Positions 1 through 64,000 of a DNA stretch of 64,000 nt are shown here, one piece after another. Source of the stretch: Eledone cirrhosa (lineage: Eukaryota); contig OZ024746.1 of the NCBI GenBank assembly GCA_964016885.1, positions 10,354,001 to 10,418,000 of the forward strand, read 5' to 3'. A program made the translations under genes and the position numbers. Each line of letters opens with the position of its first letter. Within the stretch, counting starts at the first letter, position 1. The notes beneath the pieces were generated by a model. That model was not told the origin of the DNA, did no database searches, and saw only the letters and a program-made list of their open reading frames with translations.

Positions 1-2591
1 AAATCCCTCTGAAGTCAACTTTGCCTTTCATCTTTTCGTGGTAGGTAAGATAAAGTACCTGTCAGGTACTAGGGTCAATATAATCCACTTTCCCCTTTCT
101 TCAAATTGCTGGCCTTGTACCAATGTTAGAAAAAAATTATTATTATTATTGTTGTTGTTAACTTTAAAAAAAAAATTTTCTGCAATGTCAAAGAAGTGGG
201 ACTGATGCCACAGACTCTCTTCAGATGCACTTACCTAAGAATTAATAGAATCGTATGGGATATATCAAATTTATTTAGTGCACTATGTAATTGAACTTAT
301 TTCTTTTACGCATGAAACGTAATATGTTTCTTGGTTATATGAATCTCTTTTTCCTGTTTAGTTGACAGAAAGCTTAATGGACCTCGCATAAGATAGTTGA
401 GGGAGAGTCTCAATATCAGCTAATTAATCTAAGCCATTGAAAAGTAATGGAAGCAAGTCAAATTGCACATTTATAAACAATGTTTTATCAATACATTAAG
501 TTCCAGTTAAAAACAAGTTCAGTTAGTACAGTGATATTGATCTCTTTCTGCCTTGGCAATAAGACCTTAGTTATTGGAGCCAACCAGGGAGTCTTTATAT
601 GGTCGTTCAACCTGCTAGAAAAAGCATCCAAGTCTCCTGCAAATCACACACTACCATTTAAAAAAAAAAAAATGGTTGCATTGAATAAAGTAATCCAAGG
701 TACACTGTTTCTGGGAAAATTACTAAATGGTCATGTCTTGAATACCTTGAATCATAGATCAACTTGATCAAGACTTATCTGGAGCTAATCAACAGAAATA
801 ATGTTAATCGTTTATTTAGAAGAGTGTATAGTAGTTCAGATCTTTCTAAACTGTTGTCTCAACACTTTAGTATGCCACTGATATTCTCTGGGTGTCTCTT
901 AAAATTAACCTTTCCGATACCAAACTGTTTAAAACTGCCCCTGGTTCTACATAATTAAACTTTTTATTTTAAAGAGTTTAGGTTTATCTAACTGCCTTCC
1001 AGCATAATTCTGTGTGAGAACCTTTAGTAAGATGATGAGAATCTTAGATTACTAAATCCTTCCAAATTCTTATTTTTTAAATTACTTGAAAATTAAAGGC
1101 AGTGTCTTTAATTAGATATACTGGTATGGCAATGAAAGTGTTAAGTTAAATCTGACATCCCAGGTAATTATTTCCTTTATATGTACTCTGCATTATTTGG
1201 CATCACTATCAAAATTAACATGTGAAAAATTTATTTTCAAGAAGTGTGTTGCCTATGTGAACATTTGGAAAGCTCTGGTATAGTAAATTAAATTGAATCC
1301 AAAATATTTAATGTATATTTTTTATCAATCAGTATCAATCACTCCGAGATTATGAAGCAAAAGTCAATTTCAGCAACATTTGAACTTTGGACATTTATTT
1401 AAAAAACTAGATACTAGTCTGGTATAGTAAGTTGAATTAAATCCAGAATGTTATAGGTACTTGTTTTTTATCCATCCCAGAAGTTCATTATCATCGTCGT
1501 TTTACATTTGCTTTCCATGCTTGCATGGGTTAGACTATGAATTATAAAAGCAAAAGTGAATCATGGCAAAATTTGAACTTTGAGCATTTACTAAACAAAC
1601 TAGATACCTTAAAGTCTTGTTTGACTATTATTGTTAGTACTATAATGATATTCTAATATGATGTTACCTGAATCCTGTATAATAAACCTGATGATGGTGC
1701 CGATCAATAATATCCACTTTACTAAAGTTTCTTACCTAATTAAAGAATCATTTTTTTTTAGTCTTGTAATGAGTACATCACATCAGATAACATGTTAACA
1801 TATAGTATTGATTTCTGATAAAGGTTTTGTTATACAACTATAAATAATCCCTTATCTCTATCTCATTGAAGTTATGCTAACATATATTGATTGCTACTAG
1901 AATTGGCCTGATCCTGCAAAAGTTTTTCAAATGAAAATAAAGTTATCTTTCTGATTTCTTCTTAATTTGTGAATATATTTTTCATGCTAGTCTGTGCAAT
2001 TCTAAAGTTTTCTCTATATTTTTTTTGTCAGTAGTCATTGTTATTGTTGTTATTAGGGCGGAAGATTAGCAAAGTACTTAGAATGCTGAACAAATGCATA
2101 GCAGTATTTTTCTCTGGCTCTATGTTCTGAGTTCAATCCCACTGAGGTCAACTTTACTTTTCATCCTGTCTGGATCAATAAAATAAAGTACCAGTGAAGT
2201 ATTGGGATTGATTTAATTGAGATTGCTATCTCCCAAACTGCTGGCCTAGTGTCAAAAGTAGAAATCACTATTAGGAGAGTGGATTCCCAGAATTAATGCA
2301 TTGGACAACATGCTTTGCAGTATTTGTTTTTGTTTTTAGTTCAAATCTTGCTGCGGTCAATATTGTCTTTCGTCCTCCCAAAGGACCTGGTGACACGTTG
2401 TCTACTAATATAGGTTTTGGTTTTGACATGGTTTCTACAGCTGAATGTACTTCCTAACATCGGTCACTTTATAGAGTGTATCCTTATTTAAATTAAAATC
2501 TTGGTCAAAATCTTGTAATCTGAAGGATAACTAATTATCCACCATAATATACGGACGTAAAATGATGATGATGATATTTACAGATATTTTG

Positions 2592-2752
2592 CTATTAATT
2601 TTGAATGTAGATGCAGACATGGCTGAGTGGTTAAGTTCATTTCGCAATCATAAGGTTTCAGGATTAATCTCACTATGTAGTATCTTGGGCAAGTGTCTTT
2701 ATCATTACCTCGAGTCAACATAAGCCTTGTAAATGAAATTGGGCACTGAAAA
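2592..2752 (+). mobile_element. tRNA-derived SINE of a third family (also ~6230-6570)
   Basis: atggctgagtggttaag...atcttgggcaagtgtct...aagccttgt...gaaattgg. Confidence 0.6.
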
Positions 2753-2998
2753 GTCTCGATTATATTAAAACTGAATTTAAACACTAGCAGTCTAATTGTT
2801 AGAAATATAGCCATAAAAACATTAAGGTACTGATATACTAAATTAGTAAATTAGTAACTCTATTATTGACATATACATATATTGCTAGGCCAGACATTTG
2901 TCTAGTTTATATCTAGTCAAAAAATAGCAACTGCTACTTTGCTATTAAGTGATTAATGCTAGATAGATCACCTAGCTACAAAATACTTGCTTCAATAA
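2744..2998 (+). repeat. ~255-bp segment duplicated at 26778-27464
   Basis: cactgaaaagtct.gattatattaaaactgaatttaaacactagcagtcta...gctagatagatcacctagctacaaaata.ttgcttcaataa is present at both sites. Confidence 0.95.
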
Positions 2999-4329
2999 TT
3001 TATGAAACTCTAAATTTAGGAACTATTCCATTAAAAATAACAAAGCAACAAACGAAAAAAGGTACAAAAGGGTTTTTTTCTTTTTTTTAAATGAAATAAA
3101 AATAAAATTGAGATAAAATTAATATTCCATTGGGTGAAAATATTGATTTTTTTTTTTTTTTTTTTTTTTTTTTGATTTTTTTTGATTTTTTTTATTTTTA
3201 TTTATTTATTTGTTTGCGTTGTCAGGATTAAACAAAATAAAAAACAACTAAAATGACATGAAATAATGTAACTTACTGTTGTGCACCATTATCATAATTT
3301 TCTCCATCCAATATCTAACCACCAAAATGTTAGGTGTCACTGATTTTTTTTCTCCCTAGCTTGATTGATTGCTTACTTGCTAGAATGTCTTCTCCCAATG
3401 GTTAGAAACTACTAAAGCTAGGAAGACCAATCTTTTATCAATGTTTTAACAAATTATCGAACCAAAAAGAAATATATATATTTATTTTTATTGTATCAAA
3501 CAAAAGCTTACCAGTATTTGTTCTGATGACTTTACTTTCTGAGTTCAAATCTCACCAACTGCAGTTGATAAAATAAAGTACCTGTCGAGTAAAGTATTGG
3601 GGTTGATATAATTGACATTCCCCTTCTCTTTCCCCTAAATTGCTGGGCTTTTGTCAATGTTAGAAAGAATTATTATTATTATCATTGTTTGAACCATTTT
3701 GTTACCATATTTCTAACGAAATACACTATATGTGTTTCCAATAATTTAAAAAGATTTGTAAGATTTTAGTAAAATATCTAACTTCCCTAGAATATCCCTT
3801 AACAAATGTTCTTACATAAAATTATAATGGAAGGTTTTTTAAAACAAACAGTTTTGTATCACAGAATCTAGGGCTTTTTCAGTCAGTTTTGTATCAAATG
3901 GGTCAAATTTTCCCTTTGCTGTTTTAGCAAGATATCACACTCTGTATAGGGGTTGGCATTAGGAAGCACAGGCAGGCATAGAAAACTTGCCAAGCAAAGA
4001 GTTAAGAATCTATAATGATGTGGTGACTACATGAGCCACAAAGGCTTATAAAACCAGTGGTTAACTATAGGCTGTAGTGTTACGGAACAAAAAAGAAATA
4101 TATTTTGAAATAAATACCAAGCTGTTACAGCAGCTAGGTATAAAATGATGTGTGCTGCTCAGAAAAACTATGAAACACTTGTAATTGTTCTCAATTCATG
4201 ACCTATTGACTAATTGTCTAAAGGTCATACATATTAGCTTTTAACTATTTTTAAACCTTTTGACACCAAGCCTGCTGAAGCTTCTCTGGATTTATGATAC
4301 AAAAATGATCATTTTAAAATGTTTAGACT

Positions 4330-5486
4330 TACGAGAGTTGACTGAAAGTTTCATAGGCTGACCAAGATACTCATGGAATGTGACCAAATGAGGTTTTTCA
4401 ATATAGTTCCCTTTGCGATCCACACACTTCTTCCATTGGTGTTGCAGTACTTGGATTCCATTGGTGACGAAGCTTTCATCCTGTGGTAAAAAGAAGTCAC
4501 CAACAGCAGATAGATATATCATCATCACTGTGATACTGGTTCCCAGCCAAGTGTTTTTCATGTTGAAGGACAGATGGGGTCAAATCAGGAGAATAAGGAG
4601 GGTGATAAACCAGTTCAAAGCCACAGTCACGCACAGCAGCCATTGAAACCAAGTACTTGTGTGCTGGATGAAACAAGACCACTTTCATCAGTTTTTCTGG
4701 GCATTTGGTCTTAGGAACTGCTTCACCAAATTGGCATGGTACTCTCCATTGATGGTGTGGCTCTTTTGAAGATAGTCAATAAATACAATGTCTTTTGCAT
4801 CCCAAAACACTGAGGCCACCACCTTCCTTGCAGATGAATCAACCTTGGCCTTCTTTGGAGAGGTAAGAAGGGGTGTTTCCACTGTATGGATTGTTTCTTT
4901 GTCTCTAGCTGAAAGTGATTAACCCAACACTCATCCTGGGCTAGGAAATGTTCAAGGAAGCCAGCTGGATCTGCCTCAAACAATGTCAAATTTTCCTGTG
5001 ATGTGAACAATCTGGTGTGCTTTTGATCAGGTGTCAGAAGATGTGGCACCCACTGAGTAGAAACCTTCATCATGCCAAGTTCATTGTGCAGAATATTTTC
5101 AACTTCTCACAGGATAGGCTGATAGCATTGACTATTTGATTTATATTTCACCTGTCGTCCATCACTTTATGGTGAATACATAAATGTTTTCCTCGGTGGT
5201 GGCAGTTGCAGGACATCCAGACATTGGGCCATCTTCAAAACTCTGTTTCCTTCCTAAATTCAGCTGCCCACCTTTTCACTTTTGATAAAGCTGGAGCATC
5301 ATACCCTAATGTAGCAACCACGCCAGCATGATATCCTTGGGGGCTAAACCCTTTTTCTGCAGGTACTTGATAACACCATGATGCCAAATTTTGTCCATTT
5401 TCAAGAGATGTTGCTACTGGTTACTTTTAAAATCTTCTTTGAACAGTCAGACATCATTTTGCTTGGAAAGAAACAATGCAGTTTTA
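4330..5486 (-). mobile_element. Mariner-like transposon, frameshifted transposase pseudogene
   Basis: Minus ORFs with WVPHLLT, QDECWV, KVVASVFWD..IVFIDYL...TINGEY and HPPYSPDLTPS. One terminus is TA|cgagagttgactgaaagtttcatagg; the other terminus was not found. Confidence 0.92.
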
Positions 5487-5935
5487 TTTTTAGATCAAGC
5501 TTTCTAATGAAAAAACTTAGTTATTTTATTAAATTCCTCTAAATAGATAGGCAATGTATTTCATTAGGCATATGGTAATGGATGGGTTAAACAAGCTAAG
5601 CTTATTAGAAATATTATAGTGGAACATGATTAAATATAAAGATTCTTTCATGAGTGTTATTTGATTAACTCTTAACATCCTGTACCACATGAAACAGCAT
5701 TAGCAAGGCATTTTTAAAAATATACAAAAAACACTACATTTAAAAGTCTTTACTTTGATACTGAAAATTTTCACAACTTTCTGTCTACTAGTAATGATAC
5801 TACAAACATTTAAATTAACAAACCTGTTACCTGTTTTATATTTTCTGCTAAATAAATACAGAATTAACTTTGGTCAGCTTCAGGCATCTGCTCATAGACC
5901 AATTATAATTGGGTTAAGTATAATAATTATTATAC

Positions 5936-6172
5936 TTAACCCTTTTGTTACTATATTTCTAATGAAAGACTCTGCCAATAATTTTTAACTAATTTTTTAA
6001 ATAATCAAGAATTTGGAAAGATTTAGTAAAATAACTTTTTCTTTAATTTGAAACATAGCTTAACAAAATTTTCTTACATAAAATTATGATGGAAGGTTTA
6101 AATTTAAATATGAACACTTTAAAACAGACTGTTGTTTCATAGAACTAAGGCAGTTTGTTATTAAAAGAGGTT
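5936..6172. mobile_element. Abundant old TTAA-type MITE, family C (copies near 895-1143, 3690-3905, 4252-4329 + 5490-5590, 6935-7400, 8158-8365, 27845-28160, 36513-36750, 40200-40410, 55180-55870, 62750-63003, 63170-63600)
   Basis: Recurrent blocks aacccttttgttaccatatttctaatgaaagac, gatttagtaa.ataac, aaattatgatggaagg and gtatcatagaacc...ggtatcaaaagggttaa. Confidence 0.7.
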
Positions 6173-7178
6173 CCAAGAATAATTATAGTCTAATTTGTTT
6201 ATCATATATTTTCCCTCCTCATAGGTTCAGGCATGGCTGTGTGGTTGTAACATTCTGTTTGCAGCGACATGCTTTTGGGTTTGATCCCATTGGTGGCATT
6301 GGGATGACCAATGCCTTATGAGTGAAATTTGTTAGATGGAAACTATACTGAAGCCCGTTGTGTATGTTGTGCATGTCTCTGCATGCCTTCATATTACTTG
6401 GGCAGCATAGACGTTTTTTATGTTCTGCAGCCCAGTGGAATAAAAGATCTTACTTGAAAGCAGGGATTAACACCAAGAAGAGCATTCAGCTGTAGAATGA
6501 TGCTTCAAGAATTCTCATCCAACTGGGCCAGCATGAAAAAAAACCCCCAAAACGACATAAAATGATGGTGACTGGTGTAGATTTAGTTCATTATTTACAG
6601 TTTCAGAAGTATGTAAACTAAGCAGTTAGGAAAAAGATATTTCAGCTTCTAGTTGAAGTTGCTATCATCAATTTCTGGTCAATAACTAATTAGCAATAGT
6701 TAAACTTTCATATATCTAATGATTATTGCTGTTTATTTTTGTTAGAAGCAAAGAATTAACCATTTCTTTTTATACAAACTCACCTGAGATCATCCTTGAT
6801 TCTATGATAATGTTTTCAAACACCAACTTAATAATAGTTAATTATTTTATTAAATTTTTCAAAATTTTTGATAATTTTCACAAATAACTGAAACACACAG
6901 GCAATATATTACAATATAATTATGGGCACAAAAGCATTACCATATTTCTAATGTAAGACACTGCCTCTGATTTTCAAATAATTTAAAAAATAATCAAGAA
7001 TTTGGAAGGATTTAGTAATATAACCAACTTTAACATTATGAAGCTGGTGTTTGGAACACAAAAGTTTTTATATAAAATAATTTTGGAAGATTAAAAAAAA
7101 TCTTTATATTTAGATATTACCACTTTGAAACAATCAGTCTAATATAACTAGGAGCAGTTTCAGTCAGTTTATTATTAA

Positions 7179-7387
7179 CCCTTTAGCATTTAAACTGGCC
7201 ATATCCGGTTAGAATTCTCTCATCTCTTTTTATTAAAACCAGCTGTAACTGGTAACTCATACTGATGTTAAGGTTCTGTGTTTAAAATAAATAATATCAA
7301 AATCTCATAGATTTTCATATTATGTGAGGTAAAGACTTTACCATGAAAATATAAGAGTAAATATAGAATAATGTAAATGCTAAAGGG
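7179..7387. mobile_element. TTAA-flanked piggyBac-like MITE, family A (also 19950-20158, 41866-42086, partial ~44335-44505)
   Basis: TTAA|ccctttagcattta ... taaatgctaaaggg|TTAA terminal inverted repeats and a shared internal sequence. Confidence 0.85.
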
Positions 7388-8487
7388 TTAAAAGGGTTAA
7401 TCCTTTGTTATCACACGTAGAAGATCAAGAAGCGACGTGAAACAGGTCTAGACTTTTCCGAGTGATCCCAATAAATTTCAAAATTCTTCATTTTATGTAA
7501 ACTGCTTTCATTTGAAATAATTGCTTTCAATTATTCTTCCAAAAAAAAACACACAAACAAAACGCATACACATACACACACTACCCATTAGTTTTCTGTT
7601 AAGCACTCTACCACTAATTACTATCATATTTCTAAAAAAAACTAAATAAAACAACTGCCAAAGTTCGTAAAAAGATGTAGGTTAAACTTGGAAGAGTTAA
7701 GGAGTGTTGTATAATCAGCAAATAATATGTATAAGGTTAATGGGGATTGCCAAGTGGCTGTTGATAAACTGAAGATAACAAATATAAAATAAAACTGAAT
7801 TGACTTCATTAGGGGTGGTGTTGGAAATAGAGCATGGGGGAAACTGGTTACCTTGGTGACCAGCATTTATTGTACTTCATGAAGGAAAATGTTCAGTTTG
7901 GATGTACCATATTATATTAATAGCCTTGTTTCTTTTCGATGGTGTCATGTTATGTAATATTTGCTCATTAGAGAAGTTTTTACAAGTGAAATGGATATAT
8001 ATAAATATATATATTGTTAATAGGGAGAATGGATGTTAAAATTATATATAAGGTTATGATGATGATTGCTAACAGGGAGAATAGATGTTAACTTATATAT
8101 GTCCGAAAATATTTACTTCAGTTCACTGGAAATTTAAAACTGTACTTGCTTATCACTATTAATCCTTTCATTACCATATTTCTAATGAGAGTTGCTGCCT
8201 ATGATTTTCCAATAATTATGAAAATAATTAAGAATTCGAAAGGATTTAGTGATGTAACTAACTTCCCCATTATTAAACTGGTATTTGGAACATAACTTAA
8301 TAAAATAAACAGTTTTGTATCAAAGAATCAGCTGGTTTCAGGAGGTTTGATATCAAAAGAATGAACAAATGTCAATGATTACTATACTAATTATTGTATG
8401 TAATATTTATTTCCTTACTGTTGATAAAGATGTGAAAGCTTAAATGTTGAGTGTATTGGGACCAACAAATAAGATGTCATAGAATTT

Positions 8488-9135
8488 CATCATCATCATT
8501 GTTTTTATGTCCGTTTTTCCATGCTTGCATGGGTTGGACGGATCATTCTTGGCATGGCATCTCTCCACTCGTCGCGTTCCTTTGTCACCTCCTCTCTGAG
8601 TCTGTGATTTGAGGTCAGCTGTCACAACCTCTGCCCAGGTCTTCCTTGGTCTACCTCTATCACAGTTTCTTCCACTGGCATTTCCTGGCATTTTTTCGCT
8701 CAACTTATCATTGTCCATACGCATTACATGCCCATACCAAATGCAGTCTTCTCTCCTGCACACCACCTCAGATTCCTCTCAAACCCAGTTTCTCTCTCAG
8801 TTCATCCAAGCTCTGCTTTTCTCTCACATTTACATTGCACATCCAATGTAGCATTGTTGCTTCATTTCTATCCACAGTTTACACATGTCCTCTGCAGTCA
8901 CAGCCCATGTTTCACTACCATGCAGCATCACACTTGGCACAGAGGCATCATCTTACAGTCATCTTTTTGTATGTAGTGAGAAACCTTTTGTGGTCAACAG
9001 TGGGAGTAGCTCTCTAAGCATTTTCCATCCTCTCCTTATTCTAGCTATTATGCTTTCAGAACACCCTCCTCCATTGCTAATTACGTCACCTAAATAGCAG
9101 AAGCTATCAACCACTTCTATGGGTCCTTCCTGTCA
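8488..9135 (-). mobile_element. RTE LINE 3' fragment, degraded
   Basis: Minus ORF 8440..8766 has WYGHVMRMD and RGRPRKTWAEVV. The upstream part matches the FCYLGD...GGGCSES region; (CAT)n tail at 8488. Confidence 0.88.
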
Positions 9136-9651
9136 TTGGAATCGGTTTACATCACTGGCTCTTTTCCCCTTGTATTGGAATATTTTTATGATTTATTTAT
9201 TCTACATAGTAGGATTTCACATTTATTCTTGTTGAACAAAACATGAAAGTAATGTGATATATATTTTTTCTTCCATTAATATATTTTTTGGTAATTAAAA
9301 TTAATTTTTAAATGGAATATTTATATTTCTATATCTGCAGGCATATAACATTCTATTTTACTGTATGTTTTTAGCTTAATTGAGTTTTTCTGCATCAATG
9401 ATCATTTATGTCATCTATAAATAATTGGAATGTTAAGCTTGCAGTATTTATTTTATTTTGTTAGATAAAGTTTTGTTTGTATTCAAAGCAGTTATTCTTA
9501 GTCCTCGTATTTCTTGTATTTAAGAACTATTCACTTATAAAATTCCAAAGTGCAGTATGTAATTTTATTTAATGTCTCAGAAATGTAATGCTCAAGAGAC
9601 TGATTAGATTTTAGTTGCAATGTTTTTTAAGGTTATTCCTGTAAACATCTA

Positions 9652-9737
9652 AGATCTCTCAAGCTGTCAGTCTTTCTCTTTCTCTCTGTCAGTCTTTCTC
9701 TCTCAAGCTGTCAGTCTTTCTCTTTCTCTCTGTCAGT
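9652..9737. repeat. Short tandem duplication of a CT-rich unit
   Basis: tctctcaagctgtcagtctttctctttctctctgtcagt occurs twice. Confidence 0.85.
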
Positions 9738-11468
9738 TACTCCTTCTCCTCTCAACTTTCAACTGTCTAGTAATCATTTTTATAAGATGGAGCTTGGTTT
9801 CTATGAAGTCAGTGGTGCAAGTCTTGAGCAATTTGTTTATTACTGGAACTTAGTAAGAGGCTTTCTAAGTAGATTTAGTTTTGCTTTCACTTCAAATAAT
9901 GAGAGCTAACAGAGCTGGTTGATATGGAAAGTAACTAAAGATAGAATTGATAAGAAGCTGACATGTTGCCCAATCCATGTAAGAATGAAAAAAAAATTAG
10001 CACGGAACTGTATAGTAATGATACATTTCTTTCTTAAAAGATTGTTGTGGAAGCATATTTTATTTTAATTTTTAATGCACACCATATTGAAGGATGTAAT
10101 TTACTGTTGCTGTTTAGTTAATGCACTTATCTTTCGTCTTCCTGTAAATTCACCTATTACCATACCTCTTAGGCTTCATACTAAAAACAATGTCTAAATC
10201 TTTTTTTTTTTTTACGTCCAAAATATGCTTTCTTTTTAACTTCTTTCTCTTTGTATTTTGTCATCCAGCTATTTTATATCTGTTCATGCTGACATGGAGA
10301 AGATGGGTCGTTGTTGTCTGTGTCAGTTCTTATTTAGAGTTACTGCTCTCCTAGATGTGTTGAGGACCATGTCTTGCTCATTATATTCCATTTTTGGCAT
10401 GGTTTCTATAGCTTGATGCCCTGCTTCATACCAATCACTTTATACTGTATAACAGATGTTTGAAATGACATCCAGCTATAGAAATCATGTCAGAAATGGA
10501 ATACTGAAGCAAGACTTTGTCCCTTATCCTTCTATAAGAATTCAAACTGAATGTTTCATGCTGTCCAAGTTGTTCCTATACCCGAGGAAGATCTGCAAAG
10601 TCTTTGGATACTGCACTTCTTCAATTTCAGCTTTAAAAAAAAAAGCTTTTTTCTCCATATATTCACTTCATTATAAGTTGGCTAAGAAGGTTTGAAGGAA
10701 GTCTGTGTTTAACTTAGCCTTCTGAAGATTCACAAGAAAGATTTGTTGGGGTTTCAACATTTAAGTGCAGCCTTCTGTGTTGTAGTAGAGTGTCAGATTC
10801 ACGAATAGACACAATTTATTTGATACAGCTACTTGATTTTAACCATTTCCTAGGATATTATTTCTATGCAATAGTATAGTGGAAAGCATATTGTGCTACA
10901 ATTTTACAAGTAGTAACATTTTGGATATTACATTAAACTATACAATGTGTACAGTTGGTTGCAGATGTTATTTTCAGTCATGCAGATAAGAATTGTTACT
11001 GTATTTAGTGTTGTATCAAGTTATTGCTCTTACTAATTGTGCTGCTGTCAGTACCATGAGAGCTGCTGCAACTAGTTTGCAATTGCAGTTGTTGTTACAG
11101 CTAACACATATGTAGGTTTAGCTGTCTTCCTATCAGGTTGCATCTCATAAATTTCTAAGGTGTTTTAATGATAGGGGCCTCTACCTTGTTATGAAAAGAT
11201 TCTTTCCTGGACCAAATGCCAGTTTGTTGCAAGGGTTAACTCCTAGCTACCACTGGTACTTATATTATTTTTCAGTTGAGTGGACTAGTCATAGGTTTAA
11301 TTGCAGTTGTTAGCCTTAAATTTAATTACCACTTGAAACAGGTAGGATGTAGAGAGAAATCCTGTCGTTCAGGAGATTTAATAAAAGTTTATGAAAGTGA
11401 CAGGCATCTTGTGTATGAATGTAAAATCATAAAGATCAACTCCATGAAAACTAACATTATTTTAAAAA

Positions 11469-11650
11469 GATTGGCAGTATCGGTAGAGGGTCGGACGCCA
11501 TGCTTTCCAGCATAGTTACGTCCCTTTACGATCTGAGTTCAAATCCCGCCGAGGTTGACTTTGCCTTTCATCCTTACAGGGTCGATAAAATAAAGTGCCA
11601 GTAATGCACAGGGTAATTGCTGGCCTTGTGCCTAAAGTAGAAACAATTAT
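11469..11650 (+). mobile_element. Young tRNA-derived SINE with Meta-type central domain
   Basis: A-box-like tggcagtatcggt, B-box gagttcaaatcc, core gaggttgactttgcctttcatccttacagggtcgataaaataaagtgccag; TSD attattttaaaaag (11456-11469/11646-11659). Confidence 0.88.
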
Positions 11651-12544
11651 TTTAAAAAGTTGCCTAAATATTTGTGTGTATGTGTTTTTTTTCAGAAATG
11701 TCATATTAATAGTAGTAGGTGTGCTCCTAGTAGTTACAAATTGTGATCACTTTTACAAACTGTTTTAATTTGGTTTACCTTCATAAGTTATACACTTTTG
11801 CTTCTACTTTTCAAATAACTCCAATTTGTCTGTTGACTCAATTATTCTCTTTAGAAAATGTTATATAAAAGCTATAAATACTGTCCATCCTGTTCAGGTT
11901 ATAGAAAATGTGGCAATAAGGTTTTTATACATTGCCATTTTAAGTAACATATTTTCGATATTTCAATGTGTCTCTTCACTGGAGAAATTGTCTTTCACAC
12001 TGGAGATGTTTTGCATTGTTAGGATGAAACTAACATCTACTATGCAGTAGAGATATTTCTACCATGTAGTACAGGCACCACCTCTGACCAACAGCCAAAG
12101 GCAGATTATAGACAATAAGGGTGATGAATAACTCAAGTTTACTTCTTAGTTTGGAATGAGGTTTATTTCTTTACTGCATCAAACCACTTGAAACTGGGCC
12201 TGGTATGATACAACACTACCTATTTTAATGTGTTCATCATCATAATTTTTATGTTGATTTTTCTGTGCTGGCAAGGGCTGGATGGGACATTTTGAGGTAG
12301 TGTTTTACAGCAGGATGCCCTTCTTGACACCAACTCTTTTAGTCACTTCTTACAACATGCAGGGATATGGTAGACATAGCATATATGTCATCATCATCAT
12401 CATCATTTTTATATCTGCTTTTCCATGCTTGCGTGGGTTGGTCGGGTCCTTTCCTTTTCAGCAAAACATGTCTCTACTCATCACATTCCTTCATCATATC
12501 CTTAGAGTTTCAGTGATTTAAGATCAGCTCTCACTATCTATCTA

Positions 12545-12586
<42 letters not shown>

Positions 12587-12589
12587 TTG

Positions 12590-12722
12590 AGAGCTGAACC
12601 AGTGCCATCTTCATTGGTTAGGACATATTTGGCGTATGGAGGATGGGACATTACAAAAGACATCCTGTACGGACAGCTGGCCACCACCACCAGGCGAGTG
12701 GGTTGCCCATCACTCCGTTTCA
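12590..12722 (+). mobile_element. RTE/BovB-type LINE C-terminal fragment
   Basis: Translates as LHWLGHIWRMEDG/KDILYGQLATTTRRVGCPSLRF, resembling the BovB-type LRWLGHVxRMEDGRIPKDILYGEL...GRPxLRF motif; sits next to (TA)n. Confidence 0.7.
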
Positions 12723-12816
12723 CTTATTTCACTGGTATAAGTAATTAATGTTCAATTTAAGGCTTAGGGTGAAATTAGAAATAAAGTTAAAATGAAATAT
12801 TCTATATCTTAGGTAT

Positions 12817-13007
12817 ATAATTGTTTCTACTTTAGGCACAAGGCCAGCAATTACCCAGTGCATTACTGGCACTTTATTTTATCGACCCCGTAAGGATGAA
12901 AGGCAAAGTCAACCTCGGCTGGATTTGAACTCGGGTCGTAAAGGGACGTAACTATGCTGGAAAGCATGGCGTCCGACCCTCTACCAATACTGCCAATCCA
13001 CCGCCCT
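12817..13007 (-). mobile_element. Young Meta-type SINE, full length
   Basis: About 6 mismatches to the reverse complement of 11469-11650; TSD ggtatataat (12812-12821/13008-13017). Confidence 0.88.
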
Positions 13008-13281
13008 GGTATATAATGGGTTCGTTTTAGATATCATTGATAGACATGTTTCTGTCTATATATCTCATCAGTGTAGCTCATGAAGAAATAGAAAATTGAT
13101 TTATGTTCTTCAAAATACTATAATAGTTGGTATACAGGATAAAATAAAACTTTGCTTTGCATTAGGAGCATAATGGTAATAAGATTGTGGTGCTGGAATA
13201 CTGATACCATGATGACAGTGGTGTTGATTACCAAATAACCTTTAACAATTTAACTCTTTTTTTGTTCATTATTTTATATAG

Positions 13282-13342
13282 GTGTCCATTCAAAGACAAC
13301 TACAATTCTACTTGATGGGAAAAGAGTGAAACTTCAGTTATG
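13282..13342 (+). CDS. RAB40: Rab40 GTPase, first coding exon visible in the window (switch I/beta2-beta3)
   Basis: tatatag|GT GTC CAT TCA AAG ACA ACT ACA ATT CTA CTT GAT GGG AAA AGA GTG AAA CTT CAG TTA TG|gtaagt = (G)VHSKTTTILLDGKRVKLQL(W). Matches Rab40 KTTTILLDGxRVKLxLW; 61 bp with canonical AG/GT. The upstream P-loop exon was not found in the window. Confidence 0.93.
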
Positions 13343-14060
13343 GTAAGTAGTATTTCTGTTATAGTAGTTGTCACCACCACCCACCTTTTAAACATAGTTT
13401 GTCTCTTATCTATATATTTTGATTATCTAATGATTAAATAGTAGCATTGAAGATTATAGTTAAAATCATTTTGATGTGAATAAATTGTTGTTACAAACTA
13501 TCTTGAATAATTTATTCACATTTAATTGGTTATACTTGTAATTTTTTGTTTGTGTATGTGCATTTGTGTGAGCATGTGTGAGAACGATAGACAGATAAGG
13601 ATATATATATATATATATATATAGTAAAGTTTATCTGTATATTTACAGAATGTGTAGCCATACACATATTAGATATCATCAGCATCGTTGTTTAATGTCC
13701 ATCTTCTACGCTTGCATGGGTTTGGACGGGAAATTTTCCCACTTGAGGCAAGAGTGGTTGTCTTGCTAGCATAGAACTGTCTGGCGGGTTTTCTACGGCT
13801 GGATGCCCTTCCTAACACCAACCACGTTTACAGTGTGGATATGTGTATATATTTATACATGTTGGTGCAGTCTCGGTTACACATTCTGTATTTATACAGA
13901 TATAACTTTATCATACACTTTGGCTGCTAGTGCACCTCTTAATACATATGTGTGTGTGTGTGTATATGTGTGTATACACACATAAATGGATACGTTAAAC
14001 TCATACGCCCATATATATAGATGTAGATATATGCGTGTGTGTGTGTGTGTATATATATAT

Positions 14061-14246
14061 ATAGGAACGAAATAGGACCCCGACGGCTGAGCTCAAGCCG
14101 TTTCGACGGCTAATTCTTTAGCCGTTGAAACGGCTTGAGCTCAGCCGTCGGGGTCCTACTCGTTCCTATTACCCACTCTACTACCCTAAGTATTGAGTAC
14201 TTTGGTGCGTTATGGTCCACCTGGTTCCTTACCACATTTCCTTCGT
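14061..14246. mobile_element. Penelope-like element terminal remnant with inverted duplication, in (TA)n
   Basis: 109-bp near-perfect palindrome (14061-14169) carrying hammerhead stem II-GAAAC-stem III-GUC; flanked by (TA)n on both sides. Confidence 0.6.
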
Positions 14247-14316
<70 letters not shown>

Positions 14317-15504
14317 AAAATTGGCACCAACAAAGGTATCCAGCTGTAAAACATTGCCTTAAAAAGAATGCCATGATGAGAATGGAGTCTGTCATAGTTG
14401 CCTTTTAGATATGCAGATATTACAGTGTACCTGTTCTAAACTAGATACACATCTGATTTTTGTTCTAATTGCAAAACATGTGCACATGTACGGCTTAGAG
14501 GAAACATTAACAACAGATCTACTGACAGAACCAAACCCTGTTAACTATTACCTACTAAGAAAATGTCTTATTATTTACACAACAGACCATCCACCATTCC
14601 CTTCTATTATGTACTATAAAGGGAAATAAAAATTTTATAGTGCCTAATTTGAGAGGTTGGGGTGGCATACCAGTGTGTATGTGTATAAATATTTATATAC
14701 ATGCATGTATCTATATATTCCACATACAGCTTACACTGCGGGACATTTCCTTCATCAGCTGTCGACTGGAGATCACAGTGATTTTCAGGATATGCATACA
14801 TGACCATAGACTTTACAAACATATCATTTTAAGGAGATAATAGACAAAACATATGTATATATCACTAAACTTGAACAAACAGGGTGAAGAATTACATGGA
14901 GAAGAGGTGATAGAAATTCTAGAATGTAGTTCTGGCAATGAAATTAAAATTTTGCACATGTTTGAGAAATAAAAAATAAAACAACAATAATGTTTGGAAA
15001 ATATTGACAAGATCTCCACTCATGAAAATTTTAGAAACTGAAGCAAATTGATATGCCAGACTATTCATGATTACAGTGTATTAAAAAAAAAATCTAAGAA
15101 AGTTATAACTATAGTTGAAGTAATTTCTTCAGTGAGATGCAACCTCATAGGAGGCTAGCTAAACATACACAGCTGTAAGCTGAAATTACATAAGTTCTGA
15201 TGTATGCTAGATACTACCTATATTGTATATCAATCAGGACTGATGCTTCAACTGTTTTTATTATTATTATTATTTAAACATAACCTGTCTAATCCATGCA
15301 AGCATGGAAAAGCAGATGTAAAATAATGATAATGATGATGATGATTTGTAAGTGAAGTTGCAAATAATATTTCATTATCATCATCTTTGTTGTTTTTACG
15401 TCCATTTTTTTCATGTTTGCATGGGTTGGACAGGTCTTTTTCAGCACAGCATCTCTCCACTTGAAGCTTTCCTTCATCATCTCCTCTGTGAGTCTCAGCA
15501 ATTT

Positions 15505-15790
15505 GAGATGGATTGATGCATGGCTAGCTAGTTGGATGGATGGCTTGGTAGGTAGATAGATAGATGGGTTGGTTGTTAGGTAGATATGTACATAGATAGT
15601 GAGGTAGGTACATACATAGATATGGAGGTAGGTAGGTAGATAGAGGTAGATACATTAATATATAGGCAGTTAGATAGGTAGGCAAACAGATGGATAGATA
15701 ATTAGGCAGATAGATGGGTAGATAGGCAGATAGGTAGGCAAATAGATGGATACATATGTAGATGTATAGATGGATGGATTGATTGATTCT
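15505..15790. repeat. Degenerate (TAGA/TAGG/TGGA)n tetranucleotide array
   Basis: Directly visible. Many (TA)n, (TG)n, (TC)n, (CAT)n and (TAT)n microsatellites occur elsewhere, e.g. 12537-12582, 14247-14312, 34553-34595, 41169-41202. Confidence 0.9.
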
Positions 15791-18700
15791 CTCACTGTTA
15801 GTCTAAAAGATGCTTGAATGTGGGAATTTAAAAAACATTGTTGGGATACTTGAACAGATGCTAAACCAGTGCACTGAAAATTGTTTAGTTCTCCAGAAAT
15901 AGTCTATAATTCAAAGTTATCTATGGCTAGTGATGCTGGAATTTGTATTTGCTAAAAAGTGTTTCAGGAATCTCTGTCTAAGCAGATGATAAATTTACTC
16001 ATATTGTATATAATTGTGTAATTCATGTGTTAAGTGTTACAGTGAATGACAGTAATAGTACAAGACAGATTAGAATGTGTGTAATGGAATGTGACAGATA
16101 GGATTGTGTGTGAATGTTTTGGTTATGAGGGAAATGTTTATGTTAAAATTCAAATGAGCTCTTAGATTAGGAAGCCATCAGATAACTACTAGTATACTTG
16201 TGTGTGTGTAGCATTAGGCTGTTCACTCCAAGATAGCTGTATACATTCATGTATGTAAAGTTTGTATATTGAATAATGTATGTTTACAAATAAACATTTG
16301 AAAGCCTTCAGTTATAAATTTTAAAAGTGGTGGCTGTCACTATCCACCTAGTTCCTGCAGAAAGACAGGGGGGAGAGCAGCTGATGGCTATGTGTCTGTT
16401 GTGAAGGTTATATACCCATTTTCTTGTCTTCATACTGGTATGTTTTTTTATCAACCTCGAAAGGATGAAAGGCAAAGTTGACTTCACCAGGGTTTGAACT
16501 CAGAGTCGAAACGAATACTACAAAGCATTCTATCTGATGATCTAATGGCTCTACCAATTTGTCTTCGTGTATAGATATAGAGGTGATTAAAAAGTATCTG
16601 GCCAAAAAATACTCCTTTAAAAAACCTGCCCTACTCGTTCCAGCATGGAGATGTGAATATAAAATTATGCCAATGATGAATACAATGACAATAGGGAAGA
16701 TATGTGTGTGCATCATCATTATTAAAAAAGAAAAATCTTAAATAAAATTAAGATGGAAGGTTTTAATATTAAATATGAATATTTTAAAATGAGCAATTTT
16801 CCATCATAAATTTATTTTTAAAAACTTGCTACCATAATGTAAACCAGATGAAAAAAGATTTATCTGCCTTAAGTGAACTATCAGTGCAGAATATGTCCAA
16901 TAGGTTTAAGAATTTCAGTTCTAGATTTTGTCTAGAATTAGGTGTTTGTTAGTCCAAACTAAATAGTAGAATGATGGTGATGGTGGTTGTGTGTGTGTAT
17001 TTGGTGGTGGTTATGTGTGTGCATGTGTTTGATGGAGGTAATGGTGGTGGTTGTGTGTGTTTGGTGGAGATAATGGTGGTGGTTGTGTGTGTTTGGTGGA
17101 GGTAATGGTCATGGATGTATGTGTGTGGTTTAGATTAGTTAACTGACTAATGTCTCAGTTTTACATTTGTTTTTTCCATCTGTGTTGTTTTCCTAGTAAT
17201 CCTAACCACAATAATCAGTGTATTAAGTCAGTCACTGTTTATATTACATTCATTTATTCTGTCTATGTGGAAGGTCATGGCATTATAGAATGGAAGATAT
17301 TTTTTTTCAAAATTGTATTATCTATCATTGATTTAGCCTTCAGTTTGTAATTAGGTAATATAACTTGTAAACAATGCTTCTGTGATTCCTAGATAAAACA
17401 CGCACACAGCACAGCACAGCACTATCATATACACATACAAAAGAAAAGTGCAAGGTGCATTGCAAGCAAGTGATCAGACAATGCACTGAATAATTTTAAA
17501 TCACCTTCATTCAGTGAGGGCAGACAAAATTACATGGTGTAAAACATTAATGTAAAAGGGTTAATTATGAATTTATGACTCAAATGTGAAATATTCTGGA
17601 AACATTTCTGTGCAGTTGTTTTTTTCTTTTACTCTGCTCTGCTCTTTTCAATTAATTTATTCCATACAATCTATTATAACTTGATTTCAATTGATTTATC
17701 ACCTGTTTTGTTTATGTGTTTATTTATTGTATCTTCCTTTTAAATTGTTGCAATAGTTATTGTGTAGTTATATTGAACATTCTTGCTAAGCAGTGCAATT
17801 TTATGATTAAGAAAGTACTTAAGCAATACAACTCGGCCGACAAACTAGCTGAGTCGCTTAAAAATATCTTTTTTAATGTCAAATTGTTTAATCAGACTTT
17901 GGAATATTTAATCCTTGTTCAGTCACAGCTTCACTTTTTTCTGTTTTATTTCTATTAGTAAAATGGAACTTAAAATATTATTTAAGAAATAATAATAAAA
18001 ATAAACCCCAAACATACTAAGGTTAGTTCTGTCATTCTGTTTTGTATATAATGACAAAAACAAGGCCTGTCCCCTATCCCTGCTATCATCCATTCTCTTT
18101 CAGACTGTACAGAAAGGATTCTATAAAGGCATATATGAAACCATATTCAATGTTTTCATATAATGGTTTCTAATTTAGGTACAAGGCAAGCAATATAGGA
18201 GAAGGGAAAGTCAGTAAGTGTGACACCTAGTTTCATTGTATTTTAACTGATTGTTGTAAACATTTGCAGTAAATTGAAGGATCTCATGTACTACAGTGTG
18301 TTATGAGTTAAGCTGATGCTTGGAACATAACTGAAAGGTTCTTACATACATTTATGATGGAAACTTTTAATATAAGTATATTCACTTTAAAATGGAGTTT
18401 TGTATCATAGAACCTGGGGACGGTGCCAAATGGGTTGGTAGGCTAAGAAGATAACTCACCACTATCATCATCATCATCATCATCTAATGTCAGCTTTCCC
18501 TGTTAGCAAGAGTTGGATGGGTTGGTAGTCAGAGCAGAGATACTGACCCTATGGGTGGGCCAGGAGCATGCATCTCACATATGTTCCTGTGTAGTTGGAT
18601 CAAACCCCAAACCCTGTAATTGCAAAATAAATCTCTAAATTACATAATCATGTAAGAGGAAAACCAGTATTTTTATATTATAAAAGATAAAAGGAAAAAA

Positions 18701-18849
18701 CTTTTTTTTTTTTATCAACTTTCCGTTTTATGTTTTATATATGAATTTCTTGCTTTAGCACACACAAAGTTATATATATCATAAACAGGTTCCTAGTTTC
18801 ATTGATAAAGTTATACAAATTTTAACTGGTTTAATGTTTATTTTCATAG

Positions 18850-18910
18850 GGATACATCAGGACAAGGACGATTCTGTACCATATTTCGCTCTTACTCACG
18901 TGGTGCTCAG
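18850..18910 (+). CDS. RAB40: Rab40 exon (G3/switch II)
   Basis: catag|G GAT ACA TCA GGA CAA GGA CGA TTC TGT ACC ATA TTT CGC TCT TAC TCA CGT GGT GCT CAG|gtaaat = (W)[20 protein letters not shown], the diagnostic Rab40 switch II. Phase joins the previous exon (TG+G = Trp). Confidence 0.97.
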
Positions 18911-19365
18911 GTAAATATTCTTTTTGTTTGCCAAATTGCTTTAACTGTTATGTAAAAAAAAAAAAATGCATATTTTTTTATTTAGGAAAATTTTTCCTTT
19001 CAATGAAAATTTCAAACTATTTTCTGAATGTTAAGAAATAGAAAAGGCTGAGAATGAATTAGTTGAAAGTCTAACCAAACAAAACCGACAGAGAGACCAA
19101 TTATAAAGATTACATACCAGACTCCCATCATACTCTCACTCCCTTCTATTATTTCCTCCATCACTGTTTCTTACACCCCTCCTCAGTCTGTCTCTTCTAT
19201 TATACTCTTGCACCCTAACCCACTCACACTGGCCTTTCTGTGAATGCTCTCTTATTCTCTCTTTTCATTACATTGCTTTGAATGAACCAAGGCAAACAAA
19301 CCAATGTTGGTGCCATGATGGAATGCATTCAATACACACTGTAAATTGTTTGGCATTAGGAAAGG

Positions 19366-19506
19366 CATTTAGCCATGGAACATATGAACAAGATGTGATT
19401 CTCTGATCCATCTAGCCTTGGAACATATGAACAAGATGTGATTCTCTGATCCATTTAGCCTTGGAACATATGAACAAGATGTGATTCTCTGACCCATTTA
19501 GCCTTG
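19366..19506. repeat. 43-bp tandem repeat, ~3.3 copies
   Basis: Unit catttagccttggaacatatgaacaagatgtgattctctgatc, near-identical copies with no spacers. Confidence 0.95.
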
Positions 19507-20868
19507 AACTGACTGTGATGTTCCTGACCAATATGAAAGTAAATGTAAAATGACAGTGGTGGTGGTAGCAGCGGCTGTGATAGGAGATTCGAAGAAAGGA
19601 AATGAAATATATAAAGAAAATCAGAGAGATAGAAGCTAAGATAAAAGCCTGAATCACTTGTTTAGTTAAGCAGTCAGACATCTTGCCACTCAAACATTTT
19701 ACCTGGCAACTAATTACAAAGACAATGTAGTGAAGAGATGAAATAACGAAAACTGAAGTCTAATTATCAAGTAACATACTAAAGAAAGTCATTGTGATGG
19801 CAGTTGGATTATAGAAAAACATAGAACCACTGTCTACATAGCTAGAGAGGGAGGGGGTTGAAGCAAGAGAGTTTCTTGCCAAAGAACAAATAACTCTGTT
19901 TTGCAATTGTTGATACAGAGAAAGTTGAGCACTGAGAAAGCTAGTTTAACCCTTTAGCATTTAAACTGGCCAGAATTCTGTTCAGACTGGCTGTAACTAG
20001 CCGATCATACTGATGTTAAGGTATTATTAAGGTATTATTCTCAAAATAAATAACATCAAAATCTCGTAGATTTGATATAATGAGAGATAATTAAGTAAGA
20101 TAAAGTCTTTACCACAAAAATACAATAGTACATATAGAGTAATGTAAATGTTAAAAGGTTAAGTAATGAAAACTATTTGTGCTGTGTTGGGAAGGAGAGA
20201 CTGAAGCAGTAATATAGATTTGGGATTAACTATATGAAAGCCAAGGATCTGTCCTTAGCTTTCTTCATTTCCTACACCTTGGAGCTGTTATGTTATGAAG
20301 GATTCATTGTCATGGCAACCCTAATTGAGCTGACCTATGATCAGAAGCATTCCAGCCATGGGTATCCTGTCTTTTTTATATCTAGGACTACATTGTTCAT
20401 TGTGTCTTTCATTTCTTTAAGACTGGAGGGTTTGATCTGGGGCAGTGGACTTGAGTTGGTAGAGCGTCAGATAGGATACCTTGTGGTATTTGTTCTATTG
20501 CTGTGGCTTACTGGGATGGTAGATGTAAACAGTTACCTAGTTTAACACCACCACCCACCCCTTGGTTGTCTTTAACAGAATCCACCTTTTTTTTTTTTTT
20601 TTTTACAAGCATTCAGGTCAGATCTCTTTTCTCCCTTTCACCTGTCATGGGCTAATCATCATCATCATCTTTTTATGCCTGCTTTTCCACGCTTGCATGG
20701 GTTGGACAAGTCCTTCTCAGACATCATCCCTCCACTCGTCATGTGATATAAAAAAAAACAAAGGAAAACTCTGGTTGATTGAATGACTGGTTGTTAACTT
20801 TTTAATATCTTTGCTGATAAATAATTATATTGAGAATTTGAATGATTTTTGCCCATTTGTTTTCACAG

Positions 20869-20946
20869 GGAATACTGCTGGTGTATGACATTACAAATAG
20901 GTGGTCATTTGATGGTATTAACCGTTGGTTAAGAGAAGTGGATGAA
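20869..20946 (+). CDS. RAB40: Rab40 exon
   Basis: cacag|[26 protein letters not shown]|gtacgt; 78 bp, phase 0/0. Confidence 0.97.
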
Positions 20947-21221
20947 GTACGTTGACCTCTTTTTATTATATTTTTCCTTTACTTTTTTTTCAAATGTATA
21001 ATCAACATTAAGATGTACTAGTATAGCAAGTGGCATTACCTAAATTTCTAAGTTAAAATTAAATGGTTGTGTTGTGAAAATGTCATGATAGTCATTTAAA
21101 AACCCACATACTGATATATTTAATCACTTCAGTTTAATTTGTGATAATTTTGTAATAGAGTTACACCACTGATTTTCCAGCAACCAATTGTTGATACTGC
21201 ACCTCTTATTAACTGGATATA

Positions 21222-22780
21222 AATCTAGCTAAAAGTAAGCCACTCTATTTGGCATTTGTCGACCTTGAGAAAGCCTTTGACAGAGTTCCACGTGCTGTAA
21301 TCTGGTGGGCTCTTAGAAAACTAGGAGTAGATGAATGGCTTGTGAAAGCGGTACAAGCCATGTATAGGGGAGCAGTCAGCAAAGTTAGGATTAGCAATGA
21401 GTATAGCGAGGAATTTAGCGTACAGGTTGGGGTCCACCAGGGCTCTGTTCTTAGCCCTCTCCTGTTCATCATAGTCCTGCAGGCAATAACGGAGGAGTTT
21501 AAGACCGGATGCCCATGGGAACTCCTGTATGCTGATGACCTCGCACTCATAGCTGAATCTATGATAGAACTAGAGAATAAATTCCAAACCTGGAAGCAGG
21601 GACTAGAAAGAAAGGGTCTCAAAGTCAACATGACAAAGACTAAGGTCCTTGTAAGTAGACGAGAAAACAGAACCCAGATCCCCTCAGGGAAATGGCCTTG
21701 CTCAGTATGTAGGAAAGGTGTAGGTAGGAACTCCATTCTCTGCCCCAAATGCAAACAATGGGTACACAAGAGATGTAGCGGGATCTCAGGAAGCTTAATT
21801 AAGAATGTAGGATTCACATGCAGCAGCTGTGCTGAGACAGCAAACAGCCACAGGAAACAAGTACCACCAATCTCTGGGAGGGCCCTGTAGAAACAGTAGA
21901 CAGCTTCTGCTACCTAGGTGACCGAATTAGCAACGGAGGTGGGTGTTCAGAAAGTGCAATAACTAGGGTAAGAACGGGATGGAAGAAGTTTAGGGAACTA
22001 CTACCACTGCTAGCTGCAAAAGGCTTCTCCCTCAGAATGAAAGGCAGACTGTATGATGCGTGTATCCGAACAGCGATGTTGCATGGTAGCGAGACCTGGG
22101 CGCTGAAGGTGGAAGACTTACGTAGATTAGAGAGAAATGAAGCCTGCATGCTCCGATGGATGTGTAACAATAATATACGTGAACGACGAAGCATAAATGA
22201 ATTGAGAGAGAGACTGAGCATAAGAGGAATCAAATGCTGTGTGCAGGAGAGGCGGTTGCGCTGGTATGGACATGTGATGCGTATGAAGGATGACAGTTGC
22301 ATAAAAAGGTGCAGAGCACTAGAAGTTGATGGAAACCGCGGAGTGGGGAGACCCAAGATGACCTGGGATGAGGTGATAAAAGCCGACCTTACCCAATTAC
22401 ACCTCTCAAAGACAATGACACACGACCGTGACTTCTGGCGTCACACAGTAATACAGAGTACCCGACCTCCCATGGGTACAAGCTGAAGCATATAGACAAT
22501 ATGCCCCCCCCCCCCCCCACCGCAAGGTGGTCGTGGAGGTGCCACGGCAAAAAAGCACCCAGCCCACACTGTAAAGTGGACGTGTAGGCGCCACGAAAAA
22601 GCACCCAGCACTCACTGTAAATGAGGTTGGTGTTAGGAAGGGCATCCAGCTGTAGAAATCAAGCCAAATCAGTTCCTGTATGAGCAAGGCATGGTCAACC
22701 GACCAGACACTGCCCACAACAGGACAACCCGTCTAACCCATGCTAGCGTGGAAGAACGGACGTAAAACGGTGAGGATGAT
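21222..22780 (+). mobile_element. RTE-clade LINE, 5'-truncated (RT, PHD-like insert, C-terminus, 3' UTR, (GAT)n-like tail)
   Basis: ORFs 21249..21890 (AFVDLEKAFDRVPR, GVHQGSVLSPLLF, LLYADDL) and 22037..22486 (HGSETW, RRLRWYGHVMRM, RGVGRPKMTW), joined by a frameshift. 3' UTR has aggaagggcatccagc and ends aacccatgctagcgtggaa...gatgat. Confidence 0.95.
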
Positions 22781-22781
22781 G

Positions 22782-23626
22782 AGGGTGCGGACGATATTTG
22801 TTCGCAAGATTACTGTCTAGGAAAAAATAACACAGTAGTTTTATTTTTTAAGATATATTTATCAAACTTGGGTCAGTTTGTCTTCATGACTTGTTCTTTC
22901 GATCTCACTCGATAAACCTGCCATTGGCTTTGATGACGGCCACAAGGCGGCCTCGGAACCGGCTACAGGCCTTCGTCACTGTCCCCCGACTTAGGCTCCT
23001 AAATGCATTTGTGATCCTGGCCTTCAGATTGTCTTTCAAATTGCAGCTAGATCTGTTGGTGTCTCGTTCCACTGCGCCCCACACAAAGAAGTCGAGGGGG
23101 TTGCAGTCAGGCGAGCTGGGAGGCCAGATGTCAGGTGAAGTGTGGTCGACGAAGTTCTCTGACAGCCAGGCTTGGGTCTTTCGGCTGTATGGCAGGGCGC
23201 TGAGTCTTGCTGCCACACGTACGGCCTACCTGCTGCTACCTGGTCGATCCAGGGCTTTACTACCTCGCTCAGAACGCGGATGTAGCCATCAGTGTTCAGC
23301 TTGAGGCCCTCAGGGAAGAAGTGAGGTGGCATGACGACACCTAAGACCAATGTTGTTGCTGGAAACTTTGTCTGCATGACTCTGGGCACGTCTTTGGATG
23401 AGACACCATTCTCCTGCTGACGCTGAGAAAGTCTGAAATTTCCTTATTTGCTCTCCCGGCGCGGATTCCAAGAAGAACTCCGTGTCTCTTCCACAAATTT
23501 TCTGAAAATAAATAATGGAGGAAATATAGTCACTGTTTTTATGAAGACAAGAGTGACAACGGAAGTAAAAAGAAATTGCATAAAATTAGCAGTTGAAAAT
23601 TGCGAACAAATATCGTCCTCACTCTG
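22782..23626 (-). mobile_element. Tc1/mariner DD37D (maT-type) transposon, internally deleted
   Basis: ~26-bp TIRs: agggtgcggacgatatttgttcgcaa (22782-22807) and ttgcgaacaaatatcgtcctcactctg (23600-23626) followed by TA. ORFs with YVWQQDSAPCH and WPPSSPDCNPLDF; 37 residues between the 2nd and 3rd Asp after correcting one frameshift. Confidence 0.9.
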
Positions 23627-24249
23627 TATATATATAGGTATTTCTTCACATTACAGACAATATAGCTCCAGCTAGGGGGTTACAATAACTAAAATAAGTT
23701 ATTGGGATAAAAAGAGTTGGGTGGAGAAAGAGAGACAGGTAAACAAACACGAATGGTGAGGCAACGTAAAGAGAGAAAAAAATGAAAAAATCAAGTCAGT
23801 AATTCATTTCGAATATAAGAATGGGCGAATTTTGACGAGAAGGTAAAGGCACATCTTAGCCGTACGGATGTGAGCAAGGAAAAGGATCGCGTACGGTGTG
23901 GGATGATGTAGGAAGTGAGAGAGAGGGTGAGTAGCAGAGAGTGAGTGAGTGAAATAAGAGGGAGAAGGAGAGAGAAAGAGGATAGCAGTAAGGGAAGAGA
24001 AAAAAGACAGGTCACAGCGAAGGGGAAAGCATATATGAATAAAAAAAATGGCGAGCTCTGTTGCAATTAAGTATAATAAATAAAGAATTAGAAATAGAAG
24101 TTATATATATATATATATGTGTGTGTGTGTATAACTGAAACCAATAAAATAATAAGAAGAAAGAAAAAAGAATATATTTTCATGGTGCATAAACTTCCTT
24201 TTATTTTATTCATTTGTTATTTATGGTATATATATATATATATAAATAT

Positions 24250-24902
24250 ACCTGAATGGCAAAGCATAAATGAACTAAGTGAGAAATTGGGAATAAGAGG
24301 GATCAGATGCTGTTTACTCGAGAGAAGACTACGTTGGTATGGTCACGTGATGCGCATGAAAGACGACAGCTGTATAAAAAAGTGCAGGATGATCAAAATA
24401 GATGGAAGCTATGGAGTAGGGAGACCCAGAAAAACCTGGGATGATTTGATAAATTCCGACCTTACACACTTACACCTCTCTAAGACCATGTCACTGGACC
24501 GAGATCTTTGGCGCTACGCAATAATACAGAAGACCCGCCTTGCCTAAGTACAAAGCGAAACCTACAGTCAGTAGGCACCTCCTAACCAAAAATACACCCC
24601 ATCTACACCACCCCTTTCTCTGTAAAGTTATGTTGGTACCACAACATCCAGTCCTAAATAAATGAGGTCGTGTAAGTGTCAACAAAAAAACACACAGTCC
24701 ACGCTGTAATGTGGCCATGTAGGTAACACGGTAAAAACCTCCCAGTCCACACTGTAAACGTGGTTGGTGTTAGGAAGGGCATCCAGGCATAGTAAACCCG
24801 CCAGACAGTCCTATACGAGCAACAATTCTCGTCTAAACCCATGCTAGCGTGGAAGATAGACGTTAAATAATGATGATAATGATAATGATGATGATGATGA
24901 TA
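24250..24902 (+). mobile_element. RTE LINE 3' fragment (same family as 21222-22780)
   Basis: SINELSEKLGIRGIRCCLLERRLRWYGHVMRMKDDSCIKKC...GRPRKTWDD, then the same 3' UTR and a (GAT/AAT)n tail. Confidence 0.9.
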
Positions 24903-26801
24903 TTTAGACAAACTAAGATACTTTCAGTAAAAAGTCTGTTTGACATTCACACAAGTCAGTTTAATCGTGTACCCTCAGCATAGTAATAATGTACTTATGA
25001 AAGCAATCTTATCATTATTGATAAATTAATAAGGTTTCTGTATTACACATTTTCCTTTAAAAGGTGAGAGCAAAATACAATTTCCTGTTGAATCATAACA
25101 AAAATCAATTATACTCTCTTTTTCGTTTTCTCTCTCTATCTTTGTCTCACTGTATGTGTGTATGTATTTATATTCCATATAAAGCGTGAAACTAATAAAA
25201 CTTTTGTATTTCTATTTTGTCGTTTCCTTGAACTATATGTATGTCTATGTGTGTGTGTATATGCAAAAGAGAAACAGAAATAACAAAGCAAACGACTCAG
25301 TACAATGAAGAAATATATTATTAGTTTTATGCTTGATATAGTAAGAAAAGAATCTTAACGTTTTGGATGCTAGTCTTTTATCAGAAAATAGAAAGAGAAA
25401 TTAAAGAAGAAATAGAAAGATAGAGGAGACTGTGCAGTGGTAGCAGAAGAGAATAGTGGAGGAAAAGTGGTAGAGAGTCATGGTATTTTGGTATAAAGCA
25501 AAAAGATATCAGAAAATCAAATGATCCAAAAAGATATCCAAGTGGAAATTCAGGTCGAGTCCAGGAAAAGCATTTGAACATTTGAAGTATTAACCATTTA
25601 GAACCAGAATAATACTAATGTATTGGGTGGCTTCCTTCTGCACAACCCAAATGGCAGAGGATCACATTCTTTCAGGAATATCCCTATAAGATCTGCAGCA
25701 GTTTCTGTTAAACCTCACTGGCACACAGTTCAGGGAGCACATTTTTTGCTGCTTCACAAATAATACTGTAGTCATCCACAATATAATGGTGACTTCTACA
25801 ATCTTATCTGGTAGAAATAACAACATATGGTCTTAGTGATTATATCATTCAGCACCTACCACAGTCATGCCAGCTCTCCAAGACAATAACATCAAACTGA
25901 AGCAATTTCAGTCAATAGTACATACTATATACATTAAATATGTATATAGACTGAAATGTCATCTCTAAAGACAGGAAAGTTTTCATGCCCAAAGAATACA
26001 TGTCTAAAATTATCTAAACAAACGAGTGCAAAAGAAATGAGGCAGCTTAAAATGTTGATTGACATTGAAAATCTGAAGAAAGTGAATAACTTTGTACAGA
26101 AGCACACAAGGTAAATGAAATACTCAAATGAGCAATTCAATAATATTTTCACCACCCTTCTGGTATACAAGTAAATAGTTGAACTAAATAGTTCTACAAC
26201 ATTGTAATATGGCATTGAGAAAAGGCAACCAGGAAATATATTAATAACTACCCTACAAAAACTGTCTGAACATAGCAGCAAGCCCTGATAACTTCCTAAC
26301 AATTCTTTAATAATAATAAAATAAAGAGAGAGAGCAAAAAAAAAAAAACATGCAAAAGGGCCTTGGAATGTGAATTACTTTTCCAAAGATTTCTTGAAAA
26401 TAGTAATCCCCCCCCCCCCTCCTCAAGGTAGGGAATAGAACAAATGCAAAATTACAGGTATCTTTGACTTCACATTAGCAAGGTGAGGGAACTAATTATG
26501 TTCCTAGAAAAAATAACTTAACTGAAGCCTTGTGATTGAAATTGGTTAGATGGGAATTGTATGGAAGCCCATCAGATGGATTGTACCTGTAATTCAAGGT
26601 TCCAGTCTTTTCACATATTATATGACACTGATTTGGACTGGGAATTACATTAAGTGTACACATACCTGTGGAATACTCAGCTATGTATACGTTAATTTAA
26701 TGAGTTGGTTGTTCAGTTGGCCAAACAACTGAATGCTCATCATTGAAACCAACGAAGAATCCATAATTTTACTAAGCCACTGAAAAGTCTTGATTATATT
26801 A

Positions 26802-26942
26802 CATTACTGGTACTTTATTTTATCGACCCCCGTAAGGATGAAAGGCAGAGGTTAACTTTGCCTTTCATCCTTACGGGGTCGATAAAATAAAGTACCAGTA
26901 ATGTACTGGGTAATAGCTGGCCTTGTGCCAAAAGTAGAAACA
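26802..26942 (+). mobile_element. 5'-truncated Meta-type SINE with a fold-back (inverted-duplicated) 5' end
   Basis: Palindrome centred on gttaac (26851-26856) with ~50-bp arms, then the SINE tail; TSD attatatta (26793-26801/26943-26951). Confidence 0.88.
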
Positions 26943-27101
26943 ATTATATTAAAACTGAATTTAAACACTAGCAGTCTAGTTGTTAGAAATTTAGCCATAA
27001 AAACATTAAGGTAGTGATATACTAGTCATAAATTAGTAAGTTAAAACTCTATTATTGACATATATATATATATATATATTGCCAGACATTTGTCTAGTTT
27101 A

Positions 27102-27370
27102 CATTTTTTCATGCTCAGAGTTGCTGAAGCATGGAACAAACTACCTGCATCAGTTATTAGCTGTCGAGACACTGCATCCTTTAAAACCTCCATGCTTCCT
27201 GAGATTCGCCAACACCACCTAATATTCCCCCTCCATACACACGCACACATGTATATCATGACTCATACACTATTCACTCCCTGTCATTTGTATATTATTC
27301 TATGTACTATACATGCACCTTTGATGAGTTGTAGTGCACCTGAGCACTACACAATTTCATTATTATTATT
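27102..27370 (+). mobile_element. CR1 LINE extreme 3' end, 5'-truncated
   Basis: HFFMLRVAEAWNKLPASVISC..TASFK (CR1 FFxxRVxxxWNxLP motif), then 3' UTR and (TAT)n tail. Absent from the paralogous segment at 2744-2998. Confidence 0.9.
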
Positions 27371-27586
27371 TTTATATCTAGTAAAAAAAATAGCAACTGT
27401 TACTTTGCTATTAAGTGATTAATGCTAGATAGATCACCTAGCTACAAAATATTTGCTTCAATAACCTAGTTTCTTGAACAACTGCCCATCATTGAAACCA
27501 ATAGAAGATCCGTCATCAAAACCAACAGAGGATCCAACATCAATGATAACTAGTTTGTAAGATATATCATCTTTTTATCTTTTCAG

Positions 27587-27809
27587 CATGCACCCGGTGT
27601 ACCTAAAATTCTAATTGGAAACCGTCTACATTTAGCTTATAAACGCCAAGTTAGTGAAATTACTGCTGAATCATATGCTCTGAAGAACGATTTGGCCTTC
27701 TTTGAAGTTAGTCCTTTATGTGACTTTAATGTTCAAGAGTCATTAGCTGAACTTTCACGACTTGCGCTAAAAAGAAATGGAATGAGCAGAACCTGGGGTC
27801 CAAATAAAG
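27587..27809 (+). CDS. RAB40: Rab40 exon (G4/G5 region)
   Basis: tttcag|HAPGVPKILIGNRLHLAYKRQVSEITAESYALKNDLAFFEVSPLCDFNVQESLAELSRLALKRNGMSRTWGPNK+G|gtatgt; 223 bp; Rab40-type GNRLHL and EVSPL boxes. Confidence 0.97.
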
Positions 27810-28389
27810 GTATGTACTATTCTTCTTCTGTTTGAAATATTGATTTAACTCTTTCATTACCAAACTGTCTGAAACTGGCCCTGGTTCTACAATACTAAGC
27901 TATTCATTGGAACCCTTTCAATGGCATGTTTCTTGTGAAAGATAATGTTTTTGATTTTTAAAAAACTTTGAAAATAATGAAAATGGAAAGATTTAGTAAT
28001 TTAACTAATTTTCTCATTATTAATTTGGTGTTTGGAACATAATTTAAAGGTTCTTACATTAAATTATGATGGGAAGTTTTTAGATAGATAAAATTCTTTA
28101 AAACAAATAGCTTTGTATTGTAGAACCAGCAGCAGTTCCAGGTGGTTTGGTATCATGATACATGAAATTATTCTTATCTATTTTGAGAAATTTATGGTAT
28201 TATGAATAGAAGAACATTTATACTTATTTACTCATAGCATCACAGTTTAAAATATTCCTGCAAATACAGGTATTTACTTAAAATGTTAAGTGAGGACATA
28301 ATAGAATTTGCCTCAAAATGAATTGAAACATTTTTAATGAGAATTAACACCGGGAAGGGTATCTGGCTTCAAAATGTTTTCTTTTTCCT

Positions 28390-28750
28390 CTCCTACTCCT
28401 CCCTGGGAGGATTGTGGGGGCAGAGTCCACAAACACACCTTCAAGAGGGTCCTGTCAGAAGCAACTGTCTTCAGTTGATCCAGCTGGCTCCCTAAGCAGG
28501 ACCAGCTGAGCTCATAGATTTAATCCAACCATCTTACTTGGGAACTACCCCTGTGCCTCCTGTCGGTTGGTTTTCGTCCAACAATTCTTTCCTGGGTCAT
28601 TCTAACCACGCGCCTGTAGTACCAGATCTGTTAGTTCTCAATTCAGAGAAGTAGTGGCTCTACCTGGAGCGACTCTCATTTTCAAGCTATGCACTCCCTT
28701 GAGTAACGTTACTCCAAAGACCCTTAGGAGGAGCACCATTTTGGCTGTTT
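28390..28750 (-). mobile_element. RTE-type (Rex3/Expander-like) LINE 3' fragment; related copies at ~56470-57010 and ~63265-63545
   Basis: Three copies share cctgtcagaagcaactgtc...atccagctg...agctcatggat...ctacccctgtgtctcctgtcggttgg. The minus strand reads like KPTDRRxRG...RWLD...ELSW...QLKTVASDR. Confidence 0.6.
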
Positions 28751-28882
28751 GATGATGTTGCTGTTTATAATGTAACTTTTTTTTTCTTCTATATTTGTAT
28801 TTTGTTTATTACTATTGTTGTTGTTGTTGATTTATTTATTTCTCAAAAGGTTTTCTTTTGTTTTGTTTCTTTTTTTTTTCAG

Positions 28883-29124
28883 TTTTGAGTCTCCAAGAAC
28901 TTGCTTGTCGGACAATAGTGTCTTGTACCACAATTTATGGTATTGATCAGTTGCCGTTACCACCTCGTCTGAAATCTCATTTGAAATCCTATGCGATGAC
29001 TAACAAAACCCGCAGCAGCACACGCATGCACAGCTTTATACACAGGGACAAGCTTAAAAAGTTGAAATATCTTAACCCCACTGAATCACCCCCCAACTGT
29101 CGTAAAAGCTGCTGTATCAGTTAG
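28883..29124 (+). CDS. RAB40: Rab40 last coding exon: SOCS box and CAAX prenylation motif
   Basis: Polypyrimidine tract + cag|(V)LSLQELACRTIVSCTTIYGIDQLPLPPRLKSHLKSY...SPPNCRKSCCIS*. Contains BC-box SLQELAC, Cul5-box LPLP and C-terminal CCIS; lies within ORF 28858..29124. Confidence 0.97.
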
Positions 29125-29247
29125 CACTGTATGTACTTCCCCGACACCGCTGTTCCCATTTCTGTAAATTGCTGGCTTTCTCTTCTTTTCTTCAAGATGA
29201 ACTTTATCAAGGATCTCATTAGGAATACTTGCTTTTAACTGGATTCC

Positions 29248-29278
<31 letters not shown>

Positions 29279-30798
29279 GTTTTATTATTATTATTATCAC
29301 TGTTGTTTTTTTTTTTATCGTTATTTTTTTCCCTTCCCCTGAAGGTAAATTGAAAAAAAAATTTTTTTTTGAAAAACAATCCAACCAATTGATTTTGCAC
29401 TCTCACATCCCATCACGCTTAATGACACAGCAACATTTATATTTATTTATTTATATGTATATTTTTTGGTTACAGATGCCATTTCTGTAAGGTTCATTTT
29501 TAACAAATAATCCCTCCTCCATCTCAACTATTAAATTGAATAAATTTAAAAAAATCAAAACAAACACATTTAAAAAGAAATAAGATGCATATCAGATATG
29601 TATTTTTTACAATGAAAAATTAGTATTCAGAAGAAAAAACAACATTACATGATTTCTTAGACTGTAAAACTTTTTACTTTGAGTGAATTATTAATAGAAA
29701 TCTTAGATGAATGATAAAGAAGTGTCGCTGAGTGGTTAGGGTGTTGTGTTCACAATTGGAAGGTCATGGCTTCAATTCCTGCACCAGGTGGCATGTTGTG
29801 CTGCCCTTGAACAAGGCACTTCATTTCATGTTGCTCAAAGCCACTCAGCAGAAGCAAATGGGTACCAGCAGCAGCATCTGGTGGTGGTTGGGCAACCATT
29901 GTGATGGGCTAGCAAGGAGTATTGTATTCTCAGTTGCTTAATGTCACATGAAACTAGGATAAGTTCCAGCCTGATGAGCCTCTAAGCTCAAGAGAGATTT
30001 AAAAAAATATATATCTAAGGCAGCGAATATATTTATTAAGTCATCTGAATTTGTTTAGAAGAGAAAAATACCTTCCCTAAATTAATATATATGAACTCTT
30101 TATTTCCTGTACCACATGGAACTTTATTAGTAAGAAATTCTTGAAAATTACAAAATAACATTATGGGATCACTACATTAAAAATTCAAGTCTTTACTTCA
30201 GTACTGCAAATATTCACAATGACCACTCTTCTTGTAAATATACTATAAACATTTTAATTAACAAACCTATTTTAAAGTATTTTCTGCTAAATCATTAAGA
30301 GTTAACTTAATTTTGGGTCTTTATACTGAGGCCCCTATCATTAGAACACCCAAGAAACTTCATAAAAAATCAACTAAACCTACATGGGTGTGGTCTGTGG
30401 ATAGTGGGGTTGGGGTTGTTTTTCTTTTTCATTTTTGTTAGATTTTCGAGTAAATTATATCTTTAAATTAAAGATGTGATATTCTTTATTGAAAACTTTG
30501 CTTTATGATATTAAAAGTTAAACTTAGTAAACGATGATGATGACGACAACAGTAGATTATTTAGGTATGAAATTGTTGTGCTAGACATTTTGCTGCTTTG
30601 ACTCCATAAAAATACAGCAACACCTGCAGCAGTGTATAGTCTATAGACCTGTGAACTGATAATCTCTTATCCACTCAGTCATTGTATTTTTCAAACATCA
30701 GTAGCGTTCCTCTACTTGGTTACTTGATCTGCTAGAAATACTAACCAAATTATACTCTACCTTCTGAAAAGTAGAACATATTGGTTAATGTAGTTTAA

Positions 30799-31008
30799 CT
30801 CTCAATATCCTGTACCACATGAAAATACATTAGCAAGACATTTTTGAAAAGTACAAAATAACACTATGACAGCATCACATAAAAAATTCAAATCTTTACT
30901 TTACTGCAAAATTTCACAATGATCTGTCCTCTAGTAAACATATAAACATTTGAATTAACAAACTCATTTTTAGATATTTTCTACTAAATCATTACAGGGT
31001 GTTAAGAG
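30799..31008. mobile_element. TTAA-flanked MITE, family B (also ~5668-5870, ~30095-30305)
   Basis: TTAA|ctctcaatatcctgta ... tacagggtgttaagag|TTAA; internal cctgtaccacatg...aaattcaa.tctttactt shared among copies. Confidence 0.75.
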
Positions 31009-33650
31009 TTAAGCTACTACTAAACCTAGAAAAAAAGAAAAAGATGAAATAATTGTAACTGGTATGCCTTTAAGCATATGTCTGCTTAATCAGGGCTGAT
31101 TTGGAGTTAAACAAGTTAAAATTTAAGCCTTTTCATAAACAAAACATTGTTTCCTTCTCTTTATTTTAAGCATTCATAATTAAGATAATAGTGATAAAAT
31201 CATCTGATATTTTTAATATATTTTATTAGCTTTTAACTCACATGATTGGTGGCACTGTTTCTGTATGAAAATCATAAAATTATTTGGGAAAAAAAAAGAC
31301 CAACTGCAAACATATTGAATATCAAAAGCCTAATATAATGGGCATAGCTTATGTCCGTCTTTATTTTCTTTCTTCCAGTCATTTTTTTTTTTCATCTTTC
31401 ATAAAGGTATGTCTCTATAAATTTTTAAGATGAAAAAAAGCAAAAAAGCAAAATATTTTACTATTCAAAACCACCGTCATTTTTTTTAGTCTTCAATTCA
31501 GCATTATAACATAAATATATAAAAATCATATGTAGGAAGGTGTATATATATATATGTACATACATGTATATACATGTGTATGTATATATATATATATATA
31601 TACACACACATATATATATATAATGTAAATGGTAAAAAGCTATTAAATGTTCATATACAACCAATATTGACCATATATTGAATTTTCCTATCTCTGCAAT
31701 TGAAGTTCTTTGTTTGATTGACAAAAATCAGTAGAGCATCAAACAAAATGCCTTGTGTTATTTATGTTCTTTTTCTTTTGGGTTTCAAATCTGACTGAAG
31801 CTGACTTAGCCTTTTTTTATCCTCCCAGGGTCACTAAAATAATTACCAGTCAAATGTTAAGACTTGATAAAATAAATACCAGTCAAATATTGAGAGTCAC
31901 TATATGAGTACTAGCCAAATACATAGCTCAGTTGGTTAGCACTAGTCTAGTAAACAGGTTGTGTTCAAAAACCTCTAGAGCTTTTGTATCTAATTTTCAA
32001 TAAAGAATGAATTATTTATTATCATTATTTCTAAAATAGACACCAGGCCTGAAATTTTGTGTGAGAGAATAGTTGATTACACTAAATACAGTACTTGAAT
32101 GATATTTCGATTTATCAACCCCGGAAGAATGAAAGATAAAGTTGACCTTGCTGGTGTGGGGAGATTTTAACTTAGAACCCTGCCAAGGTCAATTTTGATA
32201 AAGCAACGTACCAGTCAAGAATTAGGTTGATTTAATCTACTTCCACTCCTGGCATCTTTCCTAAATGAGAAGCCATTTTATTATTATTATTAAGGCAGTT
32301 GAGTTGCAGAATCGTTAGAGCGTCTGACAAAATGCTTTGTGGCTCCTTATGATTTGAGTTCAAGCCCCAACAAGGTCAACTTTGCCTTTCATCCTTCTGG
32401 GGTGGATAAAATAAAGTACCAGTCAATTAGTGGGGGTCAGTTATAATCAATTGCCCCCTCCCTCCTCCAGCAAAATTGCTGGCCTTGTACCAATTTTAGA
32501 AAGAATTATTTGATTTTTAAATGTTTATTTTTTAAGTTTTTGTTATAACTTTTTTTTACACACAAAACCCCACACTGTATAGTCCTGTGCTGTCTCTATT
32601 GTTGGCCTAATGTCATAATGTCAGCCCCATGTGGCTAATAAAGAAACCGTTATCATTTAGGCAGGCTGTTGTACCACAGTAAATTCTTGGCAAAGTGACT
32701 CAATTTCAGTTCTTCACTGGAACCACTTCCATTGTTGATGCTCTTGACAAAGGCATGCAGTCACTTCTCAATATCCCCCATAAATTTAAAGGCTTTGTGC
32801 TTATTGAAGAAATGGATTATTAGGAATCAATTTATTTTAACTTCCCCTCTCCTTAAAAATTGTTGGCCTTGTGCTTGAATTAGAAACCATTATTAACTTT
32901 GCCTTTCATCCTTACGGGGTCGATAAAATAAAGTACCAGTAATGCACTGGGTAATTGCTGGCCTTGTGCCAAAAGTAGAAACTATTATTATTATTATTAT
33001 CATCATTGTGAAGGCACGATGCTTAGTGTTTAGGCTGTTGGGTCATGAACTCAATGCCTGGAATGGGCAGTGCATTATGTTCTTGAACAAGACACTTTAT
33101 TTCACATTGCTCCAGTCAATTTAGTTGAAAAAAATGAGTTGTCACAACACTGGGGTCAAGCTGTATCAGCATTTGCCTTTCCCTTGGACAACATCGATGT
33201 TATAGAGAAGGGAAATTTGCATGCATGGGTGACTGCTGGTCTGTTATAAAATACTCTGCTCAGGCATGCACCTCAGAAATGCAAACTGATGATCAATCAG
33301 TCAACCAAGGCCAAGCATGACTGAAGAGGGCTCTCCTATCATCATCATTGTTATTTTGTTTTGAGCATTATGATGTGATCATAAGTCTTCTCCAAACTGA
33401 GCCCATGATCCAGCTTTAACCATCACTTAAATCATACCCTTGGATAAAATAAAGAAAATTACAGCATCCACCTCTGTACAGTGATTAGGCAGCATGAAAT
33501 TCTAAGGAATAATTGTTGGAGGTGTCATCATAGTTATCCCAATTAATACTTATATTTATCCTGCTGGGAATGGATATTATATTTTCCCACCTATTATAAG
33601 AATATAAATTAATCAGTTGTGTTTGTGTTTATATATATATATATGGTAGG

Positions 33651-33966
33651 TGTGTAACAACAGTTACAGGCGGCCTGCCATTCGAAGCACTCAATGCTAT
33701 TACGAGGCCCGTTTCGTTTGGGTTGTATTCCAGTGTTACGGCTGTAGTGTGCAGAGTCTATATAGATTTAAAAGAGTCGAAGTGAGTGTTGCAGCAGTTT
33801 AGATGTGTCTTTGCACATATAAGCTCGCATATCTGATGAGATGTCGTACAAGGGTCGGGCAACGTCATCTTGATTGTACCCGGAGCTGATCGATATCGCA
33901 AGAATTGTAATATACAAATAAAGTTTTTACATATGCTACAACACTGACTTCGGCTCTTTTAAATCT
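33651..33966 (+). mobile_element. Solo-LTR-like or fold-back element
   Basis: CpG-rich insert between (TA)n and (TC)n. Begins tgtaac; has a TATA-like tatagatttaaaag, AATAAA near 33917 and ...tacaaca; 33-bp inverted repeat at 33764-33796/33934-33966. Confidence 0.4.
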
Positions 33967-34041
33967 CTCTATCTCTCTCTCTCTCTCGCTCTCTCTCTCT
34001 AAATATATATATATATATATATTTAATTTTTCAACAGGTCA

Positions 34042-34205
34042 CAGTGACTTCAAACTGTTGGCTGTAAAAAGCCTCTTCAGACTGCCTGATCAAAGTGGCT
34101 CTTTAGTCGAAACTGAAGTTACTGCCAAATTTTACCTTTGAGAAATGAACCCTATACTCTGCTCATGTATTGAGGGCTCATTCAGTTATCGTTTGACTGT
34201 GATTT
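34042..34205. mobile_element. Penelope-like remnant with two inverted minimal hammerhead motifs (degenerate)
   Basis: Minus strand: CAGU-CUGAAGA-GGC..GCC-[damaged]-UGAA-GUC-ACUG. Plus strand: GGCU-CUUU-AGUC-GAAAC-UGAA-GUU-ACUG. Confidence 0.55.
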
Positions 34206-34553
34206 TACATATGTACTTACATCTCTCTCTTTCTCTCTCTCTATCATCATCATCATCATTTTATTTTCCCTGCTTGCAAGGGTGGGACGGGAACTGATGC
34301 TGGCTTGATTTCTACAGCTGGATGCCCTTCCTAACACCAACCTCATTTACAGTGAGTGCTGGGTGCCTACACGTCCACTTTACAGTGGAATGATAGGGAC
34401 CCCAGTCCTATCATCTCATTTCTACAGCTGAGTAAACTGGAGCAATGTGAAATAAAGTGTCTTGCTCAAGGAAACAACACATCACCCGGTCTGAGAATTG
34501 AACTCACAACCTTTCGGTTGCAAGGCCAATGCTCTAACCACTAAGCCATGTGC

Positions 34554-34590
<37 letters not shown>

Positions 34591-36859
34591 TCTCTACGGG
34601 GTGAGGGCTGTGTGCATGTATATATATATATACATACATATATAGACACACACATCACACACGTGCTTAATCCTCCTAGCTTCCTTCCTAGATGTTGATC
34701 ATCTTCAGAAGTAGAAAGAAAGAAAACAATATATTTTAATTCATCTAAACAATTACTGACATTAATTTTTTTTTCCATTCTTATTTAATTTAATTTAAAC
34801 ATACATACAAACAATATAATATCTTCAAGAAAACAAGATGAATCAAGCTTCTAGGTTCTTTCAATGTCCAGAATGAATATTTTTTTTATTATTAAAATTT
34901 AAATTATTAATATGAATTTTTTTTTTTTCCCCTAATAATTTAAATTATAATATTGACTATTCTTCATAATTTCTTTTCTTTTTCTTTTTTTTCCCAGTTG
35001 TATGATGTTTCTCCACATTTTTCTAAATGGGGTCCCGTCCATAACTAGACACTCTAAATTTCTCAGTTTATATATATATATATTTTTTTTTTCCTTCGAT
35101 GTCCATTGTTGTTTTTTGTTTGAATTATATAATCTTATTTTCATTTTTTTTTTTCCCGTTTTTGATTAGAAACAATTTATGATTTAAAAAAAAAAAATAT
35201 TATTACTGAATGAGAGCTTTTATTTAGAACTTTTTTTTTTCCATAATTAAGATAATTTACATGTGTAATAATGGAGTTTATTTTTGTTTCTGTAACAATA
35301 TTATTTCATTATTTTAACAGACAGATATACATATATATATTTGTGTAAATATTTACACATATATGCGTGTGTGTGTGTGTGTATAAATATATATATATAT
35401 ATGCACATATATATGTACATATATGTATGAAATGTGAAATTTTATGATGCAGGATCTAGAATCAATTTAATTTTAGTGTGTTTGTCTGCATTCTCTTATT
35501 TAGAATGCTTTTATTACTCAACAGCTTAAATTTTGTTATCAAATCTATGGATTATTTTTTTTTTTTCTTTTTATTGTCAAAGAGTATATTTTGATAAATA
35601 TAACAAAAATCTGATTAATCATCTTTTTTCCATTTACTTCTTCATATCAATCATAAATTTGTTTGAAATAATTGTAACTAAATATTCGGCTGTCTTCCTC
35701 AAATCAGCAAGCTGCCATCATCTGTCCTTCTAAACTCAAATGTATTTTAATGTATCAACTAAATTTTCTTGTATTTTAATTATACTGTAACTATAGTAAT
35801 ATTTTTTAAAAATTACTGAATACATCACTAACTTTAAAAAGAAAAAATATATATACCAAATTTGCTGAAAAGGTAAACAAAAAAAAATACTAATAATCAT
35901 TTTTATCACAATGACTGGTCTGACCTGTGGATATTTATTTTAACCAGTAAAAAAAATGCAAGAACAAAAAACAGTAACAAACAATATGGAGAAAAATATT
36001 GAACTAACATTTCTACTTGGACTCACAATCGTAAGGTTGTGAGTTCAATTCCGAGACTGGGCAGCATGTTGTGTCTTCAAGTAAGACACTTCATTCGACT
36101 TTGCTTCAGTCCACTTGGTTGAAAAAAAAAAAATGTACATAGGCAGTAGCTGGGAGTTAACCCTGAAAGAGACTGACATCCCATCTGAGAGAGGGTTCTG
36201 TACTCTGTCACTTCATGTCAATGGAACCGGAATAAGCTCCAGCCTGATGAGCCTCTAGGCTTGGGACAGACTTTAACTTATATTTCTATGTATGTAAATG
36301 TCTTTTTACTCTCTTACACTACTTTGAATCTTTATAGACTGTATAGTTTTTAGTCAATTTTGCACATTGGTTTTACTTTCTTCCTAGGATAATGATATTA
36401 ATTCTTATCAACTTATCTGCTGCTTTCTTAGTTCTCTCCTCCTGCTTTTAGTTTTTAACAATTTTTTTTTTAGTTCCCATTTATTTATATAATCATTTCC
36501 TTTGTATTCTTATAACCCTTCATTACTATATTTCTAATGAAAGACACTGCCGAAGATTTTGAAATAATTTCAAAAATAAGAGTTTAGAGAATTTAGTAAT
36601 ATAACTAACTTTCTCATTATGTTGGTGTTTGGAATATGACTTAACAAAGGTTCTTTCCCAAAATTATGTTGAAGGGTTTTTAGAAGAATATAAACACTTT
36701 CCAACAGTTTTGTATCTTAGAACCAGGGGCAGTTTGGTATCAAAATAGTGCTTAATTGTGTTTTCCGCTAAATGGTAAATTTATTTGATTTCATTTTCAA
36801 TGTGAAGGCACTTTAATTAATCTTGCAAATTAGGTTAGATCTTGTTATTATTATTAGAT

Positions 36860-37035
36860 GTGGATTGGCAGTATCGGTAGAGGGTCGGATGCCATGCTTT
36901 GACGCATAGAGTTACGGCCCTTGCTATTCTGAGTTTAAATCCCGCCGAGGTTAACTTTGCCTTTCATCCGTACGGGGTCGATAAAATAAAGTAATGCACT
37001 GGGTAATTGCTGGCCTTGTGCCAAAAGTAGAAACA
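36860..37035 (+). mobile_element. Young Meta-type SINE (other copies near 1-140, 2056-2270, 16435-16560, 32293-32510, 32895-32985, 37046-37230, 54159-54570, 62300-62450, 63672-63831)
   Basis: Same consensus as 11469-11650; TSD attattagat (36850-36859/37036-37045). Confidence 0.85.
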
Positions 37036-39099
37036 ATTATTAGATAGGAAGAATTGCCACAGTGTTAGACAAAATGCCTTACAATATTTGTTCTGTCTCT
37101 TTATGTTCTGAGTTCAAATCCAGCCGAGATTGATAAAATAAAGTACCAGTCAATTACTGGGGTCGATTTTATCAACTAACTCCTCTCTAAAAAAAATGTG
37201 TGGCTTTGTGCCTATTTTTTAAAATTGATTAGTCATCTAAACTATAATAAAGGAAGGTCTGCGGGACTGCGTACAGTTTTTTTTTTTTTTATCCCGTTAG
37301 TTAATCTAACATTCCTTTTCAATGCTGAATATATTAATTATTCCCGCCCTCTCTTTTTAGTAAAAAACCATAAACTTTACTATTCTTGGATTGAATTTAC
37401 CTGTAAGTCAATAAACAAAGATATATTTTGTTTATACACACACACAAACACATACAGCTAAAAGTTATGGTCCAAACGGAGAGCTTGTCTGTTTCAACTA
37501 GTATGACAATCTGAAAAGAGGTCTGTGTCATGGAGAGTGTAATGAAATATTTAGGATGTTACTATTTACAGATTTTCATTGAGAAGTTATCAGTTCAGAG
37601 ATGGGAAATGTTAAAATATGTAACTTATTGGTCAATGATGATGAAGAAGAAAGGGTAACATACTGTACACTGGTAGTTAACCCTACAAGTAACGCCATTG
37701 ATTTGTATGTTTGGAGAGGCATATATAGTTGTAATTGAAATATATTTCGAAGTATATATAAATGCTTATAATTGGATGTCATTTGGGAAGGGAAGTAACT
37801 TATATTGTTTCATGAAAGGACAGAAATTCTGCGTGTACTTTATTTTCTCGTATAAATAGAAATTTTGAACTAAAATATGACGTCATATAATATAGGATTA
37901 GTACACGTTTTCAACTTTATATCCATTGCTAGCTTCACTTCAATCTTAGATATTAAAAATTAACCTTTTTGTTACCATATAATCTAATAAAAGACTCTAT
38001 AATTTTCAAATTTTTAAAATAATCAAGAATTTGGAGGGATCTAGTAAGGGACTAGACAGCAAATTGGCAGTCGTTAGAATGTCATAATGCTTTGCGGTAT
38101 TCGTTTGGCTTCTGCTCTCTAAATTCAAATCCTACCAATATCAATTTGCCTTTTATCCACCCGAGGTCGATAAAAAAAAGTACCAGTCAAGGATTCTTCC
38201 TCTATCCTTGTCTGAAAGAAATCTGCTGTCTTCAGACCTGGAGAAGAGATGTTCTTAGATAAAATTATGATGAAAGGTTTTAATATAAGTGTGAACACTT
38301 CTAAAGAAACGGTTTTGTATCATAGAGTCTGGACCAGGTTAACAACAATCCCATGCTGAATTCTCAAATGTGTTTTAACAAGTCTCTTATGCACATTGAC
38401 CACCTAGCTACAATATATATAGCGCTGGTGGCTCACCTTACCAAAGTATCGAGCGATGCCTGTGAGGGTGCTTGGTTGTTCCAGTGTCTTAGCTTCGCTA
38501 TCGCATGTGGTAATGCTGTCTGAAAAATTATTGATGGTGGGAGGGGAGGGGGGTATTCGAGATTGTTGCCTTTTGACAGCTATAGTATTTGTGTGTGTGT
38601 TATGTTTTCTCCTGGAATAATACAAGTTATCTCCCTTCCCAAATGGTATGTAATTGTGTGTGTTTATTTCTTTAAGATATTTGTATTGCTTACTGTATGT
38701 GACTATCCAAATATACAAGTTAACGGTTTTATTCCTAAGTTTGTTCTCTCCCTTTCTTTTTCATTGTCACCCATTATGCTAGATATACATTTTTTTATCC
38801 TCTTCTCTGATGACATCTTAGAAAAGAAACATTTGTAAATCTGGAAACAATACACATACACTCAAGGTTGAAAACGTAGTGGATTGCTAGCTCATGGAAT
38901 TTGAAGTCAAGTCTACATTTCTGAACAGAGGAAAAATAATTCTACTTGTTTTAGTGCATGTATGTGTATATACATGTACACACACATACAATAATCAAGC
39001 AGGAGATTTAATAAATATTATTATTAAAAACTTAGAAGAATATCATTTCTCATAAATAACTCTTTTTCTTTTTGAGTGCAATTGGGTTAACATTCTGCA

Positions 39100-39626
39100 T
39101 GCTTTTGTATATCAGAAGGGACAAACATTTGTAGATGCTGAGAAGCTGCATGCATAGGTTGAACTCTGAATAATTTCTGTATCATGTACTGTTTCATCAA
39201 TGGTCACCTGTCAGTTTTCTAGAACCTTAACAGAGACTCATTCATTATGATCAATCACAGTGGATGTGGAGAGGCATCCTGTGCCTTTAAAAAAAATAAT
39301 ACATATATATGTGTGTGTGTGTGTTTTTTTTTTTTATCTATTCATAGATGGTGTTTCCTTGCTATGCTGAAAGTATTTGGTTAATTTTAAGAGTTGGTAC
39401 ATCTCCAACCCACATAAAAGCATATCACTGCTCATTGCTCTTCTTTGATGCATATGGAAAATAAAACAGCTATGTTAAAGGTATGACAGCAACACAACAA
39501 CTAAATGCTGAAGGATAAACCTTTACCATATGTGACCTCCAAATCCTGTGATATCTGCTCATATATAACATTAAAAAAAAAGATCAAGCTTGTATTTTGC
39601 AGATAATTATTGATTGGCCTTTGTAT
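39100..39626 (-). mobile_element. Old mariner remnant (5' end and N-terminal HTH region)
   Basis: Minus-strand reading resembles MAxLxSICxKEEQxAVI and SG.xSTST...LEN.QVTIDE. Terminus gataattattgattggcctttgTA. Confidence 0.5.
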
Positions 39627-41165
39627 AGGGTATGTATAAGTGTGTGATAATAATGATTATAAAAAATCTTGAAATCTAAATATGAAGCCTTGTGCCCCTG
39701 GGTAAAGCAAGCAGCATGTGTTTATAATATTGTAAAAAAAAATTTGTTTCTATCTTTCTTTTCTTTTTTTTTTACCTCACCATTCTCAGCCTATATTTTG
39801 TGCTGCTGATTTTATAACCAGTAATTAGGAAGCAGACAGGCATTAGATATTGTTCTGTTTTTGGTTATTTTTTAAAAGACCAAAAAATATAGATGATTTG
39901 CAAATATTTTTAATCCCTGATAAATACAAGTGTTTTCCTTACAAACATTAAAAATTGAAATTCTTATGTAAAAAAAAAAAAATTCATGAAAGAAAAAAAA
40001 AAACTAAAAAAAGGTACTTGTTGAAGTTTTGATATTTGCTTTATATCCTACAGTATATTTTAACTTTGCAAGGCAATTGGTTTGTATGATCCTGTTGAAT
40101 TATAAGATATTTCGTCAAACTAAGAAATGAAATTTGCCTAATCCTTTCAATTGTTTTAAAAATTTTTTTTTTTTATTGTAATTGTTCTTCAACTAGTTTA
40201 ACCTGTTTGATACCAATCCAGCCAAAACTGGCTCTGGTTCTCTGAAACAAAAACCACCCATTTTGAAGAGTTCCTACTTATATAAAATTATGTTGGAAGA
40301 TTTTAATTTAATAACCATATTTTACTGTCATAGTAATGAAAAAAAAAATTATAATTTTAGTTAATCCCTCAAATTGTTTCCTTAATTAATACAGCCATAA
40401 AAGGGTGAAGAGTAACAAATTTCCTAGGGTGTATAATACTTAAAAACAATTGCTTTACTGGCATTATGTAGCAGTACATTGAAACCAAAGATACATTTTT
40501 ACAAAAGTTATTTTTAATCTTATAAATTAAGGTCTTTCTTATATGTTTTCATGACAAAGTAGAAAAGGGTGCATGGCTTAGTTGTTAGGGCATTTGCCTT
40601 GCAACTGTAAGGTTGTGAGTTTGATTCCTAGTGGCATGTTGTCTTCTTGAGCCCAATACTTTATTTCATGTTGCTCCTTCTGCCAGAGGTTGCAACTGGC
40701 AGATAGTATCAGCAATGACAGTTGACTCCTTTCCTTTCTTTTCCATGATAAAATGACATATTTTCAACAGTTTTTTTTTTTTTTAAACATTTATGAATTA
40801 ATATAAATGAATTTGAGCATCCCATACTCTATTGTGTGTTTGTGGCTCCACAAGTCTTCTTGTGTATTTTGGCTGACAGCTTGTCAGAGCTCAGCATTGC
40901 AAGTCAGTTAACCATGGAATATACTGGGCTGCTCCTGTTTATACTAAAAGTGAATTTTCCCTGTGTTGCCTTTTTACAGCTAAATAGTTAAACTAGGTCT
41001 TCATGAGTTAAGCTGTGACAGAAGAGCACTGGTGATGGTATTGAACCATATTTACATGGTTGTTTCATGTAATAATGAGGTGGATGGTGGTGATAATATT
41101 TGGACGAATTGACATATCTTTCAATTAAAATTTTCAAGTAACAAATGCTAACAATAATATTTTAA

Positions 41166-41207
<42 letters not shown>

Positions 41208-41333
41208 TATATTTCTTATTAAGTATTAAATGCTATAACTAGATTTAGCCTACAAGCGTTGAAACTAAAATGGTATCATTACTACTGCAAGTTATTTTTA
41301 ATTAGCAAAATATTCTAGTCATGTGTATATATG

Positions 41334-41372
<39 letters not shown>

Positions 41373-41865
41373 TACGCACATATATTACAAAAATTAACAA
41401 GAATATTTCACTTTGATGTTCTGATACATATTTTACCATCACTAAGAAAATTTGGTTGGTTAAAACTGCTACAACCCCCCCCCCCCCCAAAACCCATTTA
41501 TGTCTGCTTTTTTGTGTTTATGAATGCGTATAATGAGGTAACAAGTAAGGCCTCTGTACAAATGATACAGGCAATTTTTACCTTTATTTTTTCTTGACAT
41601 GGTTTCATCCTTTATTTTTTTCCAATTTTGGGATTTTTTCTTGTTTTTAATTTTATTTTTCATTACAAACTAAAAGTTATATGTATGATATTGTTCTTGC
41701 CAAATTTCTATTACGTTTTACAATTACATTTTCTGGTTCAAATGATCCATTAACCTAACTGGATCTCTCTCCTATTATTGTAAACTGTTATGATATGTTT
41801 TATTCTCTCTCTCTGTCTGTAAAGGCAAGCAGCAAAAGGATGGCTATAATTTGAAATTTATTTAA

Positions 41866-42086
41866 CCCTTTAGCATTTACATTACTCTATATTTACTAAT
41901 ATATTTTCACGGTAAAGGCTTGACTTCACATAATTCTCTCACATAATATGAAATCTATGAGATTTTGATATCATTTATTTTGAGAAAAATATCTTAACAT
42001 CAGTATGAGGGGCCGGTTATGGTCGGTTTGAACAGAAAGAGGTGTGGGAATTATGGCCGGATACTGGCAGTTTAAATGCTAAAGGG
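41866..42086. mobile_element. TTAA-flanked MITE family A copy (opposite orientation to 7179-7387)
   Basis: TTAA|ccctttagcattta...taaatgctaaaggg|TTAA. Confidence 0.85.
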
Positions 42087-43890
42087 TTAAAAAGTTTTCT
42101 ACAAGGAGGTAGAGATGGGCTTTTTCTATGAGGTAACAAACAACACTCAACATGCTTGCTGTTATCATCTCAAAAACTACATTCTACCACATGTTTATAT
42201 ATTTATATATATATATATATATAGCATAAGCTGAAAATGCACACAGTTACTTAACATGAAAAGATAAATACATCATTACCTCATCAGCCACCTATCTATC
42301 AGTGCGGTTGTGTACATTAAGTTGGTGCAATATCACCTTAATGTGCAAAACTGCGCTGCCAGCAAGGTGGTTGATGAGGTAATGATGCATTTGAGTGTTT
42401 GTGTTATGTGACTGCGTGCATTTTCTGCTGATACAATATTCATATGTATATATATATATATGTGTGTGTGTGCGTGTGTATATATATATATACTGTATCA
42501 TACAAATTTACACTGTTTATGCTTCATACTTTTATTGGTGTTAACTTCCTATTTCCATACCTTGGATTTTTTTATATACACAAAATTCATGATTTAACTA
42601 TAAGATATTGAATTACCAGTCTTCACCTGAATATTTGGCAGTTGTGTCCCATTTACAAGCATCCATAAATATCTCTATATGTGTGTGTGTGTGTGAATAT
42701 ATACATTTATAAATGTGTGTGTATATATGTGTGTTGACACAGACACATGCTATCCTGGAAATATAGATGTTAAATAATAATGATGAAGATACCAAATGAA
42801 TCATTATATCTATATGTGTGTCTGTCTGTGTGTGTGTGTATATATATATAATACACATGTATGTATATTCATTTATAGACATTACATAATGGAATCTCAA
42901 GCTTAACTCATTTACTGACCAAGCTCTTCTATTATCTTGTTCAAATTCAAATATCTATTGTGTATACAAGTAACCATCATTTCGCCCTCAGTGTTTGAAC
43001 TACTTTTTTTTTACTTTGCATGTGTGTATATCTACAATTGAATCATGTGTAAAACAATTATATGTATCAACCATCTCTTTCTCTCATTTGCTTACACAGA
43101 GAGGGAGACAATTCTGAGTGTGCATGTGTGTATATATGCATATATATATATATATATATATATATAAATCTTCATCAGTCTATGTATGTTTATAAGCCTT
43201 TATATATACATATATATATATATTACATGTGTGTGTGTGTATACTATATATATATATTACGTGTGTGTGTAATATATATATATATTACATGTATATATTA
43301 CATATGTGGTGTGCATGTGAGTGATGGAAGTGTTTGTCATTTTCTTAAGCTGTTGTAATTTATTTAGAGACTTGTAATTCCAAAACATGCTATGATTCAT
43401 TGTTAAAGTAAATTATTTCTATTTAGATAACTGCATAACTTAACAAATTTTTGCAATCATTTTCATAAACCAATTGACTTTTGGCAGTATGCCTCATCTG
43501 AAATATTGATTAATGATATATTAGCCGGATTCTACTCTACGAATTATCTTTCATTGTTCTTCACATCTATTTCAAAATAGTACTGATCATGTTGATGATA
43601 ATGATGATGATAAAACAATAATAATAATAATAATAACTTTGAAGATAATAATGATAAAGGAAAAAGTCTTGTAATATAAATCTGAAGCCTTGTTGTACCC
43701 CGTTGGGTAAAAAGCAAGCGGCATGTGTTTGTAATCTTTAATTGTAAAAAGATTGTTTCCATTTTTATTTGTACTACCAACCATCAGCCTATATTTTGAG
43801 CTGTTGCTTCTGTAAATATCTGTAAATATGTAATTTGTTTAACTGTAACTGAAAGAAAAAAAAAAAAAAAGCAAACAAAAACAACAATTG

Positions 43891-43896
43891 AATAAA
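43891..43896 (+). terminator. Candidate distal polyadenylation signal of Rab40
   Basis: AATAAA after a tgtaaata/tgtaa-rich, 3'UTR-like stretch, followed by a CA and a U/GU-rich tract. A proximal AATAAA lies at 29539-29544. Confidence 0.35.
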
Positions 43897-45270
43897 AATT
43901 TAGTACCACAACAATTTCTTTACAAATATTTTTATTTGCATGTGTTCTTATTTTTTCTTAATTTCTAATGAAAGAGTTAGCAGGTGATTAATTTGACAGA
44001 ACCATTAGCATGTTGGATATTTTTCTGGCTCTCAGAATTTTAAGGTCATATCTTGCCAAGGCAGGATTGCTAAAATGTCGAGTGTGATGTCTTTAGGTAC
44101 CTCATTGCATTCTGAGCTCACCTGTGACATCCCTGGTGCCAAGTATATAGATCCTTACCTTTCTTTTGGTACCTTATTTATTGGCTTCAAAAGAATGAAA
44201 AGAACAACTGATCTTCGTGGCCCAGTGTACAGAATGCTGGAACAAATATCATGAGGTACTTAATCCAGCTCTGTAACAATTCTGCAAATTGGCAACCATT
44301 GTATTTATTGATATAACAGTGTTTCATACAGAATTTAACCCTTTACCATTCACATTACTCTATATATACTATTATATTTTCATGGTAAAGGTTTTACCTT
44401 GCATAATTATCTCACATAATATCGAATCTGAGATTTTGAGAACAATCCCTTGAGCGACCAGTTACAGCTAGTTTCAACAGAAAGAGGTTTGAACATTAAA
44501 GGGTTTTACATTACAATTTTTTGTCTCAAAAATACTCTCATTGCAGCAAAGTAAAGGTAAAATCTGAAATATAAAGTTATTTAAATATCATCATATTATG
44601 ATGGTGATGAGTCCCCCTTCACTCATGGCTGATCTGGAAAGTTTCTTTCCAAGGTGCAAGGTGTTTGCTGGAAGACCAGCATTTGCCCATACATGCAAGT
44701 CTTCTCTCTATGTCACCAATGTTGTCCAAGGGAAATGCTCATGTCAATACAGTTTGATACCTGGGAGGTTTCAACTGAACTTAGAATGCAAGATATGAAA
44801 GAGCATATAAGGTATGCATGCTACACTTTAACAGTTCTGCCAATCCAATATGATATTATATAGCTTACTAAATAATTGCTGGCTTCAAACTAATGAAATT
44901 CAGTTTGACTGACAGGATATCAATTTCATATACAACCAGCTGCTAGTTTATATAGTGAAGCATTGTTATTTAATTTTCTTCCAGACCGGTGTTATTTTAC
45001 ATGAGGTAAGTACTATTGCTTTCTTTGTGGACATGTGTGGCACAAGGCCAAACATATTCCATTGTCGTATGATGATGGTATCTTGTAGATTACTCAGCCG
45101 AGCCCATTCCATGATCATCTCATTTGTGATATGATCTATGCATATCAGGTAGAATGAGCAACGTGAAATAAAGTGCTCAAGGACATAACGCATCGCCCGG
45201 TCCAGGAATCGAACTCACAACCTCACAATTATGAATCCAATTCTCTTACCTTTCAGCCACACACATTATT

Positions 45271-45303
<33 letters not shown>

Positions 45304-46372
45304 AGGCTACAAAATGTCCTGCAATGAGGCTTTAGCATTAATGTGCATACACCTCAGAAGCAAAATGCATCAGTAATTATTTAAATGTACAGTTGACCAC
45401 CACTTGTATAGTTCTAAATCTAATTCTGTGCAGTAAGATTACATTTTGTGTGAAATACTATGTGTTTACGTAGTAAATGATAGTTAAAAGACTACCTATT
45501 ACAAATGCTTCTCAAACTCAGAGAATATCAAACATAAGGTCATAGCACTTGTCTCAAAGATTTGGGCAATTCTAAAATTTTTTTAAAATCTGAAATGCAC
45601 ACTTAAAATTTTCTACAGAAATAATATGCTGCTACAAAAGGAACTTCAAACAAAAGGAACTTCAAACATCACTGGTGACACCTCGCTATATTATACTAAA
45701 AGAAGAGAAATATATAGAAATATATTTTTGTAAATAAGACAATAGAACCGTGTGCAAATGGAAGCACCAATTGAAACAAGTTTTAAATCTCCGAAGCCGT
45801 TTATGAAAGTATTGAAGAAAAGAAAACACACTTCGATCTTCCGACGTGGAAGAGGCTCCTATCAGAAGAAACCTTCACCGAATCATCATTTTTCTTACCT
45901 GTTGTACAAACCTGTCTAAACACAGAACACTGCACAAACATTCTAAAAGTTCTATAGAGTTATGAAATAATACATATGAATAAGCCATAGATGACGAACA
46001 TCATTAAGTAATGTCAGTTTCATGAGGAGATAAAACGCCTCCATCCTTTTGAAGGAGAAAAAAACAAAAAAAACAATGAGTATAAATCCTGGAAAACTGT
46101 AAGTCTGGTATTGGGGGAAAAAAAAAAAATCACAAGGGATTGACACTTCAAATTCACTATTCTCCTTTTACTTTGCTCCACTTTTCAAATTAAATGACAC
46201 GACTGTTCAGTTATATTCAAATATTGTAGGCGCGTCCATTGAGAATATCGTTACATTGTTTGCGAAAATGTAAAACAAATCTTTATATCCCAGACAGAAA
46301 TGTTGACTTTTATTTCTAGATACTTTTTTTATATAATTGTCTGCTGGTGGATTTTGTATTTCTCTCTATATC

Positions 46373-49300
46373 TAACAAGAGGAAGGCAACAACAACAACA
46401 GTGTCATTAACAACAACAACTCTACCATTAACAAGAGGAAGCCAACCCCAGCATCAGTGACTCACCACCAGCCACTAGGTCCTATGACAAACTGCTCAGT
46501 TGCTCGCATGTGTGCGTGCTGAACTCTGGGTCTTTCTGCTGGGAACAACCCCGTGTTTTCTCCCCCCCCCTTTTTTTGTGTACATCCATCCATCCATTCA
46601 CTCATTCATTTACTGCCATTCTACCTTCCTGTGTCTCCCCCTCCATGCAGCCCCTTTTCGTTCTCGTTTTCTAACACCTCCATATATATAGGTGACCTAT
46701 GTTGCCCTCTTACCAGCACTCTCCCTTCCACCCACACACGCCAGCCACCCACCCCTGATGCCGCTCGGTGCCTCAGTCCCTGGCCCCAAGCCCCATCCCC
46801 CACCCCTCCAAATCGACACCTGCAGCACTTGCGGCACCACTAACAAATGGAAGAGGGGCCGGAACTGTTTGGGGTGCGGCTGCTTCCACCACCTCACCTG
46901 TGTTAGCTTGACTCGTCGAGCTTCCAATGCCCTCGCAGCGTGGAGGTGCAGGAGCTGCCTCTTCCCCACATCTTCCCAGCCACGGCCGTCTGGCACACCA
47001 CCAGGTGAGACAGTGAGCTTGCCTGACGGCCGAGTCTCGCTGGTCAACATCGCTCGGCTCAGGCGGCTCCGGAAGATCCCACTCAGGATCCCGAGAGTGG
47101 CACGGGTGCCGGTAGCCGATGCCCTCGCTTCCTCGATTGAGAGCGCCCTGGACTCCAATTGAGCCAGTGACTGGGAGTGGCTGTTCTATTTTGCCCCACT
47201 CGCCCTCGGCCTCCCCAGCTCTGGCACTGACCGGGGCGGCTGGTCAACAGCAGCCTTCGTCAAGGCCAATGTCTCATCATTTGGGCGAGCGCCCATTCCA
47301 AGTGTGCCCAGGGACACCACACACCCACCCTCAAGTACCCCCTATCCTCCACCCCCGAGGCCAGTGCCAAGCGTTTGCGTGACCAGGTAAACGCAAAGCT
47401 TATCATGGGTGATGTCTCGGCCGCAGTCAGAGTTGTTGCCTCAGAGGACACTGTCCTCCAACCCACCGAGGAATCCTGGCTGCTCTGTGGCTCAAACACC
47501 CTGAGCCACCCACTGATCTCAGACCCATATCCCCACCTAACCCCCACTTGCTCCTTGTGGCTACTGATGCAGATATCATGTCCGCCATCAGGTCCTTCCC
47601 AGCTAGCAGCTGCGGAGGTGTTGATGGTCTCCGACCAGGCCACCTCAAGGAGTTGACATCCCACCTCTCCGCTGAGGCCAGGCACCGCCTTCTGAGTGCA
47701 ATTCTGGCGCTCACCAATAGGCTCATTCATGGTGCCCTCGACCCTTACGCCTGAGGCCTCTTTTTTTCGGCCAGCCTCAGGAAGTCTTCACCGCTCTCAG
47801 GAAGAAAGAGAGTGACATACGCCCCATTGCTGTGGGCAATGTCTTCCAGAGGCTGGCTGCCAAGGTGGTCTGCAAGTCCATCACACACGAACTGGGTGAG
47901 GAGTTTAGTCCGGTGCAACTGGGTGTCGGCGTGTCCAGTGGCTGTGAGGGAGTCGCTCATGCAATCAGGCAGTTCTTCAGCAGCTGCCCATCGGTACCGG
48001 CATCCAGGGACTCCAGGCACCTCATTGTCAAGCTTGACATGAGGAATGCCTTTAACTCTTTACGCCGCGATCATCTGCTCGAGGCCTGCCTCAGCCGAGC
48101 CCCCTCTGCCTACCCGCTGGCCTACCTGTCATATGGAGCCTCGAGCATGCTCCTAGCTGCTGATACGGCCATACCCTCGGCTACTGGGGTCCAACAGGGC
48201 GACCCTTTGGGACCCTTCCTGTTCGCCCTTGGTATTGATCACATCGCCCGGAGTATCATGACCCCTCTCAACGTTTGGTATCTGGATGATGCTACGTTGG
48301 GCAGGCCCGTACGAACGGTCTGCCAAGACCTTCAATCGGTGATTCCTGCCCTGGCGGGAATCGGCCTCCAGGTCAACTCGGCCAAGTTGGAGATGGTGAA
48401 CATCAGCCTCGATACTGCGAGCTTTGCAGCCTCCGTCTTGGACGTGCGGTCCATTCTCCGCCGGGTTCAGGTGACCCGACCCCCAAAGAGGATGTCCTCA
48501 TCCTCGGGTCACCGATCCACCCGCCCACCATCAGGTCCAGGCTTCAACAGCTCCAGACTCTCACGAGCCGATTGGGCGTGATTGACGGCCACCCAGCTCT
48601 CTTTCTGCTGAGGAACTGCTTCGCCATGCCAAAGCTCCTCTATAAACTCCGCAGTGCTCCGTGCTACACCCAGACATCTCTCCTCGCTGACCTCGATACT
48701 TGTATCCAAGCAGCAGCCGAGGCGATATGCAACATCAAGTTTGAGGACATAGGGTAGCAATAGGCCACTTTACCGGTCAGGTATGGTGGCCTTGGCCTCC
48801 GGTCCCCGATCTCACTAGCTTTGCCGGCATATCTTTCGTCGGTAACCTCGTGCCGCGTCCTCGTCAGCAGGGTTCTTCAAAACACAACAGAACCCTCTGT
48901 GTTCAGAGAACGTGAGGCCGCCTGTGAGATGTGGGACTTAGCCCAGTAGATGTCCCTCCTCCTTCTCCCCTTGTTGACGTCAAGTCCCCCCAAAGCACTT
49001 GGGATGCCATCCAGTGCAGCCTGGCCTCGGACAGGCTCACGCGCAAGCTCAACCAGCACCGCCTTGCTTGTTTTCGTGCTCTCATGCCCTGCCCTCCTTC
49101 TCCACTGGCACGCAGCTAGACAACCATAGCCTGCGAATCGGCGTTTCCCTGAGGCTCGGCCTCTGGATCTGCTAGCCACACCAATGTCACTGCGGTACCA
49201 CCGTGGACTCTTTCGGCCTCCACCCGCTTTCCTGTCGCCACAGTGCCAGCCGCATTCCACGCCATGCTGCCCTCAACGAGCTCATTAAGCATGGCTTGGA

Positions 49301-49757
49301 CGCTGCAGGCTTCCCTTCCCAGCTCGAGCCGGTGGGGCTGGATCGAGGGGACGGCAAAAGGCCAGATGACATGACCATTTTCCCGTTCTGCGGTGGCAAA
49401 GCCCTCGTCTGGGATGCCACTTGCACCGACACTTCCTGCAGCCGCAACCTGGTGCAGTCTGCGACTGACCCAGGTTCTGCTGCACATCGGGCTGAGGGGG
49501 CCAAACTCCTCAAATACCGGTCGCTCTCCGACAGGTTTGCGGTCATTCCCCTGGCAGTGGAGACTTCTGGTGTCCTCGGCCCCAGGGCTACCTCCTTACT
49601 CACAACCCTAGGCGTTGAGCTGGCCAGCCGTAGGTGTGAGCCCCGCGAGTTGGAGTGGCTTTTCCAGCGCGTCTCCCTTGCCGTCCTCTGGGGAAACGCC
49701 TTCTCCATTCTGTCCGCCGGGGCTGTGGGTGGGCCCCATCGTGTACCAATACATTAG
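46373..49757 (+). mobile_element. CRE-clade non-LTR retrotransposon (PHD finger - RT - zinc knuckle - restriction-like endonuclease), degraded
   Basis: GC-rich island. Stitched ORF fragments give a PHD (CSTC...CLGC..H..C...WRCRSC), RIPRVAR, SFPASSCGGVDGLRPGHLKEL, RPIAVGNVFQRLAAK, KLDMRNAFNS, GVQQGDPLGPFLF, WYLDD, ATLPVRYGGLGLR, CHCGTTVDSFGLHPLSC, RHAALN, RPD..I...GKALVWDATC, KLLKY and PLAVETSG. Several frameshifts and in-frame stops. The 5' boundary is uncertain. Confidence 0.9.
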
Positions 49758-51471
49758 TTAAATACCATTCTTCCACAGAGACTAGTGAGGGCCTCCCTCA
49801 AATGGAAGCCAGAGATACCCATCAAAACCTGGTTGAGATATGTGGAGAAAGACTGGGAAATGTGGAGCAGGCCCATGGCAGGGCTTGTGACTGTGTGGAA
49901 AGGAGATCTCTCATCACCCAATGTTCTAAAAGAAACTAAAGAGCTGTTTGTAGTTCAATTTATGAGGCACTCAACACCTGAATTGCTATTTGTCAATAAC
50001 CAAGTCCCGAGTCATCTTTTTATAAGATGCAGGCTGATTTTCCAGGACATTTTGGGCTGGGAAAAGTATACCTTATAAGCTATCAAGTACAGTAATTAAT
50101 TATTAACAGTCCACCACAGCATCAAGGGTACTTTTGAATTTTTCCCACTGATCAATCATTGCCCAGGCCTTAGACACCCCAGAAATCAATGGAGCTCGCT
50201 GCAAAGTTCATATTCTGACTAATTTTTCACCTTCAATTTAAGGCGCATTATGAAACATTAGAGGTTGTGTTTTTAACAAGTTTCATTTGTACCCTTGATA
50301 CTGTTGCGGACTATAAAAAAAAGAAGGAAAGGAGCTGATAATCAGAACTGACCATGGAGACTTATGTTTCTATTGATCTTTCTATTGGTGATGCTGGCTG
50401 CTTCTCACAACTTATAATTTAAAGGTTTCTTTTAGTTATTTTTTTTTATTTTTGTATTTTTGTTAATTAGAAATAAATAAAGGTATATGTTTTGTAAGGA
50501 TAGTGTAAAATATAACTGGTTAGGCAAACATTTCTAATCTCTTCTCACTTGTAAATTAAGCATTAATTGAAAAGTCAAAAAGACAATGTAAACATGGTTA
50601 AAAATAAGACATTACTTAATAACAGAATCCTCAAATACCAGAAAGCACCAGGGATAAGTCATTGCTTGATATGTTTATAAAGAATATGGAGAAACCTAAT
50701 ATTATCTATCACAAAAGTGATGTGAATGAGATTTATATCAGACTAAATGAATAGACCTTAAGGTAACTGTGTGAGGAGTTGAGGAATGGATTACTGAGAT
50801 AACTGAAATTCAATTTTACTTACTTCAGTGATGTAATTAGTACTTTGGGTTGAAATGAAGATAGCAGTATGTGTAGGGTCTGAAGCTGTGAAACATTCAA
50901 AATGCTGCTGTTTTATTTGGCAACAAAAGTTGTTCTTTCTTTTAGCTAGATTATATATAAAATAAGAATTGTAATGTTTATAAAGTAGAGGAATTTGCTG
51001 ATTTATCGGTTGAATAGGACCAAATATCTAGTATGTTGGATGTCTAATGCTAACTTTCAAAATATCTTGTTGCTGTTTTTTTGGGTTTTACCCTTTCCTT
51101 ACTACATCATCATCATCATCATTTAACACTTATTTTCCAAGCTAGCATGGGTTAGGCGAGTTGTCCCATTTGAGGTAAGTCAGGTCAGGTGACTGTCTTG
51201 CTCATACACAACTGTTTCTGGCTTGGTTTTTATGGCTGGATGCCTTTCCTAATGCCAACCATATTTAGAGTGTGGACTGGGTGCTTTTTGTCATGGCACC
51301 AACACGACCACTTTACAGTGTGGACTGGGGTGGGTGGGTGTAAAGGTGTGGAAAAAATCGGAAAAATTTAATAAAATGCCTAACATTTTCATTAGTAAGT
51401 TGTTGTTTGAAACATCTTTTAACAAATTATGATAGAAACTTTAATATAAATATGATCACTTTAAAATAAAT

Positions 51472-51750
51472 GGAGGCGCATGGCCTAGTGGTAAGACTGT
51501 TTGACTTACAATCATGATATCATGGGTTCGATTCCTGGACTGGGTTGTGTGTCGTGTTCTTGAGCAAAACACTTCATTTCATGTTGCTCCAGTATACTGA
51601 ATTGAAAACGAGTACCAGCAATAGCTAGGGGATTAACCCTGTGATGAACTGATGTCCTGTCCAGGGGGAAGTCTTTTACTCTCTCTCTTCCCGCCATGAA
51701 ACCAGGATAAGCACTGGCCTGATAAGCCTCTTGGCTTGAGACAGACTTTA
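51472..51750 (+). mobile_element. tRNA-derived SINE with V-domain-like core (also ~29717-30000, ~36015-36278; partial at 33012, 34405-34553 minus, 40568, 45150-45262 minus)
   Basis: Head tggcctagtggtaag...ggttcgattcc; core aaccctgtgatgaactgatgtcctgtccaggg; tail gaaaccaggataagc...cctgat(g/a)agcctc..ggcttgagacagacttta shared among copies. The V-domain assignment is from memory. Confidence 0.7.
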
Positions 51751-52164
51751 AAATAGGTATTGTAAGTTGATGGGCATTAGACTTACAACCAGCTGAAAGG
51801 AAACTGTGCATGTCTTTTACACACATAGCATCCAGCCCAGGATAGGGTGGGGGCGTTTTTCATGATAGGATTGGGGCCCCTACCATTATAATACCCACAA
51901 AATTTTCTATGAGATACAACCTCGTATAAGACCAGTTAAATCTGCATGGATGTGAGCTGTAAATTTTGTTCTCCAAATACTAAACTAAACTCTGCCTATT
52001 TATCCCTTTCTGGAATTACAAATCCCTGTTCATTTCTTTTTTACTACATACTTCAACCCACAAAAATATTCAACTGTCTGGACACTTCCCCTCTTCCTTT
52101 AACTAAAGGCTTCACTATTCACTAGGCTGAAGAGGTAAAACTGTCAAAGTATTAGCCACACTCA

Positions 52165-52340
52165 GGGTTGATCCTGTGGCAGTGGAGACTTCTGTTGTTC
52201 TTGTCCCTCGGACCACATCCCTACTCAGTGCTATCGGGGTAGAGTTGGTTGCCCGTGAGGTGGAGTGGCTGTTTCAGCATGTCTTCCTCTCTGTGTGTTT
52301 CTGAGGCAAGTTCTTCTTCACCCTTTCTGCCAGGACCATT
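52165..52340 (+). mobile_element. 5'-truncated, diverged second copy of the CRE-clade element (RLE C-terminus)
   Basis: tggcagtggagacttctg...cccgtgaggtggagtggctgtttcagcatgtct aligns to 49550-49720 (tggcagtggagacttctg...cccgcgagttggagtggcttttccagcgcgtct). Confidence 0.8.
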
Positions 52341-55300
52341 AGGTGGAGTGATCCTTGAACAGAGTGAGAGATAAATATGGATCAGACACAGACATATGGC
52401 AAAACTGTGAGTCACCTGCTGGCTTGTGGGCTTCACCATTATTGGATTGCTTCAGAAATGACACAAAGAATGTTTGTGACAGCTCAGGAAAGTAGATAAA
52501 CTGAAGCAATAAAAGAGCCCCTCTCTCTCTATGTTGGTTGACCTGCTTGCTTTTACAACCCTCTATCAAATCACACACTACCATCTTAAAAATAAGAAAG
52601 GTATATAATTGAATAAATATATCCCTTCTCTTATTAAAACTGGTTGCCTTGTGTTATGTATGATATTATTATTTAGATAATTTATAACTTTAAAACGTAT
52701 ATCATATTTTGTACATAACTTTACATTTTTATACAATATCTGTATGTTTACTTAGAAATCTATCTAATTTTCCCTTTCAAGAAATTAATTAAAAATATTA
52801 AAAGCTCCTCTTAATCACAATGATTTTATGTAATGAATGATAAGAACAAGACATAATTAGTTTTATGTGAGAAAGATTTGTAAAAGTTTTAACAGTTTAA
52901 TTAATAAACGAAGAAAACATCTAAAAAAATAAAAAGAATTTTTCATTAAATTAATTGGGACAATATTTTTTTAATGTGATATATGCATGAAAAGTTTTAA
53001 ATTTTTATCAAGTTAGTTTTATATTTTTTCATTTCTTTACAACATATAATATGTATTTAAAAAAGAACAACAACAAAAAAAGTCGTAATATTAATAAAAA
53101 CAGCTGTACAGAAACGTCATTAGCTTATTTTGGGTCCTATAATTGAAGCAACAATTTTTAGAAATAAACAATTTTAAACAAGGTAAAAAAAATTTGTAAA
53201 GATCAATTACATTTAATTAACCTTAATTAAGCTTTACATTATGCATAATAACATTAAAAATTGACATTCGATGATGTTTCTTAAATTAAAGACAAAACTT
53301 AGTGATATATGCTAACGTTAGATGATAAAAGTATGGATGTCCAAAAATGCTTCTAAGCTCTGCGATTACAGAGCTTTTTTTCGTTGTATTTCATTTGGCT
53401 TAACGTCGCTGTAAAACTTCAATAAATTACTGATTTAATGTTTTTTGCTTTTCGTTTTATTGTTTTATTTTAGATATTGAATAATTAGTATAAAACCTTT
53501 ATATAAATTGTGTTGTCATTGGGTACGAATCAGGTCAATTTAATTACTACGGCTATTCTTTCATCATCACCACCTCCACCATGTTTACCAAGCAAGGGTT
53601 GGGCATGGATTCTTTGTGTTATTTAAGTGAAATATAATATATTTCTGAGCCAAATCGAAAATAATCGTTACCTCTTTTCCTTTATTCACCTTTTAGAAAT
53701 GGCAGACATCATCATTGCTGTTTTAGTGTCCACTTTCCCTGTTAGCAAGGGTTGGACGGGTCTACATAGACCAAGTCAGTACTGAAGCGGAGCCAGTGAT
53801 CTCCCAGGCCGGCCAGGCATCTGTATCTCACTTCATCTGTTTCAATGTTTCAGCAAGTGCACAGGAGAGGTTGTCATGTCATTGACACAACTGAGGGTCC
53901 CCCCGACCCTTTTGTTTTGATGCCCTTCCTATTGCCAACCACTTTACAGTGTGTACTGGGTGTTTTTATTGTGTAGATCACCAACACCAGGGAAGCTGTC
54001 ATGTCCTTGACATGGTTGAATCTCCTTCAAATTTTACCTGATTCTATAAAAATAGTTGAATGTACCAGTTACAATGTTTGGGTAATGGTTTGACAAACAA
54101 TTTTACAAAATGAGTTGCTACACCTACCCACAAGAAGTTACCTTCATAAATTAATAATTGTTTCTACTTTTGGCAAAAGGCCAGTAATTACCCAGTGTAT
54201 TACTGGTACTTTATTTTATCGACCCCATAAGGATGAAAGGCAAAGTTACTTCATAAATTAATAATGGTTTCTTATTTAAGCACAAGGCCAATTTTTGGGG
54301 AGGGGGAAAGTCAATTAAATTGACCCCAGTGCATTACTGGTACTTTATTTTATCGACCCTGTAAGGATGAAATACAAAGAGGGCAGTGGATTATCAGTAT
54401 TGGTAGTGTCGGACATGCTTCGCGGCATAGAGTTACGGCCCTTTACGTTCTGATTTCAAATACCACTGAGGTTAGCTTTGCCTTTCATCCTTACAGGGTT
54501 AATAAATTAAAGTACCTGTAATGTGCTGGCGTTGATTTAATTGCTGGCCTTGTGCCTATAGTAGAAACAGTTATTTAGTTGAAAGTTAGTTATTTTACTA
54601 AAGCTCTTGTAATTATTAATTATTTTGATTATTTTGAAAGCACAAAAGTAATAAACTAAGTACTATTGATTATTGAGATCAATTGAATCAACTATACTTG
54701 CTATTTTTTAAAATTCTTTAGCATTTAAATTAATCTATATTTACTATTGTATTTTTGCTGTAAAGGCTTTCATGACGGTGCCCCTACGAGTCCATCAGGA
54801 GTCAAGAGCTTCTTTTCTTAAAAATTCTTTACTTATAGTTAAAAACCAATGAAGCTATTATTTCTTGAAATTGCAAAGTAGTGGAGTAGCAGACAAAATA
54901 CTGTATTTAGTTATGTTGGTATGAGGTTCAACTTTACCATATGATTTTATGGTGCCAATGAAATATGTACCCATTATGCACTGGAGTCATTTTCAAATGT
55001 GAGGCCAAACAAAAGCCATGGGAACTATCTATCCTTCCTCCTCTAAATAAGCCATTAAAAAAATGTATTCATTTTTCAGTTAATGTTAAGAGAACATTTT
55101 CCAATTTATACTTCTTTTTTAATGAAATATTTTAGTTTCTTTACATGTGTGGTGAGTGGTAGAAACAGTGGGGAGGTAGATTAACCCCTTTGATAACAAA
55201 CTGCTTCTAGTTCTATGATACTAAACTATTTATATATATCTAAAAACCTTCCATCATAATTTTATGTAAGAATCCTTGTTAACCTTCAGAACACAGCCAG

Positions 55301-55409
55301 CGACAAATTGCAACAAGAGAGTAATCTCCCCTTAATACATAATGCAGTATCAAGGGAAGCAATTCATTAAAAAAATCAGCATACTGAAGATTAAGATATG
55401 TTCCAAACA

Positions 55410-55785
55410 CAAGCTTAATAATGAGCACCTTTTTGAATTCCATGTGTCTAACACACCTGGCCATACCTACAAAATCAGAAAACAGCACAGCTCCCATGAC
55501 TTTCAGAAACATTTTTTCACGCTCAGAGTTGCTGAAGCATGGAACAAACTACCTGCATCAGTTGTTAGCTGTCAGGACACTGCATCCTTCAAAACTTCCA
55601 TGCTTCCTGAAATTCACCAACACTACACCTGATATTCCTGCTCCATACACATGCATATGTATCATGACTCATGCACTGTTCACTTTCTTGACATTTGTAC
55701 ATTATTCTATGTACTATACATGCACCTTTGATGAGTTGTAGAGCCCTTGAGCACTGTACACAATAATTTTCATTATTCTTATTAC
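55410..55785 (+). mobile_element. CR1 LINE 3' end (same family as 27102-27370), nested in a TTAA MITE
   Basis: NTPGHTYKIRKQHSSHDFQKHFFTLRVAEAWNKLPASVV; closely similar to 27102-27370. Confidence 0.9.
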
Positions 55786-56204
55786 TAAATCCCTCTAAAT
55801 TCTCGATTATTTTCAAAATTATTTAAAAAATCATAGGCAGTGTCTTTTATTAGAAATACAGTAATGAAGGAATTAAATGCCTTGTGTTATTTAGTTATAG
55901 ATTTTGAGTCCTGCCAGGTTTAACTTTACCTTTTATCCTATTCAGATTTATAAACAATAAGTACCATTAATATAGTGGAGTGATCATGTCAATTAAAACA
56001 GGTCTAAACATTTGTAATCATCAAACACAACCTTAGTTAGTTTTTGTATTAATTAGCTACACACATGATGATGACACCTTTAACATCACCCCTTAACCAT
56101 GTATCTCCAAGATCTTCAGTTTGATGGGACTGAAAGACCTGCAGTGGTTAATGCTTGACATCTAGTAGAAAAGATCGAAAAATTGGTTTATTAATTCAAT
56201 TATT

Positions 56205-56375
56205 TATGAGGGCCTGCTGAAATGTTGATAGGCTGACCAAGATACTCTCAAGGGATGACCAAATGAGGTTTATTTTTCAACATTGTTCCTGGAAAGAAAC
56301 ATTGCAGTTATTAATAAGAAGAGTTGAAATTAATGCAGGCAAGATTTCATAGCTCTAGCCTTAAGTTTCTTGCAT
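56205..56375 (-). mobile_element. Internally deleted derivative of the 4330-5486 mariner
   Basis: ataggctgaccaagatactc...gaccaaatgaggtt...tttcaa (like 4352-4400) joined directly to tggaaagaaaca(t/a)tgcagtt (like ~5464-5484). Confidence 0.7.
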
Positions 56376-57439
56376 GCAAGTGTTAGGAGCTCTCAAATGT
56401 TTTCTAGTTCATAGCCTCAAGTTGATACCGAAGTTGAGTTTAAATATTCATTTTATTAAGGCAAAATAGTGAGGGTGGTGGACCAGAGTCGTCAAACACT
56501 CCCTCCAGCAAGTCCTGTCAGAAGCAATCGTCTGCAACCTATCCAGCTGTATCCCCAAGCGAGACCAGTCAAGCTCATGGATGTTATCCAACTATCTTGC
56601 TCAGGGTCTACCCCTTGGTCTCCTGTCGGTTAGTTTTGTCCGTAAAAATCTGTCCAGCAATTCTTTCCCTGAGACATTCTAACCACATGTCCATAGTATC
56701 GGAGCTATGATCTCTTTATTTGGAGAAGTATCAGCTCTACCTGGAGTGACTCTCTGTTCTCTAAGCTACCCACTCTATCAAGTAATGTCACCCCAAAGAC
56801 TCTTTAGAGGAACCCCATTTTGGCTGCTTGTATTCTTTCGGTCATTACCCAAGATTCATGACCATAGGTAAGGGTTGGCATGAATACCGAATAGAAGTAT
56901 GGCTTTTACGCCTACCTCCCTTCTTCTGATTACTGAATGCTGAAGGTAGAGCATTACTGCACCAGCTCCTGCAATTATTGCACTTAATTGAACCTTCTGC
57001 CTTCCATCACTCATGATCATCATAGTGGATCCAGAAAAATAGAGTCCAGAATTATTCTTGATAGAATATAAACATAGATATATGGAATTCTATGTTGGCT
57101 TTTTGTTATACTTCCTTTTAAGGAAATTTAATTATATAATAAAAAGAGACTACTGGGAAGTCAATTAATGGTTTTTGTTGTTTTAAAAGGGAATAAATTC
57201 CTTTGATTAGACTTTGGTATAATTTGTATATTCATAATTGGCTTTCGAAAATGACTTGAATATTGCCATTCTTTTCTGTTGTATTATTTCTCTTGTAGTT
57301 CATACTTTTATTTAATAATAACGACGAAGTAGTATGAAACAGTTTGGAAATTAGTCGGGAAAAATCTGCCACTAATTTCAAAGTACTACAATACGACGAA
57401 AAGCAGAAAATGACATTTTCATAAATATATGTCCTGAAA

Positions 57440-57652
57440 GAGCTTCCGTATATACTTAATTCTTGGTGATGAGTTTACTTCCGCTGAAGCAGCACTCAGA
57501 ACTGTGACGTCATCACATTATGGCGCAGGAAGTGTGAACAGGTGCCTGTTGTTATTCGATAAAAATGGTTCCCATCACATTTTTGGTTAATAATCTTTCT
57601 GATTATCATCTCGTACATGTTTTTTTACGGATTAACTGTAATCAAGGTTAGT
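57440..57652 (+). promoter_or_regulatory. Candidate promoter and first exon of a downstream gene
   Basis: ACTTCCG (57477), TGACGTCA (57505-57512), ATGGCG (57520) and CAGGAAGTG (57526) are clustered; donor-like AAG|GTTAGT at 57646/57647; locally raised CpG. Confidence 0.45.
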
Positions 57653-60600
57653 CTAAAAGCTTTCAATTATTGTTGACTTTATTGATATGAATCCTTGTGT
57701 AGAAAATATCCATAAAAAAGATGTTTTTTTTTTAACGTGCTGATTTCACTACTACACCACGTCAATACTGAAAAAGAAAACGAAAATACTTTTCGTCTTT
57801 AAAATTGTCAATTTCCTATTTAGAAAATATTTATTTGTTATTTGGAATTGATATTATACATAAAGATCTTTGTTAACTCGGCTCTTTAGACTCTACTGAA
57901 ATGTGAAATTTACGACGTTACAAAACACTGCTATATCTTAAACATTTTGACATTTTTACGTATCATTTTGCTATACAATAACACAAATAACACTCTTTTT
58001 ATTCATTTTTTCTTTGCTTCGATATTGACCTTTTTGATTGTTTATTATTTAGAATCTATTACTTCTTGATGATGATTAGAATTAGAGAGTTAGAACTGCT
58101 TAAGAATACGTTTCAATAGAGATGGTTACAATGTGTTATTTATGTATTAAACAGCAGATTTGATTCATCAGATTTATTATTCTTGACACAGATTTCTTTA
58201 TATTTCGTATTTACTGTTCGTATCTTTCCACTTATGTTTTAATACATGAATCGTATTTTTTTTTTAAATTATAAAATAAAAGAAAGTAAGTAAATAAAGC
58301 TCCATTCTCTAGTGTGAATTCTAGCTTCATTGATAAATAACTACCTTATATTATCACTATTGTTGAATGCTTTAAATACGAGTATATTAAATAGTTTAGA
58401 ATCTCACTATTTTGAATTCAATTCACATTGTAGTCAACTTTTCTTTTTATTTGTTTGGAGTGGTGTTAAATTGTCGGAGTCTTTTCACTGCAAAATTGGA
58501 CTTGTGCCTTATCAAAAGAAATGGTTAAGAGATGAAGAAGAAAAAAAATAAGAACGACAGTTCTGTGAATTCACCTTCGAAAAATTTTATTAAACAGAAA
58601 TTTTAATTCATCACTAAATAAATTGTTTCTGAAATATTTTCCCTTCCTTATTTTATGATCCAGTATTTTTTTGGTATCTTCTTAAATAGAATTAGTTACT
58701 TCCGCCTTTGGATTACTACTGGTATTACTGTGGATTAAGAAGTTTGTTTCGTAAAGTTCTAATAAAAAACTGATTAAGACAAAAATCACAAATCTCTTAA
58801 CTTGTTTCTCCACTTTCTTTTTTAACCTGTTATAAAATAGTTTCTTGCTTAATTAATTTTCCTCCGTCTTATAAATAGCAACACATACAAGTTAATGCCA
58901 TTCCTTCACTTTCTATAAGCGAATAATTGTTTATTATTTACAAATAAAGATATAATAATGATAAATGAATTAGAAATTATTATTATTAACCTTAGAAAAC
59001 AAACAGCTTTGTTATTACTTTTGTAAATTTCTATTTTCTTTTTTATTTTGAGGAAGGGGGTGCTCGGAAACTGCTTTGGTGAATATTTTGTATATTTTTG
59101 TAGTTTTAGGTTGCTTTTGTTTATATGAGCTGAATTAGGTCAATGTATTTCTATGTCAGAAAACTTCGCATTTTTTCTCTTTTCAAATACCATGTTAAAG
59201 TGGACATTTCTCGTAAAATAGTTTAACTACGCAGACAAGCACGTGACGATAATTTGGGAATAGGATTAGGGATCTATTTTAAATTTATTATTTTGTAACT
59301 ATTCGTAATTAATGTATATTTATGATAATCCTCTGGCTGTAATACTATTAAAAAATGTTCAAGTAAATGTTATATTTTTAGGTAAAAATCAGTGCATTTA
59401 TTTATAGGCGTTTTTCTTTCTTTCTTTTTGAGATCTTAATTAATACTAAAGAAAAGAGAAGAAATTAAAAACGATCTATTTAAAGACTTAATTTACAGGA
59501 CTGGACCTATTTGTATACGTTTGAGTATTTTGAAAGAAAATAACGAGGTTATTTGTATACATTTGAGTATAGAAAGAAAAATAACGAGCTTCAATTCAGT
59601 GTCTGCATATCCCAGTGTCTGCATATCCGATCCTTGTGCCCGATATTTTATCGGGCAATAGTATAAATTCAAAGAAAGAGAATAATCTTCCACCATCATC
59701 TGAAATGTACATTGCCTCATGCTTTGCGATGCTATGCAATTGAAAGCTAATTATATGCAGGACTGATCTACCCCGTAGACATTTATTTCTCTGCTCCATC
59801 GTGTTTACAACAGTAACACTTCGTTTCTTTGTTGGTGATGTAAGCAGACTGTAATGTTTCCAAAGCGAATATATGTATTCGAAAAAGAAAAGTGATGGTG
59901 GTGATGATAATTTAAGGTATGCATCTTGTGATAGAATATAAGCACGTTACTGCTAGCTTTTAACTTTTAATCTTATTCCGAAGTTCTTTCTGATAAGGGT
60001 TAATGTTTCTTCTAAAATATCGATGTCTTCTAAATTTGATAAACGCCAAAGATTTCGGAAATCTGTTCTTGTTTTTTATGGTAGAAAATTGTCTTTTATT
60101 GAAACAGTTCTTACGAGATATAATTCTACGTCAAATCAATTATATTTCACACTTGACTAATTTTTAAAGTTTATTATTTATCTAATCTAATTAACCGTTA
60201 CATTGAATATACATTTTTGCACATACCTTTTTTGGATATCGATAAATAATGTGAAATAAGTTAGATTGTTATTTTCTATTGTGTACTATTTTTTTAACCA
60301 AATTATAGACCAAGGCATCATTCATTCATTATCGCACAAAACATTAATAAGGTACTAAATCAAGGTTCCTAACTTTATAATTACTTTGGAAAATTTACTA
60401 TTGCATTTCCATCCATTTCTTAATATCGTTGAATAAAGGATTTGAGAGAAAAAAATTAACTTCAGATTTTACACATTACATTACGATTCTTTTTAGAAGT
60501 AACAGCAAGTTTTACATAGGTAACGAAAAAGGGGTGTATATCCTAAAAGTTCGCCTTCATTGTCTTTTGTTTATCTGATTTTAAGAAATCCTTTCACTTT

Positions 60601-63600
60601 TTTTTTTAATCAATTGTGCTAATATGCAATGAATATAAAATAGGAACATTTTGCAAATAGTCTTTAAAAGTCTTGACCAGTTTTGTAAATTATCCCAGAA
60701 AACTGGTCATTTTTTTTTCAATTTTCGGGGCTTGCTGTAATCATAAACTATTAAAAAAAAAAAAAAAAAACCAGTTTGTTTAGGGAAATGCTTTATTAGA
60801 TAGAATAAAATTTATCTTTATTTACAGTAGTGTTGAGGGAGCTTCTACATGACCGCTCAATCTGTTAGAAATAGCTGCTAAATCCCTTTTAACCCATAAC
60901 TTACGTCTTTAAAAAAAGCTACAGTGATAGTACTACGAAACTGTAGTTACAAAAAGTGGAATGGTCACAAACAAGACTTCGTAAGCCTGGGACTAAATCA
61001 GAACAGCGTAAGAGTGTTAGGAAAAATGAAATAAACATTGTTCTAAAGACGATTTCAGGAACAATTGATTGATAGAATTAGTAAACTTTTAATTCTCAAA
61101 TAAATTATAAGATATGGAGTTTCTCTTTTGAAAAGGGAGTGATATAGATGTAAAAAAGACTATTCTTTTTATATTTGATTGTTGAGCCCCTCTTGAAAGA
61201 GTAGACAGAATCAAACATTCCAGTCGTGACCATCACGTCTTTTGATTTTCACATAATATCCAGGATTATATTATCAACTATTCTTAAAGACGGGAGGGTG
61301 TGATTTGGCTGCTATTTCATTCATTTCAAGAGACAACATGAGCGGCTCTCTCATTGATTAGGTTTGATGTAACTTTCTAAAACAAATATAACGTTACTTT
61401 CTGTAAGGAAGTATAACGTAGCAGTTAGTGGGAGATAGTTTCCATAATACTTTGAAACTCTGACTACAATGACGGACAGCTAGGCAGGGTTCATTTATGT
61501 TAGTTGGGAGAAGACGTAGGCAGAGATGGAATTCTAGAGGTGGTACACGTCTGTGAAAGAATTATTGATATAGATGTATTGTTTGTAGTGGTTGAGCAGA
61601 GGTACTTAAGCCAAAGTATTCAATTAAAAAAAGAAATGAACTATTCGAAACCATATGATTGAAATAGAGTAGAATACAGCAGGTATGTACTTTCTTTCCT
61701 GCTGTTTGTTGTAAAAATGAAAGATTTATATTAAAATCCAATTTATTATTTGTATTCATTAAGCGTGCAATGCATGTCTTGCATTCATGCAGAAACGCCA
61801 CTGGTGGTGAGACATAGTATAGTTGAAGAAAGGAAGAGAGGCGTTCTCTCTCTCTATCACCCTGTCTCTATCTCTCTCTCTTTCTCTCTCGGAGAGAAGG
61901 TAAGAATGTGTGACTTGCAGGAAGCAGTGGGCGGGGAACAGGAAAAAAAAGGTCTCATCAAATTTATCACGGTTATGTTTGGTTAACTTTTGTTTATGCT
62001 ATTGCGTTAGCTAAAACTGTGTTAACAGTGATTTAGGAGAAAAATGTTGTTTTACCAATAATAATTAAAGCATATAATCATTATTGGCTCAACATGAGTG
62101 TTTTTTCCTGTATTCTGTTATAGATTTTTGAGATAAGATAAGATTATAAAGAACAAACAACTTTTGAGATTTCAAGATCTAGTCTAATGAATGCGATACC
62201 TACACTATTTCGACTGTAAACACTAACACATTAGTTTATTCTATAGATGTTATTTTGGAAGCACTATATATTGATTATTTGGTGAATTGACATATATTGA
62301 CTAAGCAGAGAATTGGTTGGGTCGTTACAGAATAAGACAACATCTTTGACAGTATTTGTTCTGGCTCTCTGCTCTTTGAGTTCAAATCCCAGTGGAGTCA
62401 ACTTTGTTTTTTTTTATCCTCTCTTGGTCGATAAAATAAAGTGGGGTGTATTGTTGGAATTGTTAGGTTGTTGGGCGAAGTTCCTCGTGGTATTTGTTCT
62501 GGCTCATGATGTTCTGAGTTATTGGGTAACAGACTTAATCTGCTGCCTAGTCCTTGGGTTTCCCTTTTGTAGAGTTCATTCCTTTGCAAGTATTCATGCT
62601 AGTTCTCCAGTTTGAAGACACTAAGTCCCTCCCCCAGAGACCCTGTGCTGCCGCGTAAATAAAAAAAGCATTCCTTAATTCTGTAGTAACTGCTTGAACA
62701 AATTTCAAATTTGAAACAAAATGTTTTATTTGTTACTACAATTGTTTAAACCCGTTAATATATTTCTAATGAAAGAAAGACACTACCTATGAATTTTCAA
62801 AATTATTTGAAAATAATCAAGAATTTGGATAAACTTACTAATATACATAAGTTTCTCGTTATTTATCTGGTATTTGGAACATAACTTAACAAAGGACCTT
62901 TCATAGAATTATGATGGAAGGCTTTTAGATAAATATAAACACTTAAAAACAAACAAGTCCATATTGTAAAATCAGGTGCAGAATAGTATCAAAAGTAAGG
63001 TAATTTTTCTGCTATGTGGGGGCAGGCACCCCACGACAAGCTCTTCCATTTTATCCTATTGTCTGTATCTCCATCTTTTGTTGAGCTATCTCTTCATCTA
63101 CTTCTTCTTTTTAGATGAGTTACTGTTAAAATACTCTTAAAATGCTGGACCAATATCAAGGAAGTTACTTAACTCTTTTGACACCAACCTGCCTTAAACC
63201 ACGCCTGGTTCTGTGATACAAAACTGTATTTATCTAAAAACCTTTCAAATACCAGCTTCTTTGCCCACTTATTCCTGGGAGGGTCCTCAATCATGCCTTC
63301 CAGCTTGTCCTGTCAGAAGCAACTGTCTTTAACTGATCCAGCTGGATCCTCAAGTGAGATCAGCTGAGCTCATGGATATTATCTAACCCACTACACACTT
63401 ACATATACTATATATACTATATATATATATATATATATAGTATATGTATGTGTAGGCATGTAAGTATGTATACTTACTAGCTTGAGGTCTACCCCTGTGT
63501 CTCCTGCCGGTTGGTTTTTGCCTGTAAAATCTGTCCAGTGATTATTTTACTAAATCCTCCTAAATTCCTGATTATATTCAAAAGGATTTGAAATTACACA

Positions 63601-64000
63601 ATAAATCAGCTACCCCAAAATAACATTTTCGAAAAATATTCACCACATTTGTTTCCAATAACAAGTATAATTGTTTCTACTTTTGGCACAAGGTCAGCAA
63701 TTACCCAGTGCATTACTGGTACTTTATTTTATTGAGCCTGTAAGGATGAAAGGCAAAGTTAACCTTGGTGGGATTTGAACTCGGAATGGAAAGCAAGGCA
63801 CCCAATCCTCTACCGATACTGCCAATCCACTAGTATAATGCAGAGATAAAGCCAAAATCTAGTTATATTTGTTTTTGAATTTTTGTTTATGGAGTTGGTC
63901 AGCCAGGAAGAAGGGTCTGTGTCCACAGCCATCACCAAAGCATCTAAACTCTAATGGTCAGATTTACTTTAATGCAAACTCTATGGTAATCTTTCATTTT

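Follow-up and report, generated by a model that had tools for sequence, protein, structure and literature searches.

A palindromic element insertion in an intron of a Ras/SOCS-box gene

The window, by which we mean the whole 64,000-nt stretch of Eledone cirrhosa DNA that was analysed, carries on its forward strand a gene for a Ras-family GTPase with a C-terminal SOCS box, a pair of domains which we take to indicate a Rab40-like gene; its first exon was not found. One of its introns holds a palindrome between two (TA)n runs (Table 1), which is a stub-sized head-to-head insertion of a very common Hydra-type Penelope-like element (PLE). We number the element from the first G after GUC (position 0, window 14150), directly 3′ of the predicted hammerhead scissile bond, which in an intact ribozyme would fall at 14149/14150.

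Table 1. Coordinates of the palindromic insertion, its parts and its host gene in the window
Feature	Position	Strand	Description or basis
Ras-family GTPase with C-terminal SOCS box	13280-29121	+	exons: ending 13342, 18850-18910, ~20870, ~27585, ~28880
Host intron	13343-18849	+	flanking exons read ..TTTILLDGKRVKLQLW and DTSGQGRF..
Left (TA)n target run	14050-14063	.	sequence
Tail-less arm	14061-14117	-	inverted copy of element -36 to +19: hammerhead 3′ half and 19 nt
Tailed arm	14118-14249	+	element -32 to +99
Remainder of hammerhead stem II 3′ strand	14118-14126	+	in full-length relatives the true 5′ partner and core lie ~50 nt upstream; both missing here
GAAA, 5-bp stem III with palindromic loop, GUC	14127-14149	+	sequence
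Stem I 3′ strand	14150-14154	+	fold of relatives
80-nt tail	14170-14249	+	spans the two fixed element ends, +19 to +99
Right (TA)n target run	14247-14312	.	sequence

The core arms of the hairpin (14073-14113 and 14118-14158) are 41 nt each and 98% complementary, with a 4-nt spacer (TTCT) between them, and together with an outer 11-bp extension the hairpin covers 14061-14169 and contains a single G-T pair and a single 2x1 internal loop. Its folding gave -102.8 kcal/mol (z -19.8), none of 200 shuffled sequences being equally stable, and no second long non-simple hairpin of this PLE family was found inside the window. The two arms are joined flush, head to head, at 14117/14118. The tail-less arm departs from its subfamily by one substitution and one inserted base, its outer TAT being common to the TA run, and the tailed arm is the same as the subfamily copy L032 apart from a C>T at 14126, a CpG site at hammerhead position 11.1. 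The choice between C and T at position 11.1 was also considered as a marker of the arms, and was dismissed as CpG decay enriched by the query. Stem III pairs 14130-14134 with 14144-14148, and its loop is the palindrome TGAGCTCA.

A previous sequence-only reading of this DNA had described an intronic 109-bp palindrome with a TTCT centre at 14061-14169, and its arms, G-T pair and internal loop were all recovered as it described them, inside the intron of the gene given above. GAAAC (14127-14131), stem III with the self-complementary loop, GTC (14147-14149) and GGGGTCC were likewise found where it had placed them; no CUGANGA core was found in the sequence 5′ of the substrate half, and both strands do carry the 3′ (substrate) half of a type I hammerhead ribozyme, by way of the inverted arm. 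On the other hand, what had been taken for a stem II closed by a UUCU loop is simply the inversion joint, at which the inverted arm supplies the complement of element -36 to -24, and the element does not end at 14169, since the right arm continues with the 80-nt tail.

The core positions 3-9 and the 5′ strands of stems I and II are missing from the window copy, with the inverted arm in their place. Judged by the parts that it retains, this copy cannot self-cleave, and within the host pre-mRNA it would be trapped in a perfect hairpin. A search against Rfam gave no hammerhead match at the hairpin locus.

Size of the family and its assignment to Hydra-type PLEs

A search of the animal's own genome gave 954 candidates, 40 of which were scored. 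Among the best 30 loci, which were inspected, most showed the head-to-head structure with varied joints, and two contained RT and GIY-YIG-type coding pieces. Exact matches in the genome amounted to 29,507 for a 20-mer of the tail, 7,599 for a 32-mer of the window subfamily, 5,839 for the core motif and 310 for the junction of the tail into the ORF. The genome thus holds roughly 30,000 tailed ends of this Hydra-type PLE, and stubs outnumber ORF-continuing copies by about 100 to 1.

A protein search of the genome revealed many intact frames and tandem arrays, which bears out the expectation of the sequence-only reading that relatives would adjoin an RT/GIY-YIG frame. Full-length tandem units, examined in 12 regions, are 3,528-3,543 bp long; a stop-to-stop frame of 784 codons begins shortly after the motif, and the outer ends of the element in these regions are either +19 or +99. 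Arrays of 2-4 units plus inverted copies were found at the loci L066-L077. The frame has RWR at codon 104, DKT at 184, YRDD at 415, CNCPDRSIC at 639, VIY..YIG at 658-675, CNLC at 737 and CKH at 765; CCHH is absent, and a single cysteine stands between VIY and YIG. Searches of Pfam and PDB with the 784-codon frame returned no match, and a homologue, P0118, matched RVT_1 below the cut-off. Judging by these motifs and by the likeness to published Hydra proteins, the element is an EN+ PLE, with RT followed by a GIY-YIG EN in one ORF.

In full-length copies the tail runs on into the ORF region, at which the first in-frame ATG is at +190. In L072 an upstream ATG lies in the tail at +62 (noted at position 5859, and the +190 ATG at 5987), and the +190 ATG gives 717 aa; as the frame of L072 is open from -11, translation of the leader could begin at a codon other than ATG.

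The copies also show the arrangements known from EN+ PLEs, namely the tandem/pLTR arrangement, an inverted 5′-truncated copy, a one-sided tail and a hammerhead in the pLTR. They share with the Hydra clade of C-terminal EN+ PLEs (Craig et al. 2021, PMC8557442) the order RT then GIY-YIG-type EN, the RWR (RWK-type), DKT and Cx motifs, the pLTR hammerhead and the (TA)n target, which was present at the window flanks and at nearly all sister loci shown. Following the protein features that section 11 of that paper gives for the clade, the RWK-type motif, DKT, the CxCx5C linker, CxxC and CxH were all found, without CCHH. Hydra-1_Obim, in its supplement, shares many motifs by eye, yet it is a separate family with a different hammerhead, and the Hydra unit is given there as <3 kb, compared to 3.5 kb here, the likeness to the clade being one of motifs. 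The CUGANGA core, a trait described for the clade and not exclusive to it, was absent from the first 100 of the 5,839 core matches. The non-LTR retrozymes, defined in the available text of bioRxiv 10.64898/2026.07.22.740005 as tandem units placed head to tail, all of which have a complete type I hammerhead, are a different arrangement from the head-to-head arms without a core which we observed.

The hammerhead of full-length relatives

The half which is missing from the window copy was found in full-length copies, where a stem I strand, UUGAGAA, a bulged stem II strand and a loop II of 33-35 nt precede the stem II 3′ strand by about 50 nt. Intact relatives with a hammerhead core had been foreseen by the sequence-only reading, and such a core exists; it is of the U3-A8 type and lies ~50 nt further 5′, and is not the CTGANGA abutting gacggctaa that had been expected. 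Among the first 100 of the 5,839 core matches, 75 were U3-A8, 23 C3.A8, 2 U3.G8 and none C3-G8, and G8 occurred in 59 matches genome-wide, of which 11 had C3, that is the canonical C3-G8. In the same first 100 matches position 7 was G in 68, T in 14, A in 13 and C in 5, and position 8 was A in 98; a free position 7 against a fixed A8 is the pattern that would be expected of a selected core.

The three-way junction is the minimum-energy fold in the youngest subfamily, at a stability not better than that of shuffles (z 0.70). In C3.A8 copies an alternative hairpin beats the three-way junction and the 3-8 pair is lacking; the subfamily closest to the window copy has both C3.A8 and U3-A8 long arms. 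In an alignment of 12 subfamily sequences 92.9% of cells were paired under the hammerhead fold, and no compensatory changes were found among these 12, which are 93% identical and too alike to lend covariation support to the fold. By their sequence, the full-length relatives have the parts of a type I hammerhead, with a core containing the 3-8 pair, GAAA, NUH and three stems. An older, diverged group of subfamilies (L108, L109, L111, L113, L114, L118-L122 and L125) has a U3.G8 core (UUGAAGA), and differs in its loop II and in the sequence after the cut, with the +19 end unchanged.

The six Hydra hammerheads in File S2 of PMC8557442 have CUGANGA and a loop II of 4-9 nt, unlike the UUGANAA or C3.A8 core and the long loop II found here. 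The PLE hammerheads, including the U3-A8 variant of Schistosoma Cercyon, in the available text of Cervera and de la Pena (2014, PMC4209133) resemble ours in being of type I with a 5-bp stem I, a long bulged stem II, a palindromic loop III, G10.1-C11.1 and a covariant U3-A8 core. The same source reports dual PLE hammerhead motifs on opposite strands, 100-700 bp apart. Unlike the hammerheads given there, those of the present family have a 5-bp stem III able to fold as a monomer, a very long loop II that holds the predicted start site discussed below, and a large C3.A8 subset.

Fixed outer ends and a wall at the inner end

Tailed arms were sampled in genome order, with the first 90 of the 7,599 matches of the 32-mer and 90 of the first 100 of the 29,507 matches of the tail 20-mer (10 of this second 100 were left out), which after removal of 5 duplicates gave 175 loci in the first part of contigs C1-C2. 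An adjacent inverted partner was present in 133 of these 175 distinct tailed arms, and it ended at +14 to +22 in 126 cases and at +99 in 2. The 5′ ends of the tailed arms fell at -47 to -34 in 101 loci, at -57 to -48 in 6, beyond -57 in 19 and inside -34 in 49. Under strict parsing, the ends of both arms met a wall at -45 and were most frequent at -44 and -41/-40, the inner ends being ragged across 12 nt. Many joints were flush, showed microhomology or carried templated inserts.

The arms of a pair are frequently of unequal length. The tail-less arm reached further 5′ than the tailed arm by at least 10 nt in 19 clear cases out of 126, after 6 of 25 such rows had been discarded for alignment overlap or homopolymer effects, and in the window it does so by 4 nt (-36 versus -32). 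Long insertions showed a kilobase asymmetry of the arms, for example -3222 versus -578 in L165, and unequal arms were also seen in read contigs. Arms of different length might also be mimicked by asymmetric deletion at a later time. The read contigs of one DNA run have loose ends at -45, +19 and +99, and in them the depth was ~25-fold higher over -25 to +108 than upstream; the sample may be the source of the assembly itself.

A(-41) sits in TTAGT, or in TCAGT in one subfamily, and in the youngest subfamily TATTTAAA lies 29 nt upstream of it; by consensus motifs we take the former to be initiator-like and the latter to be TATA-like. No cap-G footprint was found beside these ends, as the extra base was C in 9, G in 4 and A in 3 of the arms ending at -41, and C in 10 and T in 1 of those ending at -40. 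The commonest strict end, -44, is one base before A(-45) and had an extra T in 17 of 17 gapped cases. Long A/T homopolymer inserts were observed at joints ending at -44 or -41 in L029, L081, L143 and L253, which suggests reiterative synthesis at a template end. A splice acceptor TTTAG in loop II that would bring in an exon with CUGANGA was also considered and was dismissed, since the joints share no upstream sequence.

Template jumps, and breaks at the predicted cut

We searched the genome for arms that break at a given position, demanding three mismatches just 5′ of it, and used +6 and -4 as control positions. Breaks exactly at 0 numbered 232, compared to 34 at +6 and 23 at -4, and upon inspection ~27 of 30, 26 of 30 and 9 of 12, respectively, were real. 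Among the 30 inspected breaks at 0, both arms ended at 0 in ~10, the end was ambiguous by microhomology in 4 and no partner was present in ~7. The A/T spacers between arms ending at 0 were considered as untemplated A, and are unusable for this, as the search pattern forced A/T there. In a downstream-anchored sample of 90 loci only 2-3 ended at 0 and the peak was not obvious, which is consistent with ~3% at this position versus ~0.5% at each neighbouring one. Pausing of the RT at the base of stem III or at a GGGG/CCCC clamp is a possible source of this peak.

Of the 310 ORF-continuing copies, 70 were surveyed for jumps. Continuation past +398 was seen in 47, 17 were short insertions (18 loci) with a sense-to-sense jump, and 5 had other short forms. 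The jumps departed from -45 to -38 in 11 of the 17 insertions, from -1/0 in 6 and from nowhere else, and they landed at +160 to +316, and once at +917. Arms that had jumped from 0 did not in any case extend beyond -2. One jump joint was crossed twice in L340, and in L380 (~1290-1620) the 160>0 joint was crossed twice by the +19 arm and once by the +99 arm; the presence of the same joint in both arms points to one template. L380 and L340/L341, with their repeated joints, are candidates for insertions made on circular RNA templates. Read-through of a lariat was considered as the source of the jumps and dismissed, since their fixed side is not a GT start and the jumps from 0 look alike. The excess of breaks at 0, together with the 6 of 17 jumps that leave from there, bears indirectly on the predicted self-cleavage of the relatives after C17.

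How the stubs may have formed

The PLE identity, the fixed and paired outer ends that have TAT in common with the target, the two preferred inner ends and the jumps from those two only can be read from the genomic copies directly. It is probable, at roughly 0.7, that they reflect two antisense cDNAs made on one RNA, with the inner ends corresponding to RNA 5′ ends. The element's enzyme would nick both strands of the (TA)n target, and the two cDNAs would be primed at the two fixed sites, +19 and +99, likely on one RNA. Both would then run off the 5′ end of the RNA, which would be a transcription start in loop II (major) or the ribozyme cut (minor). Position -41 (and -45) is a predicted Pol II start, and the ends at 0 would be hammerhead cleavage products of longer transcripts. 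The jumps may arise where the RT re-enters a short RNA at its far end, or circles on a small RNA circle. Within this mechanism taken as a whole, the window copy would belong to the major class, with its joint trimmed to -36/-32 by end-joining; the catalytic core would be missing from it because its template RNA likely never contained the core. The one RNA run, a metatranscriptome, yielded a single 200-nt contig, outside the element region.

Perhaps two primers were used in the same way, and the ends at -45 to -34 and at 0 are instead places at which the RT stopped on a long RNA, because of a fold in the RNA, a protein attached to it or the branch point of a lariat (A(-45), which fits yUnAy). 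We consider this unlikely, even though the end at -44 with its extra T abuts A(-45), position 0 adjoins the base of stem III, a cap signature is absent, and spliceosomal introns have been published in the 5′ regions of PLEs (PMC4209133 and PMC8557442, in their available text). None of the 47 copies that continue past +398 stops at -45 to -34, so this site is no general block to the RT, and tandem arrays cross it repeatedly. Besides, the jumps leave solely from the two places and repeat an identical joint, and the joints examined revealed no spliced copies that share an upstream exon. The same 0 of 47 cuts both ways, since a full-length mRNA from -41 should give some ORF-spanning copies starting there and none does. 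Thus, a simple model in which an mRNA from -41 makes all copies is wrong, because the long copies come from RNAs continuous across -45, and tandem arrays, read-through or a start further upstream must supply the RNAs for them.

The numerical excess of stubs over ORF-continuing copies, and the recurrence of a few joints (L129/L131), would also suit a non-autonomous family that spreads as ready-made palindromes. Long palindromes are unstable, and the stubs might otherwise be long inverted insertions which lost their centre. Either origin seems improbable to us. The joints vary from copy to copy, and every subfamily has stubs, some of which match the youngest full-length units at 98-100% identity; deletion would not halt at a wall at -45, nor would it account for the jumps into ORF sequence that start at -41 and 0.

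The sequence-only reading had proposed fold-back priming at stem II, in which a single cDNA snaps back at or near stem II and copies itself. Self-priming, possibly on an antisense template, is also how inverted PLE copies are read in the available text of PMC8557442 and PMC3846280, the latter on the basis of palindromes at inverted junctions of rotifer Penelope. A few joints do lie on natural hairpins or palindromes of the element, for example near -20/-7 in L082 and L128, and both arms often end near one place. Nevertheless, we find this origin very improbable for the present family. A cDNA begun at +19 has no template for the tail from +20 to +99, and a cDNA begun at +99 cannot yield a partner longer than itself, so we favour two primers, as described in vitro for another PLE (PMC11167929), rather than a fold-back. 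A longer tail-less arm was seen in the window, in the 19 of 126 short pairs, in L165 and in read contigs, all of which contradict a fold-back unless every one is the result of later deletion. Moreover, the joints cluster in loop II, at -45 to -34, and not in stem II, and many are flush or have microhomology or templated inserts. Finally, an assembly artefact can practically be dismissed. No listed contig of four DNA runs bridges the window joint, which carries no weight either way, and read contigs of these runs do contain opposite-strand, head-to-head joints of this PLE family. The two arms of the window differ from each other at three positions, and 133 of the 175 sister loci share the architecture with different joints.

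Relation to described systems and significance

In the twin priming of L1, one RNA is likewise copied into two cDNAs that start from two target nicks, which leads to an inversion; its second primer is internal and varies in position, with no overlap between the segments. In the priming by two cDNAs that we propose for the present family, the two starts are fixed and each cDNA covers the same leader, which results in an inverted duplication.

Among PLEs, insertions with an inverted 5′-truncated copy (PMC8557442, PMC3846280) resemble ours in their head-to-head arms, one-sided tail, microhomology at the joint and TATA- and Inr-like motifs in the pLTR. The tails in the available text of these papers are 30-40 nt, unlike the 80 nt found here, where most insertions are bare two-arm stubs with a sharp 5′ wall. 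The Poseidon element PAc of Anolis (Frangieh et al. 2024, PMC11167929) is alike in having two fixed internal RT start sites which define a tail downstream of the hammerhead, in its AT-rich target, and in that both strands are cut and extended in vitro; it differs in its C3-G8 core and in an ORF that starts in stem II. According to the available text of that paper, no RNA reads of PAc ended where its ribozyme cuts, and the reaction in vitro did not require cleavage, unlike the genomic breaks and jumps here, which peak at the predicted cut. The word 'inverted' occurs in that text only for a blocking nucleotide.

The inverted truncated copy, the one-sided tail, the targeting of (TA)n, PLE hammerheads and the U3-A8 core are already published. 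Our literature search did not find stub-sized PLE palindromes or families dominated by stubs, a wall of 5′ ends within loop II, genomic breaks that peak at the cut or jumps from it, among sources that did not extend to most subscription papers, such as the D. virilis promoter work, which may bear on these points. Neither 'palindrom' nor 'hairpin' occurs in the available text of the Octopus vulgaris repeat paper (PMC13282606).

As a locus, the window insertion is a dead stub like thousands of others. Its family bears on how the tandem and inverted ends and the tail of PLEs form, a point stated as open in PMC8557442, and on hammerhead cleavage in vivo, for which evidence is described as absent in PMC4209133. 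In a broader reading, the stubs would be a fossil record of PLE retrotransposition, in which a dimeric enzyme starts two cDNAs on the same RNA and copies up to the 5′ end of that RNA, a promoter in loop II gives a main transcript with the substrate half only, longer transcripts self-cleave in the germline via U3-A8, and on RNAs of either kind the RT jumps from one end to the other or travels in circles; we would give even odds on this reading in full. If true, it would be the first genomic evidence of PLE hammerhead cleavage in vivo and a direct account of the inverted repeat plus tail. The breakpoint map names the exact nucleotides. The genome is also seeded with ~10 perfect hairpins per megabase, many of them intronic, which are a putative source of dsRNA.

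Other repeats in the window

A second fold-back palindrome, at 26806-26899, is built from a dispersed SINE-like repeat, and its right end precedes a TA-poor flank. Other copies of this repeat were found at 12864-12932 and 16433-16501, and as an inverted pair at 11469-11650 / 12817-12998. A GC-rich, frameshifted non-LTR retrotransposon with an RVT_1 match occupies 46692-49757 (+), and by eye its C-terminal CCHC and RPD motif are of the restriction-like endonuclease type. RTE-like RT fragments are present at 21213-22486 (+), 8440-8778 (-) and 24098-24547 (+), the first of which matches RVT_1 and has a PHD finger 3′ of the RT. Broken pieces of mariner/Tc1-type transposases lie at 4691-5106 (-), with a match to Transposase_1, and, by eye, at 22852-23443.

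What the first reader, a model, noticed from the sequence alone, without database searches (positions are those of the whole stretch)
46692..49757. CRE-clade RLE retrotransposon with an N-terminal PHD finger in a cephalopod-like genome
Seen: one ancestral ORF of roughly 1000 codons, now broken. It has C-x2-C-x11-C-x2-C-x4-H-x2-C-x15(W)-C-x2-C at ~46820-46957, RT (QQGDPLGP, WYLDD), GGLGLR, a C-x-C-x9-H-x3-C knuckle and a PD..D..K nuclease. Established: CRE is an early-branching RLE clade whose N-termini usually carry C2H2 fingers, while PHDs are better known from ORF1 of CR1/L2-group LINEs. Inference: a chromatin-reader-guided RLE element, possibly an undescribed family. Its high GC/CpG content against the AT-rich host suggests a foreign or recent origin, though the many lesions show this copy is dead.
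Basis: partly seen in the sequence, partly recalled or inferred. Interest (0 to 1): 0.75.

Follow-up and report, generated by a model that had tools for sequence, protein, structure and literature searches.

The report
PHD-headed CRE-like retrotransposon family
This is a dead copy of a jumping gene scattered in many copies through this animal's genome; its protein starts with a PHD zinc finger that dozens of related elements also carry, and that finger likely grips DNA or RNA rather than reading histone marks.

Summary
Observation confirmed. The window holds one broken copy (6 frameshifts, 5 stops) of a dispersed, high-copy RLE non-LTR retrotransposon. The PHD is no chimera: it is in sister copies, in 40 of 49 long homologues, and folds as a PHD. 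It is strongly basic and lacks the H3K4me3 cage and the Arg2-binding Asp, so histone reading is doubtful; it sits where R2 has its DNA-binding head. RT motifs match SLACS/CRE1/CRE2 by eye, but no tree with named CRE references could be built. Insertions are not site-specific and have a target duplication in 1 of 45. The burst is fairly recent (copies 6.3% apart). Horizontal transfer is not shown: relatives are often GC-rich, and cuttlefish and Octopus carry the lineage. CRE in cephalopods is in print; PHD on CRE was not found in ten paper searches (Repbase not searchable). This scan noted the same family twice before on other DNA of this genome. Most striking side result: barnacle and unnamed relatives carry in-frame USP deubiquitinases of about five types.

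The parts
45301..46757 (+). AT-rich 5' UTR / leader of the element
   Evidence: Shared with L075 from 45301; 9 of 60 copies begin at 45650-45657; shorter copies are nested truncations
46252..46481 (+). 230-bp UTR segment missing in a large subfamily; kept in this copy
   Evidence: Same junction in many copies; one C short of an exact GT-AG splice, so read as a founder deletion
46758..49757 (+). Single ORF of about 1010 codons, broken by 6 frameshifting indels (near 47326, 47472, 47777, 48476, 48932, 49079) and 5 in-frame stops (47160, 47752, 48755, 48761, 49173)
46821..46958 (+). PHD finger (C4HC3 plus Trp), strongly basic
47040..47480 (+). Helical N-terminal extension before the RT (approximate limits); not Myb-like in these searches
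   Evidence: Model of homologue P0001 aligns from residue 88-124 with the region before the RT of L1 ORF2p and R2; tblastn mapping
47799..48398 (+). Reverse transcriptase core (RPIAVG, LDMRNAFN, QQGDPLGP, WYLDD)
   Evidence: Pfam RVT_1 E 9e-14
48485..48948 (+). Thumb/linker with GGLGLR (48785-48802)
49185..49235 (+). CCHC zinc knuckle C-x-C-x9-H-x3-C
49260..49754 (+). Restriction-like endonuclease: RH, E, RPD (49359), D (49413), K
   Evidence: Spacing close to the SLACS/CRE1/2 REL pattern quoted in PMC12857005; whole-length fold match to R2
49758..49775 (+). Conserved 3' end; this copy stops here without tail or poly(A) and abuts an older decayed repeat

Best explanation
This is a broken copy of a dispersed, high-copy, single-ORF RLE retrotransposon, likely of the CRE clade, whose protein begins with a conserved basic PHD finger that likely grips DNA or RNA non-specifically instead of reading histone H3 marks. 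Shown: the domain order, many unrelated insertion sites, PHD conservation across many families, ragged 3' tails, inverted junctions, almost no target duplications, no intact ORF among 40 copies. Inferred: read-through, polyadenylated transcripts from many source copies were inserted by target-primed reverse transcription, often primed inside the tail or from both DNA ends (twin priming). The PHD takes the slot of the R2 ZnF/Myb head and helps hold the target or template. The family burst roughly 9 million years ago (borrowed clock) and has decayed since.
For: Copies: 150 scored of 14403 candidates at 78-90% aa identity; 3' end 40 scored of 3747; flanks of 60 copies unrelated apart from one duplicated pair and common short repeats. 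PHD in 14 of 29 other top copies, 11 of the rest being 5'-truncated, and in 40 of 49 homologues with a long N-terminus. All eight ligands plus Trp invariant in 38 rows (rows chosen for having the finger). Atlas clusters of 201 and 97 members carry PHD and RVT_1 in 36-55% of members; 259 clusters at 50% identity match the head at E<=0.001. Charge: the loop before strand 1 is +1 to +5 in all 46 element PHDs; Trp at His-2 in 6 of 46, acidic residue after Cys3 in 6 of 46, both in 2 of 46; 13 of 15 host PHDs have that Asp. Solved PHDs (KDM5B, Pygopus, CFP1) are acidic or hydrophobic where this one reads NKRKRGRN. Sister lineages fill the same slot with C2H2, CCHC, CXC-like or RFX modules. Whole-length fold match to R2 TPRT structures. 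Tails: 46 of 63 copies fall in eight shared tail groups, several ending AATAAA-spacer-poly(A). Inverted pieces abut the 5' junction in 5 of 79 loci. Mean pairwise distance 6.3%, 3.3% per copy.
Against: No binding was measured. Basic charge is suggestive only, and PHDs can bind other proteins or histone H4. This family has Asp two residues before Cys1, where unmethylated-H3K4 readers have one (recalled), though only 3 of 46 relatives do. No named CRE reference was in the trees. Copies were picked by likeness to this one, so intact or younger copies may be missed. The 15 host PHDs are not verified readers. The 9-Myr figure borrows a calibration from another species.
Confidence: 0.68

Rival explanations
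1. The PHD reads a histone tail (unmodified H3K4, H4 or H3K4me3) and steers insertion to a chromatin state.
For: True PHD fold, with H3 readers as nearest solved structures. Asp two residues before Cys1 in this family. The finger is kept across many families. A separate relative, L134, has a canonical-looking Trp-cage PHD.
Against: Cage Trp 6 of 46, Arg2-pocket Asp 6 of 46, N-terminal acidic residue 3 of 46; net charge +1 to +10 would repel a basic tail. Fold likeness reflects what the PDB holds. No shared target sequence in flanks.
Confidence: 0.17
2. The PHD is a protein-interaction or dimerisation module (host repair factor, co-factor or second element subunit) and binds neither histone nor nucleic acid.
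For: Closest single-sequence matches include Pygopus PHD, with a similar long helix after the His-Cys pair. Double-primed junctions such as L061 could fit a dimer.
Against: The most conserved non-ligand feature is the basic N-x-R-K loop; the slot is filled by DNA-binding-type modules in sister lineages.
Confidence: 0.13
3. The family entered this host by horizontal transfer shortly before its burst.
For: No protein above 56% identity among 120 listed hits, Octopus sinensis elements only 45-51%. The family groups with unnamed rows, not with the O. sinensis rows, at SH-aLRT 92-93. ORF GC of 0.62 exceeds all 28 metagenome ORFs. Two other coded organisms hold pieces 84-97% alike. CRE is rare in other molluscs (PMC10294476).
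Against: Cuttlefish (PHD plus extension, 39%) and O. vulgaris (56%) carry the lineage. The cephalopod rows lie in the same poorly resolved group. Organisms B and C are unnamed and may be close kin. GC-rich ORFs are common in relatives.
Confidence: 0.3

Closest known systems
CRE clade (SLACS, CZAR, CRE1/CRE2; fungal MoTeR1, Cnl1, FoTeR)
   Same: Single ORF RT-CCHC-RLE; REL spacing close to the pattern in PMC12857005. RT motifs resemble SLACS/CRE1/CRE2 and not R4 or Hero in Fig. S6 of PMC7650587 (by eye). A barnacle relative is auto-named 'Retrotransposable element SLACS protein'. CRE type is reported almost only in cephalopods among molluscs.
   Different: PHD head instead of C2H2; dispersed, not in spliced-leader genes or telomeres; target duplication in 1 of 45, whereas PMC3636483 says known CRE make them; 1.4-kb 5' UTR and variable 3' tails.
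R2 retrotransposons (solved 8gh6, 9nl2, 9nl3, 9dou)
   Same: Whole-length fold, TM about 0.54, Z 22-23; same domain order and presumed TPRT
   Different: 16-17% identity; no Myb match found; not rDNA-specific
PHD fingers in CR1/L2 ORF1 and in Chlamys Penelope-like elements
   Same: PHD as an accessory domain of a retrotransposon (PMC4120745, PMC8557442)
   Different: Those are APE- or GIY-YIG-type elements; here the PHD heads the single RT-RLE protein
BLAG non-site-specific R2-like elements of Blattella (PMC7650587)
   Same: About 1000 aa, dispersed, RLE
   Different: CCHH fingers and a BLAG motif that I did not see here by eye; placed near R2 by the authors

Membership tests
RLE (R2-group) non-LTR retrotransposon | Single ORF with RT followed by CCHC knuckle and PD-(D/E)xK nuclease | tested here: met
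   intact homologues of about 950-1050 aa
CRE clade | RT groups with named CRE elements in a tree that also holds R2, NeSL, R4 and Hero | tested here: inconclusive
   Three homologue searches gave no curated reference; trees lack them. Indirect: SLACS auto-name on a relative
CRE clade | RT motif signature of SLACS/CRE1/CRE2 (short LRK..RPI loop, Q-x-GV-G, LD-x-x-NA-F/Y-N, LGPLLF, YLDD) as against R4, Hero, R2 | tested here: met
   By-eye comparison with supplement passages and R2 alignments; not a statistical test
CRE founding members (typical traits; not filed as one of them) | N-terminal C2H2 finger(s) | tested here: not met
   PHD instead; C2H2 in sister rows such as P0120 Cydia, P0111
CRE founding members (typical traits; not filed as one of them) | Site-specific insertion (spliced-leader genes, telomeres) | tested here: not met
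   Unrelated flanks in 60 copies on many contigs
CRE founding members (typical traits; not filed as one of them) | Target-site duplication | tested here: not met
   1 of 45 (L071, about 19 bp); 0.3 expected at that score from mismatched pairs
PHD finger | C4HC3 spacing with Trp two before Cys7, and PHD fold | tested here: met
   Pfam score of this copy is under the cut-off
H3K4me3-reader PHD (BPTF/ING/TAF3 type) | Aromatic cage (Tyr before Cys1, Met/Tyr at Cys3-3, Trp at His-2) and Asp after Cys3 (positions recalled; seen in alignments) | tested here: not met
   This family has Thr, Gly, Phe, Leu there; Trp 6 of 46, Asp/Glu 6 of 46, both 2 of 46
H3K4me0-reader PHD (AIRE/BHC80 type) | Asp two before Cys1 plus hydrophobic strand and Asp after Cys3 (recalled) | tested here: inconclusive
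   First Asp present in this family but in 3 of 46 relatives; the other features are absent
Histone-reader PHD (any type) | Measured binding to a histone peptide | not testable with these tools
   Needs a bench assay
R2 clade | Insertion in rDNA | tested here: not met
   Dispersed copies; no rRNA match in four full-length loci

The most novel reading that the evidence does not exclude
This copy belongs to an undescribed animal lineage of CRE-like retrotransposons that swaps heads (C2H2, CCHC, RFX, PHD) and captures host domains at its tail by read-through. Barnacle and other members have repeatedly fixed USP deubiquitinases of about five types in frame behind the nuclease, most with intact catalytic boxes. 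PHD plus USP would then be a chromatin-engaging or anti-ubiquitin counter-defence kit built into the insertion protein.
Probability: 0.3. Interest if true: 0.75.

Novelty: new variant of a known kind. Interest (0 to 1): 0.42.

Why it matters
It adds a head type to the RLE retrotransposons now mined for genome writing, and it warns that a PHD label need not mean histone reading: this finger looks re-purposed by charge reversal. Intact natural relatives such as P0001 make that testable. The family is also a clean case of an RLE element that spread without a fixed target or target duplications. If the USP-tailed relatives are active deubiquitinases, they point to a ubiquitin-based host defence against these elements. 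The copy in the window is itself an ordinary fossil.

Tried and rejected
Chance chimera: rejected. Spliced 5' UTR intron: the 230-bp gap is one base off a GT-AG splice, and other gaps show microhomology, so read as deletions. 5' ribozyme or other known RNA: none at Rfam gathering score in 4 loci. Intact copy in G000: 0 of 40 full-length ORFs, longest frame 930 aa with internal shifts; the sample is biased. Named CRE references: three homologue searches gave none; paper search for Repbase names gave nothing relevant; two papers sought by DOI (the STITCHR survey and a TE review) are not held, so their text and supplements, and Repbase, may already list this architecture. Expression: no RNA holder listed, which is no evidence either way. 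Organisms B and C show almost no cover of the 5' UTR; a hole proves nothing. USP tails were not found in 80 JGI metagenome loci. The helical extension gave no fold match above Z 5.2 on its own. Atlas feature search of the head gave no usable hit. A PHD-H3 complex prediction was not run: a pass would follow from likeness to solved pairs and a fail is no evidence.

Full report
Observation. Pfam gives RVT_1 at E 9e-14 and PHD at E 0.011, below the curated cut-off. A profile of 38 family rows matches many solved PHD fingers, and the folded head matches PHD structures, best Z 7.2, rmsd 2.5 over 56 residues. The copy is dead: six frameshifting indels and five in-frame stops.

The family in its genome. 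The RT piece finds 150 scored matches among 14403 candidates at 78-90% identity, the N-terminal piece 151 among 5342 candidates, and the 3' end 40 scored among 3747. These are lower bounds, not copy numbers. I fetched 60 copies chosen from the best hits. Their flanks are unrelated, except one duplicated pair and common short repeats. The element is longer than reported: 9 of 60 copies start at window 45650-45657, and one shares sequence with the window from 45301. Forty full-length ORFs differ by 6.3% pairwise and 3.3% each from the column majority; CpG columns change 1.7 times as often as other C/G columns; none of the 40 is intact. With the calibration quoted in PMC13282606 (distance 0.09 = 25 Myr; passages) that is roughly 9 Myr, a borrowed clock. 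The host was not identified here; an octopod fits the named relatives and earlier scan notes.

How it inserted. A target duplication was found in 1 of 45 copies, with 0.3 expected at that score from mismatched pairs; 34 of the 79 loci were left out as duplicates, inversions, or lacking a mapped end. After a constant 3' end near 49775, 46 of 63 copies fall in eight shared tail groups. Several tails run AATAAA, a 10-25 base spacer, then poly(A), and many copies stop inside the tail. I infer read-through transcripts from many source copies and priming inside the tail. Seven of 79 loci hold an inverted piece; in five it abuts the 5' junction, as in twin priming, and in L061 both ends carry the same 3' end and 47-base tail. 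A model of the intact homologue P0001 (pLDDT 90.6) matches R2 TPRT structures over its length. The helical region behind the PHD aligns with the extension before the RT of L1 and R2, so the PHD occupies the place of the R2 finger/Myb head.

The PHD is a lineage trait. It is seen in 14 of 29 other top copies, 11 of the rest being 5'-truncated. Among 120 listed homologues (39-56% identity), 42 match the pattern, including 40 of the 49 with a long N-terminus; 10 of 18 further N-termini that I printed show truncated or degenerate PHDs. In an RT tree of 138 rows the PHD rows form a large group beside lepidopteran elements, of which the Cydia one has a C2H2 head. Named carriers of the lineage are O. 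sinensis, O. vulgaris, Acanthosepion pharaonis (with PHD), Amphibalanus, Cydia, Plutella, Folsomia and a sponge gene. Other relatives fill the head slot with C2H2, CCHC, CXC-like, RFX or a canonical-looking PHD.

Does it read histones? Probably not in the usual way. Where KDM5B, Pygopus and CFP1 fingers are acidic or hydrophobic, this one reads NKRKRGRN. Across 46 element PHDs the loop charge is +1 to +5, the cage Trp occurs in 6, the acidic residue after Cys3 in 6, both in 2; 13 of 15 host PHDs have that Asp. Against my reading: this family has an Asp two residues before Cys1, as unmethylated-H3K4 readers do (recalled), though only 3 of 46 relatives share it; and no binding was measured. I put nucleic-acid grip at about 0.65-0.7, histone reading at 0.17 and protein partner at 0.13.

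Clade. Three homologue searches returned no curated CRE, NeSL, R4 or Hero protein, so the tree test is inconclusive. By eye the RT motifs follow SLACS, CRE1 and CRE2 and not R4 or Hero in supplementary Fig. S6 of PMC7650587 (supplement passages); R2 is distant (16-17% identity). A barnacle relative carries the automatic name 'Retrotransposable element SLACS protein'. I estimate CRE membership at 0.85. Traits of the founding members are absent: C2H2 head, fixed target and target duplication (PMC3636483 passages; PMC12857005 passages).

Foreign origin. GC is 0.60-0.62 against 0.35 for the window and 0.47 for an RTE ORF in it. Relatives range 0.39-0.60, median 0.54 (28 ORFs), so high GC is largely a lineage trait. 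The family does not group with O. sinensis rows, but the region of the tree is poorly resolved. Two other coded organisms of one study hold pieces 84-97% alike; their kinship is unknown. Transfer is open, not shown.

What is in print. CRE types are reported almost only in cephalopods among molluscs (PMC10294476 passages). PHDs are known in CR1/L2 ORF1 and Chlamys elements (PMC4120745, PMC8557442 passages). Ten searches (listings) showed no paper on a PHD-headed CRE or a USP-tailed RLE element; PMC13580325, PMC8967140 and PMC9977147 (passages) and section 3.4 of PMC7650587 did not either. Repbase and two key papers were not available. This scan noted the same family with the same reading twice in this genome and PHD-RFX RLE elements in other genomes; I saw these after recording my reading.

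Side result. Ten of the 142 homologues listed carry a USP domain behind the nuclease, and one more (P0155) has one in another position. The tails fall into about five types by pairwise identity; solved-structure searches name USP2 and USP35 for two of them. The RT tree needs at least three changes of the label. Several ORFs nearly fill their contigs, leaving no room for introns, and the USP2 cluster sits on six Amphibalanus records, four with both RT and USP motifs. Full PHD-RT-RLE-USP proteins with Cys and His boxes exist (P0396, P0400, P0414, P0415). I could not fetch their DNA, none was in 80 JGI loci, and the family in the window has no such tail.

Verdict. A real, well-supported but dead copy; a new variant of a known kind; the histone-reader and foreign-origin readings are not supported; interest 0.42.

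Noticed in passing
Proteins P0022, P0035, P0058, P0067, P0070, P0089, P0136-P0139 and cluster members P0396, P0400, P0405, P0414, P0415: Relatives with a USP deubiquitinase of about five types fused in frame after the nuclease, most with catalytic Cys and His boxes; multicopy in Amphibalanus amphitrite. DNA not seen.
   Followed up: partly
window 45971 (empty here); L036, L038, L050, L054, L057, L061, L066, L069, L073, L074, L084: A SINE-like repeat sits at this one site of the 5' UTR in 11 of 26 copies, with different lengths and flanking duplications: a hot spot or repeated hitch-hiking.
   Followed up: partly
window 21213-22486 and L104-L120: Abundant RTE-type LINEs of this genome carry a basic PHD-like finger inside the protein, just after the RT core; it passes the Pfam PHD cut-off.
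   Followed up: partly
G000:C25:19.3-23.7 Mb: More than 20 near-identical PHD-scoring matches clustered on one contig; probably an array, not examined.
   Followed up: no
L134 (metagenome locus), ORF start: CRE-like ORF with a canonical-looking PHD (Trp at both cage positions) followed by a C2H2-like finger; a better histone-reader candidate than the window's family.
   Followed up: no
P0148, P0153, P0226: Distant relatives carrying an RFX DNA-binding domain (Folsomia), an OTU protease, or a Peptidase_C48 domain.
   Followed up: no
L061:1308-1439 and 5498-5629: Both ends of one insertion carry the element's 3' end plus the same 47-base tail, inverted: apparently primed twice at the same RNA end.
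   Followed up: partly
window 23036-23443 (-) and 4723-5106 (-): Fragments that look like Tc1/mariner transposases by eye; not tested.
   Followed up: no
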